Part shown: piece after piece, positions 1 through 64,000 of the stretch
Numbering within the stretch: position 1 is the first letter of the stretch
How the letters are laid out: each line of letters starts with the position of its first letter
Virus record (IMG/VR): IMGVR_UViG_3300047558_000137
Span: 62,001 to 126,000 of that record
Direction: 5' to 3' (one strand)
DNA: 64,000 bases
Notes under the pieces: model-generated
Database searches by the model: none
What the model was told of the DNA's origin: nothing
Seen by the model: the letters and a program-made list of their open reading frames with translations, nothing else
Position numbers and translations under genes: made by a program

Positions 1-6
1 GGCCAT

Positions 7-630
7 ATGGCACTAGTTGTCTATAGTGACACATTGCCACGTATGATCCACGACGAAGTTATGCGTCAATTAGAAAGTCCGGTTGGCCAAAACGCCAAAG
101 AACTCAGTGACGTATTATTCCGTACAGTAATGGCCGATGGTCGTAATGCTTTAGAAGTATTGCACCGTGAAGGCTTTATTAAGAAAGTTCCTACTAGCCA
201 AGTGTTAATTACACCAACTAGTAAGAGCACAGTTCGTTTAGATGAACTCAACGACATCTTAGACGAAATGGAAAAGGGTGAAGAAGCCGTTAAACGTTTA
301 CAAGACATTGATAAAAACTCTGGTATGCAAACCAAGAAGCGTGTTCGTGAAGGCCGCGAAGTTGGTATGCCACCAAACAATCAAAGTCTAAGTAGAACCA
401 ATGTTGATGTTAACGCTACTGATAGTGCGGCAGCATATCTAAAGGGCGCTTTAAGCGACAGTGATCTTGCAGAACAGCGCAAGAGCCAAGCTGAACAAAT
501 GAAGCGTCAGGCCGAGCAGTTACTTGCTGAAGCCAAGAGATTAGAAACTGAAGCAAATGAACTATCACCTGCAAATGTCAAAACAACAAGAGCCAAAAAA
601 GCCCCGAAGACAAAAAAGCAAGAGGCTTAA
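7..630 (+). CDS. Hypothetical phage protein with C-terminal coiled coil and basic tail (may start upstream of the window)
   Basis: 207-aa ORF in frame with the downstream gene cluster; helical Glu/Gln/Lys-rich C-terminus. Confidence 0.7.
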   Translation: MALVVYSDTLPRMIHDEVMRQLESPVGQNAKELSDVLFRTVMADGRNALEVLHREGFIKKVPTSQVLITPTSKSTVRLDELNDILDEMEKGEEAVKRLQDIDKNSGMQTKKRVREGREVGMPPNNQSLSRTNVDVNATDSAAAYLKGALSDSDLAEQRKSQAEQMKRQAEQLLAEAKRLETEANELSPANVKTTRAKKAPKTKKQEA

Positions 631-922
631 TTTAAATAAAAGAGAACAATGGGAGCGATTACTCAAGGAAGTTAATACTGAGTACGCACCCATTGGTGTT
701 ATTTTATTCTTAACAGTTAACTTAAAAGACGGAACTAAGGTCGAAGTTAACATAGCCGAAATGCTCGAAGACGGTGCCGATCCTGAAGTGATCGAAAACA
801 TCGTCACCAAGAAACTAAATGAACTAGATCACATTATTAGTGACGTTGACTTTCATATCAGCGTTGATAGTGTTGCAAAGACAGTTCAACCCTTTACCGA
901 TCAACTTTTAAGAGACTTATGA
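575..922 (+). CDS. Hypothetical protein
   Basis: ORF 557..922; ATG at 575 (MSKQQ...) is the likelier start; stop overlaps the DHFR start (ATGA). Confidence 0.65.
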   Translation: MSKQQEPKKPRRQKSKRLNLNKREQWERLLKEVNTEYAPIGVILFLTVNLKDGTKVEVNIAEMLEDGADPEVIENIVTKKLNELDHIISDVDFHISVDSVAKTVQPFTDQLLRDL

Positions 923-1428
923 TTAACGCCTTATTCGCCGTAGACAGTTACGGCGGAATGGGGTTTAATGGTACAATGCCATGGCCTCACAATTCCGCTG
1001 ACTTACAAAATTTTAAATCTTTAACAATGGGACATGTTGTTGTCATGGGTCGTAAGACTTGGTCTGACAAAAACTTACCAAAGCCCTTATTAGGAAGAAC
1101 AACTTACGTTGCTACGAACAAACCGTTCTTACCATACACATCAACTATTTCTGGAGATTTAAAAACAGAAATTCTTAAACTAGAAGACCTACACCGAGAC
1201 AAAATTATTTGGGTCATTGGCGGTCCTGAAGTATTAGAACAATGTGATGGAATTTTTGATCGTTTATATTTGACTCACTACAAAGGATCGTATAAAATAG
1301 ATACTAAGTTAAATCTAAAAAACTTTTTATCTGGGTGGAGTCAAAAGACAGCCACAGCAGATCCTAAAACAAATTTTACAACAGTGGTATATGAAAGTTT
1401 ATTTAAACGCACTTCAAGAAGTTCTTAA
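919..1428 (+). CDS. folA: Dihydrofolate reductase
   Basis: GGMGFNGTMPWP, DLQNFKSLT, VVMGRKTW and WVIGG motifs; directly upstream of thyA, as in T4 frd-td. Confidence 0.93.
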   Translation: MINALFAVDSYGGMGFNGTMPWPHNSADLQNFKSLTMGHVVVMGRKTWSDKNLPKPLLGRTTYVATNKPFLPYTSTISGDLKTEILKLEDLHRDKIIWVIGGPEVLEQCDGIFDRLYLTHYKGSYKIDTKLNLKNFLSGWSQKTATADPKTNFTTVVYESLFKRTSRSS

Positions 1429-2305
1429 TAATGGAACCGTTAAGCAAGATCGAACTGGCACTGGAACTATTAGTCAATTTGGTATGCAACAGAGATATAA
1501 TCTTGCAGAATCCTTTCCAGCGGTTACAACTAAAAAACTAGCCTGGAAATCTGTTGTATCAGAGTTGCTGTGGTTCATTGAAGGTTCAGGAGATGAAAAG
1601 CGGTTGCGAGAGATATTACATGGTAGCACCGAGTCTAGCAAGACGACTATCTGGACTGCAAATGCCACAGCACCTTATTGGCAACCTAAGGCCAAATACG
1701 AAGGAGACTTAGGTCGTGTATATGGAGTACAATGGCGCAAGTGGCGCACTCCAGTAGAACACAAACAAGAAACATTTAAAGATGATTTTGGTAGCACATA
1801 CAGTAGAGATGGATATGTGCATTTTAAAGAAGTCGATCAACTAAAGTCGTTGATTGAGGGTATTAAAGCAGACCCACACGGACGAAGACACATATTGACA
1901 GCGTGGAACCCCGGAGAATTAGAACTCATGGCTCTGCCCCCGTGTCATTGCTTTTCACAGTTTTATGTTAGTGCAGATGGCCGACTAAGTTGCCAAATGT
2001 ATCAAAGAAGTTGCGACCTGTTTTTAGGTGTCCCATTTAATATCGCAAGCTACTCGCTCCTTACTGCGATGATAGCTCAAGTGTGCGGCCTAGCGGTCGG
2101 AGAGTTCGTTCACGTTCTCGGCGATGCACACATCTACCTAAACCATGTTGAACAGGTAAAAGAACAGCTATCACGTGAACCATTACCTGCGCCAACTCTT
2201 TGGTTGAATCCTGACATAACTGATATTACAAAGTTTACTATGGCCGATATCAGACTAGACGGATACACAAGCCATGCAACAATTAAAGCGGAGATGGCAG
2301 TATGA
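1391..2305 (+). CDS. thyA: Thymidylate synthase
   Basis: DRTGTGT, ELLWF, LPPCH (catalytic Cys), YQRSCD, PFNIASY and GDAHIY motifs. Confidence 0.97.
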   Translation: MKVYLNALQEVLNNGTVKQDRTGTGTISQFGMQQRYNLAESFPAVTTKKLAWKSVVSELLWFIEGSGDEKRLREILHGSTESSKTTIWTANATAPYWQPKAKYEGDLGRVYGVQWRKWRTPVEHKQETFKDDFGSTYSRDGYVHFKEVDQLKSLIEGIKADPHGRRHILTAWNPGELELMALPPCHCFSQFYVSADGRLSCQMYQRSCDLFLGVPFNIASYSLLTAMIAQVCGLAVGEFVHVLGDAHIYLNHVEQVKEQLSREPLPAPTLWLNPDITDITKFTMADIRLDGYTSHATIKAEMAV

Positions 2306-3267
2306 AATTTATTGTAACCGGTGGTGCTGGCTTTATTGGACACAATGTTGTTAGACAGCTCGAATCACAAGGGCACGACTGCTTTGTATTAGACAGCGTA
2401 ACAGATTATGGGTTTGTTAATGCAGACGAATTAGCATACCTGTACCAAGAACGTAGATCACGTATGAAGTCGGGAGTACATCATATTGATCTCAGAGATC
2501 ATAAATCTGTAGAAGATTTCTTTCGTGCGTTTAACGGTGTACATGCAGTAATACATTTGGCCAGCTTTCCCCGACAGAAAGTAGTTGGCCAAAATCCTAT
2601 ACTAGCCAGCGAAGTAATGAGTACCAGTCTAGTAAACATGTTGGAACTAACAAGACAGCTTGGTATACCTAAGTTTGTTTATATTAGTAGCAGTATGGTC
2701 TACGGAGACTTTAATGATGATGTCACTGAAGACTACAACTGCCGACCACAGGGACAATATGGAATTATGAAACTAATGGGAGAACACCTTGTTAAAGATT
2801 ATACTCGTCGTGGTTGCTTTGATCATGTTATTATTCGTCCCTCTGCTGTCTATGGCGAGTACGATGTCGAAGATCGTGTGGTTAGTAAATTCATGCTTAG
2901 TGCTATGCGCGGCGAAACTCTACGTGTTAATGGAGCAAATGAAACACTCGATTTCACGTATGTAGAAGATGCTGCCGCCGGTATCGTGGGCGCCGCATTA
3001 AACCCTAAAGCGGTTAATGGAACATATAACATTACAAAGTCGCATAGCACAAGTCTATTAGAAGCGGCTGCATTGGCTATTAAGATTGCAGGAAAAGGCA
3101 GTGTTGAAGTTCGCGACAAGGATGCAGATTTCCCATCACGTGGTGCATTAAACATTGCAGCCGCACGTAGGGACTTTGGGTTCAATCCTACTGTAGATGT
3201 TGAAGAAGGATTTCAACGTTACCACGATTGGTTTAAAGCGAGTGAGTTTTGGGCACCAAAGCTATAA
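2302..3267 (+). CDS. NAD-dependent nucleotide-sugar epimerase/dehydratase (extended SDR)
   Basis: VTGGAGFIG Rossmann motif, SSSMVYG, YGIMK (YxxxK). Confidence 0.9.
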   Translation: MKFIVTGGAGFIGHNVVRQLESQGHDCFVLDSVTDYGFVNADELAYLYQERRSRMKSGVHHIDLRDHKSVEDFFRAFNGVHAVIHLASFPRQKVVGQNPILASEVMSTSLVNMLELTRQLGIPKFVYISSSMVYGDFNDDVTEDYNCRPQGQYGIMKLMGEHLVKDYTRRGCFDHVIIRPSAVYGEYDVEDRVVSKFMLSAMRGETLRVNGANETLDFTYVEDAAAGIVGAALNPKAVNGTYNITKSHSTSLLEAAALAIKIAGKGSVEVRDKDADFPSRGALNIAAARRDFGFNPTVDVEEGFQRYHDWFKASEFWAPKL

Positions 3268-4352
3268 TTCCGTTTTTTGGTATTAAGCGACAGTACCAAA
3301 ATCTACGCGAAGAATTACTACATATTACTGACCAAGTATATAGTAGTGGTAAAGTATTAGACGGGGAATACACCCAGCGGTTTGAGCAGTTAATTGCTAC
3401 CCGCTGTAATAGACGCTTTGCAATCGCGGTAAATTCGTGTACGCAAGGGCTTTTATTCGCGCTACAAACGCTTTATCCGCCGGGGTTGGTACTCATACCT
3501 ACCCTGAGCTTTGCAGCCACGTTAAACACGGTTTTATTAACCGAGCATGTACCCGCTTTTGTGGACGTGGATTACCAGGGTCTAATGGATCTAAATAATG
3601 TAAACTTTAGTTTAAATGATCGGAATATTGCCGCTGTTATGTATGTTAACTTATTCGGTAATACTTTGGACTACGATAAGTTTAGGGTAATGACTGAGTT
3701 TTGGGGACAGAAGCCACGCATCATCGAAGATGCTGCTCAGAGTTTCGGCGCACGATATAAGGGCATACCGTCGGGAAAGATGGGAGATGTCAGTGTACTA
3801 AGTTTTGATCCAACTAAGAATCTACCCAACTATGGATCAGGCGGAATGATCCTAACCGACGATTATCACTTGGCCGAGAACTTTCTTGATCTACGTGACA
3901 ACGGTAAACATGGTATACACGAAGCACCGGGTACTAACAGCAAGATGAGTGAAAGTGACTGTGCTCAGTTAACAGTCAAGTTACAATATTTTGATGAGTG
4001 GCAAGATCGTCGTGATGCTATTGCTCGATATTACACTCAACAATTACATCCTTACGTTGATGTATTAGGTCCCGGAGAGGATGTAGAACATGCCTGGCAT
4101 AAGTTTGTCATTCGTGTGCAGAACGATAGATACAAACTACAGAGCCATCTAAGCCTTAAAGGCGTAGAAACTAAGATACACTATGCCCAACCATTGGACA
4201 CATTATCAGTTGGTGTTGCCTATGCACAACACGGTGTTTGTATTAACTCTGCTGAGTTTAGTCGAGAGACACTTAGCTTGCCTATATACCCTGAATTAAC
4301 AGATAGCGAAGTTGAATACATCGCGCAATCTGTTAAAGAGTTTTATCATTAA
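3249..4352 (+). CDS. DegT/DnrJ/EryC1/StrS PLP-dependent sugar aminotransferase
   Basis: AVNSCTQGL, IIEDAAQSFG, SFDPTKNL (PLP Lys), GGMILT, LSLPIYP. Confidence 0.92.
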   Translation: MGTKAIIPFFGIKRQYQNLREELLHITDQVYSSGKVLDGEYTQRFEQLIATRCNRRFAIAVNSCTQGLLFALQTLYPPGLVLIPTLSFAATLNTVLLTEHVPAFVDVDYQGLMDLNNVNFSLNDRNIAAVMYVNLFGNTLDYDKFRVMTEFWGQKPRIIEDAAQSFGARYKGIPSGKMGDVSVLSFDPTKNLPNYGSGGMILTDDYHLAENFLDLRDNGKHGIHEAPGTNSKMSESDCAQLTVKLQYFDEWQDRRDAIARYYTQQLHPYVDVLGPGEDVEHAWHKFVIRVQNDRYKLQSHLSLKGVETKIHYAQPLDTLSVGVAYAQHGVCINSAEFSRETLSLPIYPELTDSEVEYIAQSVKEFYH

Positions 4353-4797
4353 GCTCGTAGGCCCTTGGATTAGTTAAGTAGAAATCAGTTTCGCCGGGAC
4401 CTTTTTTGGTATGCAAGTTCCAGTCCGGTAGTAAACGCTTTACCATTCTGGCATACAAACTTGTGCGAGAATCCCCTTCGGAACTAAATCGTATTTCTAA
4501 AACTTTGTTGCCATACTGTTTTAAAAACTCTCTAGTAATATCAACAGCGGATGCTATAACAGTATTGGAATTTCCAGTACCAGTCATTCCAAATGTTTTG
4601 TCCCAACCCTCTTGATCTCGTTGTTGAAATGCAATAGTCCAAACAGTTGGATCACGATGATTCATTACTCTAGCAGACCACAGATACTCAATATCGCCTG
4701 CTTTAAAACTAGCAAATGCTTCTTCGCTACCACGAAATTCCCATGCCCATTGTTTTCCAGGTTGAAATAGTTCAGTGATAAAATCTGTTGCTCGCAT
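4333..4797 (-). CDS. Hypothetical protein with N-terminal capsid-targeting-like peptide (MRATDFITE)
   Basis: 154-aa ORF; N-terminus nearly identical to that of 41509..42144; TAAATA box 4 nt upstream of the ATG. Confidence 0.7.
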   Translation of the reverse strand: MRATDFITELFQPGKQWAWEFRGSEEAFASFKAGDIEYLWSARVMNHRDPTVWTIAFQQRDQEGWDKTFGMTGTGNSNTVIASAVDITREFLKQYGNKVLEIRFSSEGDSRTSLYARMVKRLLPDWNLHTKKGPGETDFYLTNPRAYELNDKTL

Positions 4798-7440
4798 CTA
4801 GTATTTAGCGTCATAACGGGCACGTAACCATGCCCATTCAAAGCTCAACTGTAGCTTTGCGGGATCTCCTGCTACTTCGTCATAGTAGGCAACAGCATCA
4901 TTTGCACCATCTATACAGTAATTGCTATAGTTGCCCTGCGCCACAGTAAGCCAAGTATTGAGTCTATGTTCGGTTTCTAGTGTGGGCTGGGTGGCCATAA
5001 ACAAACGTAGTTTTAATACTTCTCTAAATGCTGTACGCCATGTAGTCCAAGCGTCTTGATTAAAGTGTGCTATGCCCGACAAAACCGGCACTGATTCGTG
5101 CGGTTGTGACAAAGTAAAGTCTATTCCCGGCGCATTATTTGATAAAACGAGGCTCTTATTGTAGGCAATCATGCCCATGTGTCCGTACTCCAGTCCGTTA
5201 ACAGGATTACGTGCATTAAAGATGTAATGCTTTGGCTCTTGCCAATAGTCAGGTTGCCAGTGCCAATCGAACTCGCCGCCCAGAACTTCTAGTTTGGCAA
5301 ACACTGCAAAGAACCAATTTGTTTCACTTGCGCGGGCAGCAGCTTGATACGCAGCCACACGCCCATTAACACCGCGGATCCATTTTACATCACGATTGCT
5401 TTGATAACAGGCGTGCTCGTACCAACGTTGCTCATCTGGTTCCCCATTGCTGATATAGACAATATCCAAATCCGGAGTAAATCTTACATTACGAACTTTG
5501 CTAGTTTCTAAATATGGGTAATCATAGACTTGCGTTTTAATGTACTTCTTGATATCTCTTGGAATCATTGATGTACTCTTATCGGTACTTAGGTCCCTGG
5601 CAACACGATCCTTTTCGGTCCATAGGCAAGTATTGAAATTGCCCATACCAGCAAGATTAGGATCATTGGTAAACATAGCATACGATGATGTAAACGTATG
5701 CGCCTTAATTGCTTCAATTAAGTTGTCACCTTTATAATATACTGCGGGAACTGGCCAACGCTCAACTCGTTGATCAAAAACATAGTTAATAACATTAAAC
5801 CAGTCAAGTAACTCTAGTTCAACCATCTGCTTTTTAAATGATTCAACGTGTATGTAGAATGTATCGCCACGTAGCTCTGCATTATTCTTGCCTGCTACAC
5901 TACCATTAACAAAGCAGTGTATCATTTCCTTTTGCCATGGTTCAGGTTGCCATGTAAAGTCAAAGAAGTCATATGTACAAACACTGTTTAATATCCACAC
6001 ATACTCAGTTGTGGCTGTGTTCATGATACGCTTAAATGTATCCAGGTAGTTATCCATGAATCTAGTCTTAACTACATCATAATGATTGCGTAGCATCTCG
6101 TATTGGCTCTCTGGATTGCCATGATCAATGTAGTACATGTTCCAGATGTTTTCAGGCTTAACTACTTTCTGGTCCGGAACAAAGTTTAAGTTGGGAAATT
6201 CTTCTAAACTCTTGGCCCACTTGGCGTGTCGTTCAAACTCGTAACGATTGATTAAGAATGTATCCGACCATTTGTTGTGTTGACTTGCAAACACATGAGT
6301 CATGTAGTTTTGCCATGGCTCAGCATGCCAAGCAAAATCAAATTCATCATAGTTGTATTCGCTACTAATAACCCAGAATTTACTAGTACGACTACGTGTA
6401 ACACAACGCTTGATAGTATCCATCATGCTGTTGGCATAACGAACTTTTGTTACAGTGTAGTCTTCGGCAAGTCGTTCGTAACGTGCTTGTGCAGTATCAT
6501 TGCCTCTATCAATAAAGAATATATCTAATACTTCAACAGCAGACTTTTGTCCTACTGTGGGAATGTCGCCGCCAAACTTTAGTTCTGTTGCACTGGGCAC
6601 AGTGTATGTTAGGCCAATGCTTTGTTGATAGTCGGTACCAAAGTGATATACATAGGCAGGCTCGCCGGGGTCAGGTACCCAGCTGAAGTCTACACTATCT
6701 TCGTTAACTTCTTCGGGTATAGACCATAGAGTCTTATTAGGTAATAACTCGGCCCTAGGATAGTCCATATACTTTACAGGACTGTCTTCTGTAATGTCGG
6801 GGTGCGTCCATTCCACTGTGGGCATTTTCTCTGCTGGCCAGTGTTGATTGCCAAACACATACGTCATAGGAGGATCGCCTGGATCGGGCAACCAACTGTA
6901 ATCAAAGTGATATCTATGCTCACTCCTACTGCTCCACTGCATCATATTAGTCGCCAGAGTTGCCTTGGGATAATCCATGTACTTGCGTTCAGTGGCACCG
7001 GGTGTGTGGTACTCAACAGTGGGCATTACTTCAGCTGGATACCATTGATTACCGAAGACATATATGTAAGGAGGATCCATTGGATGTGGTACCCAACTAA
7101 AGTCAAAATCCATTGAGTATTTAGATGGTGCCCAATTTTCTAAACTGGCCTTGGTCTCAACTACTGTATGATGAAATTGCCACTTGCGTTCTTGTACACT
7201 ATCCGTGTGTGCTAGGTATGCACCACCATACTGATTCCATTGCGTAGGCCATACGTGCGTGTGTGTACTTTCCCATGGAACAGGCCTATAGTCAAAATCA
7301 AAGTTAGTGTAATCATTGTTCCCATAAATATACCAGTAGTATCCAGTACGGCACTGTGCCGCAGCATCATCAAGATCCTGAGCAGGCTTTTCAAAAGCAA
7401 ACAAGTTGGGTTTTGGCCCTGAATAAAAAACGTCAAACAT
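4798..7440 (-). CDS. Large repeat protein built from degenerate GT-A/GT2-like modules
   Basis: 880 aa; repeated F/DxSW.PDP..P.Y.YVFG units and repeated (D/N)(I/M)(F/Y)(F/Y)I..GN ... FD(F/W).W.PE/D.W modules. Confidence 0.6.
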   Translation of the reverse strand: MFDVFYSGPKPNLFAFEKPAQDLDDAAAQCRTGYYWYIYGNNDYTNFDFDYRPVPWESTHTHVWPTQWNQYGGAYLAHTDSVQERKWQFHHTVVETKASLENWAPSKYSMDFDFSWVPHPMDPPYIYVFGNQWYPAEVMPTVEYHTPGATERKYMDYPKATLATNMMQWSSRSEHRYHFDYSWLPDPGDPPMTYVFGNQHWPAEKMPTVEWTHPDITEDSPVKYMDYPRAELLPNKTLWSIPEEVNEDSVDFSWVPDPGEPAYVYHFGTDYQQSIGLTYTVPSATELKFGGDIPTVGQKSAVEVLDIFFIDRGNDTAQARYERLAEDYTVTKVRYANSMMDTIKRCVTRSRTSKFWVISSEYNYDEFDFAWHAEPWQNYMTHVFASQHNKWSDTFLINRYEFERHAKWAKSLEEFPNLNFVPDQKVVKPENIWNMYYIDHGNPESQYEMLRNHYDVVKTRFMDNYLDTFKRIMNTATTEYVWILNSVCTYDFFDFTWQPEPWQKEMIHCFVNGSVAGKNNAELRGDTFYIHVESFKKQMVELELLDWFNVINYVFDQRVERWPVPAVYYKGDNLIEAIKAHTFTSSYAMFTNDPNLAGMGNFNTCLWTEKDRVARDLSTDKSTSMIPRDIKKYIKTQVYDYPYLETSKVRNVRFTPDLDIVYISNGEPDEQRWYEHACYQSNRDVKWIRGVNGRVAAYQAAARASETNWFFAVFAKLEVLGGEFDWHWQPDYWQEPKHYIFNARNPVNGLEYGHMGMIAYNKSLVLSNNAPGIDFTLSQPHESVPVLSGIAHFNQDAWTTWRTAFREVLKLRLFMATQPTLETEHRLNTWLTVAQGNYSNYCIDGANDAVAYYDEVAGDPAKLQLSFEWAWLRARYDAKY

Positions 7441-8620
7441 GTATAATATAGCTAACCATTATGAGAATATCTACGAGTATCTTAAGACTATTATAACAGA
7501 TCCTCGATTATTATATCTCTACCCTTTTGGATCAACTCAACCAGAAAATATAGAGATACTTAGAAATGACATTGATCCACCAGTACGCCGGGGCCCTCTG
7601 TTTATATTCTACGATCAAGAGCCTTTAAATTTTTCTTATAACCAACCATTCTTTGATTACATTATAGAAAATACAAAAGGTCCTTATGTATTAGTACACA
7701 CCGAAAGAACAAGTGAGGAAGTGGACCGTATATGCGACCATTATGGGTTTGCCAAACTAGAATATTTCTTTCATATATTTGCAGCCGCAGATTGGTACAG
7801 GGGACATGAGTACTTACCTGGAATTGTTGCACCCGAAAATAGAAAGTTATCTAAGTCCTACATTACATTTAATAGACTAACAAGCAATGAACGTATATAT
7901 CGTAGTTTATTTGTTAATGAACTATACAAGGCAGATTTATTAGAATCGGGGCATGTTAGTTTTAGTAAAGATTGCCCCGATGGTGGCAGATTTGACATTA
8001 ATTTACTTGCTGGCATAGAGAACCAAGGACTTGATTCCTTGCTAGTTAAAGATGCTATTACCAATATAAATCAATTGCCTGAGCTGCGTATAGACTTTCC
8101 CGATCAACATATACCTAATCAGAGTATGTTGTTAAGCCCACTGCAACAACTAATGGAGAGCTTTATATTTGTAGTTACAGAAACCTGCTATTGGCAAAAC
8201 AAAACTCATTTAACAGAAAAGATATTTAAACCTATTGTTCTACGTATGCCGTTTGTATTAGTTGGCTGTACAAACAATCTAGAATATTTACGTAGTTACG
8301 GGTTTAAGACATTTGGTAATTACTGGGATGAAAGTTACGATTCTATTGAAGATCCAATATTGCGTATGCAGGCCGTGGCTGCTATCTTAAAACAACTGTC
8401 TAATATGACGGCAGATGAACAATATCGTATGCTGTTGGATATGCAACCTATACTAGAGCACAACTACAATCTATTCAATGATCCTGCATTTGTTAGAAAA
8501 GAATGGGATCACCTGTTAAGTCAACTTAATAGTATAAGTGCCTATTATAAATTTGAGCCACCGTATACCCTTGACTTGAAAACAGGACAGGCGATTCCTA
8601 AAGTATTACAAGATGCTTGA
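7439..8620 (+). CDS. Putative glycosyltransferase (GT10/fucosyltransferase-like TEK motif)
   Basis: FIFVVTET...HLTEKIFKP...PFVLVG resembles the GT10 nucleotide-sugar-binding motif; paralogous to 26134..27105. Confidence 0.5.
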   Translation: MYNIANHYENIYEYLKTIITDPRLLYLYPFGSTQPENIEILRNDIDPPVRRGPLFIFYDQEPLNFSYNQPFFDYIIENTKGPYVLVHTERTSEEVDRICDHYGFAKLEYFFHIFAAADWYRGHEYLPGIVAPENRKLSKSYITFNRLTSNERIYRSLFVNELYKADLLESGHVSFSKDCPDGGRFDINLLAGIENQGLDSLLVKDAITNINQLPELRIDFPDQHIPNQSMLLSPLQQLMESFIFVVTETCYWQNKTHLTEKIFKPIVLRMPFVLVGCTNNLEYLRSYGFKTFGNYWDESYDSIEDPILRMQAVAAILKQLSNMTADEQYRMLLDMQPILEHNYNLFNDPAFVRKEWDHLLSQLNSISAYYKFEPPYTLDLKTGQAIPKVLQDA

Positions 8621-9161
8621 AGTAATTGAAATGTTGCTCTAAGGTCCAAGTGGCAGGATCAATTACCGTACCATCATATGTTTCGTATACGGCCGTAAAC
8701 ACGTTTGTATAACGTTGGAATGGTAACCACATATTAGGTGTTTTACTGGCCCAACCTGCATCTTTAAGTGCCATATGTTTAGTGCGGCTTAATCGCACAG
8801 TGGGCGCATTAAGCGCCTGCTCGGTGGTTATAGTGCCTGCTAGTAACAGATCACGAATACGACTTGCTGGGATCAGATGTTCAAAGTCGCATTGATCGTC
8901 TGCATTAACTTCGTGATAATGTGCTTTCATGCCATCACGCTCCTCAATGCAGTAGGCGTGGTATCGACGAAGATAATAATCAATATCGTTACGAACTTCC
9001 CGTAACCACTGTTGATCATTCTTAATGATTTGATATTCGCCTACTAAGCGATCAATATGCGTACTGCAATGTTTAGCCACAGTACGGTAAGTCTCAGATG
9101 TACGCTTAGTCTTACCGTAGACTGGTGCTGTAAATTTCTCTAATGATTCTTGAAGTGTCAT
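8598..9161 (-). CDS. Putative HNH/beta-beta-alpha-Me nuclease-like protein
   Basis: DFEHLIPAS resembles the EH(I/V)xP core of HNH/DUF1524 domains; coupled to the upstream gene by overlap. Confidence 0.45.
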   Translation of the reverse strand: MTLQESLEKFTAPVYGKTKRTSETYRTVAKHCSTHIDRLVGEYQIIKNDQQWLREVRNDIDYYLRRYHAYCIEERDGMKAHYHEVNADDQCDFEHLIPASRIRDLLLAGTITTEQALNAPTVRLSRTKHMALKDAGWASKTPNMWLPFQRYTNVFTAVYETYDGTVIDPATWTLEQHFNYFKHLVIL

Positions 9162-10219
9162 TGTGTATCTGGGAAAAGTCCTGGGGCAATATTACCCGCT
9201 AACACTCCCATTGTAGCACCTTCTCCGTGATAGGGCAAGTCTAATGTGCCACCGTTGCGTAAATGCAACTCACGCAAGAAGTTAGCCATAGCACTTGGGG
9301 CCGACCATGTAGCACCTGGGTTTTTGTGTTCCCATTGTACTTTGGCTTTAGCATGAACTAATGAGCTTGACTTAAATGTTGGCTTAATACTCATTAACAG
9401 TGTTTTCATCCAATCTGGCGGCAAGTTAATATTAGGACTAGTCTTAGCCAATCTGTGCAATTCGTAGAGGCCAATAAAATTTCCTTGATCTATTTCCTCC
9501 TGCAAAGGAAATACTGTTTGGATAGCGTCAAGAATATTGTATAAAGTTTTGCCTGTGTCATCTACTTCGATAGCCTTTTGAGCGTACTTGAAGTGGCTAA
9601 AGAATCGATCATTATCTCCTCGGAGATTATCGCTATTGCGACTGTTCTTGTCCTGTAGATCAATTCCGCAGGCATCAAATTGATCTTGCATTGTACGTGC
9701 CAGTACGTTCTTCAGTTCTCTGCTGCCGTTCTTGTAACGTACTAGAGCATTGCGATGTAGGTCTCCGGGAGTCAGACGTTTAACACCTGTATCGTTTAGC
9801 ATTTCAAATGCTTCGCTGGCAAAGTGTGGATCACTTGTAACAACAACAGCACAGGGTACTTCTGTGTATCCTAGTATAGCCGCAGTAATAGTACGATGCT
9901 GTCCATCATAGGTATCAATGCGACCAGTTTCGCTAACACGACAGGCACTCACAGGACTGCAAATACGTGGATCCCATTTCTTAAGGAGAGAAATGATATG
10001 AAGAAAAACTACGTCCCTCTGAATTTCGTAGTCAATCCAGAGGTCAGCAATTGGTTGCATTGTGCATTGTGGAAAGCTAAAACCTTCAACATCATGCTTG
10101 GCCTTGGCCTTGATACGCCATGCATCAAGTTCTTTTTGAGTTACGTTGAAGTGTGCTTTAAGTTGTGTCTCAACTTCGTCGGCGACTTCTGTTAGTTTTC
10201 TTGTTAAACGTTTTGCCAT
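9158..10219 (-). CDS. ParB/Srx-fold protein with DGQHR motif
   Basis: IDYEIQRD...W...YDGQHRTITA motif typical of ParB-like/DUF262/DndB-type domains. Confidence 0.7.
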   Translation of the reverse strand: MAKRLTRKLTEVADEVETQLKAHFNVTQKELDAWRIKAKAKHDVEGFSFPQCTMQPIADLWIDYEIQRDVVFLHIISLLKKWDPRICSPVSACRVSETGRIDTYDGQHRTITAAILGYTEVPCAVVVTSDPHFASEAFEMLNDTGVKRLTPGDLHRNALVRYKNGSRELKNVLARTMQDQFDACGIDLQDKNSRNSDNLRGDNDRFFSHFKYAQKAIEVDDTGKTLYNILDAIQTVFPLQEEIDQGNFIGLYELHRLAKTSPNINLPPDWMKTLLMSIKPTFKSSSLVHAKAKVQWEHKNPGATWSAPSAMANFLRELHLRNGGTLDLPYHGEGATMGVLAGNIAPGLFPDTQ

Positions 10220-10221
10220 GA

Positions 10222-10818
10222 TTATTTGTGTGATTTGTTTAAGAAAGGCAGCATGCCTGTTGTAGTGCTGAAGTGTTTCAGATAAAGTTCTTCAAGACTT
10301 TTGTGAATAGTGTTTTTAACTGTTATAGTTTTACCTGCTACAGTTGTAGTGAATGTATCAATAGGGCAGGCACGTGCCCAGATAGTAATTTCGTTGCCAG
10401 CATCAATACTCTCTCTGAGACTTTCTCTGATGTTGTAATCAGTGCCGTCGCCCTTTCGTAGTCGGCCGAGCCGGCAGACAGAAGAGCCCTTGGGTTGCCA
10501 TTCGGCATGGTATCTTTGAGATTCTCTAATACCAAGTGGGTTACCTGTTTCACCTAGTTTGAGAATTACATCATTTTCGACTACAACATAAATCCAACTC
10601 TTATGATCTGCATACATCAAATTCGTATTGATGTTGTAGTAAACCCACCCGCTATAGTTGTCTAATTTTACATCACAGACTTTTTCAAATCCATCCTCGA
10701 TGAATTTGTTAATATCAAATCCTTTGAATCCACGTGGAATTTTGTGACGGGAAGTTGCACCTTGTGCTGTGGTGCTAGTGTCTTCTGATTCAGAAGAGCT
10801 TTCGGCATCTAATAACAT
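10222..10818 (-). CDS. Putative GIY-YIG-like nuclease
   Basis: SWIYVVVENDVILKLGET...R and a C-terminal E..YL..F...G.LP.LN segment resemble GIY-YIG domains. Confidence 0.5.
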   Translation of the reverse strand: MLLDAESSSESEDTSTTAQGATSRHKIPRGFKGFDINKFIEDGFEKVCDVKLDNYSGWVYYNINTNLMYADHKSWIYVVVENDVILKLGETGNPLGIRESQRYHAEWQPKGSSVCRLGRLRKGDGTDYNIRESLRESIDAGNEITIWARACPIDTFTTTVAGKTITVKNTIHKSLEELYLKHFSTTTGMLPFLNKSHK

Positions 10819-10916
10819 AATATATTCTCCTACGGGTTATAACAGCGTACCATACGCTACCAGCCGATGCACTAAAATAAGTACCATACTAACGTGTGCA
10901 TCAACTAAGTGTTATT

Positions 10917-10946
10917 ATTATATTTAAAAGCTATGAGCTAAATCAA
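10917..10946 (-). promoter_or_regulatory. Sigma70-type promoter for the GIY-YIG/DGQHR/HNH cassette
   Basis: Minus strand TTGATT-N18-TATAAT. Confidence 0.6.
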
Positions 10947-11009
10947 ATTAATAGGTAAACTTAATTGGGCTAAAAGCACCTAAAAAGTAAATATGCGTAT
11001 ATAACGAGA

Positions 11010-11015
11010 TAAATA
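11010..11015 (+). promoter_or_regulatory. T4-like late promoter box TAAATA
   Basis: GATAAATA upstream of AAGGA-N6-ATG of 11038; a second TAAATA at 10988-10993. Confidence 0.5.
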
Positions 11016-11037
11016 ATAGTAGATCAAGGAAACTGTT

Positions 11038-11325
11038 ATGTCAAGACCAAAACCAACTGTACTGTTGGATCACGTTAATAAGAATACCTATAAGAGCCAG
11101 CAAATTCTGAATTCAGAAGGAATCTGGGCAGTCTTCTATGATAATATGCCTATCAATATGAAGAGCTTCAATATATTAACTTCATACCCAGGTCCAAAAT
11201 ATGGCAAAGTTAGTTTTAGCAATCCAGGTCATGCAATTAACTTGGCCAAGAAATTAAATACTCTATTCAAGAGCGATAAATTTACTGTAGTCTTGTTAAA
11301 GCAAGGTGATCAAATCTACCCCTAA
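11038..11325 (+). CDS. Hypothetical phage protein
   Basis: 95-aa ORF with SD (AAGGA) and late box. Confidence 0.75.
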   Translation: MSRPKPTVLLDHVNKNTYKSQQILNSEGIWAVFYDNMPINMKSFNILTSYPGPKYGKVSFSNPGHAINLAKKLNTLFKSDKFTVVLLKQGDQIYP

Positions 11326-11677
11326 TCGACAGTTGGAATTCCAACAGCGTGTGTTGTCTGCTTACGGACACGACCATCGCATATTTGTCGAACACGCCAA
11401 AGTTTGGTGGCGCAACCCAACTAATCATAACAGTCTACGCATGACTAGAACAGGTCTAGACTTCTTTACAAAAACTTTAGACCTAAAGACCTATAAGATT
11501 GCTGTAGATAGGCCATTGAACTTTAAACACCTAATACAGTTAGAGAGATTATTTACTGCACCGTATTTTTTACATCATGGTGCTATCACAGTGTTCAGTG
11601 AACAAGATGCTATTATGTTGCAACTACACGCAGGCAATCTAGATCAGTATCTAGATAATTTAGAAATCAATCAATAA
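11306..11677 (+). CDS. Hypothetical protein
   Basis: 123-aa ORF overlapping the previous gene; converges on the minus-strand block. Confidence 0.65.
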   Translation: MIKSTPNRQLEFQQRVLSAYGHDHRIFVEHAKVWWRNPTNHNSLRMTRTGLDFFTKTLDLKTYKIAVDRPLNFKHLIQLERLFTAPYFLHHGAITVFSEQDAIMLQLHAGNLDQYLDNLEINQ

Positions 11678-11893
11678 TTATTTAAACCCGCCACCATCCA
11701 TATTAACGCTGATAACGGATGGTGCAGTGGGATTTTCTTTAGTCAACTCAGCAATAGTGGCCAACAGTTCGTAGATATCGTTATGTAGACTACGTGCCTC
11801 TTGTGCGTTAAGAGTTAGTAGCTTGCCATTGGTTTGATTTAACTGACGCACACGGTCGTTAAACAGTTTTACGTGATACGGTAAATTATCCAT
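11678..11893 (-). CDS. Hypothetical protein
   Basis: 71-aa ORF in the tightly packed minus-strand array. Confidence 0.65.
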   Translation of the reverse strand: MDNLPYHVKLFNDRVRQLNQTNGKLLTLNAQEARSLHNDIYELLATIAELTKENPTAPSVISVNMDGGGFK

Positions 11894-12356
11894 TTGCCTT
11901 CTTTAATGCCGCAGTCATTTCTTCTGTAGTATGGAACGGGCCTTGGTATTCATAACGATTAAGTGTAATTAACTTAGGACATGTGGCACGTACCCATGTG
12001 TTACTGAACTTAATAATGTAATGACCTGCACAGAAAAAACTTTTACTTTTTGCAGTCTTTGTATAGATAGGTAATTTGCGTTGTACGTCAAATACTTCGT
12101 TATGCGGCTGATTTCCTGCAGGATAACCGTAGACTTCGTGACCTGCAGAGCGGTCTTTCTTAGTTTTTTCTGCCTTTACAAATTCAATGTTGTATTGCTT
12201 TGTTAACAGCTTAATGCTAGGAAAACGCTCACGAGTGTTATCGTGTACGTATGCAAACCCACCTTCTTCAATTGCTTGTATAGTGGCAATCTTTGTCCCC
12301 TCGGATTCTACTATCCAATATTTGTTTTTAACTACTGGTTTAGCTACTGCGTTCAT
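11886..12356 (-). CDS. Hypothetical protein
   Basis: 156-aa ORF, overlapping packing. Confidence 0.7.
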   Translation of the reverse strand: MNAVAKPVVKNKYWIVESEGTKIATIQAIEEGGFAYVHDNTRERFPSIKLLTKQYNIEFVKAEKTKKDRSAGHEVYGYPAGNQPHNEVFDVQRKLPIYTKTAKSKSFFCAGHYIIKFSNTWVRATCPKLITLNRYEYQGPFHTTEEMTAALKKANG

Positions 12357-12361
12357 TTTTA

Positions 12362-12655
12362 TTATTCTTTCTTTAAACAGCTCATAGTAATGATCTTACC
12401 AATCTCTGCACCAAGGTCTTTATCCTCAGTAACAATATGTAGATCGGGCCTAACTCCAATATTGCGATGGCTTACACTTACAATAAATCCGCCGCTAGCA
12501 GGAGTAACACGAATGTCAATGCCTGCATCATACTCATGTTGAGGGCCAACAGTGTACGGGCCACTCAACCCAATACCGGGTATAGCGCCATATCCATGTC
12601 CGGCTACAGCACCAGCATTTGTACTAGCCGATTGTTTGGCTACATTTACACTCAT
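12362..12655 (-). CDS. Hypothetical protein
   Basis: 97-aa ORF; C-terminal half resembles that of 12652..12930 (..V.PA.GG.IV...IG.I..M). Confidence 0.6.
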   Translation of the reverse strand: MSVNVAKQSASTNAGAVAGHGYGAIPGIGLSGPYTVGPQHEYDAGIDIRVTPASGGFIVSVSHRNIGVRPDLHIVTEDKDLGAEIGKIITMSCLKKE

Positions 12656-12930
12656 ATCTTAAACAACTCCATAGCAACAATCTGTCCAATGCGATGTGCT
12701 ACGTCCTGTTCAGTTTCAGGAATAACATAAGTCCTGGTATTACTTTCGTCCTTGCGTCGATCGTATGTACGCATTTGAACAATAGTTCCGCCTTCTGCTG
12801 GCATAACGGTAAAACGCATGCCTTCAATATCAGCTTCTTCACGTTCGCGGACACTTGACATCTTGGGACTAGCAAGATTATCTTGTGGAAATATAAAATT
12901 GTGTAGTCGGTGTCTTAGCCAATTAATCAT
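12652..12930 (-). CDS. Hypothetical protein
   Basis: 92-aa ORF, overlapping packing. Confidence 0.65.
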   Translation of the reverse strand: MINWLRHRLHNFIFPQDNLASPKMSSVREREEADIEGMRFTVMPAEGGTIVQMRTYDRRKDESNTRTYVIPETEQDVAHRIGQIVAMELFKI

Positions 12931-13276
12931 GTTTCTTTTCTTCCTCTAATGTTAGCGCCTTCATAATCTCTAGGCGTTCGTATGCTTCTTTAAGGCCGGG
13001 ATGCTTTTCCATAAGTTCTTTTAACTTAAATTCTTCATCTCGCTTTGTGCGGGCCCAATCCAACAGGCTTTCTGCCTCAGTAGTTAATCCAATACTAGCA
13101 AAGCCCGTATTAAGTTGTACCCAATTATTGCCATCAAACACTTCCATGGTTTGATTGCTGGTATTGTAACGCATATTTCCTACGCCTTGTGCGCCACTGT
13201 ATCCGTTAACATAAGTACTGGCTGTGCCACCTGACACCTGCATATAACGTCCGGCCTGCATGATAGTTTTAATCAT
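12923..13276 (-). CDS. Hypothetical protein
   Basis: ORF 12923..13291; likely start MIKTIMQ at 13276, overlapping the upstream stop. Confidence 0.65.
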   Translation of the reverse strand: MIKTIMQAGRYMQVSGGTASTYVNGYSGAQGVGNMRYNTSNQTMEVFDGNNWVQLNTGFASIGLTTEAESLLDWARTKRDEEFKLKELMEKHPGLKEAYERLEIMKALTLEEEKKHD

Positions 13277-13656
13277 GCAAATACCATCCAAATAATGAAT
13301 AGATAGGTAAGTTGATGCAACATCTGGTCAAATCCTAACCAGATCCAAAACGCAGTATCTTTTACTGTGTAATTGTATTTCTTATTAAGGTTAATCTTGG
13401 CCCAATCAATATGATAGTGCAGTGCAAAATCAATTGCTGATATAATACCGGCCCAGGCAATATAAGGCCACCCTGTGACCATTAATACTGCAAAGAATGT
13501 CCCTATAGCGTGTTTTGCACTATGATTAATACCTGCGGCATCGCCATATATGCCCTTGCTAACAACTTCTTCCATTGATTGATCAACAAAATCAATATAC
13601 CAGTGTTTGATCTGCAATAGAACTAATAACGCCAATATATAGTTAACAGTATTCAT
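13273..13656 (-). CDS. DUF3307-like membrane protein
   Basis: KHWYIDF, HSAKH, HYHIDW and DQMLHQL His/Asp motifs within hydrophobic helices. Confidence 0.7.
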   Translation of the reverse strand: MNTVNYILALLVLLQIKHWYIDFVDQSMEEVVSKGIYGDAAGINHSAKHAIGTFFAVLMVTGWPYIAWAGIISAIDFALHYHIDWAKINLNKKYNYTVKDTAFWIWLGFDQMLHQLTYLFIIWMVFA

Positions 13657-13889
13657 AGGTTAAATCTTGCCTTAATTGCAGCCTTTGCCGCATCAACTGA
13701 ACATTCATGCTGACCTAAATCAAATGTAGTATACACATGATTTTTACTGGCAGTATCTATTGCACGTAGACATTCTTCTACCACGTGACGACCGTAGGTT
13801 TCTAATAGTTCTCCGCCAACATCGGGATAGTGGCTTCCACCTACTTCCAATGCAATGTTGTGAAATAATTGATTTTTCATTCTGCTCAT
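13653..13889 (-). CDS. Hypothetical protein
   Basis: 78-aa ORF, overlapping packing. Confidence 0.55.
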   Translation of the reverse strand: MSRMKNQLFHNIALEVGGSHYPDVGGELLETYGRHVVEECLRAIDTASKNHVYTTFDLGQHECSVDAAKAAIKARFNL

Positions 13890-13890
13890 A

Positions 13891-13986
13891 TTAATCCATT
13901 AATTTTAAAAATCGCCATGCCAAGTAGAACATAGGTACGCCTACAATAAAGGCGCAGATGATGTTTAAAGTCATATTATCGGTCAT
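13891..13986 (-). CDS. Small single-pass membrane protein (31 aa, not in the ORF track)
   Basis: MTDNMTLNIICAFIVGVPMFYLAWRFLKLMD; ATGA overlap with the RNase H stop; fills the gap exactly. Confidence 0.5.
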   Translation of the reverse strand: MTDNMTLNIICAFIVGVPMFYLAWRFLKLMD

Positions 13987-15008
13987 TTTGTGTTCCTTAG
14001 TACACTTGCTGTTGCTTCGACTTCGGGATAACTAGAACCTAAGAAGTCTACATAATTTTGTAAGTTGTCACTAATACGTTTAAGCTCATACTTGCCGCAG
14101 AACTTCATGAACTTAGTTCCAACTTGTCCAACTTCTTTAGTTACGCTGTTGGCTGCAATAGTTTCTGCAATCCATACTTTAACATGATCAGGCTGTGCAG
14201 TCAAATCAATTAATACTCGATTACGTTCATAGTCATCAAGTACACGATGTTCGACTCCATTATGGTCAACCCAACGTTGGAGCATTAGATTGTTCCAATT
14301 GAAACCTTTTGTTTCTTTGTCTTGGAATGCTTCAGTAAGTCCAACGCGATTTTTAGTTCCTTTAGTCCGCACCCCTGGATAGGCCGAGAACACGTTATCG
14401 CTTGTATCGCCACGCATACACTTTTCGAAGAGGATCCACTCAGGTGCCGGGATCGTTTTTGGCTCCTTAGTTTTCTTATCTTTGACTGGGGCACCTTTTT
14501 TGTCAAAGATCCCGTTAATGGTATGAAGTTCTTCAGAGATGCCATTGAATTGCTTTACGTTAGTTGCCAGTAATTGATAAAAATCGCTGTCGCTTGATAC
14601 GATTATGTGTTCATCGTGAGGGTGTGCTTGAATCCATCCTGCCACCAAGTCATCCGCTTCCAAGTTTTCGTGCCGGAGAACAGTACAATTGGACTTTTCT
14701 TGGATGAACGCTTTGAAGTCGTCAAAAGTTTCCCAAAATAATCGGTCTTCTTCTTGCTCGGCTTCTGTGAGCGCTGCTCTCGCGACTGCGCGGTTTGCTT
14801 TGTACGGGGCATAGTAATCCTTACGCCAGCTACGGCCTTCTAAACAAAATACAACGTGATCTGCTTGCTGTTCACGCCAACACATAGCAACGCTGGCAAG
14901 TGTTACATGGATAGCAAAGCCTAGTTTGTCCCATGTATCACTTTGAGGGTGTGCCGCGTGGCGGGCACGAAAGAATGTATTAGCGGTGTCGACAATCAGA
15001 TATTTCAT
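13983..15008 (-). CDS. rnh: T4-type RNase H / 5'-3' exonuclease (FEN family)
   Basis: LIVDTANTFFR, EGRSWRK..Y..YKANR, LEADD, SSDSDFYQL, GDTSDNV. Confidence 0.88.
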   Translation of the reverse strand: MKYLIVDTANTFFRARHAAHPQSDTWDKLGFAIHVTLASVAMCWREQQADHVVFCLEGRSWRKDYYAPYKANRAVARAALTEAEQEEDRLFWETFDDFKAFIQEKSNCTVLRHENLEADDLVAGWIQAHPHDEHIIVSSDSDFYQLLATNVKQFNGISEELHTINGIFDKKGAPVKDKKTKEPKTIPAPEWILFEKCMRGDTSDNVFSAYPGVRTKGTKNRVGLTEAFQDKETKGFNWNNLMLQRWVDHNGVEHRVLDDYERNRVLIDLTAQPDHVKVWIAETIAANSVTKEVGQVGTKFMKFCGKYELKRISDNLQNYVDFLGSSYPEVEATASVLRNTK

Positions 15009-15014
15009 AGAGCA

Positions 15015-15043
15015 ATAATAACACAGATCTATTAACTAGTCAA
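15015..15043 (-). promoter_or_regulatory. Sigma70-type promoter of rnh (likely leaderless mRNA)
   Basis: TTGACT-N17-TATTAT with the ATG 6 nt downstream and no SD. Confidence 0.7.
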
Positions 15044-15736
15044 TGCGTTATATGAAAGTTGTTTGAATAAGTAATCGGCCCAGGCTGCGTGTGCAGGTTC
15101 GCCGAAATGGTAGCTATTTGTATTTACCGTTGTAAAACCTTTGTTTTTAAGCCAATTGTAGTATGTAGAGTCGCGATCGTATGGATTCAGATAATATTTT
15201 CCCCATTCTAACGTATCAACATTAGTAAATGGTTCGTAACAGGTAAAGAATAAATGATTTATTTTCTTATCCAATAACACCTGATGCAACAACCAAATTC
15301 TATAATGATCGTCTTCCATGCTTTTTTGATAATCTAAGTCTAAGATCCAGTTTTGGTAACGGGCAACAATACTATTTGGCCAATCGTGCCCTATACCACC
15401 AGCATTAACCTGCCAGTAACGATTAGTTTCACTATCATACCATTCTTCGCGTTCCCAAGTTGACCAGCCAATAACGATTAAATCTGGCCTGGGATTGTTT
15501 TCTAAGTATTCTTCTGTAGTGCGAATAATACGTTTGTTACTACTGGCACTTTCTGCATCACATTCAAGGATGGCACCTAGGTGATTGGCCAAATGGCAAC
15601 CATAGCTGGCACGTAGGTTATCGGGGTGTGGTTGACGACCTAAGCCCCAATACAATCTATCATCTTCTGCAAAGGCGTGAGCATTAACTGCTTCTGCGCC
15701 TGCACTGTGGCTATCACCGTTTACGTATAGTATCAT
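15032..15736 (-). CDS. SGNH/GDSL-like hydrolase or acyltransferase family protein
   Basis: LYVNGDSHSAG (block I), SN..I.R, DLIVIGWS, HFGEPAH near the C-terminus. Confidence 0.55.
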   Translation of the reverse strand: MILYVNGDSHSAGAEAVNAHAFAEDDRLYWGLGRQPHPDNLRASYGCHLANHLGAILECDAESASSNKRIIRTTEEYLENNPRPDLIVIGWSTWEREEWYDSETNRYWQVNAGGIGHDWPNSIVARYQNWILDLDYQKSMEDDHYRIWLLHQVLLDKKINHLFFTCYEPFTNVDTLEWGKYYLNPYDRDSTYYNWLKNKGFTTVNTNSYHFGEPAHAAWADYLFKQLSYNALTS

Positions 15737-16034
15737 GTTCTTTTACTAGTTCTACAACTACTCGCAATTTTTCTAAGGCATCTGCTACCGCTGGGTTGTC
15801 TCGATATTTAATTGCATCGTCAAACACAGTTAATGTATCTCGATCGAGGTAGTCCGAGAATTGAAACAGATATGTGCTACCATCGCCGTGTATACGTGCC
15901 AGTGTACCAAAGTGATTTCTAATATCTATGCTACTTCCCATTGGAGGAGGCGTAGAAAAGCTCACGGCATTGTTGCAAGAAGTGTAGTCAATGCCAGGAA
16001 CCTGTATTAACCCATTAACGGATACTAGTAACAT
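15714..16034 (-). CDS. Hypothetical protein
   Basis: 106-aa ORF, overlapping packing. Confidence 0.6.
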   Translation of the reverse strand: MLLVSVNGLIQVPGIDYTSCNNAVSFSTPPPMGSSIDIRNHFGTLARIHGDGSTYLFQFSDYLDRDTLTVFDDAIKYRDNPAVADALEKLRVVVELVKEHDTIRKR

Positions 16035-16288
16035 TATTCTTTATATGCTGGATTAGGCAACTCTAGTTCAAAGACGTGGTAACTGTTAAAAGCCCCGTCT
16101 TGGTCCTTAAGAATTTCCAATGTGCGATTATGCTCAGCTTCTTGTAACGTCAAATACATACCAGTACCGATGTAATTAGCACTGCCTCCTGGACTAGTAC
16201 CGCAGCTTGAAATATTCAAACTGGTTTTAGTTGACATTTTTAACAGTTGATAGACCTTCATGGTCTTTGGTGGTTCTAGGCCTTGCAT
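16034..16288 (-). CDS. Hypothetical protein
   Basis: 84-aa ORF, TAATG coupling. Confidence 0.6.
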   Translation of the reverse strand: MQGLEPPKTMKVYQLLKMSTKTSLNISSCGTSPGGSANYIGTGMYLTLQEAEHNRTLEILKDQDGAFNSYHVFELELPNPAYKE

Positions 16289-16695
16289 TAGCTCACCTCT
16301 GTGCGGCCATCGCCTATGTCTTTACGTGCAATCACACGTGGTCTACCATCAATTGGTTGATTGGCTTCCCATTGCTCAAAGTTTTCCAATACAACATTGC
16401 GGCAAACATCTTGGAACCAGCGATCGACAATAGTTGCATCTTCTTCGCCGGGTTTCAATTGATAGCCAGCACGTACTAGATTAGTAACAAACTTGTCGTT
16501 CCAGTCCAATTCAAAAGCACCGTTACCGATATTATCGGGGTCAAGTTCTACACTAAGAATGGCAACATATGGTTCGCCTTTTTCGTCTGCAATTTCTTTA
16601 GCAGTTTTCTTTGGTGTAGCCTTGGCCTTTGTTGGTGCAGACTTAGGTGCCTCTGGGGCTGTCTTCTTTCCAAGTAGTTTATCAAATATTCCCAT
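16288..16695 (-). CDS. Hypothetical phage protein
   Basis: 135-aa ORF; Lys/Ala/Pro-rich N-terminal linker. Confidence 0.7.
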   Translation of the reverse strand: MGIFDKLLGKKTAPEAPKSAPTKAKATPKKTAKEIADEKGEPYVAILSVELDPDNIGNGAFELDWNDKFVTNLVRAGYQLKPGEEDATIVDRWFQDVCRNVVLENFEQWEANQPIDGRPRVIARKDIGDGRTEVS

Positions 16696-16704
16696 ACAGA
16701 TCCT

Positions 16705-17058
16705 TTAAATTACATGCTGGGCAATAACCATTAAACTTAACCATGCCCACATAGTATTAAATGCTACCAAGGTTGGTAACAGTTTTTTGTTTGATGCCCA
16801 AATAAGTGTTAGACTAGTTGCTAACGTTAAGAAATACAATTGCCATATATTAATGCCAAAAATTAGCCCAGGAATAATAATAACGGCCTTGGCTAACCAA
16901 CTAACGGCTTCTACAATATTGTATGTATGTTGCCAGTATTCTTTAGTGAACCACATTTGATAGCAGTCGCGTATCTTTGCCCATCCTGTAAAGTGATAGG
17001 TAATTCCCGTTAATGCTAACCAGCTTGTGACCACAAATATTAATTGATCTGTTGTCAT
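16705..17058 (-). CDS. Membrane protein (about 4 TM helices)
   Basis: 117 aa, mostly hydrophobic. Confidence 0.65.
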   Translation of the reverse strand: MTTDQLIFVVTSWLALTGITYHFTGWAKIRDCYQMWFTKEYWQHTYNIVEAVSWLAKAVIIIPGLIFGINIWQLYFLTLATSLTLIWASNKKLLPTLVAFNTMWAWLSLMVIAQHVI

Positions 17059-17315
17059 TAGTTGCCTTTAAGTTTCCACATTAAGTGTTCTAGTTTGTTA
17101 TGCCATCGATGATCAATAATAGGATCGCCGGGCCCGGTTAGTACACTTGTGCCTTGGTATGCATATTCTAACCAAACTCTGCGACCAGTTAAGTCGCAAA
17201 TGCTAGGCCACCAGACGAATTTAAGTTCCCACCCAACACAACGACGATAAAACCAGTCATCGAGCTCATGTCTGTTTTTCTTAAATGCGTAACCGGCCAT
17301 TAATTGTCTCCCCAT
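17058..17315 (-). CDS. Hypothetical Trp-rich protein
   Basis: 85-aa ORF, coupled packing. Confidence 0.55.
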   Translation of the reverse strand: MGRQLMAGYAFKKNRHELDDWFYRRCVGWELKFVWWPSICDLTGRRVWLEYAYQGTSVLTGPGDPIIDHRWHNKLEHLMWKLKGN

Positions 17316-17497
17316 TTAACTTTTAACCATACACGATCGTGTACATAATGTATAATCATAAGACCTATATGTATACCTATCGCTGTTGATAATCCTGTCC
17401 ACACAGCGGTAAAAATTACTGCCAGTAACCGGTATGTTACAATTCTTGCTAAAGTTCTTTTATGTGTTTCTATCATTTGCCCCAGCCGTTGCCCCAC
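17300..17497 (-). CDS. DUF2061-like small membrane protein
   Basis: THKRTLARIVTYRLLA...YVHDRVWLKVKWG. Confidence 0.6.
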   Translation of the reverse strand: MGQRLGQMIETHKRTLARIVTYRLLAVIFTAVWTGLSTAIGIHIGLMIIHYVHDRVWLKVKWGDN

Positions 17498-18330
17498 AAG
17501 TCAACGTGTAGACGTGGACTGTAGTTGTAACCTTTGCTTAGTGCCCAGTCTGCTACCCGAACACGGTTGGCGGCATAAGGAGTAACAACACCACCTTGTG
17601 GCATTACATAGACAGGACCATGAAACCCAACAGCACGATATTGACCAACTGCACGATCTACTTCTGCAAAGTGTTCGTCTGTTTCCACAACAAACTTCAA
17701 GTAGGTAAAGCCGTAGTCTTGGTACATACGCACAATCTCTGGACGAATTGCTTCGTCCCATGCTTCGCCACTTGCACTTAGCTTGGGACTTACTGAGAAT
17801 GTAATTTCATTGCCAGCAATATCAACCCAGTCTAAGATGTAGTCAATAAACCTACCTTGCAGAGTTTGTGTACCATTTGTTTCGAATGTGATATTACGCA
17901 AGTCCTGCATACGCTCATGTTCTAATAACTCTTGATACGCACGTTGCCAACCTAGCAATGGTTCACCACCTGTAATTACAAGATGCACATCGTTGCCATT
18001 GTCCTGCACCCAACGATGATTGGGTGTAAGAGCTAGCATTTGATCTACTAGATCTTTTGTTTCTACTGTTGGGCTTAGATCTTTAAAAGCAGGATGCCAC
18101 GATGCGTAGCTGTCGCATCCAGTATTAACTAAGGGTAGACTAGTAAAGTCTTTATACAAGTGGACATTCTTTGCCACTTCGTCGGCCTCCGTTGACGTTT
18201 CGCCTGGCTTGCAGCCAAAGCCTGCACATGTAAAATTACATCCAAATGTGCGTAAGAATACTGATGGTACGCCAACAAAACGGCCTTCACCTTGAGCGCT
18301 GTAAAAGAGTTCACTGATTTTTAATTTCAT
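17473..18330 (-). CDS. queE: 7-carboxy-7-deazaguanine synthase (radical SAM)
   Basis: ISELFYSAQGEG...VFLRTFGCN, ITGGEPLL, FETNGT, SVSPKL, PRLHVDLWG. Confidence 0.92.
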   Translation of the reverse strand: MKLKISELFYSAQGEGRFVGVPSVFLRTFGCNFTCAGFGCKPGETSTEADEVAKNVHLYKDFTSLPLVNTGCDSYASWHPAFKDLSPTVETKDLVDQMLALTPNHRWVQDNGNDVHLVITGGEPLLGWQRAYQELLEHERMQDLRNITFETNGTQTLQGRFIDYILDWVDIAGNEITFSVSPKLSASGEAWDEAIRPEIVRMYQDYGFTYLKFVVETDEHFAEVDRAVGQYRAVGFHGPVYVMPQGGVVTPYAANRVRVADWALSKGYNYSPRLHVDLWGNGWGK

Positions 18331-18333
18331 ATG

Positions 18334-18498
18334 TTACCAATGTCGAATTACACCTGCTACAATAAACAGGTTAGTTATGATATATGTTAGCACAATTGCT
18401 GTGCGGATGCAAGCAATACGGTCAGATTCTTTGTCCGTATTTCCTGCTTTCTCTCCAAGTGCCTTGGCCCATAATCTCCAAAATTTATTTCTTTCCAT
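18334..18498 (-). CDS. Small membrane protein (54 aa, not in the ORF track)
   Basis: MERNKFWRLWAKALGEKAG...IRTAIVLTYIITNLFIVAGVIRHW; fills the gap. Confidence 0.6.
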   Translation of the reverse strand: MERNKFWRLWAKALGEKAGNTDKESDRIACIRTAIVLTYIITNLFIVAGVIRHW

Positions 18499-19213
18499 GG
18501 ACAATGTTTTTTATTAAGTCTATATTAAGTTGCCCTTGCAACCATTTTCTATAATAGTTTACAGATTCTTCTGTAGGCAATGTACCTAAATTTTTAAGAT
18601 GTGTAAAAAATTTAGTTTCGCTATATAGGTCCAATAAATTAACAACATAGTCGGCGTCTGTTGTTAACTCTGTCGGTAACCCGTCCCTAAACAAATCTAC
18701 ATTGTTACGAAAGTAATCAACAAGTTGATTAAAGTTTACTGGCAATTGAGTAGGCAAGTTAATAAATTGGGAATCAATCATTGCCCTTTGTTGTATAGAA
18801 TCCTCACCTAGGCATACTGTTGCGTTAAACCTTGCCCAGTTTTCTAGCACAATCGGATACAGTTCTTGACTATAATGTATAGCAACAGTAAAAAGTTGAT
18901 CACCAAAATGTTGTTTCATTGGTAATAACTGATTATGATATACAGTTGCTAACCATACGTGTCTTTTTTCACTTTCGAGGAAAGATTCCAACGCATGAAT
19001 ATTATTAGGCCAATTAATATTTCTCCATCTGCATCTATTAGCCTGTGTAAACATTTTTACATACGGCTCAATAGTTGAACTATTATATAAAAGAATGCCG
19101 TTATCGGTTATATCAGCAATGCATGGCCGAAGCCATGCATTATTAAATCCACCTAAACAAATAATGAATACATCGGCTACAGTAGCCTGTGGAAAAACTC
19201 CAAAATACAGCAT
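18485..19213 (-). CDS. Hypothetical protein (AT-rich)
   Basis: 242-aa ORF coupled to the isocitrate lyase stop. Confidence 0.6.
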   Translation of the reverse strand: MLYFGVFPQATVADVFIICLGGFNNAWLRPCIADITDNGILLYNSSTIEPYVKMFTQANRCRWRNINWPNNIHALESFLESEKRHVWLATVYHNQLLPMKQHFGDQLFTVAIHYSQELYPIVLENWARFNATVCLGEDSIQQRAMIDSQFINLPTQLPVNFNQLVDYFRNNVDLFRDGLPTELTTDADYVVNLLDLYSETKFFTHLKNLGTLPTEESVNYYRKWLQGQLNIDLIKNIVHGKK

Positions 19214-20421
19214 TAATGGAATTGATCAGCTTCGGTTGAATGTTTGTTAGCTACAGTAGAAGTTGCGCCCACTGCTTCACTAATCAAGTCAAAATAACCA
19301 ACGCCAACTTCACGTTGATGTTTGACAGTAGTGAATCCACGTTCTTGGGCCGCAAACTCACGCTGTTGCATTTCACTATATCCAGCCATACCACGTTCCT
19401 TGTATGCTTCTGCTAATTCAAATGTAGCTAAGTTAACTGAATGGAATCCTGCTAATGTAATAAATTGGAACTTGTAGCCTAGTTCACCTAGTTCACGCTG
19501 GAATGATTCACACTCGGCTTCGCTTAAAAACTTACGCCAATTAAAACTAGGACTACAGTTATAAGCAAGCATTTGATCAGGGTACTGTGCGTGTATAGCA
19601 TCGGCAAACTTTCTAGCTTGTGCAATATCAGGCGTACTAGTTTCGAACCATAAGAGATCAGCGTAAGGGGCATAAGCAAGACCTCGGCTAATACAAGCAT
19701 CAATACCATTTTTAAATTTGTAAAAGCCTTCGTCAGTGCGTTCATTGATAATAAAGTCCTTGTCCAATGGATCATGATCTGATGTGATAAGTGTTGCGGC
19801 TTCGGCATCTGTGCGAGCCATAATAACTGTGTCAACACCTGCAACGTCTGCGGCTAAACGTGCGGCATTTAGTGTGCGAATCATTTGTGATGTTGGAACA
19901 AGAACTTTGCCACCTAAGTGACCGCATTTCTTTTCACTTGCTAACTGGTCTTCAAAGTGAACACCTGCCGCACCTGCTTCAATCATATGTGTCATTAACT
20001 CGTATGCGTTTAATGCGCCACCAAAGCCTGCTTCTGCATCTGCTACGATAGGCAAGAAATAATCTGTTGTTACTTTGCCTTCACTATGTTCAATCTGGTC
20101 TGCACGACGGAATGCGTTGTTGATACCTTTAACTACACGAGGAACACTGTCAACTGGGTATAGTGATTGGTCCGGATATGTAGTGTTTTGTGTATTATTA
20201 GCAGCCGCTACTTGCCATCCGCTTAGATAGATGGCCTTTAATCCTGCTTTAGCATGTTGAACTGCCATTTGTCCATTGTATGCACCTAATGTATTAACAT
20301 AAGGCTCATTGGCCAATAATTCGCGTAGTTTGTGTGCTCCACGCTTCGCTAATGTGTGTTCTACTTGTAAACTACCTTGTAGCCTACGAACTGTTTCTTG
20401 TGTATAATTTCTTTTCTTCAT
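19213..20421 (-). CDS. aceA: Isocitrate lyase (glyoxylate shunt)
   Basis: [64 protein letters not shown]; likely start MKKRNY at 20421 with AAGGA SD. Confidence 0.95.
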
Positions 20422-20431
20422 ATATTTCCTT

Positions 20432-20647
20432 TTAAGTTCCACAATCCATGCGCCAAGGACACATAGATAAAGTAACAGTTGCACAATCATCCTGACCAAA
20501 ACATCGTGGTTGATTGGTTCTCTTTAATCTAATTATTGTGTGAATCTTTTTGCGTTCTTCGCTATTGCTATGCCCTGTATTAGAGAGCATGGCTTCTTCA
20601 TTGAGCAATTTTTGCAGCTCACTTAATCCAGAAGATTCTCGTTCCAT
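20432..20647 (-). CDS. Possible small Cys-containing protein
   Basis: ORF fills the queD-aceA gap; C-terminal RC...DC...MCPWRMDC; start uncertain. Confidence 0.4.
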
Positions 20648-21177
20648 TCTCGGTGCCCTTCACGGTATGCCATGTTGCTTTGTGTTTCACGTACCTCAAC
20701 TCTGTAGCACCACAAACGTTCAGCTTCTCCTGGGCCCCACATCTCGGGGATGTAAACGCCATTGACATACTTGTAAAGCATATCTGAGAGTGCTTCGCAT
20801 CCTAGTGCAGGAAGTACAACAATCTTGGCCATTTTCTTTTCTTGCAACAGTTTAAATGTTTCCATTTCTGGATCATCTTGTGCAACAATTAGCGTGTGGT
20901 CAAATTGATCTTCTAGTGTCTTTTTTAGTTCTTTAAGGCCGCCGTAGTCCGCGGCCCAATTACGAACGTCTAGGTCATTGGTTCCAAAATAGAACTTCAT
21001 ACTAAACGCATAACCATGAATCAAATTGCAGTGACTATCCGCACGCCACTGACGGTATGCTACTGGAAATGCATTGTGATATTCTTTTGTACTTGTGTAC
21101 TTGTATTGTACTGGTCGGGTGTTTTGTAAGTTTTCTTCTAGATGACGAATCAAGTCGCCGGTTGATGAGTTTGCCAT
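20623..21177 (-). CDS. queD: 6-carboxytetrahydropterin synthase
   Basis: HCNLIHGY, DYGGLK..K..L..QFDH, E.L, VRET.SN; AGGAG SD. Confidence 0.88.
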   Translation of the reverse strand: MANSSTGDLIRHLEENLQNTRPVQYKYTSTKEYHNAFPVAYRQWRADSHCNLIHGYAFSMKFYFGTNDLDVRNWAADYGGLKELKKTLEDQFDHTLIVAQDDPEMETFKLLQEKKMAKIVVLPALGCEALSDMLYKYVNGVYIPEMWGPGEAERLWCYRVEVRETQSNMAYREGHREWNENLLD

Positions 21178-21184
21178 TGTGAAT

Positions 21185-21250
21185 CTCCTATAAGTTAATA
21201 TAGGCTTGCAGAATTTGTATAGCGGGATGAATGCCGAGAAAGGCCGCTGG
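21185..21250 (-). promoter_or_regulatory. Candidate preQ1-I-like riboswitch/structured leader of queD
   Basis: AGCGG...CAUC-CCGCU stem followed by AUACAAA; CCUAUA/UAUAGG hairpin overlaps the SD. Confidence 0.45.
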
Positions 21251-21259
21251 TTGAATTAG

Positions 21260-21265
21260 TATTTA
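21260..21265 (-). promoter_or_regulatory. T4-like late promoter box TAAATA
   Basis: GATAAATAC overlapping the PRTase stop, upstream of the queD leader. Confidence 0.5.
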
Positions 21266-21796
21266 TCTCCACCAGTGTTCCCATGGAAAAACACACCAAA
21301 TATCAATCTCTTGTTTGTTGATAGTATGACCAACATAGTTAACATCTTTAAACTCGCTAGCATCGTTATTAATCAATGCCGCGGTACGCACGTTGGCGCC
21401 CCAGATGTCTTGCCAAGCAGGATCATTAGGCATACAACTGCTACGCCAATCCTCTTGTATCCATTTGAATGTTGCACCACTGTCATTAATGTCGTCAACA
21501 ATCAAAATGTTCTTACGCTTGAACTCATCACTTTGCCCATCTTCGTAGCCAAATGCATCTTCGCTCATCCAGAGATTACTTTCTGGGCCAAAGTCGCTGT
21601 CACGCAGACTTGCATTAAGACTATGCATAGGAATGTTAAAGTAATGACTCAACATTACAGCAGGAGTAAGTCCACCACGTGATAGGCCTACGATATAATC
21701 TGGGCGCCAGTTATCTGCAACGATTTCGCGGATAATATTATGAAGCCACCCATTAACTTCATTTTGTTCGTAATATACTTTAGTAGTAGAACTCAT
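21263..21796 (-). CDS. Type I phosphoribosyltransferase (xanthine/guanine PRT-like)
   Basis: YIVGLSRGGLTPA and ILIVDDINDSGAT (PRPP-binding loop). Confidence 0.88.
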   Translation of the reverse strand: MSSTTKVYYEQNEVNGWLHNIIREIVADNWRPDYIVGLSRGGLTPAVMLSHYFNIPMHSLNASLRDSDFGPESNLWMSEDAFGYEDGQSDEFKRKNILIVDDINDSGATFKWIQEDWRSSCMPNDPAWQDIWGANVRTAALINNDASEFKDVNYVGHTINKQEIDIWCVFPWEHWWR

Positions 21797-22142
21797 TTAC
21801 TTCTTTCAAATTATGTTTAACAACACGTTCGTTGAATTTTAACAGAAACATACTGGCAGTACTAGCATCTTTGCCTAAAAAGTGTAGGCGAACATTACCA
21901 GTTCCGTCTTGCATATAATGACAGGCTTTGCTGTTATAAGACACATATGATCTGCGTGTATGCTTACCTCGGTGCGAGTATTCATCTTTGTGTGATACTG
22001 TACCTTCGATTAACCTATACCAGTCAACTATCTCGTCGGTTAACTGATCTATGTCAATAGTGATACCGTATGCTACAGTACAGCCTGGTGGTAGTGCGAT
22101 CATTTTGCTCTGGCAGACAAATATTCTTCGTGCTGTACCCAA
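21780..22142 (-). CDS. Hypothetical protein
   Basis: 120-aa ORF; start uncertain. Confidence 0.55.
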   Translation of the reverse strand: MGTARRIFVCQSKMIALPPGCTVAYGITIDIDQLTDEIVDWYRLIEGTVSHKDEYSHRGKHTRRSYVSYNSKACHYMQDGTGNVRLHFLGKDASTASMFLLKFNERVVKHNLKEVNEFYY

Positions 22143-22558
22143 CCTTTGTTGGTTAGGAATCCCCAGTCACGCCGCTGTGGGCCTGGCATAAACAAGGTCC
22201 AACAATCTACTGCGGGGTCAAGTTCAATGCGGTGGTAACTGTTTGCACCAGCCATTCTAAAGCTGCCTGGGCCACACCAGCGAGCAATTTCGCCAATCTT
22301 TTTTCCGTTGGCATCAAACTGTGGACGCCATTCCCAGTAGCCGCCTTTTAGGATAAGAGTGGCATAAGGCCAAGGGTGGTCATGCACATCATCGGGATCT
22401 GATTTGAGAAACTTGTGCAAAAACACATTAAACGGAAACCGTGTACGGTCTGTGAGAAAGAGGTAATATCTTTCAAGGTATGGTTCATCATTGATCCTAT
22501 CCATAACAATACGCTTGCGACCCATTCGTTCAAGCAGGTTGAGAAACTTAGTAAACAT
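22100..22558 (-). CDS. Cupin-fold protein
   Basis: LHKF..SD..D.HDHPW...LILKGGYWE...HRIEL...WTLF. Confidence 0.65.
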   Translation of the reverse strand: MFTKFLNLLERMGRKRIVMDRINDEPYLERYYLFLTDRTRFPFNVFLHKFLKSDPDDVHDHPWPYATLILKGGYWEWRPQFDANGKKIGEIARWCGPGSFRMAGANSYHRIELDPAVDCWTLFMPGPQRRDWGFLTNKGWVQHEEYLSARAK

Positions 22559-23760
22559 TACATCTCCTGAGTGTAAAGGGTTCTGTTAATAGATTGTAGC
22601 ATATACAACTTACCTGTGCTAGAGTTTTGGTAAACAACACCCGAGTCTACACTCCAGTTAAATCCTGGCGTATATCCTGCTTGTTGTGCCATCTCAACAA
22701 AACGATTTTGGTTATATGCTACTACTGTATTGTTTTGAATCTTGTATAAACGGCTCTGTAAGTTTGATCCGCTAACATATAGATACTGTGTGCCATTAAA
22801 CACTAGTGCTCTGTGATGGTATAGGCTATAGACATTGTCTTCAACAGTGTATGCGTAGGTATAGTTACCGGCCCCGTTATTTGTCCATACTTCTCGTCGA
22901 CCTTTTGTATTGTCTGTTGTGCTGTTAAACACTAGAATAAAGTCTCGATGCCCGTCATTGTTAACATCAAGGCTAACACTGTCAATTAAATCATTGGTGG
23001 CAGGATCTTGACTAGACACATTAACTGTACTAATTAAATTCAAGTTGCTATCATAGGTATTAATGTGATTACTGTTGCCCGCTACAATAGACACACGGCC
23101 ATTTGATTCATGATTAATACTGCAAGTTGCACCCGAGCCAATGGCTGTGCTAAATGTGAAAGACCGGTTGCCGTTGTTAATATATAGCCCACCTTGTGTT
23201 GTATGTGTAGCCTGATCATAAACTCCACGCACTAAAACATCCAAGCGTCCATCATTGTTAATGTCGTCTACACAGGCACCGTGGCTATCTAACTGCTCGG
23301 GTAATGTCTGTTGTACAAACTGTCCGGGCTGATTCCAAAAGATAACACTGTTTACTGCACAACCGCCAACACAGCCATCATTGAAGCCGGGAATAAAAAT
23401 ATCATTGCGTCCGTCATTGTCAAAGTCTTGTATAAAGATACGCTGACTGCCACCGTATGTAACCACAGGAAGAATACTAGCGGTGCGGTCAACTAAGGTA
23501 CCATCAGTGTTTTGTATGAGCACATAGATGTTAGTATTAGATCCGGGACCCGACCAGCCGCCCACAACAACATCATCTAATCCGTCACCATTAAGGTCGC
23601 CAACAGCCATGTTTCGAATGCTACCTGATGTATAGGTTAACACAGATTGCAATGCTTTAGTATTACTAGCAGGAGTAGCAGGAGCAGAACCTCCTCCCCC
23701 GCCGCCTCCGCAAGCAGTTAATACTAAAGTTAACAAAAAAGGTGCAATGAGTTTTATCAT
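22558..23760 (-). CDS. FG-GAP/VCBS-repeat beta-propeller lipoprotein
   Basis: Signal peptide with LTAC lipobox then poly-Gly; GDLNGDGLDD, DFDNDGRND, DINNDGRLD, DVNNDGHRD repeats; likely start at 23760. Confidence 0.8.
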   Translation of the reverse strand: MIKLIAPFLLTLVLTACGGGGGGGSAPATPASNTKALQSVLTYTSGSIRNMAVGDLNGDGLDDVVVGGWSGPGSNTNIYVLIQNTDGTLVDRTASILPVVTYGGSQRIFIQDFDNDGRNDIFIPGFNDGCVGGCAVNSVIFWNQPGQFVQQTLPEQLDSHGACVDDINNDGRLDVLVRGVYDQATHTTQGGLYINNGNRSFTFSTAIGSGATCSINHESNGRVSIVAGNSNHINTYDSNLNLISTVNVSSQDPATNDLIDSVSLDVNNDGHRDFILVFNSTTDNTKGRREVWTNNGAGNYTYAYTVEDNVYSLYHHRALVFNGTQYLYVSGSNLQSRLYKIQNNTVVAYNQNRFVEMAQQAGYTPGFNWSVDSGVVYQNSSTGKLYMLQSINRTLYTQEM

Positions 23761-23766
23761 GCACCT

Positions 23767-23775
23767 ATTATAACA
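23767..23775 (-). promoter_or_regulatory. Extended -10 promoter for the lipoprotein gene
   Basis: TGTTATAAT (TGn-TATAAT) 6 nt upstream of the ATG at 23760. Confidence 0.5.
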
Positions 23776-23785
23776 TAGTTTCGAA

Positions 23786-24529
23786 TTAACGCGGAGCGAA
23801 CTCTTGCTGTAGCTTGATGTTATCAAAGAACTCTTTTTTAGTACTTTGATCCCGTTCAAATGCGCCTTTTAGTACTGTGGTCTGTGTGAGGCTACTGTGC
23901 GCCATAATACCACGATTCTCGCAGCATCCGTGGGTAGCTTGGATATATACCGCAACATCATTCGATCCAGTGGCAAACCCGATCTCACGAGCGATGTCCA
24001 TGCAAAGTTCTTCCTGAAGTGTTCCGCGGCGAGCACACCATTGTGCGATTCTAGTATACTTACTAAGTCCGATGAGCTTTGGCCCAGCAATAATTCCAAT
24101 ATAAGCCACGCCTGACACAGGCTGATGGTGATGGCTACACATGCTCTTAAGCTCACTACGCACAACCAACATGCCTTCGTATCGTCCTTCTGTGTCATTT
24201 GGGAAAGCCGTTGCGTTAGGTGTTGGTTCGTAGCGACCAGCCATGATTTCATTGTAGTACATTTTTGCAAGGCGTCTTGCTGTACCTTTACTGTTAGGAT
24301 CATTTTCTCTATCAATCAATAATGTGTCTAGTACACGTTCAAATGCTTCTGTAGCTTCGTCGATTAGTTGATCTTTCATTTTGTCGTCGATGTATTCGCT
24401 GACATTATCTCCTGCCCAGAATCTTTTGCCATCACGTTTAAATTTAAAGCGAAGGTGATCGCATACTTTGCCTAATCCATATCCGCCGTCTCCGGCCATT
24501 GCATCTAGTGCTGTTTCTTTATCTGTCAT
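23786..24529 (-). CDS. folE: GTP cyclohydrolase I
   Basis: GTARRLAKMY, SMCSHHHQP, IGLSKYTRI, RRGTLQEEL, HGCCENRG. Confidence 0.93.
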   Translation of the reverse strand: MTDKETALDAMAGDGGYGLGKVCDHLRFKFKRDGKRFWAGDNVSEYIDDKMKDQLIDEATEAFERVLDTLLIDRENDPNSKGTARRLAKMYYNEIMAGRYEPTPNATAFPNDTEGRYEGMLVVRSELKSMCSHHHQPVSGVAYIGIIAGPKLIGLSKYTRIAQWCARRGTLQEELCMDIAREIGFATGSNDVAVYIQATHGCCENRGIMAHSSLTQTTVLKGAFERDQSTKKEFFDNIKLQQEFAPR

Positions 24530-24530
24530 T

Positions 24531-25130
24531 TTAATCCTTGATAGTGATTGTTCTTAAATCTGGGTACTGTACTAATACAGGGTCAACTGGAAACTCTTTA
24601 AGTTTTTCTAGTAAAGCAAGTCCTCGATCGGCTTCTTCAATAGTAGGCTTATAGTGATATCCAACTCTAAACTCTCGTTGTTCTACCCAGGGTGATGTAT
24701 TTAGGTCGCGGCCATCATAGCGCATTAAAATTATTGCATCATATGCAGCCTTGTCGTCTAACAGTATAGCACCTCCGCGGCCGATTTGTAAAGGCTTTCC
24801 TTGTCCAAAGCTGAGACATTGCATCGTTCCTGCTCGATACATATTCTTTTCTAAACGTCTAGCACTATCCCATATTCTAGTTAATCCAAAAGGATATTCT
24901 CCAATCCATTGTTTAGGCGAATGATTTTCATACATGTACTTAATTTCTAATTTATGCATAAGCATAGGGATACTCAGATAGGTAAACGGCGTCATAATAA
25001 CTTCCTGTACCTGCTCATAACGCATACACAACTCAATTGCGTGTGTACAACAGTCAGTCATGACGGCGTAAGGAGCACCTGTATACTCTGCTAGTGCTGT
25101 TTCAAATTGTTTAATTTTATCAAATGTCAT
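24531..25130 (-). CDS. Short DegT/DnrJ-like PLP-dependent aminotransferase
   Basis: FE..LAEY.G..YAV.TD.CT.AI.L, WDSA, LSFGQGKPL, GGAILLDD; only 199 aa. Confidence 0.7.
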   Translation of the reverse strand: MTFDKIKQFETALAEYTGAPYAVMTDCCTHAIELCMRYEQVQEVIMTPFTYLSIPMLMHKLEIKYMYENHSPKQWIGEYPFGLTRIWDSARRLEKNMYRAGTMQCLSFGQGKPLQIGRGGAILLDDKAAYDAIILMRYDGRDLNTSPWVEQREFRVGYHYKPTIEEADRGLALLEKLKEFPVDPVLVQYPDLRTITIKD

Positions 25131-26155
25131 AGATACATTGTCTCCATTGACTGAGGATTATCTAGAATATTTTGTATATTGATATTGTGTATGTTAGGCC
25201 TACATGGCTGGCAAAAAGCAACTCTAGTTTGATTATAAACTTCCATATGACGCTCACCCAACCATTCATCTCTAAAGTCACCCGAGTCCCACGACCCAAT
25301 TCTGAAATTAGGATTACCTTTATTTTCACAGCAGGTGTATATTCCACCATCTGCACAGAACACAGGAAAATGAAACATCTGATGACACTTCTTATAATTA
25401 CGTGTTAGATACTTGTTTAAGTTGATTTTATGTTCAACTTGATATCTCTTGCCTAGTTCATCTATCAGGGCCAGAGTCTTATTAGATATGTGGTATGCTA
25501 CATTGTTAACAATAGCCGGCCTAAAAAATACTGATCTGGCTCGTGTATCTCGGACTAACATAAAAATATCTGTTAGGGCCTGTTCGTTATCGTTGTAATC
25601 ATTAAGCAGTATTTTAAAATCAACATTTACACCAGCATCGATTAACCCACGTGCATTATTAATAACCTTGTTAAAGATACTTTTTTTAGGTATAGAACGT
25701 CGAATAGTTTCGTATAATTCTTCTGTTGCGGCATCTATATCAATACCTACCCAACCTAATTTGCGTAGCTTATCTACTGGTACTTTATTAAGTAATACAT
25801 CTAAGTTTGTGCCATTGGTTGTAATACTGGTTAGGAATCCTAGATCAATGGTATGTTCGATTACGTTTTCGTACCCTTTAAGCAAGGTGGGTTCCCCTCC
25901 GCCCGGGTAAGTGATAGTGTGTAAACTGCCATAGCTTCTGGGACTATGTGAACGCCAAGAAGCCAAACGATCTAGTAATTCTATATATTCACTGTATTGT
26001 TTTTGTACAGGCATTTCTTTTCTAAACTCTGCACTGTTACAATAGAAGCAATCTTGATTGCAGATATTAGTTAGGTCTATGTCGATTGATGCAGGCAATA
26101 TCTTCATGGTAGATGAATTGCCCATCCAGTGTACTACTTCAGCGTATTGATACAT
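25127..26155 (-). CDS. Radical SAM protein with SPASM/twitch-like C-terminus
   Basis: CNQDCFYC, GGGEPTL, TTNG; C-terminal C...ADGGIYTCC...CQPC. Confidence 0.85.
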   Translation of the reverse strand: MYQYAEVVHWMGNSSTMKILPASIDIDLTNICNQDCFYCNSAEFRKEMPVQKQYSEYIELLDRLASWRSHSPRSYGSLHTITYPGGGEPTLLKGYENVIEHTIDLGFLTSITTNGTNLDVLLNKVPVDKLRKLGWVGIDIDAATEELYETIRRSIPKKSIFNKVINNARGLIDAGVNVDFKILLNDYNDNEQALTDIFMLVRDTRARSVFFRPAIVNNVAYHISNKTLALIDELGKRYQVEHKINLNKYLTRNYKKCHQMFHFPVFCADGGIYTCCENKGNPNFRIGSWDSGDFRDEWLGERHMEVYNQTRVAFCQPCRPNIHNINIQNILDNPQSMETMYL

Positions 26156-27105
26156 GTTTTTATTTCTTGTTTATATGGTTGCCCGAACAGCCCTGCAAAA
26201 AAATTGTCAGCATTTCTTTGTCTACGAGCAAGGGTATGTTGATTTAATTTATACAGATCTTGGGCCATTAACGAATCTAATAATTCGTGTACCTTGTCTA
26301 TTCTACTAGACCAGTTTAATTCTGTATCATAATACTTATGATCAACAATATCGTCAAATGTGTCCACACCTAAACTACGCAAGTGATCTACAGCACCTGG
26401 TGCACCGATCATTAAAAATAATTGCCCACTGGCAACGGATTTCCATGTCTTCTCTGTAATAAAGACTTCAGGTAACACTGTTGTTTCTGTGATAAGATTT
26501 ATATAACTGTTACTATATGCAGGATTATAAATTTCATCTTCGACCCCGGGGCGAATTTTATTTCTATTAGGCAATGAATCTTTAATTGTATTCCACTCCT
26601 CGGCAACACTAGGCTCTAATTTATAATCGTCGTGTCTGCCGGGATCAAAGTCGGACCGGTGCATAGTAAACAGCATTTTGTCAAAGTAGGACTTTTTGCG
26701 TAATGCCAGATAATTATAGATTCTATTAAAACGTGGTGCGGCATTAAGGCATGACACAGGATAGAGTTTTTCTAGTGTGTTAATACGTAAACAGCGTTGA
26801 TTAAAATTATCTTTTGTCCATTCGTACCACCACGGATAAAATAATAATCTAGGTTTTCTTAAATGGTCAGCTGGATTATATGTTAAAAGAATAAAGTTTA
26901 TATTATTTTCTTCCAGTAACTGATATACGTAATCAATAGAAGTTGACCAATGCTCACTGCTTAAATCAGCAATAACCAATGGATAGTTTTTAAATTCTTC
27001 TATGTGCTCGACAATATTATAGTTGATATTATTGAGAAAATAAAAGGCATTTGTTTGGTTTCGAAGAACTATCAAGTCGCTGGTTGGGCTCTGCTGCAAT
27101 ACCAT
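26134..27105 (-). CDS. Putative glycosyltransferase (GT10-like TEK motif)
   Basis: YINLITET...FITEKTWK...GQLFLMIG; paralogue of 7439..8620. Confidence 0.5.
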   Translation of the reverse strand: MVLQQSPTSDLIVLRNQTNAFYFLNNINYNIVEHIEEFKNYPLVIADLSSEHWSTSIDYVYQLLEENNINFILLTYNPADHLRKPRLLFYPWWYEWTKDNFNQRCLRINTLEKLYPVSCLNAAPRFNRIYNYLALRKKSYFDKMLFTMHRSDFDPGRHDDYKLEPSVAEEWNTIKDSLPNRNKIRPGVEDEIYNPAYSNSYINLITETTVLPEVFITEKTWKSVASGQLFLMIGAPGAVDHLRSLGVDTFDDIVDHKYYDTELNWSSRIDKVHELLDSLMAQDLYKLNQHTLARRQRNADNFFAGLFGQPYKQEIKTCINTLK

Positions 27106-28079
27106 TTATATGCACTATCAATAATTTCTTCTATGCTACTGTGTTGGGGTTTCCAGCCTAGCCATGTTTCTGCATCGTCGGCATCGGCAACTAGTCGTTC
27201 TGGATCGCCAGGTCGCTTGGGACCATAGTTAACAAAAGGCAACCCGTAAGTATTAACTACATAGTCAACAATGTACTTATTACTAATTCCTTGGTTGGTC
27301 CCCAGATTAAAGATATGGCAATCTGACACACCGGTAATTGTACTGCGTTCTAGAAACTCTGCGGCACGTACATGTGCTGTAGCAATATCCCATACGTGTA
27401 CATAGTCGCGCACACACGTACCATCGCTAGTTCCATAATCATCACCATTAATGGTAAATCCACGACCTGCTAGGCTTGCTTCTAATACACGGGCAACAAT
27501 GTGCGTGGCATTAGGTTCTTGGCCTAGATCAAAGTCTTTAGGTTCAGCGCCCGCGGCATTAAAGTATCTAAAGACTACACTGTTAAGATTGTATGCTCTA
27601 GCATAGTCCCATAAGACTTCTTCGATCATGTCCTTGGACTTGCCGTAAGGACTCATTGGTCTCTTAGGGTGTCCTTCTTTTAATGGAAGGTCTTCAGGCT
27701 CAGGATCGCCATATACTGCGGCACTGCTACTAAACATAATGACAGGTTGCTTCTTAAAGTCCTTAATGTAGTTTAAGAACTTAACGGTCTTGGCTACATT
27801 GTTATCATAATAGTCAGCAGGATCTGTTACACTGGGACCAACTAGACTAGTGCCAGCACAGTGTACAATGATATCGGGCTGTAGATCGAAGATAGTTGCT
27901 AGACTTTCATCGCTTGAAAAGTCATTAACAAAGAACCCGTCTAGGCCCTTTAGTGTATGTTCACGTAGAACACGATCAATAACAAACACACGGTTGTCTG
28001 CGTTAGCATACTTAAATGCTCGTGCGACATGGCTACCAATGTAGCCACATCCACCTGTAACAATAATAGTTTTACTCAT
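27072..28079 (-). CDS. galE: UDP-glucose 4-epimerase-like SDR
   Basis: TGGCGYIGSH, FSSSAAVYG, YGKSK, FRYFNAAGA, DGTCVRDYVHV, RPGDP. Confidence 0.85.
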   Translation of the reverse strand: MSKTIIVTGGCGYIGSHVARAFKYANADNRVFVIDRVLREHTLKGLDGFFVNDFSSDESLATIFDLQPDIIVHCAGTSLVGPSVTDPADYYDNNVAKTVKFLNYIKDFKKQPVIMFSSSAAVYGDPEPEDLPLKEGHPKRPMSPYGKSKDMIEEVLWDYARAYNLNSVVFRYFNAAGAEPKDFDLGQEPNATHIVARVLEASLAGRGFTINGDDYGTSDGTCVRDYVHVWDIATAHVRAAEFLERSTITGVSDCHIFNLGTNQGISNKYIVDYVVNTYGLPFVNYGPKRPGDPERLVADADDAETWLGWKPQHSSIEEIIDSAYKWYCSRAQPAT

Positions 28080-29007
28080 TTACAATTGCATCAGGGTCTA
28101 CAGCTAGACCTTGCCATTCTTTAATTTTAATTTCTTCTGTGCTGGGTTCGTCGTCATGCCATGAGCCGATCCAACGTGTGCCAGTCCATTTAGCTTGATA
28201 TGTATAACTGTTCTTACCGGCAGTTTTAACCATGTAGATACCGTTGCGTACAGGGTTAATCTTCTTAGGGAACCAATCAGTCATAGTGTATTCGATGTCA
28301 TCCATATTTGAATACTTTTCCCACTTATTATCGTTTTTGTTACTGCCGGCAATGTAAAAGCCAAAGTCCGAACTCTTGCCGTCTGTACTACCACCCCAGT
28401 TGTCAATAGTTTCACCATCGTACTCAACATAGTTGACGATTTCTTCACCATCAATTTCATCGTAGCCTAGTGTTAGTTTGGTAATATCAAATGGAGATTT
28501 AAGCTCAATTTCGCCTTCGAAGAACGTGCCTTTTTCGTTACTGTTACCAATAAACACAACAGTACCATCTGGCTTCTCACCAATCCAAACTTCTTCGTTA
28601 CAAGTCCACTCTGGTTGATCTTCATCGTAAGTAAAATCGTCAAAGCTCTTTTGGAATACGGTCTCACCGTTTTCATCTTCGATTTGCAGTGTACCAGCAT
28701 TACGACTTACACCGTGTGCATGACCCATACTGTCGCATTCGTACCACGATCCTGATGGAAATGGTTGCATGTGATCGGGAATATTGTTAATTTCTGCATA
28801 CTCGTGGTCCCAGGCGTATTCACTTAAATCAAGTCTGCGTGATCTAAAATAATCGTAAATCTCACGAGTTACAGTGCCCATAACCTTTTCACCACCGTAG
28901 CCCCACATAGTGATCTTGTAGGTACGTGGAGTGAACTTGAGATGTTCAAGTAGCTTTTCGTGTTCTGGGTTAACTGTTTCAATATTCGTCGTCTTCTTCT
29001 TGCTCAT
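28072..29007 (-). CDS. Hypothetical acidic protein
   Basis: 311-aa ORF, overlapping packing. Confidence 0.7.
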   Translation of the reverse strand: MSKKKTTNIETVNPEHEKLLEHLKFTPRTYKITMWGYGGEKVMGTVTREIYDYFRSRRLDLSEYAWDHEYAEINNIPDHMQPFPSGSWYECDSMGHAHGVSRNAGTLQIEDENGETVFQKSFDDFTYDEDQPEWTCNEEVWIGEKPDGTVVFIGNSNEKGTFFEGEIELKSPFDITKLTLGYDEIDGEEIVNYVEYDGETIDNWGGSTDGKSSDFGFYIAGSNKNDNKWEKYSNMDDIEYTMTDWFPKKINPVRNGIYMVKTAGKNSYTYQAKWTGTRWIGSWHDDEPSTEEIKIKEWQGLAVDPDAIVNE

Positions 29008-29230
29008 AGAAATCCTTTGATAGCGTATCTACAATTTTACATTTTTTGTAAATATCTGTCAATTCAATCATACGATCAAATCCATCAACATAATACTTAC
29101 TGTTTGCCGCTACAGCCCGTAGGACAATTTTGAGCAAATGATATGCTCGATCGGGACAGATGTCTTCCCACCAGATAATTTCATCCAATGATTCGTGCCA
29201 GGCACGAAACCCCGATCTAGTTAGAAACAT
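28979..29230 (-). CDS. Hypothetical protein
   Basis: 83-aa ORF. Confidence 0.5.
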   Translation of the reverse strand: MFLTRSGFRAWHESLDEIIWWEDICPDRAYHLLKIVLRAVAANSKYYVDGFDRMIELTDIYKKCKIVDTLSKDFYEQEEDDEY

Positions 29231-29472
29231 TATAAATCCTTTAATGTTTTTAGCATTATGTATTGTTCAAACACTTCTACTAACTCAGGGTCACCCCCGA
29301 GATAGTATTCTGCTGCGGCCTTCATACTAAGTGCCATTGCGGCTGCTTCGGTAATAGTGGGCCATTTTGCTTGACAGCACTCTAACCAGATTTCTTGTTT
29401 AGAATTTAGACTCATGTGTGTATTTGCGATAATCAGTTGACATACGCAGCCATTGCTCGCCCTTACCTTCAA
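29230..29472 (-). CDS. Hypothetical protein (true start probably downstream, MSLNSKQ)
   Basis: 80-aa ORF overlapping the GT stop. Confidence 0.45.
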   Translation of the reverse strand: MKVRASNGCVCQLIIANTHMSLNSKQEIWLECCQAKWPTITEAAAMALSMKAAAEYYLGGDPELVEVFEQYIMLKTLKDL

Positions 29473-30589
29473 TTATATCACAAATACGATTTACAGTATT
29501 ATCAGTCCAGTCACTTATTTTGCCCATATTATCATGTGGCTTTTCTAGCAACTTTTCTAATTTGTTAAGTGCATCTTCTATTGACCAAGGAATGTAAAGG
29601 CGTTCAGCATCGTTCGCAAATGATTCAGGAAAACTCCGATAAGCAGGATACAGAACATTGCTTCCCAGGGTGTCAGCTTCTGAGACTGTGTTAGAGACCC
29701 AATCTTGTAAAGCACAATTAAAAAGCACACGGGTATCATTGAGTAAATTATAGTAATCATTCTTTTCTAGATCCTCGTGAATAACTAGTGTACCTTCTTC
29801 CTGCATACGGCGTGTACGTGCCATATAGCTGTCGTTGTTGTACTTGAGTTTAGCACCCGAAAAGATGCAGAACTCTACATAACGACTTGGGTGACGCTTA
29901 TTCCAAGCATCAATTAAGTCCATGTAGAAGTCTGGTTGCTTCTCCTGATCCCAACGAGCCGCAAAGCCTACACGATGCTTACGCTCATTAAATGGCTTCA
30001 ATGGTCCTGCTACACGCTCACGCACTTCCGCTTTGCCAAATGCTAGACCACTAATGTTGTAGATAGGGCAGTCCCATCCTGCAACCTTCATGTGCATGAC
30101 CATTTCTTCATTAGAAGCGAGTACTGCTCCATTCGTTTTACGAACGATTTCACAGACCATCTGTTCATAGAGCCCCATCCACTTGGACATTCCCCATACG
30201 TGAACAAAGTCGTCAGGATCAATTGACTGTGCCAAACACCGTACATAAATGCGTGGTCGCATTGCTTCAGGTACTTGATCAATGATATAAGGTAGACTTT
30301 CAATGCCCGGCTGGAACATGTCTTCAAAGTAGATAACATCTTCATTAGTGACTTCTCCTGCCTTCATCATCTTAACTAGATTCATTAGTTGACTCATACC
30401 AAAGTAACTGCGACCATGTGCATCTAGCACCTGTCCAGTTACAATAGCTTGATCATTGCCGAGTGTCTCGCCGGGTACCAACACATAGTCAATACCTCTC
30501 CGATCGAACACACGCTTATTCCATTCCTCTAGCTGTAGAGTGTAACGTGCTTTGTAGGACTCAAGTCCCATGTAGTATAGTTTTCTCAT
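29399..30589 (-). CDS. GT-B fold glycosyltransferase
   Basis: GFAARWDQEKQP, LFNCALQDWVSNTVSEA, VLYP.YRSFPE (GT4-like E-x7-E-equivalent region); size similar to phage DNA glucosyltransferases. Confidence 0.7.
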   Translation of the reverse strand: MRKLYYMGLESYKARYTLQLEEWNKRVFDRRGIDYVLVPGETLGNDQAIVTGQVLDAHGRSYFGMSQLMNLVKMMKAGEVTNEDVIYFEDMFQPGIESLPYIIDQVPEAMRPRIYVRCLAQSIDPDDFVHVWGMSKWMGLYEQMVCEIVRKTNGAVLASNEEMVMHMKVAGWDCPIYNISGLAFGKAEVRERVAGPLKPFNERKHRVGFAARWDQEKQPDFYMDLIDAWNKRHPSRYVEFCIFSGAKLKYNNDSYMARTRRMQEEGTLVIHEDLEKNDYYNLLNDTRVLFNCALQDWVSNTVSEADTLGSNVLYPAYRSFPESFANDAERLYIPWSIEDALNKLEKLLEKPHDNMGKISDWTDNTVNRICDIIEGKGEQWLRMSTDYRKYTHESKF

Positions 30590-30987
30590 TCGTCTTTGTA
30601 TTTCTTTAATAAAGGACTATTGATATGCTTAATAGCCTGTTCAAGATGCTTCATTTTTTGATCTTCGAGTTCCCATTTGCTTAGACTCCAGTGATTTTGG
30701 GCATCAACAGCAGTTGTGCCATAGCGTGTATTCATAGCGGAGATACTACGCATTTCACTTTCCATACGTTCTAGTCTTCGTATGATCTGATTTTGATCAT
30801 CGAGTACTTGACGCAATGGTCCAATGGTGGCACCTTTACGACCCTCAGGCTTGGTTAAAATAACCATCATCATTAGACTACGTAGTGCATTGATCACACG
30901 CTCGTCGTTGCTAGTTAATGCTTCATCAAACATGTCAATGAAACGCTCAAGATCGAAGTCTGCCTGCTCTTTTTCTCTCATTCCCAT
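30586..30987 (-). CDS. Hypothetical coiled-coil protein
   Basis: 133-aa ORF. Confidence 0.6.
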   Translation of the reverse strand: MGMREKEQADFDLERFIDMFDEALTSNDERVINALRSLMMMVILTKPEGRKGATIGPLRQVLDDQNQIIRRLERMESEMRSISAMNTRYGTTAVDAQNHWSLSKWELEDQKMKHLEQAIKHINSPLLKKYKDE

Positions 30988-30990
30988 TTT

Positions 30991-31650
30991 TTATCCTTTA
31001 ATGTAATAGCCTTTACCGTAGCTACGACTGTGTACGATTTTATGGCATTCTATAGGTATTCCAAACCGTCCATTGGCCAATTCACCAACGAATCTAGGAA
31101 CTCCCCCATCTGTTGTATTATATAAAATATCGTCAAACACAACAATGCCACCTGGACGAACTAAGGGTTCGTATAATAACCAATCGCATAATACAGAATG
31201 GTAACTATGATCCCCATCAATGAACAACAGGTCAACTTGATGTACAGCATCGTATATTTTTTTAACAGTTGCAGGATCTTGGCTACTACCAATGGCAAAG
31301 TGTGATCGCCCATCGTTGCCAAACGAATGCCCAAAAACCTGTTCAGTTCTTAGGCTAAATTCGTTTACTCGATTGTGATTTTGTTCAATGGTGTAGACTT
31401 GGTCTGCAATATTACGCCACATAACGTGCGTACTACCAAAATGACCTAATCCTATTTCTAATACAGTAGATAGTCTGCCGGGCATAACGTGTAGAAGATC
31501 TTGGATTTCTCTTCGGACCTGTTGCATTCCGTGAACCGGCATCACTTGTAAGTCGGGCAATGGATCGATTGCATCTTCTGCATAATACTTTCCATTACCG
31601 CACATACTAACCCAACTATCTAACTTAGCCAGGATTTCGTCTACGTTCAT
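30991..31650 (-). CDS. Class I SAM-dependent methyltransferase (Methyltransf_24-like)
   Basis: VLEIGLGHFGS, VDLLFIDGDHSY, LVRPGGIVVFDD. Confidence 0.85.
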   Translation of the reverse strand: MNVDEILAKLDSWVSMCGNGKYYAEDAIDPLPDLQVMPVHGMQQVRREIQDLLHVMPGRLSTVLEIGLGHFGSTHVMWRNIADQVYTIEQNHNRVNEFSLRTEQVFGHSFGNDGRSHFAIGSSQDPATVKKIYDAVHQVDLLFIDGDHSYHSVLCDWLLYEPLVRPGGIVVFDDILYNTTDGGVPRFVGELANGRFGIPIECHKIVHSRSYGKGYYIKG

Positions 31651-31653
31651 TGA

Positions 31654-31926
31654 TTAACGTGCCCTAAAGTTATGGTTACCGTTTGTGTTGCGAGGACGGA
31701 ACTCAGTACGTTCACGTCGTGGGCTGCGCCACTGATCCCATGGTTCACGCCCTTTAGCGTACTTCATGTATTCTGCATAAGCAGGCTTACGCTCGTTGTA
31801 TAGGTGTGACTCGTCAAAGACGTAGCCATAGTCTACGCAAAATCTTTTAAATGACTCAAGGTCCTCGAAAATGTTGCGGACTTCAGATTTCATTGTGAAG
31901 TATTTTTGTAGATGTTCGTTAGCCAT
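31654..31926 (-). CDS. Hypothetical protein
   Basis: 90-aa ORF with SD. Confidence 0.65.
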   Translation of the reverse strand: MANEHLQKYFTMKSEVRNIFEDLESFKRFCVDYGYVFDESHLYNERKPAYAEYMKYAKGREPWDQWRSPRRERTEFRPRNTNGNHNFRAR

Positions 31927-31935
31927 TTTTATTCC

Positions 31936-32376
31936 TTAAACGCTAATTTGTTGTGGTCGGTGAGTTTCATATTTAATAAGTGCGCCGTTTTCACCATCTT
32001 CGGCCACTTCAATCCAGACACTACGTCCAGGATATTTTGATGCGATTTGCAAATACAAATCGTCTGCAATCATTTCGCACGACTTAAAGTCAAGGTGTAT
32101 GGTTCCATCTCTGTAGAGATTTTCCAGCCAACGCTTGAACTGAATAAATTCCACATCCCGGTCATTATGAAAAACATCGATCCAAACACGGAAGTGGAAT
32201 ATATGGCGATGAGGCACCCCAAGAAAAGATACATCATACTCATCACCGGTCGCCAAAGCAGGATCAGTTGCTGCGGCTGGATATTTGTGAATGCCTTCTT
32301 TACGGAATGTAACCCAGATTTTTCTATCTGCACGTTCTTTAATCCTATCTATAGTAGCACGTTGTTCTTGATTCAT
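31936..32376 (-). CDS. Second QueD/PTPS-like T-fold protein
   Basis: GIH.YP, PHRHIFHFRV, DRDVEFI..K..L, SCEMIA..L, V.EDGENG. Confidence 0.6.
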   Translation of the reverse strand: MNQEQRATIDRIKERADRKIWVTFRKEGIHKYPAAATDPALATGDEYDVSFLGVPHRHIFHFRVWIDVFHNDRDVEFIQFKRWLENLYRDGTIHLDFKSCEMIADDLYLQIASKYPGRSVWIEVAEDGENGALIKYETHRPQQISV

Positions 32377-32882
32377 AATGGTGTATCCTTAGTATATTTA
32401 GACCAGTCAGTAAAGACTTTTCTATTTCTTAATTCATGTAGACTATGACACCAGACTCCTGGATTAGTTGCAGCAAAGTCTTTGTCGTCTAGCTTAATTG
32501 TAGCATTGTAGCCTAGCATTTGTATATAGGGTAATTTTACCGAAATCATCGGAATAAAATTATTGTATTCGCAAAGAGCTCCTTCTACTAGACCTTCAGC
32601 CGATTGTACATCAATATCTAATGTACATAGATATCCTTGTTTTAGATAATGTGTAATCATATCTTCCCAGGCCTTCCATGTATCAGCATCATTAATTGCT
32701 GGATTAGGAAAGCTCATGTTAGCGCCAAAGTAAATGTGCTGACCCGGCTTCTTTAATCGAGCAGTAATATCTGCTGTTGATTGTACGCCAACAACAAACA
32801 AGGTATCCATGCCATATGCAGGGGTGTGTTCTACTTCAACACCGTAAAAGAAATTTACATCTTCATGCCCGGGTCTGTCCAT
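32373..32882 (-). CDS. Hypothetical protein in the deazaguanine cluster
   Basis: 169-aa ORF coupled to the TGT-like gene. Confidence 0.7.
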   Translation of the reverse strand: MDRPGHEDVNFFYGVEVEHTPAYGMDTLFVVGVQSTADITARLKKPGQHIYFGANMSFPNPAINDADTWKAWEDMITHYLKQGYLCTLDIDVQSAEGLVEGALCEYNNFIPMISVKLPYIQMLGYNATIKLDDKDFAATNPGVWCHSLHELRNRKVFTDWSKYTKDTPL

Positions 32883-34404
32883 CTTCCAATTCCTCTAGTT
32901 TATGTTCGTCAAGTTCTACTTCGGGGTCTTCGTCTACAAACTCAACAAGTCTGTTAAACACAGTATTTGAGTTCATAGTCTTTTTACCTTTAAATCCACG
33001 AGTACCTACAATTTCCATCCAGTAGTCACTATATGAATTAATTATAGCAATGCTTTCTTCTTTAGTCTTTGCTGCAAATATACGTTCTACAATATCTTCA
33101 AAGTAAGAATAGTCGCCAGTACTGTAACGCATCATAGCAGGATGTTCTCCGGCATCGAATCGACGATTGGCTTCTTGTACCGCTGTTAAATGTTGATAGA
33201 CATTATGACCCATTAGCAATGCATATGAGAAACTGTCCCAACTAGTCTTGCCTTCTTTGCCAATCTTATTTAGATCTCCTGGCTTGTAGATACAGATATC
33301 TTTCATAGTTAGCAAGTCACTAATGGGACTATTTTGCCAACGATCGTAGATGCCGTCCTGTACTACGCCGGTGGCCCAAGGTCTGGTGTCTGTGGCGTAT
33401 TTTTTGTCGTCTGCGCTTGGGGCCATTCTGTAGCTCCATTTTGAGTCGTGTTCGAAGACGTTTTCGAAATAGACTTGGCCATTCGCCGTCGCAAGGAATG
33501 GACTAGCGCAATCAAAACTAATAGTAAAAGCAGGGTTGACATATTTTCTTACAGCTCTCTGAATAACGGTGAGCAATACTGCCCACTCTAATTTACTTGT
33601 GCCCAAGAAGTGCATCCAATCATGCCGGCCTTCTTGTAACAAGTTATCGTAACGTAGTTCAGTTAGGCGTTTAAGCACCAAATGAACATCACACATGTTC
33701 TGTCCTCCCATTGCCCATCCATCAAAGTGTGTATCTGGATAAACATCAGGATCACAAAATTCTTTCATAGTCTGGTACCATTCTTCGGCACTGGTATGAT
33801 TATCACCTTGTAACACATTTAAGAAACGTGCGCCACCATTCTTAACACCCTTACGATGCTGCATGAAATAGTTATTATTAAACTTAGTTGCGTCTACTGC
33901 TTCTTGCAGTGTAGTAATCTGACAGGCTGCACTTGCTTTCTTATCATGTATAACCCAAGTAGGAATATCAAGAATCATGCCATAATCGGCAATATTGTCT
34001 AGCCAGTTTAATATGAGCTCGCGTTTTTTCTGCGCCTTAGGACAACCCGAATTGGCTTTCCAATCCCCTTCCCACAGCCCTTTAGCAATCTGGAAACCAC
34101 CCGAGTCGCCAAGAATAAAAGATCCAGCTTCCCTATTTCGAACCATATCCTCTGACCAATCTTGTTTATTAAGGTCAAGGTTCGCATGTCCTCCACTATA
34201 CAAACTCCATTTATACGGAAATAAACCCTTAGTTGAGTTGAGCCAATTAAGCTGCTCCATATCAGTAAGACCCTGAGGAAATCTTGCGGGATCAACATAC
34301 TGTTCATTACGTTGTTTGCCTATAAATGTAGCATAGAAGCCGGAAATAGCAGGGAGAAAAACTGCATAGTCTAATTGTTTACTTGTTAAATCATCTTGCG
34401 CCAT
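32863..34404 (-). CDS. TGT-fold deazaguanine transglycosylase (DpdA-like)
   Basis: LGDSGGFQI (catalytic Asp), MILDIP, NVLQG, GWAMGG, MHFLG, SFDCASP, HN; 513 aa; no CxCxxC zinc motif seen. Confidence 0.75.
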   Translation of the reverse strand: MAQDDLTSKQLDYAVFLPAISGFYATFIGKQRNEQYVDPARFPQGLTDMEQLNWLNSTKGLFPYKWSLYSGGHANLDLNKQDWSEDMVRNREAGSFILGDSGGFQIAKGLWEGDWKANSGCPKAQKKRELILNWLDNIADYGMILDIPTWVIHDKKASAACQITTLQEAVDATKFNNNYFMQHRKGVKNGGARFLNVLQGDNHTSAEEWYQTMKEFCDPDVYPDTHFDGWAMGGQNMCDVHLVLKRLTELRYDNLLQEGRHDWMHFLGTSKLEWAVLLTVIQRAVRKYVNPAFTISFDCASPFLATANGQVYFENVFEHDSKWSYRMAPSADDKKYATDTRPWATGVVQDGIYDRWQNSPISDLLTMKDICIYKPGDLNKIGKEGKTSWDSFSYALLMGHNVYQHLTAVQEANRRFDAGEHPAMMRYSTGDYSYFEDIVERIFAAKTKEESIAIINSYSDYWMEIVGTRGFKGKKTMNSNTVFNRLVEFVDEDPEVELDEHKLEELEDGQTRA

Positions 34405-35023
34405 AAAATTGTACTTGTTCTATTAATCTATAATCTTCTTCAAAATAGTCTTGTATACGTTGAAGGTATTTAGGTTCGTCCTGCATAGCTTCATTAAAAA
34501 GCATCTTAAATTGCCTACGCTCGGGACTATTTTTGCTTACGTGCTGATAATCATATCTATCATATTTGTTATCACCGCAGTGCGTTTTTATAAAATCACT
34601 AAAGTTCTTTCTATAATTGTCATCGCACATCATAAACGTGCAATTGTCTGTATTTAGACCTACTAGAAATTTTATTTGTTTTTCTGTATGATCGTCAAAT
34701 GTAACACGATCGAAAACTAAATCAAAAACGCTTTGAGTAAAATGTCCTGCACTTATATGCGGGTGGTATAATGTAAAATATTCAGCTATGCCACTTAGCC
34801 AACGATCAACAGGATCACGTAGTACAACTAGGGCATCTTTGTCTAACATGTCTGTGCGATAGTTGTAGAACTCCCACCCCCAGTCTTTGAGGTTGGGTTT
34901 AGTCCAACTACTGGCATTCTTGGGAATGTATACGTACATTAGGTTAACACCTGCCTTACTCATACATTCACCATAGACATGGCCCTTATGTTGCCATTCC
35001 GTGATACCTGATTTAATTATCAC
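34391..35023 (-). CDS. Sulfotransferase family protein
   Basis: YVYIPKNASSW (5'-PSB loop), VLRDPVDRWLSG (3'-PB), DDHTEKQ. Confidence 0.75.
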   Translation of the reverse strand: MIIKSGITEWQHKGHVYGECMSKAGVNLMYVYIPKNASSWTKPNLKDWGWEFYNYRTDMLDKDALVVLRDPVDRWLSGIAEYFTLYHPHISAGHFTQSVFDLVFDRVTFDDHTEKQIKFLVGLNTDNCTFMMCDDNYRKNFSDFIKTHCGDNKYDRYDYQHVSKNSPERRQFKMLFNEAMQDEPKYLQRIQDYFEEDYRLIEQVQFYGAR

Positions 35024-35754
35024 TTGGTCTGTGCAAGAATAGTGTAGCTGTATTCGATTAAGCCACTATCAACAGTAATCATCATAGCGCCTTCATCACT
35101 GATCTTAAATGTCTTATCTCCAGACAATCCAAGAATACCGATAACGGCTGCAACTGGCCAATTCCATCCTTTAGCAATTGCGCCACTGACGCCACTTTGG
35201 AATACAAAGTTGCCGGCATGGCGGCTATGATCACCAAACGTAAACTTCAAATCGTTGTTTTCTGTTTTAGCGATAAATGTAGTTTCTTCGCTGTTGGCAC
35301 TGGCCATAAACTTTAGTCGTTGAATGCCTTGCACAGTTGGAGCAAAGTCTACGTGCCATGGAACTGGACGCATTTTAAACTTCTTTAGTTTATCGTTAAC
35401 AACCTGTGCAGTCATAAAACGATAGTCGTTCTTAAAGTCGCCTGTGGCGTTTTCAAAGTGAACACCATTTGGAACATCTACACCATTGGGATCTTTTTGT
35501 GTAGTGATTGTGAGCTTTGCATTTTCTGCATACTCAGGAATACCTAAAATAGTGTTTAGCTTGCCTAGGTTAGGCATACCAAATGTACCAATAAAGTCCG
35601 GGTGTGGGTTTTTAAATTTGGCTTCAACAACAAATAAATTTTGTTCTGCTAGTGCGGTAACAACAGTTTCTTCTGCTGTGCCAACAACTTTAACCAATTC
35701 TACGCTGCCTAAGTTGTATGTGTGTTGTACGATGTCCTTAAGATAATCTTGCAT
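35020..35754 (-). CDS. Sliding clamp (T4 gp45-like DNA polymerase accessory protein)
   Basis: 244 aa; FGMPNLGKLN.IL, DYRF, ISDEG.M.I; located with DNA polymerase. Confidence 0.6.
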   Translation of the reverse strand: MQDYLKDIVQHTYNLGSVELVKVVGTAEETVVTALAEQNLFVVEAKFKNPHPDFIGTFGMPNLGKLNTILGIPEYAENAKLTITTQKDPNGVDVPNGVHFENATGDFKNDYRFMTAQVVNDKLKKFKMRPVPWHVDFAPTVQGIQRLKFMASANSEETTFIAKTENNDLKFTFGDHSRHAGNFVFQSGVSGAIAKGWNWPVAAVIGILGLSGDKTFKISDEGAMMITVDSGLIEYSYTILAQTK

Positions 35755-35775
35755 TTATTTCTCCAATAATAAAGT

Positions 35776-35804
35776 AGTATATAGATTGTATTTAGATTTG
35801 TCAA
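35776..35804 (-). promoter_or_regulatory. Sigma70 promoter with an embedded TAAATA late box, upstream of the clamp/dpd block
   Basis: TTGACA-N17-TATACT; CTAAATAC lies in the spacer (35789-35794); GGAG SD follows. Confidence 0.75.
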
Positions 35805-35808
35805 TGAA

Positions 35809-36747
35809 TTAGATTTCTCTTTTTTCAATTGAGCCTAAAACTTGATGTGCCTTAACTGTTTTTAATGTGCCAGGTTTTTTAATTTCCAACCAACTAATAT
35901 TCGAACCATAGCTTTCATCATGCAATAGTTCAAATCCTAAACTCAAACATAATGGTACCAACAGGCTTTTTGGTAGATATGTTTGACTAAACTTTTCAGC
36001 CATACCTGCACCTGCAGGAGTATCGCCGTCGTTATAACTAAACAAGAACACGCCGCCGGGTCGCATTAATTCGTGTAATTGTTTTAGCATCTGTGTAACT
36101 GTATCAAAACTAACATAGTTAAAGAATCCCCAACTAAACACAAAGGCAAATTGATTTACTGGCAACGCAGATAAATTGTGATCAATCAGTTGATACTTGC
36201 GTAAACGTGCTTGATATACAGGCGGAAAACGATCGTTTGTACTATTTAGAAATTCAATATGCCTATCAGTTATGTATAACGGATCGCCTGCTACTAGATG
36301 CTGTGTCCATTCTCCATCTCTACAACCAATTTCTAATACAGGGTATTTCCAATCAGTATATCTTGCAATTTTTTGTCGAATAATAACTTCTAAGTCTGCG
36401 GTTACTTCAAGACGACGATTGTTCCTAACTTGCTCTACACTACCAACTCTTTCTTCAAGTTCATAATTGTTAGCAAACAGTTCTCGGGTCTTTAATAGTA
36501 TTCTACTGTCAATTGAATTTACGTGATCGTCTACACTTTTAAGTGTTTGATCTATACGTAGAAGAATTTGTTCGTAGTCTTTAACTAAAGTTAAAATAGC
36601 ATTCTTATACTCTGGGCGAGTGTCGGGGATTTCATCAATGATGCCTTGAAGTTTACTTTTAACATCATTAATGTTATCCACAGTGGGGCTTATATTAACT
36701 GCACTAGTTAATGATTGTTTTAACTTAGTTAAGTTATATAAGCTCAC
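35809..36747 (-). CDS. Class I SAM-dependent methyltransferase with N-terminal coiled coil
   Basis: VLEIGCRDGEW, FAFVFSWGFFNY, LMRPGGVFLFS. Confidence 0.8.
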   Translation of the reverse strand: MSLYNLTKLKQSLTSAVNISPTVDNINDVKSKLQGIIDEIPDTRPEYKNAILTLVKDYEQILLRIDQTLKSVDDHVNSIDSRILLKTRELFANNYELEERVGSVEQVRNNRRLEVTADLEVIIRQKIARYTDWKYPVLEIGCRDGEWTQHLVAGDPLYITDRHIEFLNSTNDRFPPVYQARLRKYQLIDHNLSALPVNQFAFVFSWGFFNYVSFDTVTQMLKQLHELMRPGGVFLFSYNDGDTPAGAGMAEKFSQTYLPKSLLVPLCLSLGFELLHDESYGSNISWLEIKKPGTLKTVKAHQVLGSIEKREI

Positions 36748-36748
36748 T

Positions 36749-39415
36749 TTAATCTTCCCAGCTGAATAGTGAGTCGAATGTGGTTTTAATATCAGTATTG
36801 CCGGGAATGTCCCAATCCAATACTCCTAATAGGTTTTCTACCTTTTGGTCTACGATTGTTGATTCCATTAGACCGTCATCAAACGGCAAGTCTTTGAACC
36901 ACTGTGGAATATGTAGTTCGTCTGTGGGATAACCGACGCTAGTATAACCTAGTGGATTATCACGTAGTTTACAGACAATGGTTTTCATACCATCAATGAT
37001 CTGCATACTGTAGTTGTCACCATGCATACGCTTTAGGTTGTTCCAGTTCATGGCTGCACGAACGTGCCCGGGCATGTTTGCTTTGCCCAATCTTGCTTCT
37101 TCAGCAGTATACTTGGTCAAGTTGTTTACACGCTTAGGTGTGCCCTTTTCCCATGCTGGACGATCTTTAAACAGTAATTTAAATTCACGTACTTTATCGT
37201 ATACGTGTTCTTTAGTACAACCTGTTAGAACATCTAGCAGTAGTTCACTTAAGAAGTCTTGTACAACCTTAGGTGTATCACTACGCTTTAGGTCAAGGCC
37301 CATGGCTTTTACTTTACCTGGCTTACCGTTGACATCAAGACGCTTGCCTTCCATATCGTAGATTAGCACAGCATAGCGTTTCTTCTTAATGAATAGTCCT
37401 TGTCCTGCAACAAGTTCTCGACCTGCGGCAATAATTGCGCCCATATCGCGTGGACAGTGGCAAGCACGTTCCATAAATGCAGGGAAAGATTCGTTTACTG
37501 CATCTGCAATAGTATCATAGAGCTGGATACAAATATCTTTGTTCCACTCCATCTTACCGGCTTCTACTTCTTCTTTGATGGCCGGCCACGCACTAAAGTA
37601 TACTGAGTCCGTGTCGCCGTAGATAATGCTTTCGCCAACATGGTCGTAGTTGCCCGTAATTGCCTCGTTAACGAAGCTGTCCATATGTTTGGCAATGATC
37701 CGCCCAGTGAGCGTTGTACTCTGCCCAATGCGCTGGTCAAAGAACCTGCACCCCGGATTAAGGATAGCCCCGTATAAGGAGTTGAGGTTAATTTTTTTGA
37801 CGAGCTGTCGCTTGTCCCAGAACGCAGTGTCTTCAGGAGTTTCTGCGGTCTTCTTTTTTGCTTGTAACTCTTTGCGCTCGGCATACCACCTTTCTAACAA
37901 TCCAGGCACAACGCCTTTCATGTCATATTTAAAAATTGTACCATTGGCACTTAGTGTCCACGGTTGGTTACTATCAAATAACATGTGCCAGACTTCTGCG
38001 GCACTGTGTATGGTACTAGTTCCAGACTCTTCCCAATCAACTGTAAGTTCTGTTCCTACTTCCATATTCATAACAGCTTGATACTCTAGTGTACCAAACA
38101 TGTTTTCCCAAGCATCTGCAAACGACGACCCTGCGGCCATTTTGTCTGCGATGTATTTGTCTGTCATGATTGTTCGGATTTGCCCAACAATCGTTTCTGG
38201 TCCCATGTTAAGGGCTCGAATAGTCGAGGGATAGAGCGAGTTGAGGTCGATGGCTCCAATGTCTCTGTGCATTCCTTTTTTGGGATAAGCAACATAGGCA
38301 CCTGCGGCTTGCGTGTTTTCTTGATCATCTCTATTTTTCCTATTTGGAACAATCATACCACGTTGGTGAGCTTCATTAATGATAGCCTGCTCTGTTACAG
38401 CAACCGCACCCATTGTGGTTTGTAACAACACCGTATTGTCATGAGCAAGTTCGTTAGCAAGATCTAGGAAACGTAGTTTCTTATCTAGTTTTGCTAACAG
38501 CATGGTATCTTGTCTGTTATAGTCAATGAACTTGGGAAAGTCCTTGTTATACAATTGGTCTAGAGTACCTTCGTAAGCAACCTTACGTTCATCTAGTTCA
38601 TACTCACCAATGGCATCCAAGCTATAACTATGTCGTTCCTCGTATGTATACTTGCGGTACAGTTGCATATAGTCCAAATGCACACGACCCAACAAGTCAA
38701 ACGTCAGTTGCTCTGCACCAAAACGTTCAAACATACGTTGTTTAGGTAATTGATTCCACAAGCATAGACGTCTAGTGTCGTCTTTACTCAACACCTTAGT
38801 AATACGCATTGTGGTATAGGGAATATCGAAACCTTCACTGTTCCAGCCAGATAATACATCAGCATCTTCAATTAGGTCAAGAAATGTATTGAGCATGTCT
38901 TCTTCACGCTCAAATAGGAAACAGTTTTCAAACTTACTACAGATTTCTTCTGCTGATTCCCACGAATAACTCTTGGGCGGAACAACCAGTGTAACTAGTT
39001 TGTCTAACCAGTCTAGGTAAACAGAAATAGCAGTAATTGCGTTAAATGGATCATCTGGTCGACTATAACCACGCACGGGATCAAAGTCGACCTCAATGTC
39101 AAAAAACGCTGCCTGTAGTTTAGGCGATTGGGCGCCTAGATAGTTTGTTTCAAGACAACGGAAAATGGGATTGATATCCGACTCCCATAGCCGTTTGTTT
39201 GAATTCATTTTAAGTTCTTTTTGATACTCTTTGTTGCTACGTGAGCTAAAGCGGCTCACTGGAGTACCGTAGATTGTGCGGAACTTACCGCGGGGGTCAT
39301 CATAATAAAAAATATAGTCCGCTGGATATTCGCGGTACTGTCTTTGACCATTTACACGCTCTACTACATGTATACGGTCTTTTTGCCTATCAAAGATAGC
39401 ATCAACGTAACTCAT
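36749..39415 (-). CDS. Family B DNA polymerase (T4 gp43-like)
   Basis: Exo FDIEVD, WNSEGFDIPY, YNRQD; pol DLNSLYPS, KINLNSLYG, YGDTDS, KKRY. Confidence 0.97.
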   Translation of the reverse strand: MSYVDAIFDRQKDRIHVVERVNGQRQYREYPADYIFYYDDPRGKFRTIYGTPVSRFSSRSNKEYQKELKMNSNKRLWESDINPIFRCLETNYLGAQSPKLQAAFFDIEVDFDPVRGYSRPDDPFNAITAISVYLDWLDKLVTLVVPPKSYSWESAEEICSKFENCFLFEREEDMLNTFLDLIEDADVLSGWNSEGFDIPYTTMRITKVLSKDDTRRLCLWNQLPKQRMFERFGAEQLTFDLLGRVHLDYMQLYRKYTYEERHSYSLDAIGEYELDERKVAYEGTLDQLYNKDFPKFIDYNRQDTMLLAKLDKKLRFLDLANELAHDNTVLLQTTMGAVAVTEQAIINEAHQRGMIVPNRKNRDDQENTQAAGAYVAYPKKGMHRDIGAIDLNSLYPSTIRALNMGPETIVGQIRTIMTDKYIADKMAAGSSFADAWENMFGTLEYQAVMNMEVGTELTVDWEESGTSTIHSAAEVWHMLFDSNQPWTLSANGTIFKYDMKGVVPGLLERWYAERKELQAKKKTAETPEDTAFWDKRQLVKKINLNSLYGAILNPGCRFFDQRIGQSTTLTGRIIAKHMDSFVNEAITGNYDHVGESIIYGDTDSVYFSAWPAIKEEVEAGKMEWNKDICIQLYDTIADAVNESFPAFMERACHCPRDMGAIIAAGRELVAGQGLFIKKKRYAVLIYDMEGKRLDVNGKPGKVKAMGLDLKRSDTPKVVQDFLSELLLDVLTGCTKEHVYDKVREFKLLFKDRPAWEKGTPKRVNNLTKYTAEEARLGKANMPGHVRAAMNWNNLKRMHGDNYSMQIIDGMKTIVCKLRDNPLGYTSVGYPTDELHIPQWFKDLPFDDGLMESTIVDQKVENLLGVLDWDIPGNTDIKTTFDSLFSWED

Positions 39416-39564
39416 AGGTTTTCACCTCGGATAGTTGCTACATCTTCATGGATATGGTGTTTAATTGCACATTCTCTAATGCATCCGTTTGGGAATACGC
39501 AGTCTTCGCACTGCTCACATTGTTCGATGGTGTCTTCATCCTCGAAATAATTTCGATTACTCAT
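39412..39564 (-). CDS. Small Cys/His-rich protein coupled to DNA polymerase (50 aa, not in the ORF track)
   Basis: AAGGAG SD; MSNRNYFEDEDTIEQCEQCEDCVFPNGCIRECAIKHHIH...; stop overlaps the pol ATG. Confidence 0.6.
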   Translation of the reverse strand: MSNRNYFEDEDTIEQCEQCEDCVFPNGCIRECAIKHHIHEDVATIRGENL

Positions 39565-39634
39565 AATTCTCCTTGTATAGTTTAAAGCCTATACGACTCT
39601 ACATGCCGCTTAATGTCCGGCGAGACAAAAGTAT

Positions 39635-39925
39635 TTATTGTAATAACATCCTAGCCAACGCAATACTATCAATTGACACTAATAGTAAGTAATTGGCCAG
39701 CATACCAAAACTTTTGCGGCTCCACGCACTCCATCCAAATATAGCGCATTGTGTAATAAACAATGGATAAAGGATCAGGAACGGTGGATTAGGTACAGTC
39801 AGCATCATTGTAAAACTACAGGCAATGCTTAACGCCCATGCGGTAATCTCAAGGAAGCAGCGAACAGGGTTACTGCGCCAATCTTCCTTGATCCAGTTTA
39901 CGGTATTGTAAAATAGTTCTATCAA
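39635..39925 (-). CDS. Small membrane protein
   Basis: 96 aa, about 3 hydrophobic helices. Confidence 0.65.
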   Translation of the reverse strand: MIELFYNTVNWIKEDWRSNPVRCFLEITAWALSIACSFTMMLTVPNPPFLILYPLFITQCAIFGWSAWSRKSFGMLANYLLLVSIDSIALARMLLQ

Positions 39926-40188
39926 AGTGTCTTGCCAACAGTTTCCAAGATGGTGTTTAGTTCATCATGATCACGGTTAGTTTCGCCTAGTTTAGCCTTA
40001 TGTGCAATTTTAATTGCCTTCTTTAATGTAGCTGGTTTAATTTCAAGTTCTTCTGCGATAGCTTTAATGGTATCGTTAAGACCTTCATTAAGTGTATCAA
40101 CTTCATGAAGTACTTGCATGCCTTCATTAATAAGTTGAGTAAGTTTAATTTTGGCATCGCCATTGAAACTGCGGTTATAGTCGCTCAT
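39922..40188 (-). CDS. T4 DsbA-like dsDNA-binding protein
   Basis: 88-aa helical protein with IK.IAEELEIKPATLKKAIK pattern; strong SD and promoter. Confidence 0.55.
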   Translation of the reverse strand: MSDYNRSFNGDAKIKLTQLINEGMQVLHEVDTLNEGLNDTIKAIAEELEIKPATLKKAIKIAHKAKLGETNRDHDELNTILETVGKTL

Positions 40189-40210
40189 GTTATCTCCTAT
40201 TAATAAATGT

Positions 40211-40239
40211 ATTGTATAGTGTTAGTCTTGGTAAATCAA
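40211..40239 (-). promoter_or_regulatory. Sigma70-type promoter
   Basis: TTGATT-N17-TACAAT, then AGGAG SD. Confidence 0.7.
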
Positions 40240-40752
40240 GTAAATTGATTGCCGAATTTGATTTTCTACCCGATTAATTGTACCATGGACGGCTTGGTAA
40301 CTGTTGTCCATAATATAACCGCTATTAGGTAAAAATGGCAGTGTTACTTCTCTTGAATTGATAATAAAAGTAGTGCCCTGATCTATATTGCCATCTAGGT
40401 ATATCTGTACAGTGGGCAATCTTGTAAAATCGTCAGCATGAAACGCACTGCGATATCCTGGTTGATCTCTCCATAGGAATATAGCAGGTGTTTTTGTTAA
40501 GGTAATGTTAGTTAGTTGACTTACTTTAGGTACAGTAGATGCAGCCCAATTGATTAAGTTGGCGAATTGATTATTTTCGTGTGTTACACAAAAACGATAT
40601 CGCATAGGCTCAAATCGTAGATCGTATATATTATCGTCAAGTGATAATATCTGTTTGTGTATACTATCCCACTGTTGATATGGGAAAAATTTTTCAACGT
40701 GCCAGATACCTGGCCCACGATCATTGATTTGCAACATAATATAAGTGCTCAC
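40222..40752 (-). CDS. 2OG-Fe(II) oxygenase-like protein
   Basis: FHADD (HxD), VQIYL, distal VHGT and R.S; start may be the ATG at 40737. Confidence 0.55.
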   Translation of the reverse strand: MSTYIMLQINDRGPGIWHVEKFFPYQQWDSIHKQILSLDDNIYDLRFEPMRYRFCVTHENNQFANLINWAASTVPKVSQLTNITLTKTPAIFLWRDQPGYRSAFHADDFTRLPTVQIYLDGNIDQGTTFIINSREVTLPFLPNSGYIMDNSYQAVHGTINRVENQIRQSIYLIYQD

Positions 40753-40840
40753 TTTCGAAAGTCTAGGATTCCCGGCCTATTCCTTCGCGCCAGCAGCCGG
40801 CGCACACAAGTAACCATAAGGTCCTAAGGTAGTGTGTTCT
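40751..40840 (-). ncRNA. Candidate structured RNA (family unassigned)
   Basis: GC-rich intergenic stretch with several stems and a possible pseudoknot (UAGGA/UCCUA). Confidence 0.35.
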
Positions 40841-40846
40841 GTTTAT

Positions 40847-41512
40847 TCATTTTTTCTTTGCGCGACCAGATTTCATGTTAGCCATCCAGTGTGCCAATTG
40901 GCCTCTTCGGCCACCTTGTTTGGCTATTTTGCGTAGACTTGATATGCTGCCTTTTGTTGGAACATTGTAACGCTTGCTGTCACCTTTATCTTCAGGATGG
41001 CGGCCATCGTGGAAGTTTTCTTTAAGATGTTCTTCGTCACGAGCCAATACAGCCTGCCCAATTCGCTCACATAACTGATTTAGTTTGGCATTATCGGTTT
41101 CGACTAGTTTGAACTTGTGTTGCCCATTATCTTGACTAGGATCCATATATCCACAGTAGACATAGTCAATCCCTAAATCTTCTAGTAGATCTGTGCAACT
41201 TTCATTGTAACGTAATTCCATACGTTGGTCACTACAAGGACTTAGCGTTGTAACTATAATGGATCCAGCGGGCAAGTCACCGTATTCTTTATTATAAGCA
41301 TCAATAGCTGTGCGTTCAGCATGGCACCAAAGTTCTGGATTGTCACTAACTAATGTGCCCAATCTTAGAACTCGTTGACCGTTAGGATCAACTACTGCGG
41401 CACCAACCCAACTGTGTTTTTCGTTGTCGTTGTCAACAATCATTTCGCAAAGGTCAACTAATACTTGATCTAAATCATTTTCTGCTGATTGAGTAAATTC
41501 GCTTAGTCTCAT
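40847..41512 (-). CDS. Zn-dependent deaminase-fold protein with capsid-targeting-like N-terminus and basic C-terminal module
   Basis: HAE...PC..C motif; MRLSEFTQSAE N-terminus; basic module after HLKE. Confidence 0.7.
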   Translation of the reverse strand: MRLSEFTQSAENDLDQVLVDLCEMIVDNDNEKHSWVGAAVVDPNGQRVLRLGTLVSDNPELWCHAERTAIDAYNKEYGDLPAGSIIVTTLSPCSDQRMELRYNESCTDLLEDLGIDYVYCGYMDPSQDNGQHKFKLVETDNAKLNQLCERIGQAVLARDEEHLKENFHDGRHPEDKGDSKRYNVPTKGSISSLRKIAKQGGRRGQLAHWMANMKSGRAKKK

Positions 41513-42144
41513 AGTATGTTCTTATAGTCTAGAAAATTGGCGTGACGATCTTGCAGTCCGCGCAAGGCAGGATTAATAAACTTAGTTACCAATGCAGTAT
41601 CGGCAAAGTTTTTAACGTTTGGTTTTACACGGGTGTTCCAGTACCATACTGCAATCTTTGCAGCCACATCGGGTCTGGCAGCTAGTTCTGGTTGTTGCTC
41701 TAATGGCAAACCTAACGCACGTCCGGCCATTTGATAATTAGCACGACCTGTAATTTGTATATAACCGCGACCATGATAACGTGCGCCATCACCGGGATGT
41801 GTGTTACCTAATATCCGAGCTTTGTCTGGAGAGTGCCGTGGATCGTATCTACGTGTGAAATACTGTGCGCCGCCAATTTCTTTCATACGACTAAAGTCGG
41901 CCGACTCGTGTTTAGTTTGTGCTAGAAATTGTGCTAACTCTACCCCACGTAGCCCATACTTCATTGCAGTCTTTTGTAATAGTATTTCTTTATCGGGATT
42001 ATTACTTAGAACATTGTATGAAGTTGGTGCCTTCATTCCCAAACCAGCTTGTGCAGCACCTGTTGCAGCCATGGCACCGGCACCTGCTAATCCACGCAGG
42101 AAACCTCTACGGTCCATTTCTGTAACAAATTCTGTTGCTCTCAT
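41509..42144 (-). CDS. GH19 lysozyme/chitinase-like hydrolase with CTS-like peptide followed by a Tat-like signal
   Basis: FLAQTKHESA, YHGRGYIQITGRANY, A.W(Y/F)W, T.(F)INP; N-terminus MRATEFVTE-MDRRGFL...AAQA. Confidence 0.85.
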   Translation of the reverse strand: MRATEFVTEMDRRGFLRGLAGAGAMAATGAAQAGLGMKAPTSYNVLSNNPDKEILLQKTAMKYGLRGVELAQFLAQTKHESADFSRMKEIGGAQYFTRRYDPRHSPDKARILGNTHPGDGARYHGRGYIQITGRANYQMAGRALGLPLEQQPELAARPDVAAKIAVWYWNTRVKPNVKNFADTALVTKFINPALRGLQDRHANFLDYKNIL

Positions 42145-42824
42145 TGCTTTAGGTGTTCGGGATTAGTTTGATTATAGTTACGCATGATAACGCCAGCTTC
42201 GGCGTTGGCTTCGTTTTCTTCTGGTGTACCTGTACCGCCTGCACCTGCTTCTAACCGGCCTTCACTATCTTGTTTGTAGTGTACAAGCTCGTGTGCAAGT
42301 GTACGCATGACATCCACAGGATGACGAGTGCCGACAACTAGCTTAATAGTTTTTTCATTTGGATTATATGTACCAAATGTAGTATCTTCAGGTTGATCTA
42401 AAAATACAATTTTAGGCAAATCCTGTAGTCCAAGCTCTTTGGCAACCCAAGGAATAAACTTCTTAACTAGTTCAACAGAAGATTGGTCTTCTGCATCCTC
42501 GCCTACATGCTTGAAGTATTGTACTTGACGTTCTCTTTTTTCTGCACCAGCATGACTAGGATATGTGCCCAAATTCTTGCCAGTGTGGCTTACTAGACGA
42601 TATCCGCCTTTTACTTTGCGAATGGTCTCGGCGATTTCTTGTAACTTTCTAACTGTTTGTGGTGTACAGACAATCTGTTTAATTTCAAAACTACTGTTAG
42701 GAAATTTAGTTTTAATGTTATTGTAGTCTAATAGAACCTCGGCCTCATCAGATGACTTGCTGATAGGCTGTCCGTCTTTATATAAGACGTACTCGGATTC
42801 GTTTAGAAAGTCTCTAGCTCTCAT
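42141..42824 (-). CDS. Modular virion-cargo-like protein with a zincin (HExxH) domain
   Basis: MRARDFLNE N-terminus; LAHELVHYKQ...ENEANA. Confidence 0.7.
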   Translation of the reverse strand: MRARDFLNESEYVLYKDGQPISKSSDEAEVLLDYNNIKTKFPNSSFEIKQIVCTPQTVRKLQEIAETIRKVKGGYRLVSHTGKNLGTYPSHAGAEKRERQVQYFKHVGEDAEDQSSVELVKKFIPWVAKELGLQDLPKIVFLDQPEDTTFGTYNPNEKTIKLVVGTRHPVDVMRTLAHELVHYKQDSEGRLEAGAGGTGTPEENEANAEAGVIMRNYNQTNPEHLKQ

Positions 42825-43255
42825 TTTAGGCTTGCACGTAGCATCCAGCTATGCTTTTCGTGTGCATCCATGCGTTCTGCTAGGAAGTTGCTGAAGCCAT
42901 GCTTACCGTGGATCTCTGCAATGTCGTAAGTCATCTTAAGAATAGTAACCATGTTGCGGCTGTCTTCTAACAATTCAGCAATCATCTGCTCAGGCGGCAA
43001 TACATCAGTCTCATCTTCGATACGACTTAACATGTTAAAACGACTGTTACTACCAGGAGCATACGCACCTAGAGCACGAATCTTTTCTGCAAAGTCGTCA
43101 ACGCTTCCGTAGACTTCTTCGTATATTGTACCAAACAAATCGTGTAGTTCTTTGAAGTTAATACCTTCTACGTTCCAGTGAAAGAACTGTGCTTTCAAAT
43201 AAAATGTAAACTCGCTAGCAAATGCTACTTTGGCTGCTTTATGTAATTCTTCCAT
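42821..43255 (-). CDS. dps: Dps-family ferritin-like protein
   Basis: FHWNVEG..F..LH.LF...YE.....DDFAEKIRALG, HEKHSWML. Confidence 0.9.
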   Translation of the reverse strand: MEELHKAAKVAFASEFTFYLKAQFFHWNVEGINFKELHDLFGTIYEEVYGSVDDFAEKIRALGAYAPGSNSRFNMLSRIEDETDVLPPEQMIAELLEDSRNMVTILKMTYDIAEIHGKHGFSNFLAERMDAHEKHSWMLRASLK

Positions 43256-45681
43256 TATTTCTTACCTTTGCGGATTGACTCTGCAATCATCATTAATTCG
43301 TTAAAATCTTCTACGCTTTCGCAATTCCATTTACGAAGTGCTAGCGCCTTACGTGTAGGCTCACCATTTGGTTTCTTCATTGGACCATCTACACCTGACA
43401 TACGGGCACAGAAACTTTTACGGCGTTTAGCATCCTTGCTACCTGGCTTTAGTTTGCTAGGTTTAGTAGTAACTGCTGTTTGCAGTTTGCTACCAGGATG
43501 TTCGCGGCGATAACTATCAACGCCCTTTTGGTTTAGGCCGCCGTTTTTGTTTTTGCCCGACTTCTTTTGCCATGCTGCACTTTCGCCATATTGTTGACGA
43601 TAGTGCTTTAACATACTCATAGCAGTTTCTTTACTCATGCCAGTTTTAATAGTCACACCATTAGCACTTAACAATTCATATACTTCGTATGTTCTACCAT
43701 CCGGGGCTGTTCTAGTTACTTTACGGATCAGAGGCTTACCTGTTGCTTCTGCCACACCTTCTCTTCCATAATGAAAGATAGATTCTAATTCATCTACTAG
43801 TTTATGGTAGTGAGTTGTGCCATCTAGTCTTTCTGGATTAGCGATAACTCCAGTTGCGTAAACCATTGCTCTAAAGAACTCTGGGCTTGCATCTACTTCG
43901 GCTTTTACTGATGGATTGGTTTTATAAACCTGAATCATCTTTCTTGCAGCACGACGGTATTTGTTATCAATACCTTGTTCTTCGCCTTCCTCCACGCCTT
44001 GCTTTAACTTTTTAATGGTCCAAGAACCATCGTTGTTCATATAGTAAAGTTCTTTTTTATGTTCACTGGCACTCCCATTCGGCGAAAGGCTACCCGACAT
44101 TTCTTCCATATATTCTGGACTATAAACATTAGGGTCGCAAATTACTACGTGATCAGCATAATAGATTTTGTTGCCTTTTATAGTTGGCTCTGATGTTAAG
44201 CCTTCCGCCACACCTTGGTCTTTATTAAATCCAAAATTACCAAACTGACGATAGAACTTTATTGCGTCATTGAAATATGCGTTAAATTCTGGTGTACCTT
44301 TTTTATACCCAATCTTTGTTAATTCTTGTTCAATATGTCGAACCAATGGCATCTCTGCTTTTAGTAGTTCTGGAGCACCTTCAGACATACCACCTGCTAA
44401 TTCTTCTTCGCTCCAGCCAATATAACTATCGCCGTCTTCGTCGCCGATACGCATAACAAACGCACCGCCTTCTTCGCTTTCAAGTTCGCCGATTTCCCAC
44501 CCAACTTTAGCTAGTGCTTGCTCTACTCGTTGTTGTGTAGCAACGTCGGGTGCAGAAAACCACATTTTGGCAAGATGGAACAGCGCATCTTCTGGACCAT
44601 CACCATTGTCATCGCCTGCTGCATATTCGTTAAGACCTTCTTGGTCAGCAACAGCTTGTAGTTCTTTTGCAATTCTAGCCAAATTCTTAGGACTCAGTTC
44701 GGCAATCATGCTGTCCAAGTCGCCCTCGTACTGATCCCAGAACTGTGCAAACAATGGCGCACTAGTATTCAAATACTCTAGTGCATCGTCGCCTTGATCA
44801 TATATTGATTGATACAATTGACGAATAGTATCACCCAGACCTTGGCTTTCTGCCATAGGTGCTGCACCGCCTGCACCTAATGTTGCACCAGCTGGTAAGT
44901 GCCATGCATCTGCAGGCTCATTACCTGTACCGTGCCAATCATCTTCATTTATGTCTGCATCAAAATAGTTTTGTGCATAGGCACGAACTTCGTCATCATT
45001 GTAGAATGGTCCTGCAACTTGATATCCGCGACTGTAGTCTTTCTGGATATGTTTCATAATATCGTTTGGAGTTAAGTAACTCATAAAGTTACCTCCCCAA
45101 TTGTAAGGTGGGTTACCGGATACAGTAGTTTCTTTCCAACGGCCACCATCCTGTGTCAATGCACCAATGAATACTCCTTCGTCTTCACTGGCAACTATAA
45201 CGTAGAAACCATCTACATATTCATCAGACTCTTCATCTTGATCATAGTCATTTTGGCTAACATCGCTAGAGTGGAAACTTACAAGACCGTGGTTATATAA
45301 ATTAACAACAACAAAACGCTTGTCTTGTCCAAAGTCTGTAATAACACCAGTCGCACCTTTATACTGTACATCGCCAGTAACAATGACGTCGTCGCCGATG
45401 TTTAGCTCTTCAGCATTTTCCGCCATGGCTTTCTGGTAAGCAATTTCGGTGTTATTGGCCATTTGTTGCTTGAAGTTGTCAACTGCACCGCCTGGGTCAA
45501 TTGATCCTGGAGTGGTAGGTATTGGAGCACCTTCTTTGACTTTTTTAACTTTAACGCAACTATCTGTACCATTCTTAGTACCGTTATAACGATACCCGTC
45601 CCAGCAAGCCTTGCCGTCTGCACCTTTAATTTTCTTGGATTCTTTTATCGGCTTTGGCCCAATGATGTCATCTAGAAACAT
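43255..45681 (-). CDS. Polyprotein-like multidomain protein (808 aa)
   Basis: Modules separated by Phi-X-E motifs (IKE, VKE, MAE, INE, LNE, MSE, VAE); basic C-terminal module ending ...RKWNC. Confidence 0.7.
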   Translation of the reverse strand: MFLDDIIGPKPIKESKKIKGADGKACWDGYRYNGTKNGTDSCVKVKKVKEGAPIPTTPGSIDPGGAVDNFKQQMANNTEIAYQKAMAENAEELNIGDDVIVTGDVQYKGATGVITDFGQDKRFVVVNLYNHGLVSFHSSDVSQNDYDQDEESDEYVDGFYVIVASEDEGVFIGALTQDGGRWKETTVSGNPPYNWGGNFMSYLTPNDIMKHIQKDYSRGYQVAGPFYNDDEVRAYAQNYFDADINEDDWHGTGNEPADAWHLPAGATLGAGGAAPMAESQGLGDTIRQLYQSIYDQGDDALEYLNTSAPLFAQFWDQYEGDLDSMIAELSPKNLARIAKELQAVADQEGLNEYAAGDDNGDGPEDALFHLAKMWFSAPDVATQQRVEQALAKVGWEIGELESEEGGAFVMRIGDEDGDSYIGWSEEELAGGMSEGAPELLKAEMPLVRHIEQELTKIGYKKGTPEFNAYFNDAIKFYRQFGNFGFNKDQGVAEGLTSEPTIKGNKIYYADHVVICDPNVYSPEYMEEMSGSLSPNGSASEHKKELYYMNNDGSWTIKKLKQGVEEGEEQGIDNKYRRAARKMIQVYKTNPSVKAEVDASPEFFRAMVYATGVIANPERLDGTTHYHKLVDELESIFHYGREGVAEATGKPLIRKVTRTAPDGRTYEVYELLSANGVTIKTGMSKETAMSMLKHYRQQYGESAAWQKKSGKNKNGGLNQKGVDSYRREHPGSKLQTAVTTKPSKLKPGSKDAKRRKSFCARMSGVDGPMKKPNGEPTRKALALRKWNCESVEDFNELMMIAESIRKGKK

Positions 45682-45682
45682 T

Positions 45683-47617
45683 TTATTTCATTCCTTGCTG
45701 TTTAGATACCTGTTGCAATATGCTAGCAACTTGTCCACCTTTTTGTGGATCTGCTAGTGCATCACCAACTAGATCAGCTAGGGCCTTTGTTTGTTTTACA
45801 TCAGTTGATGCCATTGGCTTGCTTGGATCTGTTGCAATACCTTGTATTGCGTGTGATGCTTGTGCAACGTTAATACTCTTATCGGCACCTGCAATCTTAT
45901 TTAAGTTTGCTTTTTGAGCTTGTGCAGCTTGTGGGTCCGGTTGTTGTGGTTGTCCTGGTTGTTGTGCGGCAGGATTAGCAGTACCGCCTGTAGTCATGCC
46001 GTACTCTTTAATCTTACGTGGGGTTTTGCCTTCTGGGTGCTTGCGAATAATAACGCCAGCTTGTCCCATTTTCTGCAATGGTAATACATCATAGCTGCCA
46101 CCTAGAACTTGTTCTACATAACCAATTAGTTCTTTAGTAGTAAAGCCCTTTTGATATGTGCCTGCACTGGTAATAACACTCATTGGCTCTGGACCTGGCT
46201 TACCATTCTTAAGAGCACTTAATACATCTTTGCCACGAGTAGTAATCAACGCAACACCACCTGGTGCTAAAATACGACCAATGTTCTGTACGATCTCTTG
46301 ACGTAGTTTAGGTGGAACAACGTTCAATACGTTAAAGTTAGTTACACGATGGTAAGCATTATCTGGAATAGCTGTAAAGTCTGTGTATGTTGGCTTTACA
46401 TCTTTCTTTGGATATGGCTCATAGCTATCAGCACCCAATTCAGCAGCACCTAGGCCTAGGCCTGATCCAATATCAATGGTTTTGCCTGTTGGACTATGTG
46501 TGTCTAAGTGTGCGCGAGCTTTTTTGTATGTTGGTAGTGTACCGGGAATCTGTGTACGCTGTGCATTTTCTGGTGGAGGTAATTCTTCATCATCCTCATC
46601 AATGCTCTTACTTTGTTCTTGATACAAGGCGTGTAACTCAGCTGGTTCGATTTCGAAACTAACGCTTGCTTGTAATAGTGCTTCTTTATATGATGCACCT
46701 GCATTGTGAATAAGATCCTGCATCAATGCTACAGCTTCTCTAGAATCTAATGCTTCTGGACTAGTAATATTGCCCATCATGACGTCAAACTTTTCATCGC
46801 CAGTGGATTCTTTAACTAATTCGTGACCACCTTCCATGATAGCAAGTTCTTTATCAGTAAATTGCTTGCTAGATTCTCTAACTGGTGGCATCCATTTCTT
46901 AGCCTTGGCGCCTAGCTTTTGTTCTAAGTTGGCAACAGTTTTGTCTACTAGTTCCTGACTAGCACCTGCCTGTGGCTTATAGAACCATGCACCATTACGC
47001 GATTGGCGTAGACCTAACTGTTGTAGTTGTTGATCTGTAAAACTACCAGCAATGTTTCTTAAATTAAAGAAATACATGCTCTTATCAGCTTCTGCTGTGC
47101 CCTGTGGAATATAAGCATCGCCCACAGGATTAACAGTACCATTTGGCCATTTAACGCCAATGGTCATATTAGGATACTTAGACTTAATAGCACCAGCATG
47201 ACGGAACGCATCGTTGCTATTAGTATGTTGTTTCATATCAATCCACTGTGCGCCCTGTTTTTTAACAACACGGAAGTCGCCTTGTGGATCTTCTTCGCCG
47301 GTGACATCTGGACCACGACGACTAAATGGTTTAGCATGGAAGTTATGATCGTAACCTTCATCAAACTTTGCAAACTCTTGCTTTAGTCTGCGCTCAACGC
47401 TGCCTTCAACTACTTGCTTATCTAAGTCACGAAGAATACTTTCGGCTGCACCTACTAACCGTCCAGCAAATGGGTGTTCGCCCGACTTTTTTGCTTTGGC
47501 TTTTTCGGTACCACGTACTTGGTCGCCAGCCTTCTGGCCTTTCTTTTCTCCTGCAAAAGAGAATTTGGTACCCTCATGGATACCATCCAAAATGGATAGT
47601 GATTTTTTAATGTCCAT
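45683..47617 (-). CDS. Polyprotein-like multidomain protein containing a class I methyltransferase domain (644 aa)
   Basis: IDIGSGLG...NVLNVV...ILAPGG; Phi-X-E linkers (IHE, VVE, VRE, IME, VKE, IDE, IKE). Confidence 0.7.
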   Translation of the reverse strand: MDIKKSLSILDGIHEGTKFSFAGEKKGQKAGDQVRGTEKAKAKKSGEHPFAGRLVGAAESILRDLDKQVVEGSVERRLKQEFAKFDEGYDHNFHAKPFSRRGPDVTGEEDPQGDFRVVKKQGAQWIDMKQHTNSNDAFRHAGAIKSKYPNMTIGVKWPNGTVNPVGDAYIPQGTAEADKSMYFFNLRNIAGSFTDQQLQQLGLRQSRNGAWFYKPQAGASQELVDKTVANLEQKLGAKAKKWMPPVRESSKQFTDKELAIMEGGHELVKESTGDEKFDVMMGNITSPEALDSREAVALMQDLIHNAGASYKEALLQASVSFEIEPAELHALYQEQSKSIDEDDEELPPPENAQRTQIPGTLPTYKKARAHLDTHSPTGKTIDIGSGLGLGAAELGADSYEPYPKKDVKPTYTDFTAIPDNAYHRVTNFNVLNVVPPKLRQEIVQNIGRILAPGGVALITTRGKDVLSALKNGKPGPEPMSVITSAGTYQKGFTTKELIGYVEQVLGGSYDVLPLQKMGQAGVIIRKHPEGKTPRKIKEYGMTTGGTANPAAQQPGQPQQPDPQAAQAQKANLNKIAGADKSINVAQASHAIQGIATDPSKPMASTDVKQTKALADLVGDALADPQKGGQVASILQQVSKQQGMK

Positions 47618-48216
47618 TAGTAGGCACCTTTAACTTTAACTAACTTAGGCTTGGTAGCAATATTTGTATATCCACCTAGCTTCTTATTAACCTGCTTGCG
47701 GGTCATGCCCTCTTCGCCTAATTCTTTAACTACTGCACTAACAGAACTAGAGCAACTTGCACCACCTGTAGCATCTTCTCTAATTTTTAAATTCTTAGTA
47801 AGATCAGCTGCATCGCCACCAAAGAATCCCTTAAATGCATCTCTGTACTGTTGTTGTCTTTGTTGCTTTTCTTGTTGTCTTTTAGTTGGCTGTGCTGCTG
47901 GCTTCTTTTGCTTAGGCTCTGAACCTAACATTTCAGACATCTGCGCTTCTGCGTCTGCTGGATTAAATCCTGGGATTTCTTCTTGCTTGCCCATTTCGTG
48001 CTGACTAATCATATAGTCCATAACACTAACAATCATGCCTTTAACTTGGGCAATCTTTTCTTGGCACCACTCTGGCAAGTTTTCGTTATCGCCGATGGCA
48101 CGTTCTAGGTGTGTGGATACGCGAATAATAGTATGCAGGTTGTTTTTAAACATGCCCGCTTCGTCATCATATTCAGCATCTTCTGTGTAAGAGTTAATAA
48201 AATCTGTAGTTTTCAT
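47617..48216 (-). CDS. Hypothetical protein with CTS-like N-terminus
   Basis: MKTTDFINSYTE; first gene after the late box at 48238-48243. Confidence 0.7.
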   Translation of the reverse strand: MKTTDFINSYTEDAEYDDEAGMFKNNLHTIIRVSTHLERAIGDNENLPEWCQEKIAQVKGMIVSVMDYMISQHEMGKQEEIPGFNPADAEAQMSEMLGSEPKQKKPAAQPTKRQQEKQQRQQQYRDAFKGFFGGDAADLTKNLKIREDATGGASCSSSVSAVVKELGEEGMTRKQVNKKLGGYTNIATKPKLVKVKGAY

Positions 48217-48237
48217 AGGGAATTCCGGCCTTTTGTA

Positions 48238-48243
48238 TATTTA
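48238..48243 (-). promoter_or_regulatory. T4-like late promoter box TAAATA for the cargo operon
   Basis: GCTAAATAT 21 nt upstream of the ATG at 48216. Confidence 0.55.
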
Positions 48244-48246
48244 GCA

Positions 48247-48543
48247 CTATACGTAAAAGGTGAATTCTTGAAATTCCTGTGAACTACTGTCGGGCAATAA
48301 TCTACCATCAACTGTTACGTTTTTAAATGATATATTATTGTTAGGGGCACAATTATAAATTTTTACTTGATGAGCGCCGTGTTCTACTTCTACTTCTATG
48401 TGCTCTTTAATGTATGTTTCGTAGCTAGGCCATGCCCAGGTACGTTCGGTTAGCAAATCATCGTCTACGTAGACACGATATACAGGACTGCAATCCCAAT
48501 CTTTGTGGCAATACACATCAATTGTGAGAGCAGCGTGTGCCAT
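48247..48543 (-). CDS. Hypothetical beta-rich protein
   Basis: 98 aa; resembles 49328..49774 (W...P.Y.(V/I).V.....). Confidence 0.6.
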   Translation of the reverse strand: MAHAALTIDVYCHKDWDCSPVYRVYVDDDLLTERTWAWPSYETYIKEHIEVEVEHGAHQVKIYNCAPNNNISFKNVTVDGRLLPDSSSQEFQEFTFYV

Positions 48544-49289
48544 TATTTTAACCCCGCGGCCTGTATTGTTTTGGGCAGTTTAGGATATCTAGTAGATACC
48601 ACTTCTTCCTGTTCTGCCATGGGGATTTTGTCCATAATGCGCCCTAGTTCAGCGTCATTGCGTCCAAACATCTGCATTAAGAATGTTGATCTTAATTCAG
48701 GATTGTTTCTAATCTGATTCCAAGTGTTGCGTACATCTGTGCCGTGACTTACATCAACTGCATCTTCTTCAAGATTAACTTCAGCCTCTTGCTCGGGAAC
48801 AATAATAACATACCCATGTTGATCTGCTGTTACTGCATTATCAGGGCCTTCCCAGGTTTGATAGTAAGTAGGGTCGCCTACACTTTTGCCAGCTGGCAAT
48901 GTGTTTCTTTGTCCGTTTTTCTTAAACTCTTGATATGTACCATCTACATTTAACCGTGCAGCATCGGGCGCACCTACTGCGGTAATAAACACAGTGCGGT
49001 TCTTTTGTGCCTCAAATTGTTTGGGGAATGTGTATAGGCTGCTAGCCTGTATGATACGGTCTTGTGCCACGCCCTGCGCTGTCATGAATTTAACTCTATC
49101 ACTAAAGTTAAATGGACTGTCGTCTTTAACGATACCCGATGTAACTACGTAAACATTATCACGGCCAAATCGGCCCTGTAACTTCTCGTAAACTGCACGG
49201 TGATTAAGACCAAAGGGCTGAAAACGCCCTGGGTATGTTACAACCAAGTTAACCGGGTCTAGGGATTCAAGTAATTCGTTTATAAACAT
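48543..49289 (-). CDS. HIGH-type nucleotidyltransferase-like protein
   Basis: VVTYPGRFQPFGLNH, SPFNFSDR, GTDVR; late box at 49310-49315. Confidence 0.6.
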   Translation of the reverse strand: MFINELLESLDPVNLVVTYPGRFQPFGLNHRAVYEKLQGRFGRDNVYVVTSGIVKDDSPFNFSDRVKFMTAQGVAQDRIIQASSLYTFPKQFEAQKNRTVFITAVGAPDAARLNVDGTYQEFKKNGQRNTLPAGKSVGDPTYYQTWEGPDNAVTADQHGYVIIVPEQEAEVNLEEDAVDVSHGTDVRNTWNQIRNNPELRSTFLMQMFGRNDAELGRIMDKIPMAEQEEVVSTRYPKLPKTIQAAGLK

Positions 49290-49327
49290 AGTAGCATATT
49301 ATACTACTATATTTAGTTTATTTTGGT

Positions 49328-49774
49328 TTAGATGTTTTCCAAAAGCCAGATATAAAACGGGCTAGTGAATTTAATGGACCAGGTGCCATTCCAGCCTAGG
49401 TCAATACAGTTATCCAATGCAGGATATTGGCTATCATCTGGTGTGTAAGTTGATTTTGTATGAATCATATTACCCAAATTGACTTCGTCAATTTCTACAC
49501 TACGGATATTTAACAACATATCTTTTACAATAGCTGTTTTATCTTCGTTTTGTATAGTATCTTGCCAATCTTTATTTTCTAAGCGAATACCTAGTTCAGC
49601 AGGCCCTTCATCTAGTTCATGATCGAACTCTATCACAAAAGAATTGCCGCTTGGCTCATCTACTGCGCCTTGTTTTACAGTTTGACCATTAACTAGAATA
49701 GAATAAGCGGGACGCTTATCCCAATACGTGCCCGCTAATTCGATTTTAAAATGTAATGTTTCTTTATCAGACAT
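49328..49774 (-). CDS. Hypothetical protein
   Basis: 148-aa ORF ending PFYIWLLENI. Confidence 0.7.
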   Translation of the reverse strand: MSDKETLHFKIELAGTYWDKRPAYSILVNGQTVKQGAVDEPSGNSFVIEFDHELDEGPAELGIRLENKDWQDTIQNEDKTAIVKDMLLNIRSVEIDEVNLGNMIHTKSTYTPDDSQYPALDNCIDLGWNGTWSIKFTSPFYIWLLENI

Positions 49775-50639
49775 TTTGTACTGGTTGTGCTTCTAATTTA
49801 GCACCTTGCGCTTTTAGAGTATCTTCGATGATGCCCATAGACCCACGTTCTGCAATTTTTAACTTGTCAAGATCGCCTGCGTATTCGTAGTGTCCAACGT
49901 GGTTCAACAATACTTTGCTGTGTGCCCAAATCTCACCACCTAGATCTTGCCAACGACGACAGAATAACCAGTCTTCGCTTAGATAATGGCCGCGCTCGTC
50001 AATCTTGCAATCAAAGATGCTATACATCATTGGCTCATATTGCTTACCTAACCCAACATCATCCACGTACTTACACTCTGGATGTGCGTCAATTAAACGC
50101 TTATACACATCACGTTTGAACATTAGGAAGCCAGTTCCCATAGTATCAACCGTAAAGATGTCGCCTTGGATCTTAGTCTGTGGTTTTAAGTTAATTACAT
50201 AGTTAACTGGTAAAGTCTTTTTAGGATACAAACCGCCGATAACATCTTTATCGTATGCAATCATACTTAAAATACTATCTGGTTGGAAACGAATGTCTGC
50301 GTCAATGAACATAAAATGTGTAGCCTGTGTGTTGCTCATCATTTTAGCCATTAAGTTGTTACGTGCGCGAGTAACCAATGACTCGTTAACCATGGTATCT
50401 AGGCTCCAGTTAAGACCTGCCTGTTGTGCTAACAATGTAAAACGCAAGAAGCTGGTCATTGTTGGTTCACTAACCATTCCGCCGTAGCATGGAATACCGA
50501 TATGTAAGTGTACATTACGGAAGTCAAATGGCACACCTTGCTGTTGTACTGCCTGTTGTTGCTGTGCTGCTTTTTGTTTGGCTGCGGCTGCTTTAATTAA
50601 ATTCACAGCATCGCTCTGGCTGACTTTTTTATCGCTCAT
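49767..50639 (-). CDS. GT-A fold glycosyltransferase-like protein
   Basis: HIGIPCYGG, ESLVTRARN, FMFIDADI (DxD), GTGFLMFKR, LSEDWLFC. Confidence 0.75.
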   Translation of the reverse strand: MSDKKVSQSDAVNLIKAAAAKQKAAQQQQAVQQQGVPFDFRNVHLHIGIPCYGGMVSEPTMTSFLRFTLLAQQAGLNWSLDTMVNESLVTRARNNLMAKMMSNTQATHFMFIDADIRFQPDSILSMIAYDKDVIGGLYPKKTLPVNYVINLKPQTKIQGDIFTVDTMGTGFLMFKRDVYKRLIDAHPECKYVDDVGLGKQYEPMMYSIFDCKIDERGHYLSEDWLFCRRWQDLGGEIWAHSKVLLNHVGHYEYAGDLDKLKIAERGSMGIIEDTLKAQGAKLEAQPVQNV

Positions 50640-50664
50640 TGATTTCTTTCTTTAGGTTAATTGA

Positions 50665-50832
50665 TTATGCTACGTTGACTTCGACTACTACGCCGCCGCC
50701 AATTAGTTCTTGTGCTACTTGCTCTAGCGCCGCAATAACTTCGTCTGACACCATTGAGGTACCATCGGTTTCGTTATCTTTAACTAGTTTGCTAACGGTA
50801 ATTACAATATTTTCTGATTGAACTTTTGCCAT
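50665..50832 (-). CDS. Small hypothetical protein (55 aa, not in the ORF track)
   Basis: AAGGAG SD; MAKVQSENIVITVSKLVKD...; late box at 50858-50863. Confidence 0.65.
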   Translation of the reverse strand: MAKVQSENIVITVSKLVKDNETDGTSMVSDEVIAALEQVAQELIGGGVVVEVNVA

Positions 50833-50856
50833 ATTGGCTCCTTGAATTATATGCTA

Positions 50857-51579
50857 TTATTTATGTGGCATTACAACCAGCTCATGACAATTTGATATCA
50901 AATCCGGGGACATTAAACGAACCATAGTATTAATACCTTCGTCGTTGCTGTAAAAATAGCAATTCCAAATATAAGAACTACCTTTTGACAGCATATCTAA
51001 TGTGCCTTTTGGAACATGGACTAGATCTGGCCCTAAATTAGAAAGATACAGATAAAGACTCTCTTTTACATGGGCAGAGAATGTGCCATCTTTAATGATA
51101 ACTTTATAACGATACCCGAGATCATTCTTTCGAATAATAGCGCCAGAGTTTAATATAGCTTCTGCTTCGTCATCTTCGGGCCCATATACAGACTCAACAT
51201 GGGTTTTATATGTGGGTATATATGTTTCAACAATATTACGCATATCATCGTCGGTTTGTGCATATACCTGTATGCGCGGTTCTTCGACTCGCATCTTTAT
51301 TCCGGGGATATTGGCCTGTTTGAGATTGCGTAGTTGTTCCAATAAAACAACATCGGCAGAATTTACATTAGACTGTCGAATATGGCGATACCACCAAGAT
51401 CCGCCAGGGTTGTAATTCTTACGGAATTCTATTTCTTGGGCGATATCGCCATTGCTTAAAATCAATCTACCAGCAGGAGCATACAATACCATTTTATATA
51501 GGTACTTGCCATAGTATTTTTTGGCTGTATGTCCTACTGTTATTTTAGGATTGGACTGAATCCAATACGATATATCCAT
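50857..51579 (-). CDS. Hypothetical protein
   Basis: 240-aa ORF overlapping the clpA stop. Confidence 0.7.
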   Translation of the reverse strand: MDISYWIQSNPKITVGHTAKKYYGKYLYKMVLYAPAGRLILSNGDIAQEIEFRKNYNPGGSWWYRHIRQSNVNSADVVLLEQLRNLKQANIPGIKMRVEEPRIQVYAQTDDDMRNIVETYIPTYKTHVESVYGPEDDEAEAILNSGAIIRKNDLGYRYKVIIKDGTFSAHVKESLYLYLSNLGPDLVHVPKGTLDMLSKGSSYIWNCYFYSNDEGINTMVRLMSPDLISNCHELVVMPHK

Positions 51580-53833
51580 TATTATCTACCATAGGAGTGC
51601 TCGGAGCATACGATCCCTGCGGAGTAAAGATGAATCCATCGTTAATGTAATCAACTTCAATCAATGTATATGCAGGAATGTTCTCGAACAATATCTTCTT
51701 ACTTAGCGGGACCTTAATAAGATCGCTAATTTTACGTGCAAGGGGTCGTGCGCCAAGTTTAGGATCATATCCTACCTTGCTCAATTGATCCACAGCCGCT
51801 TCAGTTAACCGAATCTTAACAGATTTCTCTGACAACAGTTCGTTAACTTCGTTAATAAATTTGCTAACAATCTTCTTGATGCTAATTTCATCAAGTTTGT
51901 TAAATTTACAGATGCCATCTAAACGGTTACGGAATTCAGGTTTAAAGAATTCTTTAACTGCTCGGTCATCTTCTCCAGTTTTTTGCAAATCACGGCCAAA
52001 GCCAATGTTATTGCGTTCATTATCTGCCGCACCTAAGTTACTTGTTAGAATAACAATAGCATTACGGGCATCGGCCTTTTTACCATTGGAACTAGTAATA
52101 GTGCCTTCATCCATAAGTGCCAGCATAATATTCATAATATCTGGATGTGCTTTTTCAACTTCATCAAGAAGAATAATACAGTTAGGATTCTTCTCAATAT
52201 CGCTAATAAGCAGGCCGCCGCCTAAGTTACCATCATCGAAGCCAACGTAACCGGGGGGAGCACCAATCAGTTTCGCAACTGAGTGCTTCTCTTGGTATTC
52301 ACTCATATCGTAGCGTAGTAGTTTCATCCCGAGATTCTCGGCTAGCAACTTTGCTAACTCAGTTTTACCTGTACCAGTGGGGCCCAGAAACAAGAAGTTA
52401 CCAATAGGTTTGTTCATTGCTTTTAGACCGGCACGAGCCACGTAAATCTTTTCCAGCACAGTACCAACAACTTGGTCCTGGCCATATAGTTTGTTCTTAA
52501 TATTTGATTCAAGATCAACAAGAGAGTTGGTATTATCACTGCCAATTTGGTCAACTGGAATCTTAGTAAACTTACTAATAATATCCACAATGTGACTCTT
52601 ACGGCAAGTCCAGCTAATAGCATTGATCTTTAGCTTTGCACAGGCTGTATCAACAAGATCAATAGCTTTGTCAGGCAACTTCTTGTCTGTTTGATAGCGT
52701 ACACTTAGATCAACTGCGGCATCTAATGCCTCATCGCTAATACTACCGCCATGAAATTCTTCAAAGTAACCACGTAGTCCACGCAAAATCTCTTTTGCTA
52801 CCTGTGGAGTAGGCTCTTCTACAGTCATACGATAGAAACGGCGCATCAACGCACGATCCTTTTCAAACGATTGGCTGTATTCTTCCCAAGTGGTTGATGC
52901 TACTACCTTAATATTGCCTTTAGTTAGTGCAGGCTTAATCATGTTAGCAAAGTCAACACTGCTATTGCTACCAGTGCCGGCGCCACGCATCTGATGTGCT
53001 TCATCAATAAACAAGATGCACTTGCCTTTGCTGTTTAACGCACCAATAACATCTTTAAACTTCTCTTCAAACTCGCCGCGGTACTTAGATCCAGCAAGCA
53101 AACTGCCAATGTCTAGGTTATAGACTGTATAGTCTTGTAGGTAATTAGGTACTGCACCATTAACAATGTTACGTGCCAGTCCTTCTGCAATAGCAGTCTT
53201 ACCAACTCCGGGGTCGCCTACTAACAATACGTTAGATTTGTTACGCTTAGCCAATACTTGTGCAATCTCATCAAGTTCGAACTCGCGACCAACAACTGGA
53301 TCAATTTGATTGTCCTTGGCTTTGGCGTTAAGGTTGTCGCAATATTCTTTAAGAATCTCTTCTGCGCGGGCACTGTTTGCATTGCCGCGGCGCTGTTTGC
53401 TCTCTACATAGTTCTTATTGTAGTAATCAACAAACTGTGTGCGTTCTAGACCGTACTTGATAAAAAAGTAACTGGCGTGACTATTTGTTTCGCTTGTGAT
53501 GCTTAGAAAAATGTCAATAACTTGTAAGTGACTGCGACCACTAAACAATACTTGTGTAAATGCACGGTTAAACACACGCTCTAGGCTGTGAGTTTTCTTA
53601 GCAACATGATCTGGATCTCGACTAACAATAGCAGTTTGTGCATCTAGGTAGTCTTCAATGTCTTTGATCATGGCATCTGCATCTGCCCCATATGCTACAG
53701 TTAGATCATAAAACGGCTTATAGGTCATAAGACCGTGTGTTAGATGCTCTAACGTCACGTATTCGTGATTGTATTTCTTTGCCAGATCAACTGCACTGGC
53801 AATAATAGTTTCAATTTCGGGGTTTTGATTCAT
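51545..53833 (-). CDS. clpA: ClpA-like two-AAA-domain unfoldase
   Basis: HEYVTLEHL N-domain, GDPGVGKT, FIDEAH, GPTGTGKT, LLDEVEKAH, IGF ClpP-docking loop, GARPL. Confidence 0.92.
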   Translation of the reverse strand: MNQNPEIETIIASAVDLAKKYNHEYVTLEHLTHGLMTYKPFYDLTVAYGADADAMIKDIEDYLDAQTAIVSRDPDHVAKKTHSLERVFNRAFTQVLFSGRSHLQVIDIFLSITSETNSHASYFFIKYGLERTQFVDYYNKNYVESKQRRGNANSARAEEILKEYCDNLNAKAKDNQIDPVVGREFELDEIAQVLAKRNKSNVLLVGDPGVGKTAIAEGLARNIVNGAVPNYLQDYTVYNLDIGSLLAGSKYRGEFEEKFKDVIGALNSKGKCILFIDEAHQMRGAGTGSNSSVDFANMIKPALTKGNIKVVASTTWEEYSQSFEKDRALMRRFYRMTVEEPTPQVAKEILRGLRGYFEEFHGGSISDEALDAAVDLSVRYQTDKKLPDKAIDLVDTACAKLKINAISWTCRKSHIVDIISKFTKIPVDQIGSDNTNSLVDLESNIKNKLYGQDQVVGTVLEKIYVARAGLKAMNKPIGNFLFLGPTGTGKTELAKLLAENLGMKLLRYDMSEYQEKHSVAKLIGAPPGYVGFDDGNLGGGLLISDIEKNPNCIILLDEVEKAHPDIMNIMLALMDEGTITSSNGKKADARNAIVILTSNLGAADNERNNIGFGRDLQKTGEDDRAVKEFFKPEFRNRLDGICKFNKLDEISIKKIVSKFINEVNELLSEKSVKIRLTEAAVDQLSKVGYDPKLGARPLARKISDLIKVPLSKKILFENIPAYTLIEVDYINDGFIFTPQGSYAPSTPMVDNNGYIVLDSVQS

Positions 53834-53842
53834 ATCAGATAT

Positions 53843-54685
53843 TTATTTTGGATTGATTAGTGAACGAACAGTTTCTAGTTGCTCGCTGTTAAGATCTTTT
53901 GGGACAAACAGATTTAGCTCTGCATACAAATTACCTCTAGTGTTGCTGTTAAGTTGATACAATCCTTGTCCGGGAATCCTGAATTTAATTCCAGGTTGTG
54001 TGCCGGGTGGTATTGTAATCTCAAATATTTTATCATCGATTGTGGTGATAGTTGTTGTGCCGCCAGCAATCGCTAATAAACAGTTCACGCTAATTTTACT
54101 ATATAAATCGATATCTTGCACGACAAAATTGTCCAATGGGGCAACCGAAATGTGTACATACAAGTCTCCACGTGGAATAGTGCTAAACAAATTGTCGCCC
54201 AAATTTGGATATTTTATCTGAGTGCCGTGATGTACGCCACGTGGTATCCGTACCTCAACAGTTTCTCGTTGTCCATTTGTTGTCTGTACACTGATTGTTG
54301 TATTTTGTTCACTTAATGTAGATGCCAATGATACCGGTATATTAACACGAAGGTCTTTGTTTCTTCGCATTTGTCTTTGAAAAGGACTTTGGCCTCCAAA
54401 GTTAAATCCAAAATTTTGGAATATTTGATCTAGGTCTGGGTGCGACCCAGGTCCATTCCATTGGAAATTAAATCCACTAGGCATGCCGCCACCGCGACGT
54501 TCTAAATCATACTGCTGTCGTCGATTTGGATCACTTAACGTGTCGTAGGCAGTTTGAATAGCTTGGAATCGAGCCGTGTCTCCGCCCTTGTCAGGATGAT
54601 GCTGACTTGCAAGTTTTCGGTATGCCTTTTTAATTTCATCTGGTGTAGCTGTTTCGCTTACACCCAATGTTTCGTAGTGAGTCAT
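53843..54685 (-). CDS. J-domain co-chaperone (class II, CbpA/DnaJ-like, no Zn finger)
   Basis: YETLGV, HHPDKGG (HPD), G/F-rich linker, GDLYV C-terminal domain. Confidence 0.9.
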
Positions 54686-55458
54686 AACACAGTGAATAAT
54701 TTTTCAGTTTCGGATAACGCCCGAAGTCTATATTGTAGCACAAATTCTCTTAATTCATCAGTTCCTAGTGCATTATACCAACCTGATGGTGGGCCAATAT
54801 GAAACTGACTATCTATATATGCCATTTCCCACAGCTGATAACTCCAGTGTCTAGGATTTGGTCCTTTTGTTCTAATATTGTCAATTGATTTCAAAAAGCT
54901 CAATCTAGCTTGATCAAACAATTGTCTATTGTCAACAAACTCTATTTGTTTATGAGTTAGCACCGAAACAATCTGTGAATAAAATAAATCAGGATTGGTA
55001 ATTAAATCCTCATAATACAAATTTACTGGATAAGTTTTGTTAAACTGTAATATAAATCTAGCTTGATAGAATAACCAATTAAAATCAGACTCATTGATAT
55101 CTGTAGTATTGGCCGGTGTATATGGATCTTTAATTAACCTAACACGCTGTCCGTTATCAACAATAACAGATTTTAACCCGCCCTGCTCACGCTTAATATT
55201 TTTTATAAAATAATTACACCATAGATTATATGGATAGCGACTAGATAAAATAAAATCTGGATCGGCTTCGGTATGATTTAACAGTAATGGAATTTTGCTT
55301 ACTGTACGATACTGTGGGTGCCAATTTTTCTTTTGTTCAACAAACAATTTGTTATTAATTAAACAATCAATTAAATGGAATAACCAATGCCCGCCGGCAC
55401 CCTGTGCAAATGCAATAGCAATTTGTTTCATTTGGTAGTATATTTTAAATGATACCAC
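54682..55458 (-). CDS. Hypothetical protein (possible sulfotransferase/P-loop-like fold; AT-rich)
   Basis: [12 protein letters not shown]-terminal loop; YYEDL motif. Confidence 0.45.
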
Positions 55459-55655
55459 ATGTAGTTTTGTTCAGTATCAAACACTGGAATAATCCTGATA
55501 GTATGCGGCTCTTCTTTAAACCGAATATCCATTAGACCAGGAATTCCAGCAGCTAATATTTCAGCCCTTACTTCACTCTGGAATTCAGCATCGGTCCAAT
55601 CGATAGCATAAGGCCCTTTGGATTCAATGATTTTAGAAATTGGATTAGTGGCCAT
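55428..55655 (-). CDS. Hypothetical protein
   Basis: 75-aa ORF downstream of a sigma70 promoter. Confidence 0.6.
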   Translation of the reverse strand: MATNPISKIIESKGPYAIDWTDAEFQSEVRAEILAAGIPGLMDIRFKEEPHTIRIIPVFDTEQNYMWYHLKYTTK

Positions 55656-55689
55656 AAAAAAGTCCTGTATGTTGATTATACAGGACTTT
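55656..55689 (-). terminator. Intrinsic terminator-like hairpin overlapping a promoter
   Basis: Perfect 12-bp inverted repeat AAAGTCCTGTAT-N7-ATACAGGACTTT followed by T-run on the minus strand. Confidence 0.6.
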
Positions 55690-55703
55690 GGGTTTTAAGT
55701 CAA
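55675..55703 (-). promoter_or_regulatory. Sigma70-type promoter
   Basis: TTGACT-N17-TATAAT. Confidence 0.75.
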
Positions 55704-55704
55704 A

Positions 55705-55905
55705 TTACTTCTTTTCGGGAACTTTTTCGCCTTCAACCTTTTTGTGAACTTTGATTTTCTTACAGGCTTGCTTTTCAGAACCGTCTTTGTTCTTTACAAC
55801 ATTGCCCTTTTTGTCTTTTACAGGTTCACAAACTTCTTTGGTTTGGCCGCCTGCGTATGCAGTACCAGCCAATGCCAACATAATGATTGCTAATAGTTGT
55901 TTCAT
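55705..55905 (-). CDS. Small secreted basic protein
   Basis: Signal peptide ending AYA; two Cys; Lys-rich. Confidence 0.65.
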   Translation of the reverse strand: MKQLLAIIMLALAGTAYAGGQTKEVCEPVKDKKGNVVKNKDGSEKQACKKIKVHKKVEGEKVPEKK

Positions 55906-55914
55906 TTTACTTCC

Positions 55915-56448
55915 TTATAGTAATGGTTGTTCAGCACCTGGTACAATTTTCTTACCACTTGCTGTTGTTGCGATTGGTGCACCAAATCCACCAAATGTTT
56001 GTGTTACGGTAGTCTGCACTGGTGCGCCAAATCCACTTGCTGGTTGTGCTGCTGGTGCACCAAATCCACCTGCTGCCGGTGCTGGTGTAGCACTAGACAA
56101 TTGTGGGCTAGGTAGACCTGCTGCATCTGGTACAGCGGATTGTCCTGCCAATTTCTCTTGTGTACGACCATAAGCTGACACACCTAATACAGCACACATA
56201 CTCACGTGGAATAGTCCACCGCCTTGTAGCGTAATAGGTACCCATTGACGGAACGCATCATTGGCTGCTTCCTGTTCCCAGAATTGGACTACAGTAAACA
56301 TGATTGGAAATACTGCAAAGTCACATAGACAGCAGGTCATGTACATAAATGCTGCACATGGGCGCCAGTATTTCTGCATCCACTCGCCTTTTGAATTAAT
56401 TTCTGTGACAACTGGTGCTGTTTCTTTTTCTTTTTTCTTTTTAAACAT
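55915..56448 (-). CDS. Putative holin (3TM-holin-like) with low-complexity tail
   Basis: WRP..AF.YM..C..DF..FP, W.PITLQGGGLFH..M.AVLGVSAYGRTQEK; lysis-cassette context. Confidence 0.6.
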   Translation of the reverse strand: MFKKKKEKETAPVVTEINSKGEWMQKYWRPCAAFMYMTCCLCDFAVFPIMFTVVQFWEQEAANDAFRQWVPITLQGGGLFHVSMCAVLGVSAYGRTQEKLAGQSAVPDAAGLPSPQLSSATPAPAAGGFGAPAAQPASGFGAPVQTTVTQTFGGFGAPIATTASGKKIVPGAEQPLL

Positions 56449-56471
56449 CTCTAGCTCCTTGAATTTTTATA

Positions 56472-57026
56472 TTAGAGTGGCATCCATAACCAGATACCCT
56501 GGCTTAGTAAGATAATGCCTATAACAGCAACAACTTCACTAATCTTATACATCTTGTTATTAACTGACAAGATACTTGCTGACAGCAACACAATAGCCAA
56601 TTGGAATGCCATGCTAGCAAATGTTAACCATGGACCATGTTTGGCTGCTTCGTCACGTGCTTTTTCAAATGCCTGTGCTTTTGCTAACAATTCTCGTTTA
56701 CCTTCGCCCTTTTCGGGTTCAGATTCGTAACGATCGATTTTCTTTTGTAGTGCTTCTGCTTTTACTTTATCACCGCGAGCAATGTAGTCATCACGTTGGC
56801 CTTCGGCAATAGTTTGTTTAATTGACTTTGACTGATAGAAAGCGTATGTATCAGTAGCCTTCAACATATTCTTTAAGCCAGCACCTGAGTGCATGTTTGC
56901 AAAGTAAGTAGTAATGGCCATGAACAAGGCCATGATAACAATAACTAGACCTGCTTTGTCTTTGATTTGTGCTTCACGTTCGCTGCGTGATAATGGTTTA
57001 ACTTCGGCTTTAACTTCTTCTGCCAT
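56472..57026 (-). CDS. DUF4337-like membrane protein
   Basis: N-terminal TM, YAFYQSKSIKQ, two C-terminal TMs with QLAIVL.S.SIL. Confidence 0.6.
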   Translation of the reverse strand: MAEEVKAEVKPLSRSEREAQIKDKAGLVIVIMALFMAITTYFANMHSGAGLKNMLKATDTYAFYQSKSIKQTIAEGQRDDYIARGDKVKAEALQKKIDRYESEPEKGEGKRELLAKAQAFEKARDEAAKHGPWLTFASMAFQLAIVLLSASILSVNNKMYKISEVVAVIGIILLSQGIWLWMPL

Positions 57027-57281
57027 TTATTTTACTCCTTCGAATATTCTTTTTTGTATTTCGTACCATTCATTCCATTTATCAATTTTAACTGCACATT
57101 CATAGTATGTAGCATAGTTAATATTAACAGTGGAACTAACGTCACTTAACTTTGCACCTTCGGCTAGTTTTTGTAACTGTGGGCAAGTCTGTGCGTTTTT
57201 AGGTGCTTCAGGAAACTTTGCTGTTACTGGAACAACAGTTGAACATCCAGATAACAATAATGCCGCTAATAGATATCTCAT
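57027..57281 (-). CDS. Outer-membrane spanin (Rz1-like lipoprotein)
   Basis: LSGC lipobox, Pro-rich, Cys; follows the i-spanin. Confidence 0.7.
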   Translation of the reverse strand: MRYLLAALLLSGCSTVVPVTAKFPEAPKNAQTCPQLQKLAEGAKLSDVSSTVNINYATYYECAVKIDKWNEWYEIQKRIFEGVK

Positions 57282-57742
57282 TTTGGTTGCTCCGCCGACA
57301 TGTTATGTGCATCAATGAATGCTTTAGGGATAACACATTGATTGTTGTATTTTGCAACTTCGCGATCGATATATTGCTTAACAATAACTTCGCGGCCCTT
57401 TATTACTTTGACCTTCTCTGCTGACTTCTTATCTAATGCTAGATTAGCAGCCTTAGATTCCTCTTCGGCCTTGGCAACTTTGGCTTCCATTTCTGCAACA
57501 CGCTCACGCCATTGCATCTCTGTAGCATACCCACCTTCGAAGTATATACCGGCAGCTAAAAGAGCTGCACTAGCAACCTGTGCTAGTGTTACATATTTCG
57601 ATAATGGCGGGAACCAACGTAGTAGTCGATTGACAACAAAGAAGAATAGTACACAACCAACAATCCCGGCCAATAGGATAGTGTGTACAATAAATTGTAT
57701 AAAACTATCTGGTAGGAAATGTAGCAACCACATGTTATGCAC
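57278..57742 (-). CDS. Inner-membrane spanin (Rz-like)
   Basis: N-terminal TM helices, coiled coil, C-terminal C.IP motif; follows the endolysin. Confidence 0.7.
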   Translation of the reverse strand: MHNMWLLHFLPDSFIQFIVHTILLAGIVGCVLFFFVVNRLLRWFPPLSKYVTLAQVASAALLAAGIYFEGGYATEMQWRERVAEMEAKVAKAEEESKAANLALDKKSAEKVKVIKGREVIVKQYIDREVAKYNNQCVIPKAFIDAHNMSAEQPK

Positions 57743-58364
57743 CTAGTACGTGGCAGGCGTGGTTGTAGTGTTTAATACGATCTTCTAATCCAATGGTACC
57801 GCCGTTAATGCGCTTAGTTAGATTTAGAATGTCGCCTTTGTCTGCGTATTGGTTTAAGTTGTTAGCTTCCCAGAACCAAGCGGCACTTTGTACACAACCT
57901 TCAAAAGTTGTTAAGTGTTCGCTAGCTTCTTCTACACTAATTTCTAAACTTTGTGCGTAACGACTGTAGTTGTCCTTACCAGTTAACTGGATAAGTCCAC
58001 GTCCGCAATACTTATATCCATCGCCTGACTCTTCTGGACCGTTGCCCATACGGTTAGCATAGATTCTATTAGCAATAGCCTCTTGCTTGTTAAGCTTTGC
58101 ACAGTATTCTTCTGCTAGTGCATCCGTTGGGAAATACTTACCGAACAACTTACGTAGTGTTGGCGGGCGATAGTTTAAATTCTCTTTAATGGCTTTAAAA
58201 CCACCAGATTCGTGGGCACACTGTGCTAAAAATGCTGCTACACGCTGTGGTGTATCAATATCATAATCTGGTAATATTTCACACAGGGCTTCATGCCAGT
58301 GATCAATATATGGGTTTCCGGGAACGATTTGTTTTAATTGGTCTAATGATAGTTCGAAACTCAT
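57735..58364 (-). CDS. GH19 endolysin
   Basis: FLAQCAHESGGF..ENLNY, YCGRGLIQLTGKDNY, SAAWFW, TKRINGG.IGL.DR; late box at 58388-58393 and AGGAG SD. Confidence 0.9.
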   Translation of the reverse strand: MSFELSLDQLKQIVPGNPYIDHWHEALCEILPDYDIDTPQRVAAFLAQCAHESGGFKAIKENLNYRPPTLRKLFGKYFPTDALAEEYCAKLNKQEAIANRIYANRMGNGPEESGDGYKYCGRGLIQLTGKDNYSRYAQSLEISVEEASEHLTTFEGCVQSAAWFWEANNLNQYADKGDILNLTKRINGGTIGLEDRIKHYNHACHVLGA

Positions 58365-58416
58365 TGAAAAACTCCTAGTGACTAAGATATTTAGCCAAAA
58401 AGGAGTTTAAAATGGG

Positions 58417-58977
58417 TTAGCGAATAATACCGGCCATATTGCGTAGGGCCTCTGTGTACTCGTTTTTAGGTGCTTTTGTTGTTACTTTTACACCAGCAGT
58501 AGCTTTTAGCTTGTCAATTACTTCTTGCCCGTACAATTGATTGTACTTTTCTGGGCTAGTAGGAATCATCGATTCTAATGCTTCTAGACTAAGAGTTTGT
58601 TCATCATGACTTTTAGTGTAACGCACACGCCAATCCTCTGCTTTTTGTTCAGTTAGATTAAACACATCTTCCATCATGGTCATAATGTTAGCGGGTGCAT
58701 CTTCTGTACGATCTATTTCGACAAATACAATATAGCTGCCATCGTCCATTTCGCCTGAACTTACGTCAGCGTCAAGTACCCAGTCATAGCCTTTTTCAAT
58801 AAATGCAACTAGGTCTTCTGCTGGTTCCTTGCTGTCAACTTTAAAAGTTACAACAACAACATCAGCATCGTCACCTAACTTACTTTTGAATTCGTCTATG
58901 TGTAGTTCAGGGTGAATTAGGCGCTTTAAATCGCCCATTTCAAGACCCTCAAAGATTGGATTGTTGGTCTTGGTCAT
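58417..58977 (-). CDS. Hypothetical phage protein
   Basis: ORF 58417..59052; likely start MTKTNNP at 58977. Confidence 0.7.
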   Translation of the reverse strand: MTKTNNPIFEGLEMGDLKRLIHPELHIDEFKSKLGDDADVVVVTFKVDSKEPAEDLVAFIEKGYDWVLDADVSSGEMDDGSYIVFVEIDRTEDAPANIMTMMEDVFNLTEQKAEDWRVRYTKSHDEQTLSLEALESMIPTSPEKYNQLYGQEVIDKLKATAGVKVTTKAPKNEYTEALRNMAGIIR

Positions 58978-59488
58978 TAATTGTATCCTCTTGGTCCATG
59001 GCTTCATTGTCTGTACCTGTTTCGTAGGCTGTATCAATTTCTTCCATGTCAACTGTGCCAGATTCTAATTCTAAGGCACCCTGTTCAATGTCTTGCATTA
59101 GTTTCTTAGGCATAACGATTTCTACTAACCAGACTGGACTCTTAGTTAGTTTAGGTACTTTAGTACCGGGTTCGTAATCGTTAGGTGTTTTTACTTTTAC
59201 TGGATGTTCAAAGTGATCTTCTTTGTAAGTAACATCGCAGTCGTATTCATTTAAGCGAATGCCGCCACGTGGGTCGGGCATCTTTTTGTAAGGCCACATA
59301 AAAGTACATTTAACAAAATACTTTTCGTAAATTGGGCCCTCTACTAGCTCGCCCTGTTTCCAATTGGCAAAGGCATACAGGTCAAGTTCATCTAACACAC
59401 GTTCAAAATCCAACAGAGTGCTAACAGCAGAATCTGTCATGAAGATATCTTTTGTGTTATCTAATAAATCTCTAATATTTGCTGGCAT
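58949..59488 (-). CDS. Hypothetical phage protein
   Basis: 179 aa; TAAATA box 5 nt upstream of the ATG. Confidence 0.75.
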   Translation of the reverse strand: MPANIRDLLDNTKDIFMTDSAVSTLLDFERVLDELDLYAFANWKQGELVEGPIYEKYFVKCTFMWPYKKMPDPRGGIRLNEYDCDVTYKEDHFEHPVKVKTPNDYEPGTKVPKLTKSPVWLVEIVMPKKLMQDIEQGALELESGTVDMEEIDTAYETGTDNEAMDQEDTINDQDQQSNL

Positions 59489-59508
59489 GTAGTTATTTAT
59501 CGACTTAG

Positions 59509-60768
59509 TTAAATAGCGTGTGTTGCTATTTTCTTTAATTTTCTGTTCTGTATAGCCATAATTTCCATGTTAGAACGTTCTAAGTATCCTCTATTTACAA
59601 ATTTAGGAGATACAGGATTATACGTGCTGTCTCCTATGTAATATAGTTGACTTAAATTTGGTTTAAACCCCACGGGGCTGTTTAATTCATATTGGAAATA
59701 CTTTGGATCGATTTTATCTACTAGAAATTTTAGCCCTGCACGCCATGCATGATCGTACTCGGTCCCTGCTAAATTAGTATGAAACCAGTGATCCATTTCA
59801 TTGTAGAAACTAGTTGTTGGCTTTGATGTTTGCCATGTTTCTAAATCATAATCTGGGTATATTATTGATTTAGCGATATATTCGTATGCTGTGCGCTGGT
59901 TTGTATTACCATTGGGTGTCTGCACCAAATGCCTGACATGTCCGTTCTGGGACATATCAAACCACATCTTAATCATGTGTGCTTGCTTACACACTATTTC
60001 TGGCAAATCTGGAGTCCAATAAAATAACTCTGTGGTTATATTGGTATTATCTCCAACTACAGGATTGGGATGATTTGCCTGTAGGTCACTATAATAGACA
60101 TACCATTTGTTTTCTATAATACAGACTTTGGGTTTATCAATACCATATAACGCACAGATCTTCTTTCCAGAATCAGCTAGGGTTTGATGTGCAGTAGTTC
60201 CAAAGTTAGTGTGCTTAATTCCATGACCGGGTTGAAACCAGTCCCGAGTAGTGTAGACCCACGACTCATCTCTCATATATGAATCGTTTAGAAGATTTTC
60301 ACTGTAGTCTTGAACTGTAACTACTGTATCGGGAAAGTTTGTCTTGATCCAGTGCAGTAGTGGTTCAGCGGCAAATTTCTTCTCACTTAGTGTATTTTCT
60401 GCGTTAGTGTTCCATGGATCGTCTGTTACATCCTTGTCTACTTGTGCGGGATATCTAAATACAACTTCGTCTAAGTGAATTCCGTTTAGTAAGAAAGCAA
60501 AAATAGCAGTAGTACTGTCTCCACCGCCACTAGCTTCAACTCTAATCCAATCATACTGATCTCGTAACTGCTGTGCCCTGATTCGATACAACTCTCGTAT
60601 ACTGACTTCGGGTTCTTGTGTCCAATTAAATTTAGCCAAGTCGATTGTATTAAAGTGCCACCCAGGTGTTACGCCTAATTCTGTGGCACGTATGTAAGCC
60701 TGAGGCTTTGAATAGAAAACCTCAGTGCCTACTGTGTAATAACCTAATTTAGGATTACGTTCAATCAT
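59509..60768 (-). CDS. PP-loop (adenine nucleotide alpha hydrolase-like) enzyme A
   Basis: IRVEASGGGDST (SGGxDS). Confidence 0.65.
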   Translation of the reverse strand: MIERNPKLGYYTVGTEVFYSKPQAYIRATELGVTPGWHFNTIDLAKFNWTQEPEVSIRELYRIRAQQLRDQYDWIRVEASGGGDSTTAIFAFLLNGIHLDEVVFRYPAQVDKDVTDDPWNTNAENTLSEKKFAAEPLLHWIKTNFPDTVVTVQDYSENLLNDSYMRDESWVYTTRDWFQPGHGIKHTNFGTTAHQTLADSGKKICALYGIDKPKVCIIENKWYVYYSDLQANHPNPVVGDNTNITTELFYWTPDLPEIVCKQAHMIKMWFDMSQNGHVRHLVQTPNGNTNQRTAYEYIAKSIIYPDYDLETWQTSKPTTSFYNEMDHWFHTNLAGTEYDHAWRAGLKFLVDKIDPKYFQYELNSPVGFKPNLSQLYYIGDSTYNPVSPKFVNRGYLERSNMEIMAIQNRKLKKIATHAI

Positions 60769-61685
60769 TTTGATTGATCGATTTTAACACCAACTGTTAA
60801 GTTAGTCCAATATTTAGATTGCTCATCCCACCATTTTACTAAATCCTTTTCTGGGATTTGGTAAGGTTGGCAATAGTCAAGTGCATAAGAATCTCTAACA
60901 GATTTTTTACCTTCTACTTTAAGTAGAATATCTCTGATTTCTTTTGCTTTGTCTTCTGGGAATGTTTTTGGTACCATTAGGTTATAAGGAGTATTCATCT
61001 TGCCCATTGCTGTAGGAAAGCCTTGGCTTACTAATGTTGCGTACTTTCCTACAGGTTTAGTGCCGGTGATCCCTAGAATATTCAGCTTAGGCTTACCTGG
61101 TTCAGCAACAACATATTTTTCTGCATCACCAATAAATCCCACTGCTAGATCAACTTGGCCGCCGAGAGCAGCAATAAATGCATCTATTGTAGATTTAAAC
61201 GGAATAATGGTTGCATTTGGGTATGCTCGAACTACCTCAATGGCCATCAGATGACTAACTACACCAAGTCCACTAGTCGCAATGGTAATAGGTTGATCCT
61301 TTGGAACTTCCTTCCATGATGAGTACTTAGAACTTGCTACAGAAAATGGAACACTACATTGTGTGATTAATGTACGGAAATCGTTTGGATCGTAGCTTTC
61401 TTTAGGATAGAAAGCAGGACGCACCCAGAATACACCCGACGTCATAAAAATACTGCCGGGCGTATTTTTAACATAGTTACCTGCAATAGCATTGCCGGCC
61501 CCGGGCTTTGCATCAAAGATAAAGTTATACTTGTCTTGAATTTTATTTGCTTCTTCAGCCAGGTTACGACTGTAGTTTGCACTGTTATCTGCGGCGCTGA
61601 AGCCATAGATGATTTGAATAGTTTCTTTTGCAGATGCAGATAATGCTACTGCCGCAAAAACCAACGCGGTTAAAAGTTTTTTCAT
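60765..61685 (-). CDS. Bug/TctC tripartite tricarboxylate transporter-type substrate-binding protein
   Basis: Signal peptide MKKLL...ASA; KPGAGNAIA, SGLGVVSHL, PFKS..DA..A.LGGQVD; start at 61685 after GGAG. Confidence 0.75.
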   Translation of the reverse strand: MKKLLTALVFAAVALSASAKETIQIIYGFSAADNSANYSRNLAEEANKIQDKYNFIFDAKPGAGNAIAGNYVKNTPGSIFMTSGVFWVRPAFYPKESYDPNDFRTLITQCSVPFSVASSKYSSWKEVPKDQPITIATSGLGVVSHLMAIEVVRAYPNATIIPFKSTIDAFIAALGGQVDLAVGFIGDAEKYVVAEPGKPKLNILGITGTKPVGKYATLVSQGFPTAMGKMNTPYNLMVPKTFPEDKAKEIRDILLKVEGKKSVRDSYALDYCQPYQIPEKDLVKWWDEQSKYWTNLTVGVKIDQSK

Positions 61686-61867
61686 GTTTATTTTCTCCAA
61701 TAAAAATTATACAAAATTATTACTAATTTGTCTATGATTAAAGGCTAGTAGGATTTCTACTTACGGAAGTCGGCGTTCTATGTGTATCACAACAGTAAAA
61801 GAGTTTTACTACTCTTGGCGTCAACTATATGTCCGGCGTCAGATATCTGGCGCTGCAAAATTATTTA

Positions 61868-62851
61868 TTATAATTTGTATTGTAACAAAGTTTCTTTAGC
61901 AAATAATTCTTCTACAGTAAGTAAATGTTTAGACAAGCCTTGTGTGTGGTGGTAACGGCAAAATGTTTCTAACATAGTTAAATTATTTTTAATTCCATAA
62001 CTCCACCAATTGTTGCCAAACTCTCGACGAGTTTCTTCTATGTGTGCAGGCAACCACGGTAACATTATTTTTAATGCATCGGTTTCCTGTAAATCTGTAT
62101 AAGCATACTCTTGAGCCTGTACAAACGCATTAAGTAAATTTTGAGCAAGCCATCTATGTTGTTCATATATCGATCTACGTATAACAATAACATGCATAGC
62201 AGGAAATATATTAGTTAGCCGATAGTAATCTTTTTCTACGTTTGCAAAATCAGGAAACAATCTTATAACTTTCCCGTCACCTTTTAAAAAACTAGTTGGC
62301 GTTCTGGCAGCATATAGTGCATCAATTTCGCCAGTATACAACATATTAGACAATGTTTTATTTGAGTCAATTGGGCTCACAAAATCTAAATCAAGTGGTA
62401 CACGTTCTATTCTGCCGGGCTGCTCTTGCCCGCCGGTGTAATGTTTTTGCGTAGTTTGATCTACACCATAGTATTCTTGCAAAATGCCACGGATCCATAC
62501 AGGTGCAGTCATTTGATATTCAGGGCTCGCTACACGTTTACCATTTAAATCACTCGGTGTTTTAATTCCTGACTCAGCATTAACGTAGATACAACTATGT
62601 CTAAAGAATCTAGATGGAAACACTGGAATAGCAACAAATGGTCTTTCTTCAGTATGTAAAGACATGCAGTAACTAGATAAAGACATTTCTGCTACGTCAA
62701 AATCTTGATATCGTGCCATTCTGAAGAATGTTTCATCTACAGGTAAATTGCTGTAATACAATTCTGCGCCCTCAACAGACACACACCCGTCAATTAACGC
62801 GGCAATGCGATCATAGTTCCAACAGGCAAAACTTAAATTTAATTTTTTCAT
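61868..62851 (-). CDS. 4,5-dihydroxyphthalate decarboxylase-like protein (type 2 periplasmic-binding fold, no signal peptide)
   Basis: YDRIAALIDG, FDVAEMSLSSY, IPVFPSRFFRHS, YQMTAPVWIRGIL, IFP.MH.IVIRR. Confidence 0.8.
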   Translation of the reverse strand: MKKLNLSFACWNYDRIAALIDGCVSVEGAELYYSNLPVDETFFRMARYQDFDVAEMSLSSYCMSLHTEERPFVAIPVFPSRFFRHSCIYVNAESGIKTPSDLNGKRVASPEYQMTAPVWIRGILQEYYGVDQTTQKHYTGGQEQPGRIERVPLDLDFVSPIDSNKTLSNMLYTGEIDALYAARTPTSFLKGDGKVIRLFPDFANVEKDYYRLTNIFPAMHVIVIRRSIYEQHRWLAQNLLNAFVQAQEYAYTDLQETDALKIMLPWLPAHIEETRREFGNNWWSYGIKNNLTMLETFCRYHHTQGLSKHLLTVEELFAKETLLQYKL

Positions 62852-64000
62852 TAAAATCTATTACCTAAGGTAATATTAAATTTTTGTCTAGTATTATCAA
62901 ACATTACAGCATCACCAATATAGTAGAACGGAGTTAAGAACCCAACAAAGCCTACCGCACGGCCAAATTCAATATTAAAGTATTTTCGATCAATATTACG
63001 TTCAACAAAATTAATGCCAGCCATCCAACTATTGTATAGTTTATGTCCTTGAAAGTTATTGTAAAACCAAAAGTCCATTTCGCTATAAAAGTTAGTACCA
63101 GGTTTAGATACTTGAAACGTCATTGGATCGTAGTCAGGATAGACCAATGGCTTAACCATTTGTTCGTATGCTGTTCGCTGAGCGTTACTATGATTAGGCC
63201 AACGCACTAGGTATTGTAAATGCTGATTAGCTGGCATACTAAACCAATTGCGTACTAGGTGTGCTTGCTTTACACTGATCTCAGGCAAGTCCGGAGACCA
63301 GAAGAAGTATTCGTTTGTAATATTAGTATACTCACCTATGTCTGGATTGGCATAGTTAGCCTGGAAGTCGATAAAATACAAATACCACTTGTCGTCACGT
63401 ATACACATCTTAGGTTTGTCAATGCCGTATAACACACAGATCTTTTTACCCGAGTCTGCTAATATGCGTTGGTCAATTGTGTGGTAGTTAGGAAACTTAG
63501 TAACGTGTGCTGGTTGTAGGAAGTCTTTGGCTGCATAAACCCACGACTCATCACGGTCTTCATTTTCTAACATGTCTTCGCTGTAGTCGTGGACTGTAAC
63601 TTTAACCTTAGGGTAATGTACCTGCACCCATTGTAACAACGGTTTAGTTGCTAACTCAGCTTCACTTAGAGTATTTTCAACTTTATAGTTACCGGCATCA
63701 ACGGGTATAGTTTCGCCTCCGGCCTTTGGATAACGAAATACAACTTCGTCGATATGAATACCATTAAGTAGAAAACAAAATAGGGTTTGTGCGCTATCAC
63801 TGCCACCTGAACATTCTAGTCGAATATAATCGTAACGATCCCGTAACTGCTGTGCCCTGATGCGATATAATTCTTTGAGATTTACTTCAGGCTCGTGTGT
63901 CCAATTTTGGGCACCATATACTTCGTTATTAAAATTCCAGTTTGGAAATTGATCTGTGCGAGTGCCTTCTATTAGGGCCTGCACCTTACTGTAATATCGT
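62851..64000 (-). CDS. PP-loop enzyme B (5'-truncated by the window edge), paralogue of 59509..60768
   Basis: IRLECSGGSDS; frame stays open to the window end (RYYSKVQA aligns with FYSKPQA of the paralogue). Confidence 0.7.
   Translation of the reverse strand, partial: RYYSKVQALIEGTRTDQFPNWNFNNEVYGAQNWTHEPEVNLKELYRIRAQQLRDRYDYIRLECSGGSDSAQTLFCFLLNGIHIDEVVFRYPKAGGETIPVDAGNYKVENTLSEAELATKPLLQWVQVHYPKVKVTVHDYSEDMLENEDRDESWVYAAKDFLQPAHVTKFPNYHTIDQRILADSGKKICVLYGIDKPKMCIRDDKWYLYFIDFQANYANPDIGEYTNITNEYFFWSPDLPEISVKQAHLVRNWFSMPANQHLQYLVRWPNHSNAQRTAYEQMVKPLVYPDYDPMTFQVSKPGTNFYSEMDFWFYNNFQGHKLYNSWMAGINFVERNIDRKYFNIEFGRAVGFVGFLTPFYYIGDAVMFDNTRQKFNITLGNRF

Follow-up and report, generated by a model that had tools for sequence, protein, structure and literature searches.

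The DNA analysed here, a 64,000-nt window (positions 62,001 to 126,000 of IMG/VR record IMGVR_UViG_3300047558_000137), comes from a freshwater jumbo phage of roughly 374 kb and carries, next to the DNA polymerase gene, a block of genes that resembles known 7-deazaguanine DNA-modification systems. A sequence-only reading had proposed that a co-oriented block of nine genes, driven by a TTGACA-N17-TATACT promoter, runs from a sliding clamp through a sulfotransferase, a DpdA-like transglycosylase, a QueD-like second T-fold protein, a methyltransferase and a GT-B glycosyltransferase (GT), with three unknown open reading frames (ORFs) as candidate new enzymes, and that the block might produce a glycosylated, methylated or sulfated deazaguanine in DNA. 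The observation itself is confirmed; all nine ORFs are found on the minus strand in this order and at the stated coordinates, and most of the functional labels hold. As described below, the island is larger than was first recognized. Co-orientation carries little meaning here, however, because nearly all genes from 4.3 kb to 64 kb of the window are on the minus strand.

The gene island

The upstream boundary of the conserved block is a family B DNA polymerase (36749-39415, minus strand, as are all genes of the window described in this section), identified by Pfam DNA_pol_B and the exonuclease domain and present in 61/61 relatives; here and below, relatives are related freshwater phage contigs, and each denominator counts those that reach the position in question. 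It is followed by a class I SAM methyltransferase of 312 aa (35809-36747; Pfam Methyltransf_12/23/25/11), absent from the sequence-only reading, which is conserved in the clade (74/76) but fast-evolving (24-41% identity). A sigma-70-like promoter element, TTGACA-N17-TATACT, lies at 35804-35776 (-) in the 54-bp gap upstream of the clamp-like gene; it is one of the two best matches (11/12) in 17 kb, and a similar element sits at the same distance, about 48-55 nt upstream of the start codon, in most relatives. The total number of promoter-like sites in the region is not above the shuffled control (55 against 48 +/- 8); a promoter function is inferred from sequence and position alone. The clamp-like protein (244 aa, 35020-35754) is a probable sliding clamp at best; its only family match is phrog_12062, and searches returned no Pfam or PDB sequence hit. 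It is present in 77/77 relatives, and homologues lie just upstream of the TGT-like gene in PA5oct, Phosso and Vibrio phage 2.275.O. A second Phosso paralogue, beside that phage's polymerase-DpdL-GT cluster, is annotated as a sliding clamp.

The 210-aa protein (34391-35023) has no Pfam hit itself, but it aligns end to end with a homologue, L080:5399-6022 (L numbers denote related contigs), that passes the Pfam Sulfotransfer_2 threshold (36.7 bits, cut-off 22), with which it shares the motifs IPKNASS, LRDPxxRWxSG and FDDHT. It therefore belongs to a Sulfotransfer_2-like family, although it is present in only 18/79 relatives.

The 513-aa protein (32863-34404) is a DpdA-like member of the tRNA-guanine transglycosylase (TGT) superfamily. 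Its AF2 model (pLDDT 89.9) has a TGT fold, with the top 11 Foldseek PDB hits all being TGT or ArcTGT (E 7e-7). D100-S101-G103 (DSGGFQ) and D298 (FDC) are invariant, and D146 is nearly invariant. Comparison by hhalign to the DpdA3-type protein of Acidovorax phage ACP17 gives 96% (E 1e-9), but this match covers only residues 95-303; Pfam's TGT model does not reach threshold, and no recognizable zinc-site motif is seen. With tblastn, homologues were found only in PA5oct, where the gene sits beside QueE, in Phosso and in one Vibrio phage, where it sits beside QueF/QueC/FolE. We conclude that this protein is a distant relative of DpdA3 that forms a separate, longer subfamily, the DpdA3-type proteins seen here being 416-437 aa.

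The 169-aa protein (32373-32882) is of unknown function; an AF2 model (pLDDT 76) predicts an alpha/beta fold with no convincing structural match. It is present in 66/66 relatives, with homologues in PA5oct (46%) and in ACP17 (34%), where it lies between FolE and DpdA3, and of the three unknown ORFs it is the only one conserved beyond this clade. The 90-aa ORF (31654-31926) encodes a small basic protein found within the clade only (49/49 relatives at 33-51% identity), and the 133-aa ORF (30586-30987) is variable (20/48 relatives, with only about half its length conserved); neither gave a family hit.

The QueD-like protein (146 aa, 31936-32376) is not a new enzyme; it is DpdL, the QueD paralogue proposed to be a 7-carboxy-7-deazaguanine decarboxylase (PMC10516641). 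Its sequence LGVPHRHIF matches the LxxxHRHxF signature, it has PTPS-like neighbours, it is 56% identical to ACP17 DpdL and 58% to PA5oct EST35_0318, and it is present in 55/55 relatives. The 219-aa protein (30991-31650) is confirmed as a methyltransferase of the Methyltransf_24/CmcI type (PF13578, 50 bits, and RMNT_CmcI), but it is present in 0/43 relatives; other methyltransferases occupy the same slot in L033 and L038.

The 396-aa protein (29399-30589) is a GT4-type GT-B glycosyltransferase, an assignment that is supported indirectly. Its own Pfam match, Glyco_trans_1_2 at E 0.005, is below the cut-off; however, close relatives carry PF00534 or PF13524, and the model of a near-identical cluster matches GT4 families at TM 0.7-0.8. 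Queuosine mannosyltransferase (QTMAN)-like clusters are among its language-model feature neighbours, which we regard as a lead only. The GT is present in 42/42 relatives.

The island then continues beyond the nine genes. Two strain-specific ORFs of 83 aa and 311 aa (28072-29230) are present in 0/36 relatives and have no Pfam or PDB hit; an 11/12 promoter-like site lies at 29062-29034. UDP-glucose 4-epimerase (GalE; 27072-28079) is identified by NCBIfam TIGR01179 (290.9 bits, cut-off 262.3) and is present in 35/36 relatives, nearly always next to the GT. A variable 323-aa protein (26134-27105) is present in 4/31 relatives and gave no hits. A 342-aa radical SAM enzyme (25127-26155; Pfam Radical_SAM, only generic NCBIfam hits) is present in 0/31 relatives, but four other radical SAM clusters occupy the variable slots elsewhere. 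A short DegT/DnrJ/EryC1-like protein (199 aa, 24531-25130; PF01041, 70 bits over two stretches) keeps an SF..GK stretch that aligns with the region holding the putative Lys motif of the window's full-length DegT, and it is present in 30/31 relatives. GTP cyclohydrolase I (FolE, 247 aa, 23786-24529; PF01227, 131 bits), which was hidden behind an out-of-frame ORF at 23869-24315, is present in 31/31 relatives.

Further downstream lie a type I purine phosphoribosyltransferase (PRTase, 177 aa, 21263-21796; Pfam Pribosyltran, weak XGPRT/HGPRT hits), with homologues in the BUCT-ZZ01 and PA5oct deazaguanine clusters; QueD of the 6-carboxytetrahydropterin synthase family (20623-21177; Pfam PTPS, 54.8 bits; 53% identical to ACP17 QueD); and a QueE-like 7-carboxy-7-deazaguanine synthase (285 aa, 17473-18330). 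The latter has no Pfam hit at 1e-3 but is 45% identical to BUCT-ZZ01 QueE and 33% to PA5oct QueE, and its N-terminal stretch ELFYSAQGEG...FLRTFGC looks QueE-like. No QueC or QueF was found among the ORFs scanned (most ORFs of 100 aa or more) across the 64 kb, although QueC could lie outside the window.

Conserved core and variable cargo

Whether the decorating enzymes co-occur with the DpdA-like gene in relatives had been set beforehand as a test of the proposal, and the outcome differs by enzyme. The transglycosylase, the 169-aa protein, DpdL, the GT, GalE, the DegT-like protein and FolE form a core whose order is invariant in relatives, whereas the 219-aa methyltransferase and the sulfotransferase are strain-variable cargo rather than conserved pathway members. 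These cargo genes sit in slots that elsewhere hold sugar-nucleotide dehydratases, epimerases, a UDP-sugar dehydrogenase, radical SAM/SPASM enzymes, methyltransferases and sulfotransferases; the sulfotransferase is in slot A and the 219-aa methyltransferase in slot C. The sugar genes are sandwiched between DpdL and FolE in every relative, which fits a sugar being added within this pathway. Within the freshwater clade, however, co-occurrence is largely shared synteny. Among isolated phages, in 50,697 phage records, full-length members of this GT family occur in 18; all 18 are among the 28 DpdL-bearing records, with the GT within about 3 kb of DpdL, in different gene orders and with two different transglycosylase types. 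Homologues lie next to DpdL in PA5oct, Phosso, ACP17, BUDD/X1, BCSR5 and BUCT-ZZ01, i.e. in six further lineages, making seven in all, with genomes from 156 to 469 kb.

Could the GT, GalE and the sugar-tailoring cargo instead act on virion proteins or the host envelope, and sit here only because an early or replication-gene region tolerates insertions? In this alternative, the island would make plain 2'-deoxy-7-deazaguanine (dDG) or dCDG, as in phiST and VP1. Cellulophaga phage phiST has DpdL without a GT and carries plain dDG, so the GT is not needed for the base itself, and dDG has no obvious acceptor group for a sugar. Additionally, the window holds a second sugar pair (dehydratase plus full-length DegT) far from the island at 2302-4352, more distant GT4 relatives in PhiXhv-type phages sit with GlmS and a deacetylase and no deazaguanine genes, and the variable slots take up many unrelated ORFs. 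Against this reading is the restriction of the full-length GT family to sites beside DpdL and the transglycosylase in seven lineages with rearranged gene orders, together with the position of the sugar genes between DpdL and FolE. We consider this alternative unlikely, but it is the strongest of the rivals.

Comparison with known systems

The closest described systems are the DpdA3/DpdL/FolE-QueD-QueE systems of phiST, Campylobacter phages and ACP17 (Cui, Hutinet et al., NAR 2023, PMC10516641). Shared with the window are a CDG (7-carboxy-7-deazaguanine)-only pathway with no QueC seen, a QueD paralogue with the LxxxHRHxF signature, a distant TGT-family transglycosylase, and a location next to the replication genes; ACP17 itself carries homologues of the window's GT, 169-aa protein and DpdL. 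The published description does not include the GT, GalE, the 169-aa protein or the tailoring cargo, and phiST, the only member with chemistry, lacks the GT. Cui et al. could not reconstitute dDG from the ACP17 or phiST dpdA and dpdL genes alone and suggested that further enzymes may be needed.

Pseudomonas phage PA5oct (Wroclawvirus) carries, in one run at EST35_0314-0322, a clamp-like protein, a 513-type TGT-like protein (35% identity), a GT homologue (hhalign 99.6%), DpdL, a PRTase and QueE, with the TGT-like, GT and DpdL genes side by side; the 169-aa homologue lies elsewhere in the genome, and the cluster has no GalE, sulfotransferase or Methyltransf_24 gene. PA5oct DNA resists several restriction enzymes, which is read as modified G, and is targeted by nucleases that sense hypermodified DNA (PMC12191111); in the parts of that study consulted, only QueE and a PTPS-like gene were cited, not the transglycosylase or the GT. 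The chemical identity of the PA5oct modification has not been established.

In T-even phages, and for other phage DNA glycosyltransferases acting on 5hmC or 5-hydroxycytosine, the logic is the same; a base-modifying step makes a handle, a GT-B enzyme then adds a sugar from a UDP-sugar, and the sugar identity differs between related phages. Those systems act on pyrimidines, however, and the window's GT gave no Pfam match at E <= 0.01 other than Glyco_trans_1_2, so none to a T4 glucosyltransferase family. No purine glycosylation in DNA turned up in our literature searches. In the huimycin/dapiramicin pathways (HuiC methyltransferase, HuiG glycosyltransferase) and in the glycosylated queuosine of animal tRNA (QTMAN, QTGAL), a GT, with or without a methyltransferase, decorates a 7-deazaguanine-derived base, but the acceptor is a free base (secondary metabolite) or the cyclopentenediol of queuosine in tRNA, not DNA; Pfam's QTMAN_N domain was not detected in the window's GT.

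A proposed route to a decorated guanine

Our favoured explanation, which we hold with no more than even confidence, is that the block is the core of a guanine-hypermodification island. The gene identities, folds, motifs and co-occurrence come from the analysis; every chemical step, DNA as the target, the acceptor atom, and whether the sugar is added before or after the base enters DNA are inferred. In this view, FolE, QueD and QueE would turn GTP into CDG, and DpdL would process CDG, the published proposal being decarboxylation to 7-deazaguanine. The 513-aa transglycosylase would then swap guanine in phage DNA for the deazaguanine base, and the GT would add a sugar, with the adjacent GalE supplying or epimerizing a UDP-hexose donor. 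7-Deazaguanine itself has no obvious hydroxyl to glycosylate; the acceptor might be N2, a carboxylate of CDG, or something else. The PRTase may recycle the released guanine. The earlier interpretation is thus partly supported; a 7-deazaguanine island with a tied GT holds, conserved roles for the 219-aa methyltransferase and the sulfotransferase do not, and glycosylated deazaguanine in DNA, although well supported by comparative genomics, rests on that alone in the absence of chemical data for any GT-bearing phage.

The order of steps could also be reversed, with the sugar added to the free deazapurine base or its nucleotide, and the unusually large DpdA-like enzyme inserting the already glycosylated base. 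HuiG glycosylates a free 7-deazapurine with UDP-GlcNAc, eukaryotic TGT accepts the bulky base queuine, and DpdL was predicted to act on the free base; moreover, the 513-aa protein is longer than the DpdA3-type proteins and forms its own subfamily. On the other hand, the same GT family also pairs with the shorter DpdA3-type enzymes of ACP17, BUDD and BUCT-ZZ01, and all known phage DNA glycosylations (T-even and 5hmC systems) are post-replicative, on the polymer. None of the present data bear directly on the order, and we regard this possibility as doubtful.

Less likely still, the modified base might enter DNA through nucleotide pools, with the PRTase converting the deazapurine base into a nucleotide, as in tubercidin and toyocamycin biosynthesis, for incorporation by the phage polymerase; the TGT-like protein would then act on tRNA or have only an auxiliary role. 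A purine PRTase does sit in the deazaguanine clusters of the window, BUCT-ZZ01 and PA5oct, the island abuts the polymerase and the clamp-like gene, and complete replacement of G, as reported for DpdA3 phages and VP1, is easier to picture this way. However, ACP17, BUDD and Phosso show no PRTase in the cluster, every 7-deazaguanine phage studied encodes a DpdA, DpdA2 inserts bases into DNA in E. coli, and the PRTase can equally be explained as salvage of released guanine.

If the favoured route is correct, this phage may carry a sugar-decorated guanine not yet described. Its strain-specific cargo, i.e. the sulfotransferase-like protein, the CmcI-type methyltransferase and the radical SAM enzyme, would decorate that sugar, and because related phages carry other tailoring and sugar-nucleotide enzymes in the same slots, the decoration probably differs from phage to phage.

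Organization of the island

The stretch comes from a freshwater metagenome and belongs to a phage contig of about 374 kb, in which almost every gene of the window from 4.3 kb to 64 kb lies on the minus strand. The sequence-only reading had described a co-oriented block running from a sliding clamp to a GT-B glycosyltransferase (GT) behind a TTGACA-N17-TATACT promoter, and that observation held: the ORFs are present in the order described, namely a clamp-like protein of 244 aa (35020-35754) followed by proteins of 210 aa (34391-35023), 513 aa (32863-34404), 169 aa (32373-32882), 146 aa (31936-32376), 90 aa (31654-31926), 219 aa (30991-31650), 133 aa (30586-30987) and 396 aa (29399-30589). A megablast search of the block against 50,697 phage records found no near-identical phage DNA.

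The TTGACA-N17-TATACT element lies at 35804-35776 on the minus strand, in the 54-bp gap before the clamp-like gene, and is followed by a GGAG ahead of the ATG. It is one of only two 11/12 matches in 17 kb, although the total count of promoter-like sites is no higher than in shuffled sequence. A TTGnnA-N17-TATAnT element sits at the same distance from the start codon in most relatives, which supports the element modestly but does not prove that it functions. Among sequencing runs, only DNA metagenomes hold the sequence, plus one RNA run holding 6% of the sampled words. The second 11/12 element (TTGACA-N17-TAAAAT; 29034-29062, minus strand) ends 27 nt upstream of a strain-specific 311-aa ORF, and the inserted cargo may therefore bring its own promoter.

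Identities of the encoded proteins

The 513-aa protein could not be placed by sequence. Searches of Pfam, PHROGs and NCBIfam, a phmmer search of the PDB and a profile search of the PDB all returned no hit, and within an alignment of its family only 3 of 51 members reach E about 0.04 on the Pfam TGT model (PF01702). An exhaustive HMMER search found 939 representatives at 50% identity, and a word-indexed search found more than 7,500 clusters at 90% identity, nearly all unnamed. It was structure prediction and profile-profile comparison that placed the family. An AlphaFold2 model (pLDDT 89.9, pTM 0.91), for which the alignment left out two rows from annotated-record loci, has as its 11 best Foldseek matches in the PDB only bacterial or eukaryotic tRNA-guanine transglycosylases and archaeosine TGT (E 7e-7 to 3e-4, probability 1.0, TM 0.41/0.53), which identifies a TIM-barrel TGT fold. 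In 48-51 diverse family members D100, S101 and G103 (in GDSGGFQ), H265 and D298 (in ISFDC) are invariant, and D146 is nearly so; judged by motif rather than by a residue-level structural alignment, the aspartates correspond to D102, D156 and D280 of Z. mobilis TGT. The family consensus shows no CxCxxC...H zinc-site motif, with only one conserved Cys in a DIC stretch and a conserved HN.

Profile comparison links this family to the 424-aa protein of Acidovorax phage ACP17 that lies between FolE and DpdL and that we take to be the DpdA3 of Cui et al. (96%, E 1e-9); the match aligns the DSGGxQ, D-IP and SYDS/SFDC motifs, and the BUCT-ZZ01 equivalent matches at 94%. By tblastn, full-length relatives occur in only three groups of isolates: the PA5oct-like Pseudomonas jumbo phages (35%), where the gene lies near QueE; Sinorhizobium phage Phosso (30%); and Vibrio phage 2.275.O (33%), where it lies directly beside QueF, a YhhQ-type transporter, QueC, an amidotransferase and FolE. 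Proximity to 7-deazaguanine synthesis genes, the criterion used to call a DpdA, is thus satisfied in PA5oct and the Vibrio phage, as it is in the window, where DpdL, FolE, QueD and QueE-like genes are present. We conclude that the 513-aa protein is a DpdA-like transglycosylase of a separate, longer subfamily, with base exchange on DNA inferred.

The 146-aa protein, which the sequence-only reading called QueD-like and a second T-fold, reads ...FLGVPHRHIFHF..., exactly the LxxxHRHxF signature that in place of QueD's CxxxHGH defines DpdL, the QueD paralogue proposed as the 7-carboxy-7-deazaguanine (CDG) decarboxylase (PMC10516641). It is 56% identical to ACP17 DpdL and 58% identical to PA5oct EST35_0318, an HMM built from it finds the founding member, phiST CGPG_00067 (E 1.7e-16), and the model of a near-identical cluster matches a PTPS cluster at TM 0.73/0.82. 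The rest of the CDG pathway is also in the window: QueD at 20623-21177 (Pfam PTPS), a QueE-like protein at 17473-18330 (45% identical to BUCT-ZZ01 QueE), a purine phosphoribosyltransferase (PRTase) at 21263-21796 and FolE at 23786-24529 on the minus strand (Pfam, 131 bits). A criterion for DpdL is a genome with FolE, QueD, QueE and a DpdA but no QueC; the first four are present, and no QueC or QueF turned up among the ORFs scanned across these 64 kb of the roughly 374-kb genome. FolE is easy to miss, as a 148-aa out-of-frame ORF inside it (23869-24315, minus strand) shadows it; this ORF had appeared to be a gene with homologues in relatives, but those tblastn matches are spurious and arise because the underlying DNA is conserved. 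The FG-GAP ORF downstream (22558-23859) is over-extended at its TTG start and overlaps the FolE stop. Between QueE and QueD, at 19213-20499 on the minus strand, lies a full-length isocitrate lyase (Pfam ICL, E 1e-102), an unusual auxiliary metabolic gene for a phage.

The evidence that the 396-aa protein is a GT4-like GT-B enzyme is indirect. The protein itself reaches only E 0.005 on Pfam Glyco_trans_1_2 (17.2 bits against a cut-off of 25), and a profile search against the PDB gave only E 0.047, to group-1 GTs, although relatives at about 80% identity carry PF13524 or PF00534. As a proxy for a two-Rossmann-domain GT-B fold, the Atlas model of the best-scoring cluster (feature score 1.00) matches GT4 clusters at TM 0.70-0.80 over 334-357 residues. 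Membership in the T4 alpha- and beta-glucosyltransferase families was not supported, as the Pfam scan at E <= 0.01 returned only Glyco_trans_1_2 and the PHROG scan returned nothing. The language-model neighbours of the protein include 'GT4-conflict' clusters and, at 0.97, tRNA-queuosine mannosyltransferase (QTMAN) clusters, but this is a lead rather than a test, because the Pfam scan did not detect the QTMAN_N domain (PF12038).

Two strain-specific ORFs separate the GT from a GalE equivalog at 27072-28079 (TIGR01179, 290.9 bits, above its cut-off), after which come an unknown 323-aa ORF, a radical SAM enzyme, a 199-aa DegT-like protein and FolE. Phmmer searches of the PDB with the 323-aa ORF, the 311-aa ORF and the radical SAM enzyme were uninformative. 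We considered whether the DegT-like ORF and the next ORF might be a split aminotransferase, a reading that was rejected because the next ORF is FolE. A second sugar-nucleotide module lies far from the island, in a plus-strand run at 919-4352 comprising DHFR, thymidylate synthase, an NAD-dependent sugar epimerase/dehydratase with RmlD-like hits and a full-length DegT/DnrJ/EryC1 aminotransferase. We found no evidence for a 5hmC/5hmU route to a sugar acceptor; the ThyA-like gene scores 354.8 bits as an ordinary thymidylate synthase.

Among the remaining proteins, the 219-aa protein is a Methyltransf_24 / CmcI-type SAM methyltransferase (PF13578, 50 bits, cut-off 26.3; PF04989, 28.3 bits, cut-off 23.2), as the sequence-only reading had it in calling a methyltransferase. 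The 210-aa protein, called a sulfotransferase, has no Pfam hit itself but aligns along its whole length with a family sharing IPKNASS, LRDPxxRWxSG and FDDHT motifs, one member of which (the homologue L080:5399-6022) passes Pfam Sulfotransfer_2 (PF03567; 36.7 bits, cut-off 22). Two motifs that we read as PAPS-binding, PKxxxS/T and RDPxxRxxS, are conserved across the aligned family and appear in the window as IPKNASS and LRDPVDRWLS. The 169-aa protein gave a medium-confidence alpha/beta model with no convincing structural neighbor: a language-model search hinted at GH18-like TIM-barrel fragments at scores of 0.86 or less, and Foldseek against the PDB and AFDB gave only weak partial matches (HpaI aldolase, STAS, GH5; E >= 0.16 in the PDB), all of which we rejected as assignments. 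An HMM comparison also found no homology between this protein and the 'glycosylase' of Phosso (XYS97380).

For the clamp-like protein, neither the Pfam scan nor a profile search against the PDB returned a match, although a Phosso homologue is annotated as a sliding clamp. This 240-aa protein (35020-35754, minus strand; in the compared phage loci, L001:6912-7658, L002:7214-7936, L003:6430-7149 and L087:8541-9281) lies immediately upstream of the 513-type transglycosylase in PA5oct, Phosso and Vibrio phage 2.275.O as well as here; Phosso has two paralogues, the second of which lies beside its polymerase-DpdL-GT cluster, and in PA5oct the protein was detected in virions by mass spectrometry. If the protein is a sliding clamp, the transglycosylase might be coupled to the replisome.

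Outside the island, the window encodes a ClpB-type double AAA+ chaperone (762 aa) and a DnaJ (280 aa) side by side at 51545-54685 on the minus strand, and two periplasmic solute-binding-protein-like ORFs (TctC-like and phosphonate-binding/NMT1-like) at 60765-62851 on the minus strand. It also encodes two GH19 (chitinase class I-like) proteins on the minus strand, at 41509-42144 and 57735-58364, which may be endolysins and the first of which has a TAT signal; a ferritin-like protein (42821-43255) and a dCMP deaminase (40847-41512) lie nearby.

Conservation among close relatives

Co-occurrence in relatives of the GT, methyltransferase and sulfotransferase with the DpdA-like gene had been named beforehand as a test of the sequence-only reading, and we examined it in 80 IMG/VR contigs whose transglycosylase is 78-88% identical to that of the window, counting for each gene only those contigs long enough to reach its position. 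PolB is present in 61/61, the clamp-like gene in 77/77, the 169-aa protein in 66/66, DpdL in 55/55, the 90-aa protein in 49/49, the GT in 42/42, GalE in 35/36, the DegT-like protein in 30/31 and FolE in 31/31. In contrast, the sulfotransferase-like protein is present in 18/79, the 133-aa protein in 20/48, the 323-aa ORF in 4/31, the 219-aa methyltransferase in 0/43, the 311-aa ORF in 0/36 and the radical SAM enzyme in 0/31. In other words, the GT co-occurs with the DpdA-like gene, whereas the methyltransferase and sulfotransferase that had been highlighted are accessory and not conserved. A further methyltransferase of 312 aa, between PolB and the clamp-like gene (35809-36747, minus strand), is present in 74/76 relatives but is only 24-41% identical, while its neighbors are 50-88% identical; it is evolving unusually fast.

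The core order is fixed, and between the core genes lie variable slots, which across the 80 contigs hold 48 different sequence clusters. A Pfam census of these clusters found four radical SAM enzymes, three of them with SPASM domains; two further NAD-dependent epimerases/dehydratases, one of them like GDP-mannose 4,6-dehydratase, with RmlD-type hits; a UDP-glucose/GDP-mannose dehydrogenase; two unrelated methyltransferases in the same slot as that of the window; an SDR; and the sulfotransferase family. This is the repertoire of a sugar-nucleotide tailoring cassette, and it is sandwiched between the base-modifying genes and FolE.

Co-occurrence in distant phage lineages

Synteny within one clade is weak evidence, and thus we turned to isolated phages. 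DpdL occurs in 28 of 50,697 records, full-length members of the GT family occur in 18 records, and all 18 are among the 28. In each lineage inspected, the GT lies within about 3 kb of DpdL. For example, in the PA5oct group the TGT-like gene, GT (EST35_0317 in PA5oct) and DpdL lie in a row (GT match by hhalign 99.6%, E 1.5e-24), with EST35_0364 as the 169-aa homologue of PA5oct, and in Phosso the order is clamp, one unrelated ORF, DpdL, GT, then FolE and QueE. In ACP17 the order is FolE, 169-aa homologue, DpdA3, GT, DpdL, QueE; in BUDD and X1 it is FolE ... GT, DpdA3-type, DpdL, QueE; and in the cyanophage BUCT-ZZ01 it is QueE, PRTase, QueD, FolE, ..., DpdA3-type, DpdL, GT. BCSR5 is the remaining lineage. 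The GT-DpdL pair occurs with both transglycosylase types. In Xanthomonas phage BUDD, a short 'PAPS reductase family' (PP-loop ATPase-like) protein (5885-6379 of the BUDD locus, L089) sits between FolE and the GT/DpdA3/DpdL run and could be a QueC-like or sulfur-related tailoring step in that lineage.

The converse does not hold, as DpdL phages with no GT within 10 kb are RHph_I1_18, Bakedbeans, Ahp1, D479, the phiST group and MA9V-3, and in phiST plain dDG has been measured. In two of these, Vibrio phage Bakedbeans (L090:9230-10381) and Chryseobacterium phage MA9V-3 (L095:9431-10312), the DpdL domain is the C-terminal part of longer proteins (383 and 293 aa), which suggests fusions with an unknown N-terminal domain. 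The Vibrio phage with the QueC/QueF (preQ1) route has the 513-type enzyme but neither DpdL nor the GT. Only more distant, partial GT matches, in PhiXhv-type phages, lie outside deazaguanine clusters, and those sit beside GlmS and a deacetylase. These comparisons bear on an alternative in which the island makes plain dDG and the sugar genes serve another target; the main argument against it is the exclusive pairing of the GT with DpdL, which withstands rearrangement.

A proposed route to a glycosylated deazaguanine

In the most likely mechanism, GTP is converted to CDG by FolE, QueD and QueE; DpdL processes CDG, by decarboxylation in the published proposal; and the DpdA-like enzyme exchanges guanine in phage DNA for the deazaguanine. 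The GT4-like enzyme would then add a sugar whose UDP donor is provided or epimerised by GalE, and the variable cargo would modify that sugar, in this genome by means of a sulfotransferase-like protein, a CmcI-type methyltransferase of a kind often used for sugar O-methylation, and a radical SAM enzyme. The PRTase could recycle the released guanine towards GTP. What our analysis establishes is which genes are there and that they occur together; every chemical step, including base exchange itself, is inferred, as are DNA as the target, the acceptor atom and the order of steps. It is possible, for example, that the base is glycosylated before insertion. Incorporation through nucleotide pools via the PRTase is less likely, because several GT-bearing clusters lack a PRTase.

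The literature offers some support. Published data on PA5oct DNA have been read by their authors as a modified G in GA and/or GG, and PA5oct is restricted by nucleases that sense hypermodified bases (PMC12191111). The dpdA and dpdL genes of ACP17 and phiST, expressed together in E. coli, gave no dDG, and the authors suggested that unknown enzymes may be required. Additionally, free 7-deazapurines are methylated and glycosylated in the huimycin pathway. We found no report of a glycosylated 7-deazaguanine in DNA.

The proposal that the block makes a further decorated deazaguanine is thus partly supported. The core (DpdA-like, DpdL, FolE/QueD/QueE) belongs with deazaguanine systems already described, differing in its separate, longer transglycosylase subfamily, whereas the conserved GT and 169-aa partners and the swappable sugar-tailoring cassette are, to our knowledge, undescribed, and make glycosylated deazaguanine DNA a concrete hypothesis that can be tested in culture. 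More tentatively, these phages, together with PA5oct-like phages, Phosso, ACP17, BUDD/X1, BCSR5 and BUCT-ZZ01, may carry in their DNA a glycosylated 7-deazaguanine that would be the first sugar-bearing purine in any genome, with a glycan diversified from phage to phage by a cassette of swappable sugar-nucleotide, methyl-, sulfo- and radical-SAM enzymes, much as O-antigens are diversified. In this view, the missing GT and 169-aa protein could also explain why the DpdA3 and DpdL genes alone could not be reconstituted in E. coli.

Implications

The comparative result turns this idea into a direct test in cultivable phages, including PA5oct, ACP17, BUCT-ZZ01 and Phosso, and names the GT and the 169-aa protein as the genes to add to the reconstitutions that failed. 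It also defines a new, very abundant DpdA-like subfamily that Pfam, PHROGs and NCBIfam all miss, and deazaguanine phages are therefore under-counted in freshwater viromes. The transglycosylase and GT families are very common in freshwater metagenomes, each with more than 7,500 clusters at 90% identity. Every 7-deazaguanine DNA modification known so far is a small substituent at C7, and every known DNA glycosylation is on a pyrimidine. A sugar-decorated deazaguanine would be a new class of DNA base, and it would bear on how phages evade restriction enzymes, CRISPR and the newly described glycosylase and END-nuclease defences.

Follow-up and report, generated by a model that had tools for sequence, protein, structure and literature searches.

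Among the closest described counterparts of the locus analysed here is the capsid targeting sequence (CTS) of phage T4. Among the T4 starts compared, those of IPII and IPIII read MKTYQEFIAE, that of IPI MKTFKEFTS..ITE, that of gp24 MAKINELLRE and that of Alt MELITELFDE. Targeting by the CTS needs residues 4 and 7, and processing needs residues 8 and 10 (PMC9026906). Alt and the internal proteins (IPs) have propeptides of one kind, stay in the head and are ejected (PMC12373910; PMC9026906); the core proteins gp22, gp67 and gp68 share the cleavage motif and are largely removed (PMC9026906). The IP loci of T-even phages are polymorphic and encode the injected anti-restriction proteins Ip1–3 and at least 10 others (PMC12373910; PMC3012670).

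In giant phages of the phiKZ/SPN3US type, a prohead protease cuts many proteins of the head interior after Glu (PMC5694885, PMC10052503). In the T4-like cyanophage S-CREM2, a cytidylyltransferase (ORF154) and a DUF6321 protein (ORF137) were found by mass spectrometry in CsCl-purified virions (PMC10665884). For the polyvalent proteins that phages and conjugative elements encode, injection together with the DNA has been predicted (Iyer et al. 2017).

The window (i.e. the whole 64,000-nt stretch of DNA analysed) contains a gene cluster at 40847–49289 in which unrelated proteins open with similar short peptides, and a distant gene of the same kind. These genes and the sequence boxes that precede them are as follows.

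49310..49316, minus strand: CTAAATA box, beginning 26 nt before the ATG of the 248-aa gene, the first of the cluster
48543..49289, minus strand: cytidylyltransferase-like protein, 248 aa, start at 49289 (MFINELLE|S); CTP_transf_like match weak; Atlas 0.95, TM 0.81
48247..48543, minus strand: ORF of 98 aa without tag or family match; homologues in at least five related loci
48238..48244, minus strand: second CTAAATA box, beginning 27 nt before the ATG of the 199-aa gene
47617..48216, minus strand: 199-aa protein, start at 48216 (MKTTDFINSYTE); leader resembles that of T4 IPI (MKTFKEFTS...ITE)
45683..47617, minus strand: 644-aa protein, start MDIKKSLSILDGIHE, no leader; Methyltransf_23 match (E 2.7e-4) under the Pfam cut-off
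43255..45681, minus strand: 808-aa protein, start MFLDDIIGPKPIKE, no clear leader; C-terminal DUF6321 domain
42821..43255, minus strand: Dps/ferritin-like protein, 144 aa, untagged
42141..42824, minus strand: HExxH zincin-like protein, 227 aa, start at 42824; leader MRARDFLNE at 42798–42824
41509..42144, minus strand: GH19 peptidoglycan hydrolase, 211 aa (Glyco_hydro_19, E 4e-14); leader MRATEFVTE at 42118–42144
40847..41512, minus strand: protein of cytidine/dCMP-deaminase fold, 221 aa, start at 41512 (MRLSEFTQSAE); dCMP_cyt_deam_1, E 2e-10
4802–4808, minus strand: CTAAATA box, beginning 10 nt before the ATG of the 154-aa gene
4333..4797, minus strand: DUF6934-like protein, 154 aa, the distant tagged gene; leader MRATDFITE at 4771–4797

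A preliminary description of this DNA had reported a shared start peptide on otherwise unrelated ORFs. The peptide is real and its signal is stronger than reported: 5 of the 86 greedily called window genes begin with M[RK]xx[DE]F, whereas under a null model based on N-terminal composition, 2 of 20,000 trials had at least three such starts and none had five. The motif has no occurrence inside proteins (20,576 residues of the window), and the back-translated pattern MRAx[DE]F[hydrophobic]xE has three matches in the window versus none in 100 shuffles. The ORFs named in that description exist, but the coordinates quoted for them are their low ends, i.e. stop ends, because the minus strand encodes these genes. 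Its payload labels hold for the deaminase, the GH19 hydrolase and, by Atlas, the cytidylyltransferase-like protein; those of the methyltransferase and the zincin are weak (in the latter, HExxH is present, but the M78/SprT-like lead scores only 0.85). The 644-aa methyltransferase-like protein, which had been counted among the tagged cargo, lacks a clear tag, as do the 808-aa DUF6321 and the Dps-like proteins of the operon.

Among the related loci listed, about three-quarters of the zincin-like homologues and 4 of 4 homologues of the DUF6934-like protein open with the leader or a variant of it (a close one in the zincin-like case); all Dps-like homologues (17/17) are untagged. The start of the 248-aa protein is a looser leader variant, like those of T4 gp24 (MAKINELLRE|S) and Alt, and an unrelated 675-aa protein of locus L003 opens with MFINELFE. 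This MFINEL class is uncommon (four cases in the related loci listed), and its cleavage is only guessed. Residues ∼10–75 of the 199-aa protein form a module that also occurs within large proteins of related loci and of T4-like cyanophages, and the deaminase-fold protein ends in a basic C-terminal tail module.

The TAAATA boxes reported upstream of 48216, 49289 and 4797 are likewise real, and each reads CTAAATA on the minus strand. Within the window, 7 of the 13 minus-strand CTAAATA sites lie no more than 60 nt upstream of a gene start, against ∼0.9 expected. CTAAATA is the late-promoter consensus of the T4-like phage Aeh1 (PMC1524935), and the box before the cluster is a putative T4-type late promoter of the Aeh1 variant. 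The tag is found, as had been proposed, on unrelated enzymes downstream of boxes of T4 late-promoter type.

The likeness to the T4 CTS and the gp21 cleavage site, also noted earlier, lies in exactly those residues that are important in T4: CTS residues 7, 8 and 10 (F, I and E) correspond to the invariant F6, [ILV]7 and E9 of the tag, and ..EFITE resembles the gp23 cut site ..SFLTE|A. The window leaders have the features of T4-type leaders (∼7–19 N-terminal residues), i.e. a short leader, an aromatic/hydrophobic targeting residue, [I/L/V]-x-E and attachment to unrelated proteins. The locus is like those of T4 IPI, IPII and IPIII in its short N-terminal leader on unrelated proteins, with the core ...EF[I/V/L]xE, and in its putative late-type expression. 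It differs in that (i) the leader is one residue shorter and has MRA in place of MKT; (ii) the cargo consists mostly of enzymes and multidomain proteins of up to ∼700 aa, whereas the T4 IPs are small and basic; and (iii) dozens of cargo families are found over a whole jumbo-phage clade. The likeness is restricted to the leader: a phmmer comparison of T4 IPI, IPII, IPIII and Alt with the ORFs of the window and of related loci L001–L135 gave no match at E ≤ 0.01. The evidence as a whole suggests, with a probability of roughly 70%, that M-R-A-x-[E/D]-F-[I/L/V]-x-E, together with the looser MKxxDF... and MFINELxE, is a portable propeptide that targets proteins to the capsid in the manner of the T4 CTS. 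By this analogy, the nine-residue peptide most likely marks proteins for loading into the virus head.

A scan of IMG/VR DNA for MRAx[DE]F[ILV]xE matched at least 120 stretches. It undersampled tagged genes because AGA, which makes up about one-third of Arg codons, was the only Arg codon allowed, and in this set the search pattern itself imposes part of the conservation seen at M, R, A, [DE], F and E. The tag recurs across IMG/VR relatives at ORF starts: 152 of 157 listed matches stand at the head of an ORF (60 aa or longer), in nearly every case no more than a few codons from the stop that precedes it, and the loci listed often hold two to four tagged genes each. Among 1,700 unique genes in these loci, 172 have MRAx[DE]F starts and 32 more have M[RK]xx[DE]F variants that are not forced by the pattern. 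A single network of T4-related jumbo phages accounts for nearly all of the stretches listed. With the leader trimmed off, 146 tagged proteins fall into 29 unrelated clusters; at least 29 cargo groups in a large clade of uncultured jumbo phages bear out the earlier statement that the T4 IP locus is far poorer in content than this system. The tagged Pfam families are diverse (GH19, lysozyme, GNAT, ParB_N, kinase, deaminase, DUF6267 and DUF6321) and include, in relatives, ADP-ribosyltransferase, as does T4 with Alt. Cyanophage DUF6267 homologues begin exactly where the tagged ones resume past the leader. A genuine tag of the sorting type, the peptide is modular, clade-wide and T4-like.

On the T4 model, tagged proteins would be made late in infection from the CTAAATA late promoters, and the leader would dock them on the scaffolding core of the assembling prohead. 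A gp21-type (Peptidase_S77) prohead protease would then cut the leader off after the Glu of [ILV]-x-E, and the mature proteins would remain in the head with the DNA and enter the next host at infection, as T4 IPs and Alt do. Packaging, cleavage after Glu and ejection are what we infer from this analogy.

The nearest cultured phages by DNA polymerase, Phosso (52%) and Atu_ph07 (47%), both encode gp21 homologues, and more than 600 IMG/VR relatives have the module order Portal_T4, two small genes, Peptidase_S77, one gene and Gp23. In the first 80 protease loci of these relatives, 16 have genes in common with the window or with leader loci, the best match being mostly 43–75% identical (only 31–34% in two). 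A gp21-family Peptidase_S77 is absent from the 64,000-nt window, which is part of a 374-kb contig (JGI 3300047558 Ga0485289_000001), and, as a point against the T4 model, none of the contigs examined was seen to carry both leader and S77 protease; the 1.48 Mb surrounding protease genes contain only one tagged ORF. The small post-portal protein, which has the position of gp67/gp68 in T4, starts with MILRELFY, MKLFEMFD or MRFNDILE, and in locus L150 with exactly MRARDFLTE; apart from this protein, the head modules examined hold no tagged gene. Its counterpart in Atu_ph07, gp199 (MKLTELF...), is in the virion proteome.

This scarcity of tagged genes in head modules is one argument for an unlikely alternative, in which the leader is a tag for another process, i.e. 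recognition by a ClpA/B-type unfoldase or DnaJ, tail/baseplate delivery, or a Tat n-region. A ClpA/B-like AAA+ protein and DnaJ are encoded at 51545–54685 and occur near tagged genes in several loci; however, ClpA and DnaJ are also present in Phosso and Atu_ph07, and next to the Phosso DNA polymerase gene there is no tagged locus, a gap that counts against the capsid-targeting reading too. Moreover, the invariant residues are those of the T4 CTS/gp21 site, and the same N-terminus is found on the protein between portal and protease. As for Tat, a signal (MDRRGFLRGLAGAGAMAATGAAQA) directly follows the MRATEFVTE leader of the window GH19 protein (Pfam TAT_signal, 23.6 bits versus a cut-off of 22.7, residues 9–29), whose N-terminus has a twin-arginine motif, a hydrophobic region and an AxA site. 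The leader-then-Tat order recurs in the tagged GH19 proteins of loci L026 and L096 (three phages in all). This suggests export out of the producing cell rather than packaging, and fits poorly with simple injection. However, among the 146 tagged proteins, a Tat motif or a hydrophobic segment of any kind between residues 10 and 50 is present in just two, and therefore the leader does not serve as an export signal in general. An internal control for the tag is provided by a second GH19 gene.

57735..58364, minus strand: untagged GH19 paralogue, adjoining small membrane-protein genes at 57027–57742; own CTAAATA box at 58388–58394

This paralogue is probably the endolysin. In the related loci listed, orthologues of the tagged copy have the leader and those of the lysis-cassette copy never do.

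Quite improbable is a reading in which the leader marks prohead-protease substrates that are transient assembly or scaffold parts, degraded and expelled, and not cargo. Such a fate would match that of T4 gp22, gp67 and gp68, and the small post-portal proteins with leader-like starts resemble core components. Yet enzymes and effector-type domains dominate the tagged set (e.g. GH19, lysozyme, ART, GNAT, kinase, ParB_N and deaminase), T4 Alt and IPs, whose propeptides are of this type, stay in the head until ejection, and S-CREM2 enzymes with a CTS-like start (MKNFSSFLTE|A in ORF154) are present in mature virions.

That the shared start is a nucleic-acid feature with a functionless peptide, i.e. 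an initiation enhancer ('downstream box') or a recombination cassette on the model of the mobile regulatory cassettes proposed for T4-type genomes, is highly improbable. In its favour, leader codons are rich in A and probably form no structure, many tagged genes begin in an ATGA overlap with the upstream stop, and the T-even CTS coding sequence has reportedly been considered as a place where IP genes are exchanged. Against it, third-codon positions and synonymous codon use within the leader are at background while amino acids are fixed, nucleotide conservation in the leader loci is absent upstream of the ATG (0–0.3 bit per position) and past codon 9, upstream contexts are mixed (ATGA overlaps, CTAAATA boxes and SD-like sites), and translation efficiency does not account for F6, hydrophobic 7 and E9. 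Because of the background codon use and the lack of conserved upstream sequence, the tag is under selection as a peptide, not as DNA.

Under the capsid-targeting reading, the tag is joined to many unrelated genes, and the locus beside the DNA polymerase gene would therefore be an exchangeable set of packaged effectors. In this phage, the set would comprise the peptidoglycan hydrolase, the zincin, the deaminase-fold and the cytidylyltransferase-like proteins, and in relatives ADP-ribosyltransferase, GNAT, kinase and ParB_N proteins. Relatives differ in the gene content of the locus, as a comparison of L003 and L006 with the window shows. Like the T-even IP loci, it resembles a hot-spot of exchangeable genes with the leader as the only common part (PMC12373910; PMC3012670); unlike them, it adjoins the DNA polymerase gene, and its payload consists of predicted enzymes rather than small inhibitors of GmrSD-type restriction enzymes. 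We tentatively consider, at somewhat less than even odds, that, throughout a very large clade of uncultured T4-related jumbo phages, one nine-residue code (MRAxEF[ILV]xE) specifies which proteins are packaged and injected. Dozens of effector families, among them enzymes for the modification of host proteins, nucleic acids and cell walls, would then be readable from sequence. In that case at least one cargo, the GH19 protein whose Tat signal comes free on leader removal, would be routed twice, via the capsid into the cytoplasm and then via the host Tat system into the periplasm.

The repertoire of zincin metallopeptidase, ART, GNAT, ParB_N, Kinase-PolyVal and peptidoglycan hydrolase overlaps with that of polyvalent proteins, and Atlas shows polyvalent-type domains fused in varied combinations in viral proteins. 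A polyvalent protein is, however, one giant multi-effector polypeptide, whereas most window modules are encoded singly and have an address peptide to themselves (the cargo genes being separate ORFs of 154–808 aa). A propeptide system of the phiKZ type, with its gp175-type protease, was also rejected: related head modules carry Peptidase_S77, Portal_T4 and Gp23, and the tag has nine residues and [ILV]-x-E, whereas phiKZ-type phages are another lineage with a different protease family, the motif [S/A/G]-x-E and long propeptides instead of a short common N-terminal tag.

Full-length orthologues of the deaminase start with MPKLSQKNSDD, without tag, in loci L003, L004 and L005, with MRLSEFDQ in L118 and with MLLSDFRI in L099. 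The cytidylyltransferase and DUF6321 domains of the S-CREM2 virion proteins are both present in the window operon; S-CREM2 belongs to another family (Kyanoviridae), and its authors drew no link between leader and virion. By blastp, the window cytidylyltransferase-like protein is too distant from S-CREM2 ORF154 to give a match, and the 808-aa protein matches ORF137 with 47% identity (E 8e-17). The DUF6321 domain also stands at the end of a T4-like cyanophage virion protein, annotated in S-P4 as 'T4-like structural protein GC0119'.

Nine ORFs, tightly packed or overlapping and confined to the minus strand, make up the cargo cluster at window positions 40847–49289, with ATGA start/stop overlaps at three junctions. 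Five of them, and one distant gene, open with a nine-residue leader (MRAx[DE]F[ILV]xE) or a looser variant of it. The tagged genes of the window are:

Start 41512, minus strand: MRLSEFTQSAE; cytidine/dCMP deaminase fold
Start 42144, minus strand: MRATEFVTE; GH19, with a Pfam-significant Tat signal directly behind the leader
Start 42824, minus strand: MRARDFLNE; HExxH zincin-like protein (weak)
Start 48216, minus strand: MKTTDFINSYTE; protein of 199 aa
Start 49289, minus strand: MFINELLE; cytidylyltransferase-like (strong by Atlas)
4333–4797, minus strand: MRATDFITE; gene 36 kb from the cargo cluster

The ORFs named in the preliminary description exist, with the positions quoted there being the stop ends of minus-strand genes; its deaminase, GH19 and nucleotidyltransferase-like labels agree with ours, whereas the zincin and methyltransferase matches are only weak. 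Two further products of the cluster are a Dps/ferritin-like protein, which is untagged, and a protein of 808 aa with DUF6321 at its C-terminus. PDB sequence searches with the 248-, 644- and 227-aa proteins gave no significant match.

The pattern M[RK]xx[DE]F opens 5 of the 86 called window genes, and a null model drawn from N-terminal composition gave five such starts in none of 20,000 trials, which rules out chance and upholds the early impression of one peptide on otherwise unrelated ORFs. The pattern has no internal occurrence in the window genes, and the back-translated strict motif matches the window three times and its shuffles never. Within the window, the genes for replication and nucleotide metabolism (DHFR, thymidylate synthase, polymerase, clamp and exonuclease) all lack the leader.

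The window spans positions 62001–126000 of the 374,314-bp metagenomic contig JGI 3300047558 Ga0485289_000001. Two jumbo phages, Sinorhizobium phage Phosso (52%) and Agrobacterium phage Atu_ph07 (47%), have the DNA polymerases nearest to that of the window; GAP32 and CBB-type phages come next. This places the window phage in the T4-related jumbo group. Megablast of the cargo region against cultured phages found no match; the phage is known from metagenomes only; the Phosso DNA polymerase neighbourhood has no equivalent tagged locus. Loci related via the zincin gene carry different proteins starting MRASEFVVE, MRAKEFLLE, MRAKDFLRE, MRAREFIRE and so on. A scan of IMG/VR for M-R-A-x-[DE]-F-[hydrophobic]-x-E, with Arg as AGA only, gave at least 120 stretches. 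An ORF of at least 60 aa follows 152 of the 157 matches in the listed stretches, nearly always with the match no more than a few codons from the preceding in-frame stop, and two, three or four tagged genes often lie in one stretch. Matches arising at random would not be placed in this way; since AGA is only about one third of the Arg codons in these genes, the true count is several-fold higher. The search pattern itself accounts in part for the conserved M, R, A, [DE], F and E of the harvested set. Evidence independent of the pattern comes from (i) position at ORF starts, (ii) clustering and (iii) variants: the leader is on ∼12% of all genes in the leader loci, including 32 variants beyond the pattern (such as MRLxEF, MRFxEF and MKxxEF). 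Untagged genes in common link 116 of the 120 listed stretches to one another, and half of the listed stretches have a non-cargo gene in common with the window (e.g. polymerase, clamp or thymidylate synthase). This makes the tag a trait of a single broad clade of uncultured jumbo phages related to T4.

After removal of the leader, 146 complete tagged proteins from these stretches sort by similarity into 29 clusters. Among 90 of them, Pfam identified GH19, DUF6267, DUF6321, DUF6934, LysM, GNAT, tail-type lysozyme, ADP-ribosyltransferase, amidoligase, ParB_N and a kinase of the 'polyvalent-protein' type. The system comprises at least 29 groups of cargo, most of them enzymes or effector-type domains, and is far richer than the T4 internal protein (IP) locus, as had been proposed. 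One family, the most abundant, accounts for 64 of the 146: these proteins of ∼113–141 aa, often in tandem pairs (e.g. L125 2163–2540, L058 10711–11489 and L077 5586–6349), combine an N-terminal leader with a conserved C-terminal motif, ..SP[VI]K[PA]FKGY[KP]R. The family has no Pfam entry and no cultured-phage match, and tblastn of a ∼125-aa member against cultured phages was likewise negative; it may be the counterpart of the abundant small internal proteins of T4. Alignments exclude the 199-aa window protein from this family and reveal a ∼60-aa module that it has in common with large multidomain proteins.

We then compared the leader with the T4 capsid targeting sequence (CTS) and other substrates of gp21, the T4 prohead protease (a slash marks the cut):

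ipII and ipIII: N-terminus MKTYQEFIAE/A
ipI: N-terminus MKTFKEFTSTTTPVSTITE/A
gp24: N-terminus MAKINELLRE/S
Alt: N-terminus MELITELFDE
gp23: cut at ...GSFLTE(65)/A

The cuts marked for ipI and gp24 follow general background on T4. The leader invariants F6, [ILV]7 and E9 align with F7, I8 and E10 of the CTS; the window variants MKTTDFINSYTE and MRLSEFTQSAE resemble IPI, and MFINELLE/S, whose cut position is predicted, resembles gp24 and Alt. The mature parts of the tagged proteins, by contrast, have no homology to the T4 IPs or Alt. In T4, the first 10 residues of IPIII are enough for packaging; CTS residues 4 and 7 are the main determinants of targeting, while processing relies on residues 8 and 10, with Asp at position 10 blocking cleavage; and the propeptide has 65 residues in gp23 and 7 in Alt (PMC9026906). 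The supposed likeness to the T4 address peptide thus extends to the residues used for targeting and processing.

Taken together, the evidence favours, with a probability of about 0.7, a capsid-targeting propeptide of the T4 type that has been distributed across many cargo genes. The existence of the tag, its selection, its modularity, its spread through the clade and its likeness to T4 are shown, and the biochemical steps that follow are inferred. The tagged proteins would be made late in infection and docked by the leader to the prohead core; the S77 (gp21-family) protease would cut the leader off after Glu9, and the proteins would stay in the head and probably be ejected.

The head module of related phages bears on this reading. 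Atu_ph07 gp204 is a gp21 homologue (paper supplement); the Phosso homologue is 59–61% identical to it (59% by tblastn, 61% by alignment) and T4 gp21 32%, and IMG/VR holds more than 600 relatives. Their modules run Portal_T4, two small genes, Peptidase_S77, a scaffold-like gene and Gp23. Among the first 80 of the more than 600 protease loci, 16 have genes in common with the window or leader loci (best match 43–75% identical in most, 31–34% in two). The window contig is not among these 80, no contig is common to 80 named leader stretches (of at least 120) and the protease loci listed, and T4 head-gene homologues are absent from the window and 135 leader loci; exact look-up traced one relative's protease to other contigs, of at most 117 kb. 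The major capsid proteins of the modules open MSELFES.. and contain ..ALTE/G, a sequence compatible with [L/I]-x-E specificity. Around the protease genes, 1.48 Mb holds one tagged ORF, a small post-portal protein. This 68–85-aa protein is encoded directly after the portal gene, where T4 has the core proteins gp67/gp68, and nearly always opens with a leader-type peptide (MILRELFY, MKLFEMFD, MNLLEIFE, MRFNDILE or MKVKDILIE; exactly MRARDFLTE in locus L150). Its Atu_ph07 counterpart, gp199 (MKLTELFNPLTE), is in the virion proteome with one peptide, together with the protease and its two downstream neighbours; the Phosso gene after the protease opens MRASELFE. Because proteins in the core position open with the same kind of peptide, the leader family is tied to the prohead core.

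The main point that packaging does not explain is the GH19 Tat signal. In the tagged GH19 of three phages (window 41509–42144, minus strand; L026 2992–3609; L096 2–385), a complete Tat signal lies straight after the leader, and removal of the leader would put it at the new N-terminus. It may reflect export out of the cell that makes the protein, or a second step of routing once the protein has been injected. That the leader addresses proteins elsewhere, or to the ClpA/DnaJ of the phage, is less likely than capsid targeting, and a general export signal is ruled out: a Tat motif or any hydrophobic segment follows the leader in only 2 of the 146 tagged proteins. The paralogues offer a ready natural experiment on the leader. 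Orthologues of the tagged GH19 (45–64% identical to the window copy) open with the leader or a variant, often as the N-terminal part of larger proteins, and orthologues of the untagged GH19 (57735–58364, minus strand) never carry it. The untagged copy is probably the endolysin, because it has its own CTAAATA box and adjoins small membrane-protein genes. It is followed by genes 57027–57281 and 57278–57742 in a probable lysis cassette (57027–58394, minus strand); the product of the latter looks like a membrane protein by eye and has no Pfam family. Homologues of both genes flank pairs of ∼125-aa tagged proteins in many relatives.

Virion proteins of T4-like cyanophages provide a further comparison. 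In these phages, the terminase genes flank the gene of a conserved protein that, like the 808-aa window protein, has DUF6321 at its C-terminus and that is annotated as structural in S-P4. Mass spectrometry of CsCl-purified S-CREM2 virions detected this protein (ORF137), as well as the cytidylyltransferase ORF154 and its neighbours ORF155, ORF156 and ORF160, and the authors proposed encapsidation, without linking it to a leader (PMC10665884). ORF154 opens MKNFSSFLTE/ADEK, which fits the T4 CTS pattern over ten residues; the cytidylyltransferase of P-TIM40 opens MRFLDFIKE. That leader proteins are substrates to be degraded, not delivered, is a less likely alternative to packaging.

Selection acts on the peptide, since synonymous codons in the leader occur at background frequencies (GCA/GCC/GCT/GCG, TTT/TTC and GAA/GAG) and nucleotide conservation is absent from the 40 nt upstream of the ATG and past codon 9; the same observations make a nucleic-acid element (a promoter/RBS cassette or mRNA element) a less likely source of the shared start. 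The leader is also modular: the start of cyanophage DUF6267 (MAKNTHLEH..) is the point where tagged metagenomic versions resume after the leader (..GREFNHLED..). Dps homologues are untagged (17 of 17) and DUF6934 homologues tagged (4 of 4). The deaminase is less consistent, opening MRLSEF.. in two phages and MLLSDF.. in one, and being untagged in L003, a syntenic cargo locus. Its basic tail (C-terminal ∼60 aa, window 40847–41030; ..FHDGRHPEDKGDSKRYNVP...WMANMKSGRAKKK) is a separate module, which relatives encode in tiny leader-plus-tail proteins (MKVSEILENFADGRNP.., MRINELFENFADGKNP..; L062 6342–6548 and L118 8928–9188) and also use to end other tagged proteins. Large proteins of L003 (7–8058) contain many copies of a short acidic motif, [DE][DE]DMF[AS] (e.g. 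..NDDMFAAK.., ..EDDMFAPS.. and ..DDDNMFASH..), which could serve in docking or cleavage, or be a remnant of modules that were fused.

The TAAATA boxes reported earlier are present. CTAAATA, the late-promoter consensus of the T4-like phage Aeh1 (PMC1524935), lies 26, 27 and 10 nt (to TAAATA) before the minus-strand ATGs at 49289, 48216 and 4797, and also stands before the genes for the clamp and for the untagged GH19. Seven of 13 minus-strand occurrences lie within 60 nt upstream of a gene start, against ∼0.9 expected; sigma-70-like sites and terminators were not enriched in a scan of the operon.

The CTS, exchangeable IP genes and packaged Alt are already known in T-even phages (PMC12373910, PMC3012670, PMC9026906), and a T4 review speculates that the CTS is a general loading route for T4-like phages (PMC9026906). 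The literature searched contained no relevant mention of the leader strings. What appears to be new is (i) a distinct, highly conserved nine-residue version of the CTS in distant jumbo relatives; (ii) the scale on which it is used, at least 29 groups of cargo dominated by enzymes and effector-type domains; (iii) its connection with the N-termini of proteins from the head-core module; and (iv) the prediction of packaged proteins from sequence alone. The finding should be of solid interest to phage biologists. If the leader acts as in T4, the head-carried and probably delivered proteins of hundreds of uncultured giant phages could be listed from sequence; this class, the expected place of anti-defence and host-takeover effectors, is otherwise found only via virion proteomics of cultured phages. 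The T4 capsid-targeting principle would then be ancient and far more widely used than T-even IP loci suggest, and a second, naturally diversified peptide would be available for loading foreign proteins into large capsids.

Several other window genes, all on the minus strand, deserve mention. A ClpA/ClpB-type double AAA+ protein (762 aa) adjoins a full DnaJ (280 aa) at 51545–54685, as reported for Atu_ph07, and the two may play a role in folding or unfolding virion proteins. An 88-aa protein (39922–40188) is conserved beside the DNA polymerase, both in 31 related loci and in Phosso, whose annotation calls it a DNA-binding protein; its match to the T4 late-transcription enhancer DsbA is weak and sub-threshold (E 1e-3). 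Genes for an FG-GAP repeat protein (22558–23859), a radical-SAM enzyme (25127–26155) and a SAM-methyltransferase (35809–36747) neighbour sugar-modifying and replication genes. A 428-aa protein of the isocitrate lyase family (19213–20499; Pfam ICL, E 1e-102), with a homologue in L119, belongs to the glyoxylate shunt and is unusual as the product of an auxiliary metabolic gene.

Follow-up and report, generated by a model that had tools for sequence, protein, structure and literature searches.

A GH19 protein of a freshwater jumbo phage with a predicted capsid-targeting leader in front of a twin-arginine signal: a possible route for re-export of an injected muramidase

Why does a phage with a complete lysis cassette keep a second GH19 gene, and why does the product of this gene begin with what looks like a capsid-targeting peptide and, directly behind it, an export signal? 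The gene lies in a window of 64,000 nucleotides (the whole stretch of DNA analysed here) from an uncultured phage, which is known from freshwater metagenomes only and is a freshwater jumbo myovirus with a T4-like core. No close DNA relative was found among 50,697 cultured phage records; judged by DNA polymerase, the phage comes closest, among those in culture, to Phosso, Atu_ph07 and Rak2-like phages. The original prediction read the ORF at 41509-42144 as a capsid-targeting peptide, a twin-arginine (Tat) signal and a GH19 domain. The ORF, which lies on the minus strand, encodes 211 aa and has the N-terminus MRATEFVTEMDRRGFLRGLAGAGAMAATGAAQAGLG as described, is confirmed, this three-part reading stands, and the interpretation as a whole we regard as partly supported. 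The parts follow one another as MRATEFVTE / MDRRGFLRG...AQA / linker / GH19:

41509..42144, minus strand: whole ORF, 211 aa plus stop; leader, Tat-type signal, linker and GH19 domain
42118..42144, minus strand: leader, residues 1-9, MRATEFVTE; predicted T4-type capsid-targeting sequence (CTS)/propeptide, ending in the predicted protease site V-T-E
42046..42117, minus strand: predicted twin-arginine signal peptide, residues 10-33, MDRRGFLRGLAGAGAMAATGAAQA; from PF10518, TIGR01409 and RR conservation
42106-42111, minus strand: RR codons of the Tat signal, followed by the Gly/Ala h-region and the AQA c-region
42013..42045, minus strand: variable linker, residues 34-44; from the homologue alignment and low model confidence
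41512..42012, minus strand: GH19 catalytic domain, residues 45-211; from Pfam, fold and the conserved Glu pair
41905-41907 and 41878-41880, minus strand: codons of the predicted catalytic E80 and E89 in the GH19 domain

The GH19 assignment of the original prediction is borne out by Pfam Glyco_hydro_19 (PF00182, E 4e-14) and by PHROG 181 'endolysin' (E 8e-39). In the AlphaFold2 model residues 41-211 have pLDDT above 90, and residues 1-13 and 20-36 stay below 50, with block means of 36-52 across residues 1-40. The top PDB matches of the model in Foldseek are the phage GH19 endolysins 7r6s, 4ok7 and 9ms7, which, like 9eoi, are matched with probability 1.0. H79-E80 and E89 are unchanged across 46 homologues (mean identity about 61%); they have the form HE[ST]...E with a spacing of nine residues and align with the HES...E pair of SPN1S endolysin, which we take to be catalytic. 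Judged from sequence and model, the fold and the catalytic Glu pair are intact, and the product is a GH19 of the phage muramidase/endolysin type with predicted muralytic activity.

The leader resembles the N-terminus of T4 internal proteins: IPII and IPIII begin MKTYQEFIAE, ten residues against the nine of MRATEFVTE. In the T4 CTS, residues 4 and 7 serve targeting and residues 8 and 10 processing (PMC9026906). The leader follows the logo M-R-A-x-E-F-[ILV]-x-E, in which F6, [ILV]7 and E9 are the conserved positions and conservation does not extend past position 9, and its codons vary synonymously, which indicates selection on the protein and not on the DNA. The leader stands at the head of at least five unrelated genes of the window, where two further variant leaders occur, and related contigs carry as many as seven consecutive leader genes (L016). 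Altogether, GH19 loci yielded 35 distinct leader ORFs, and the 917 ORFs of unrelated head-module loci none. The leader thus matches the T4 CTS at the residues needed for targeting and cleavage, and the same role is predicted for it. A search with residues 1-42 alone returned GH19 proteins only and is hence uninformative on other cargo with leader and Tat signal. The neighbouring and related genes of the window that matter here are the following:

42141..42824, minus strand: upstream translationally coupled gene; leader MRARDFLNE and HExxH metallopeptidase-like domain (weak DUF6647/DUF6782 matches)
40847..41512, minus strand: downstream translationally coupled gene; leader-like MRLSEFTQS and cytidine/dCMP deaminase domain
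43255..45681, minus strand: 808-aa protein of the same gene string; variant leader MFLDDIIG, C-terminal DUF6321, [QE]GV[AE]E motifs at residues 490, 562 and 642
47617..48216, minus strand: first gene of the uninterrupted string from 48216 to 40847; leader-like MKTTDFINS
4333..4797, minus strand: leader MRATDFITE and DUF6934-like domain; elsewhere fused in frame to the RR-GH19 unit
57735..58364, minus strand: canonical signal-less GH19 endolysin of the lysis cassette; PHROG 181, E 6.5e-75

Behind the leader, a Tat signal with RRxFL, a hydrophobic h-region and an AQA site had been proposed, and two curated models place it above their cut-offs, by small margins in both cases: Pfam TAT_signal (PF10518) with 23.6 bits against 22.7 at residues 9-29, and NCBIfam TIGR01409 with 17.6 bits against 16.7. 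Both models also pass for internal RR copies in homologues. Compared with the Tat consensus [ST]-R-R-x-F-L-K, the query has D-R-R-G-F-L-R and its homologues [ST]-R-R-G-F-L-[GK]. Within the window a Tat-signal regular expression matches only this ORF, and in unrelated phage loci it matches 2 of 4132 six-frame ORFs. An n-region of 11 residues is nothing unusual in a Tat signal. In RR-type modules the median number of uncharged residues is 19 and the mean Kyte-Doolittle value 1.2, and most of these modules end in AQA, VQA or ANA (small-x-small) followed by K; the query ends AQA|G. As to the expected conservation of RR, it is invariant in the 46 homologues, where G-F-L is kept to at least 90% and the linker behind is hypervariable, and it is present in 112 of 112 RR-type modules; the expectation does not hold for the nearest relatives as a whole, since in 22 of the 120 nearest homologues this place is taken by a non-RR hydrophobic module. 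The idea that the nine-residue leader masks the signal has to be given up, because the TIGR01409 score is 17.6 bits with the leader and 17.7 without it. We conclude that a Tat signal is present by sequence criteria, with a predicted function in export.

With all modules taken together, the motif [LIVM]xE, a predicted cut site of the T4-protease type, stands at a fixed offset before the module in 176 of 189 distinct contexts, against a background rate of 4.6%, although it may travel with the module as one unit, and the 176 contexts are then not independent events; before internal modules it is found in 97 of 102 cases and before internal RR contexts in 24 of 26. These internal copies come from longer homologues (251-1183 aa), in which the RRGFLG module lies behind mutually unrelated N-terminal domains (DUF6934, amidoligase, DUF6886, nucleotidyltransferase); in 26 distinct long homologues the RR module starts at residues 43-570, and it would become N-terminal only after cleavage. 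In some phages the counterparts of 4333-4797 and 41509-42144 form a single gene with the junction ...AYELGE|DMSRRGFLG, which falls exactly at the predicted cut. Between domains a QGVAE motif is also enriched (13 observed versus 1.7 expected), and its looser form [QE]GV[AE]E has the three sites listed above in 43255-45681. The cleavage by a head protease that was originally predicted to expose the signal thus gains comparative support, and we consider that the internal position of the module together with the preserved [LIVM]xE supports a putative exposure of the export signal by prohead cleavage.

A protease of the required kind occurs among relatives: gp21 homologues are present in Phosso and in Rak2-like phages, and leader ORFs and a PF03420 protease are found together on environmental contigs. 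The window and its fetched flanks hold no head genes, and local tblastn of T4 and Rak2-like head proteins gave no match there. Protease-alignment scans of viral contigs and a protein search returned hundreds of other contigs, with the 374-kb contig IMGVR_UViG_3300047558_000137 not among them.

The separate GH19 endolysin had been predicted correctly. Its gene adjoins two others whose products weakly match an Rz1-like lipoprotein and a holin-like protein, and it has 30% identity to 41509-42144, from which the cassette is 15 kb away. A late-promoter-like element CTAAATA precedes the gene string (CTAAATATA, 22 nt upstream of the ATG of 47617..48216, at 48238-48244) and likewise the endolysin gene (CTAAATAT, 24 nt upstream of the ATG of 57735..58364). 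CTAAATA occurs 16 times in the window versus 15.7 expected, that is without overall enrichment, and its position is strongly biased. The T4 late promoter TATAAATA was not found in the window (0 versus 6.9 expected), and in the gene string a scan for sigma-70 promoters and terminators stayed at chance level.

From the above we propose, with a probability of roughly 45%, that 41509-42144 encodes a pre-pro-enzyme that is packaged, cut, ejected and exported through Tat by the next host. MRATEFVTE, acting like the T4 CTS, would take the protein into the assembling prohead, where a protease of the gp21 type would cut after Glu9 at the site V-T-E, and the packaged form, starting now with MDRRGFL..., would carry a canonical twin-arginine signal peptide at its N-terminus. 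The protein would leave the head together with the DNA and reach the cytoplasm of the next host, as may be expected by analogy with T4 internal proteins and CTS fusions; the host Tat translocase would then move it to the periplasm, and after signal peptidase cleavage at AQA|G the freed GH19 muramidase may act on the wall early in infection. Candidate purposes are local wall loosening, priming for lysis and exclusion of competitors. As the Tat signal of the short form looks normal even before any cut, and its score is unaffected by the leader, export in the producing cell is possible too. Fusions to the T4 CTS are known to be packaged and then delivered into the infected cell (PMC9026906), and removal of the propeptide of SPN3US gp47, an ejection protein, leaves an N-terminal transmembrane helix (PMC5694885).

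The T4 internal proteins IPI, IPII, IPIII and Alt are the closest parallel for the leader, which in both cases is short, conserves F, [ILV] and a terminal E, is common to unrelated cargo genes in variable arrays and is cut off (here by prediction) by a protease of the gp21 type; T4 delivers this cargo along with its DNA. Unlike in T4, the cargo here is a peptidoglycan hydrolase with an export signal directly behind the cut site, and cleavage motifs are found also inside multi-domain precursors. To our knowledge no T4 internal protein has an export signal directly behind its cut site. The consecutive use of two signals has its analogy in thylakoid-lumen bipartite presequences, where a protease of the first compartment removes the first signal and so uncovers a twin-arginine signal, which serves at the next membrane. 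The analogy of two serial targeting signals is one of logic only, as organisms and machinery are unrelated and the 'first compartment' here is a virus capsid. Similar in layout is SPN3US gp47, in which a prohead protease cuts at x-x-E and the mature N-terminus is a hydrophobic helix proposed to meet the host membrane (PMC5694885); it differs in its motif, AxE, and in its long propeptide, which has about 111 residues, and a Tat consensus, signal-peptidase site or muralytic domain is not reported for it. A muralytic domain carried in the virion, as proposed here, is typical of virion-associated hydrolases (T7 gp16, T5 Pb2) and of polyvalent proteins, which are thought to act at penetration, from the outside in. 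The long homologues fuse GH19 to amidoligase, nucleotidyltransferase and other effector-like domains in the manner of polyvalent proteins (PMC5512222): P0132, P0140, P0142 and P0175 combine it with amidoligase, nucleotidyltransferase, DUF6934 or DUF6886. By the polyvalent criterion of at least two disparate effector domains the 41509-42144 product, with its single domain, falls outside this class, and processing of polyvalent proteins is ascribed to a built-in metallopeptidase and not to prohead-protease sites; neither 'signal peptide' nor 'transmembrane' is mentioned in the paper of Iyer et al. 2017 on these proteins (PMC5512222). In P0140 the domain behind the first RR module has no Pfam match; a weak SLT/lysozyme lead (0.81, Atlas) was obtained for it, and its single-sequence AlphaFold model is unusable (pLDDT 39). 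In the part of the literature covered by our search on Tat together with endolysin, jumbo phage, virion-associated hydrolase or ejection protein, the arrangement is undescribed.

Among other explanations, one that we find rather unlikely, and still the one to be weighed most seriously, is an entry enzyme that makes no use of Tat. The protein would be packaged and processed in the same way, its exposed Gly/Ala-rich N-terminus would insert into the inner membrane or the ejection conduit, and GH19 would cut peptidoglycan locally for the tail tube and DNA, similar to T7 gp16, T5 Pb2 or the role proposed for SPN3US gp47 (PMC5694885), the RR being dispensable or a lineage-specific add-on. The non-RR module speaks for it: with the pattern [LIV]xE|GW[KR][DE]W followed by about 20 uncharged, Gly/Ala-rich residues, it is found in about 71 of the 50%-identity representatives with a recognisable module, versus 16 for RR, and its long, net positive linkers would be awkward for Sec export. 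A FastTree tree of GH19 shows about 21 switches between the two types; Tat is therefore not essential to the function of the family. Lysozyme domains of head-packaged polyvalent proteins were also proposed to breach the wall at entry (PMC5512222), and the jumbo phage Motura has a protein with a transmembrane segment plus GH19, whose virion role is merely an impression, its flanking genes being all annotated as hypothetical. Against an entry enzyme, the RR-type module fits the full Tat consensus and passes two curated models, its RR is kept in all 112 modules over deep divergence, which is hard to explain unless it is read by the cytoplasm-facing TatBC, and the conserved A-x-A end suggests signal-peptidase cleavage and an N-in orientation. 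Since many relatives carry the non-RR module instead, Tat is, within the preferred reading, one of two interchangeable routes.

Still less probable in our opinion is a lysin that the producing cell exports through Tat late in infection, whether this is the sole fate of the protein or competes with its packaging. It would be an auxiliary endolysin or one of SAR-like kind, and residues 1-9 would be no more than the n-region of its signal. Endolysins of the SAR and signal-peptide types take the Sec route and serve for lysis of the cell that makes them, and SAR domains are Gly/Ala-rich, as is the h-region here. This N-terminal, weakly hydrophobic export segment on a muralytic enzyme, the equal Tat score with and without the leader and the late-promoter-like element shared with the endolysin would all fit such a lysin. 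It is difficult to reconcile with it that the signal of the long homologues lies 43-570 residues inside, behind folded domains, and is still perfectly conserved, that the same leader heads signal-less enzymes of cytoplasmic type (deaminase, metallopeptidase-like and DUF6934-like proteins), and that a full lysis cassette with its own signal-less GH19 is present elsewhere in the window; moreover, a soluble muramidase freed at AQA would lyse the cell early. A SAR endolysin proper, with its uncleaved Sec-dependent anchor and its gene in the lysis cassette, does not agree with the Tat consensus, the AxA site and the 15 kb to a cassette with its own GH19, to which the capsid-type leader can be added as a difference.

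We consider it very improbable that the shared N-terminus is a translation-coupling or recombination motif at the head of a simply Tat-secreted GH19: the start codon overlaps the upstream stop as ATGA in 29 of 35 leader genes, and does so in 41509-42144, but conservation is at the protein level, with synonymous codons, and ends exactly after E9, the leader agrees with the functional residues of the T4 CTS, and leader-like sequence recurs internally at domain junctions. The alternative given with the original prediction, that an in-frame ATG at residue 10 yields an exported isoform beside a packaged full-length one, is the least probable of all and was rejected, since homologues have M, L or I at this position (EDLSRR, EDISRR, EIDRR) and the Met10 codon has no Shine-Dalgarno-like sequence upstream that could serve as its own ribosome-binding site.

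The arrangement of leader, predicted cut site and Tat signal is kept in hundreds of related phage proteins. One search matched the architecture in 863 of 1798 scored candidates and another gave 437 cluster representatives below E 1e-30; with the architecture so common, a large set of jumbo phages from fresh water and other environments is concerned. Matches to GH19 proteins of cultured phages start only at residues about 37-70, none of them having such an N-terminus. In one scan of bacterial genomes the only match was a partial GH19, which belongs to a Variovorax lipoprotein encoded beside a coupling-protein-like gene; it has neither leader nor RR, so a cellular origin of the unit is not traced. 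With more reserve than for the single protein, we may suggest a modular 'pro-signal peptide' system, widespread in jumbo phages with a T4 core, in which capsid cleavage makes an N-terminal export signal, here of the Tat type, and the host translocase re-exports the injected hydrolase.

If this is true, proteins injected by phages are not restricted to the cytoplasm of the new host, and a host export pathway could re-address a capsid-delivered enzyme to the periplasm within moments of infection. Phages would then have a class of functions directed at the wall early in infection, and the presence of a second muramidase beside a complete lysis cassette would be explained. The enzyme would be the first protein injected by a phage to use Tat, and the system would be for viruses what the bipartite presequence is for thylakoids. 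The motifs [LIVM]xE and QGVAE provide predicted cleavage motifs for the prohead proteases of this uncultured clade, and the cassette of leader, cut site and signal, being short and portable, may become a tool for phage delivery of proteins to the periplasm.

The ORF at 41509-42144 (minus strand) encodes, as the original prediction had it, a protein of 211 residues with the N-terminus MRATEFVTEMDRRGFLRGLAGAGAMAATGAAQAGLG. The reading frame overlaps both neighbours: its start codon shares an ATGA with the stop of the preceding gene, and its stop codon shares bases with the start of the following one. A complete GH19 domain occupies residues 45-211 (Pfam E 4e-14; PHROG 'endolysin' E 8e-39), and the AlphaFold2 model, built with 46 homologues, has pLDDT >90 from residue 41 on and low confidence over residues 1-40, with pLDDT <50 at 1-13 and 20-36. 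Phage GH19 endolysins are the closest structures to this model. H79-E80 and E89 do not vary among the 46 homologues and line up with the HES...E pair of the SPN1S enzyme. The family is large: one search counted 863 of 1798 scored candidates, and another gave 437 representatives at E <1e-30. A separate canonical GH19 enzyme, also claimed earlier, is indeed present, signal-less and only 30% identical to the query, in the following group of genes:

Lysis cassette of the window
55915-58364 (-), whole cassette
57735-58364 (-), signal-less GH19 endolysin
57278-57742 (-), membrane protein
57027-57281 (-), Rz1-like lipoprotein, weak LysC match
56472-57026 (-), DUF4337 protein
55915-56448 (-), holin-like protein with three transmembrane segments, weak resemblance

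Judging from its Rz1-like and holin-like neighbours, both of them weak matches, and from the lack of a signal, the protein at 57735-58364 is an ordinary lysis enzyme. The query begins with a leader, and the same or a similar N-terminus is found on seven genes of the window whose bodies are unrelated:

Leader-bearing genes of the window
4333-4797 (-), MRATDFITE, DUF6934-like domain
40847-41512 (-), MRLSEFTQS, cytidine/dCMP deaminase
41509-42144 (-), MRATEFVTE, GH19 (the query)
42141-42824 (-), MRARDFLNE, HExxH metallopeptidase-like
47617-48216 (-), MKTTDFINS
43255-45681 (-), variant MFLDDIIG, 808 residues, C-terminal DUF6321
48543-49289, variant MFINELLES

In related contigs up to seven leader genes stand in a row, mostly translationally coupled. 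The logo over 35 distinct genes is M-R-A-x-E-F-[ILV]-x-E, with conservation ending at position 9; the codons vary synonymously, which places the constraint on the peptide, and the leader is found in none of the 917 ORFs of a control set of head-module loci. T4 internal proteins IPII and IPIII begin with MKTYQEFIAE, and F7, I8 and E10 of this capsid-targeting sequence (CTS) correspond to the conserved F6, [ILV]7 and E9 of our leader. In T4 the first ten residues are enough for packaging, targeting needs residues 4 and 7 and cleavage residues 8 and 10, and CTS fusions are packaged and then delivered to the infected cell (PMC9026906).

The query is part of an uninterrupted run of overlapping genes from 48216 down to 40847. 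In the same coupled run lie the leader-tagged deaminase (40847-41512) and HExxH protein (42141-42824) and an untagged Dps/ferritin-like protein (42821-43255, minus strand), three neighbours that may be co-packaged as effectors. The deaminase C-terminus (ENFHDG...SISSLRK) is like the tail of an unrelated protein, P0257. Four start codons, those of 47617-48216, 48543-49289, 31936-32376 and the endolysin 57735-58364, have the motif CTAAATA(T) 19-24 nt ahead of them:

Copies of CTAAATA(T)
48238-48244 (-)
49310-49316 (-)
58388-58394 (-)
32395-32401 (-)

Of the 13 minus-strand copies of CTAAATA, eight stand no more than 70 nt before a start codon (binomial p ~2e-6), and the T4 motif TATAAATA does not occur in the window (6.9 copies expected). 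This makes CTAAATA(T) a candidate for the phage's late promoter. CTAAATA is the late-promoter form of T4-like cyanophages, so late co-expression of the query's gene run with head genes is plausible.

Behind the leader stands the Tat-type signal, by which the query narrowly passes two independently curated Tat models, each with its own threshold (PF10518, 23.6 bits vs 22.7; TIGR01409, 17.6 bits vs 16.7). Such a pattern is found in a single ORF of the window and in 2 of 4132 ORFs of unrelated phage loci. RR modules, as we call the RRGFLG-type twin-arginine segments, contain about 19 uncharged residues, most being closed by AQA, VQA or ANA and then Lys, and RR is kept in all 112 modules of this type. 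It had been proposed that the nine-residue leader masks the signal; dropping the leader leaves the model score as it was and an 11-residue n-region is normal for Tat signals, so no masking is detectable and the short form may already be exported in the producing cell, a weak point of the model. The alternative of a second isoform starting at Met10 fails, this residue being M, L or I in relatives and having no ribosome-binding site.

In longer relatives the RRGFLG module is internal, starting at residues 43-570 behind mutually unrelated domains. The motif [LIVM]xE stands at a fixed distance before the module in 176 of 189 distinct contexts, vs 4.6% background, these 176 being homologous modules and not independent events; for internal modules only, the count is 97 of 102. 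The long-form junctions KVLE/DLTRR, DLEE/DMTRR, LNE/DMTRR and VDE/DLSRR (slash, predicted cut) have the same arrangement as the short-form FLKE/DMSRR and the VTE/MDRR of the query. T4 gp21-family proteases cut after Glu, with the logo [LI]xE in T4. The site 'LIE-9' is cited in PMC9026906, and PMC5694885 states that proteases of this kind all cut C-terminal to glutamate.

Several other phages have the window genes 4333-4797 and 41509-42144, here separated by 37 kb, fused in frame into one gene (L015:3264-4385, P0107, P0032, P0063, P0059), with the junction ...NPRAYELGE/DMSRRGFLG, and the stand-alone product of 4333-4797 ends ...NPRAYELNDKTL; the pair, split here and fused in relatives, is a natural control. 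The wall-acting domain alone has the RR-type module ahead of it, and the upstream domains of the fused proteins are cytoplasmic-type enzymes. The internal junction RAYELGE/DMSRR resembles the N-terminal leader, as would be expected if adjacent genes of an array had been joined and the leader retained as a linker. Between domains of multi-domain relatives we also find QGVAE followed by G or E (13 observed vs 1.7 expected, always Q at -1), and the 808-residue protein 43255-45681 has three copies of a looser form, [QE]GV[AE]E, at residues 490, 562 and 642; QGVAE is probably the site that the prohead protease prefers, and the 808-residue product would then be a polyprotein. Internal RR modules also precede non-GH19 domains in L010:2498-4501 (+) and in P0140 (residues 441-459), with the junctions LEE/VDRRGFLKG and LEE/IDRRGFLRG; residues 462-695 of P0140 give a weak SLT/lysozyme-like lead (0.81, Atlas), no Pfam match and a single-sequence AlphaFold model with pLDDT 39.

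The window originates from a 374-kb contig of a freshwater metagenome, and a DNA-level search found no close relative among cultured phages. The closest DNA polymerases are those of Sinorhizobium phage Phosso (52%), Agrobacterium phage Atu_ph07 (47%) and Rak2-like phages (~43%), all jumbo myoviruses with a T4-like core; synteny with Phosso covers part of the window (DnaJ, Clp ATPase and the polymerase-adjacent region).

Other genes of the window
919-2305 (+), DHFR-like and thymidylate-synthase-like
17473-18330 (-), QueE-like
51545-54685 (-), DnaJ and Clp-family ATPase

The DHFR-like and thymidylate-synthase-like genes were called from N-terminal sequence and Phosso synteny, and the Pfam match of the QueE-like radical-SAM protein is weak. 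The evidence for a prohead protease in this phage is indirect: homologues of gp21 are present in Phosso and Rak2-like relatives, and the PF03420 protease and a leader ORF occur together on environmental contigs. The phage's own protease gene was not retrieved by a head-protein search of the window and flanks, nor by contig scans with protease alignments and a protein search, whose matches lay on other contigs. In an abundant phage group with contigs up to ~200 kb (L040, L043, L053, L062, L071, L072, L074, L088, L089, L096 and others) a leader-bearing ORF has a fixed position ~7 kb upstream of the protease; it reads MRINE[IL]xxE and then a Gly/Ala-rich stretch, and adjoins the baseplate-hub, portal, PF03420 protease and capsid module. 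Such an ORF is absent from 80 loci of the Phosso-like protease group.

Among cultured phages, the best GH19 match is a 498-residue 'chitinase' of Achromobacter phage Motura (L105:2233-3729) with hydrophobic Gly/Ala/Leu-rich segments ahead of the GH19 domain; cultured jumbo phages may also pair the two. Its flanking genes are all annotated hypothetical, and two downstream look baseplate-like by sequence only. The sole bacterial-genome relative found, a 476-residue lipoprotein of Variovorax sp. Sphag1AA (L104:4614-6044) with a partial GH19 region and neither leader nor RR, may be a conjugation-associated wall hydrolase; the gene beside it appears, on sequence inspection alone, type IV secretion coupling protein-like.

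The expected conservation of RR holds in the 46 aligned homologues (mean identity 61%), where RR is invariant, G-F-L at least 90% conserved and the linker after the signal hypervariable, but it is not universal: among the nearest 120 relatives 96 have the RR module and 22 a non-RR one, of the form [LIV]xE/GW[KR][DE]W followed by ~20 Gly/Ala-rich residues, and in distant representatives non-RR is the commoner (~71 vs 16). A FastTree phylogeny for GH19 gives ~21 switches between the types, a count biased upward on a poorly resolved tree. The modules are thus interchangeable, which fits 'two export routes'. It fits equally an entry enzyme packaged in the head, whose exposed hydrophobic N-terminus would insert in the inner membrane or conduit with no need of Tat. 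Linkers in the non-RR type are long and carry net positive charge, which is awkward for export by Sec.

Tat consensus is read from the cytoplasm by TatBC, and the module appears built to be N-terminal only after a cut, which in T4-type phages is made inside the prohead, so the original prediction offers the simplest reconciliation: the enzyme would be packaged in the head, trimmed in the prohead, ejected with DNA to the next host's cytoplasm and exported from there. The original observation is borne out and its interpretation is supported in part; we give this full mechanism slightly less than even odds (about 0.45) and regard the architecture of leader, cut site, Tat signal and GH19 as quite probable. 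SPN3US gp47, an ejection protein from which the prohead protease takes off a propeptide to leave an N-terminal transmembrane helix (PMC5694885), is a precedent for half of the scheme, and bipartite thylakoid presequences follow the same logic, by analogy only. No description of such a series was found in the searchable literature. The elements are all known; what is new, as we read these genes, is the conserved serial order of a putative capsid leader, protease site, export signal and muramidase.
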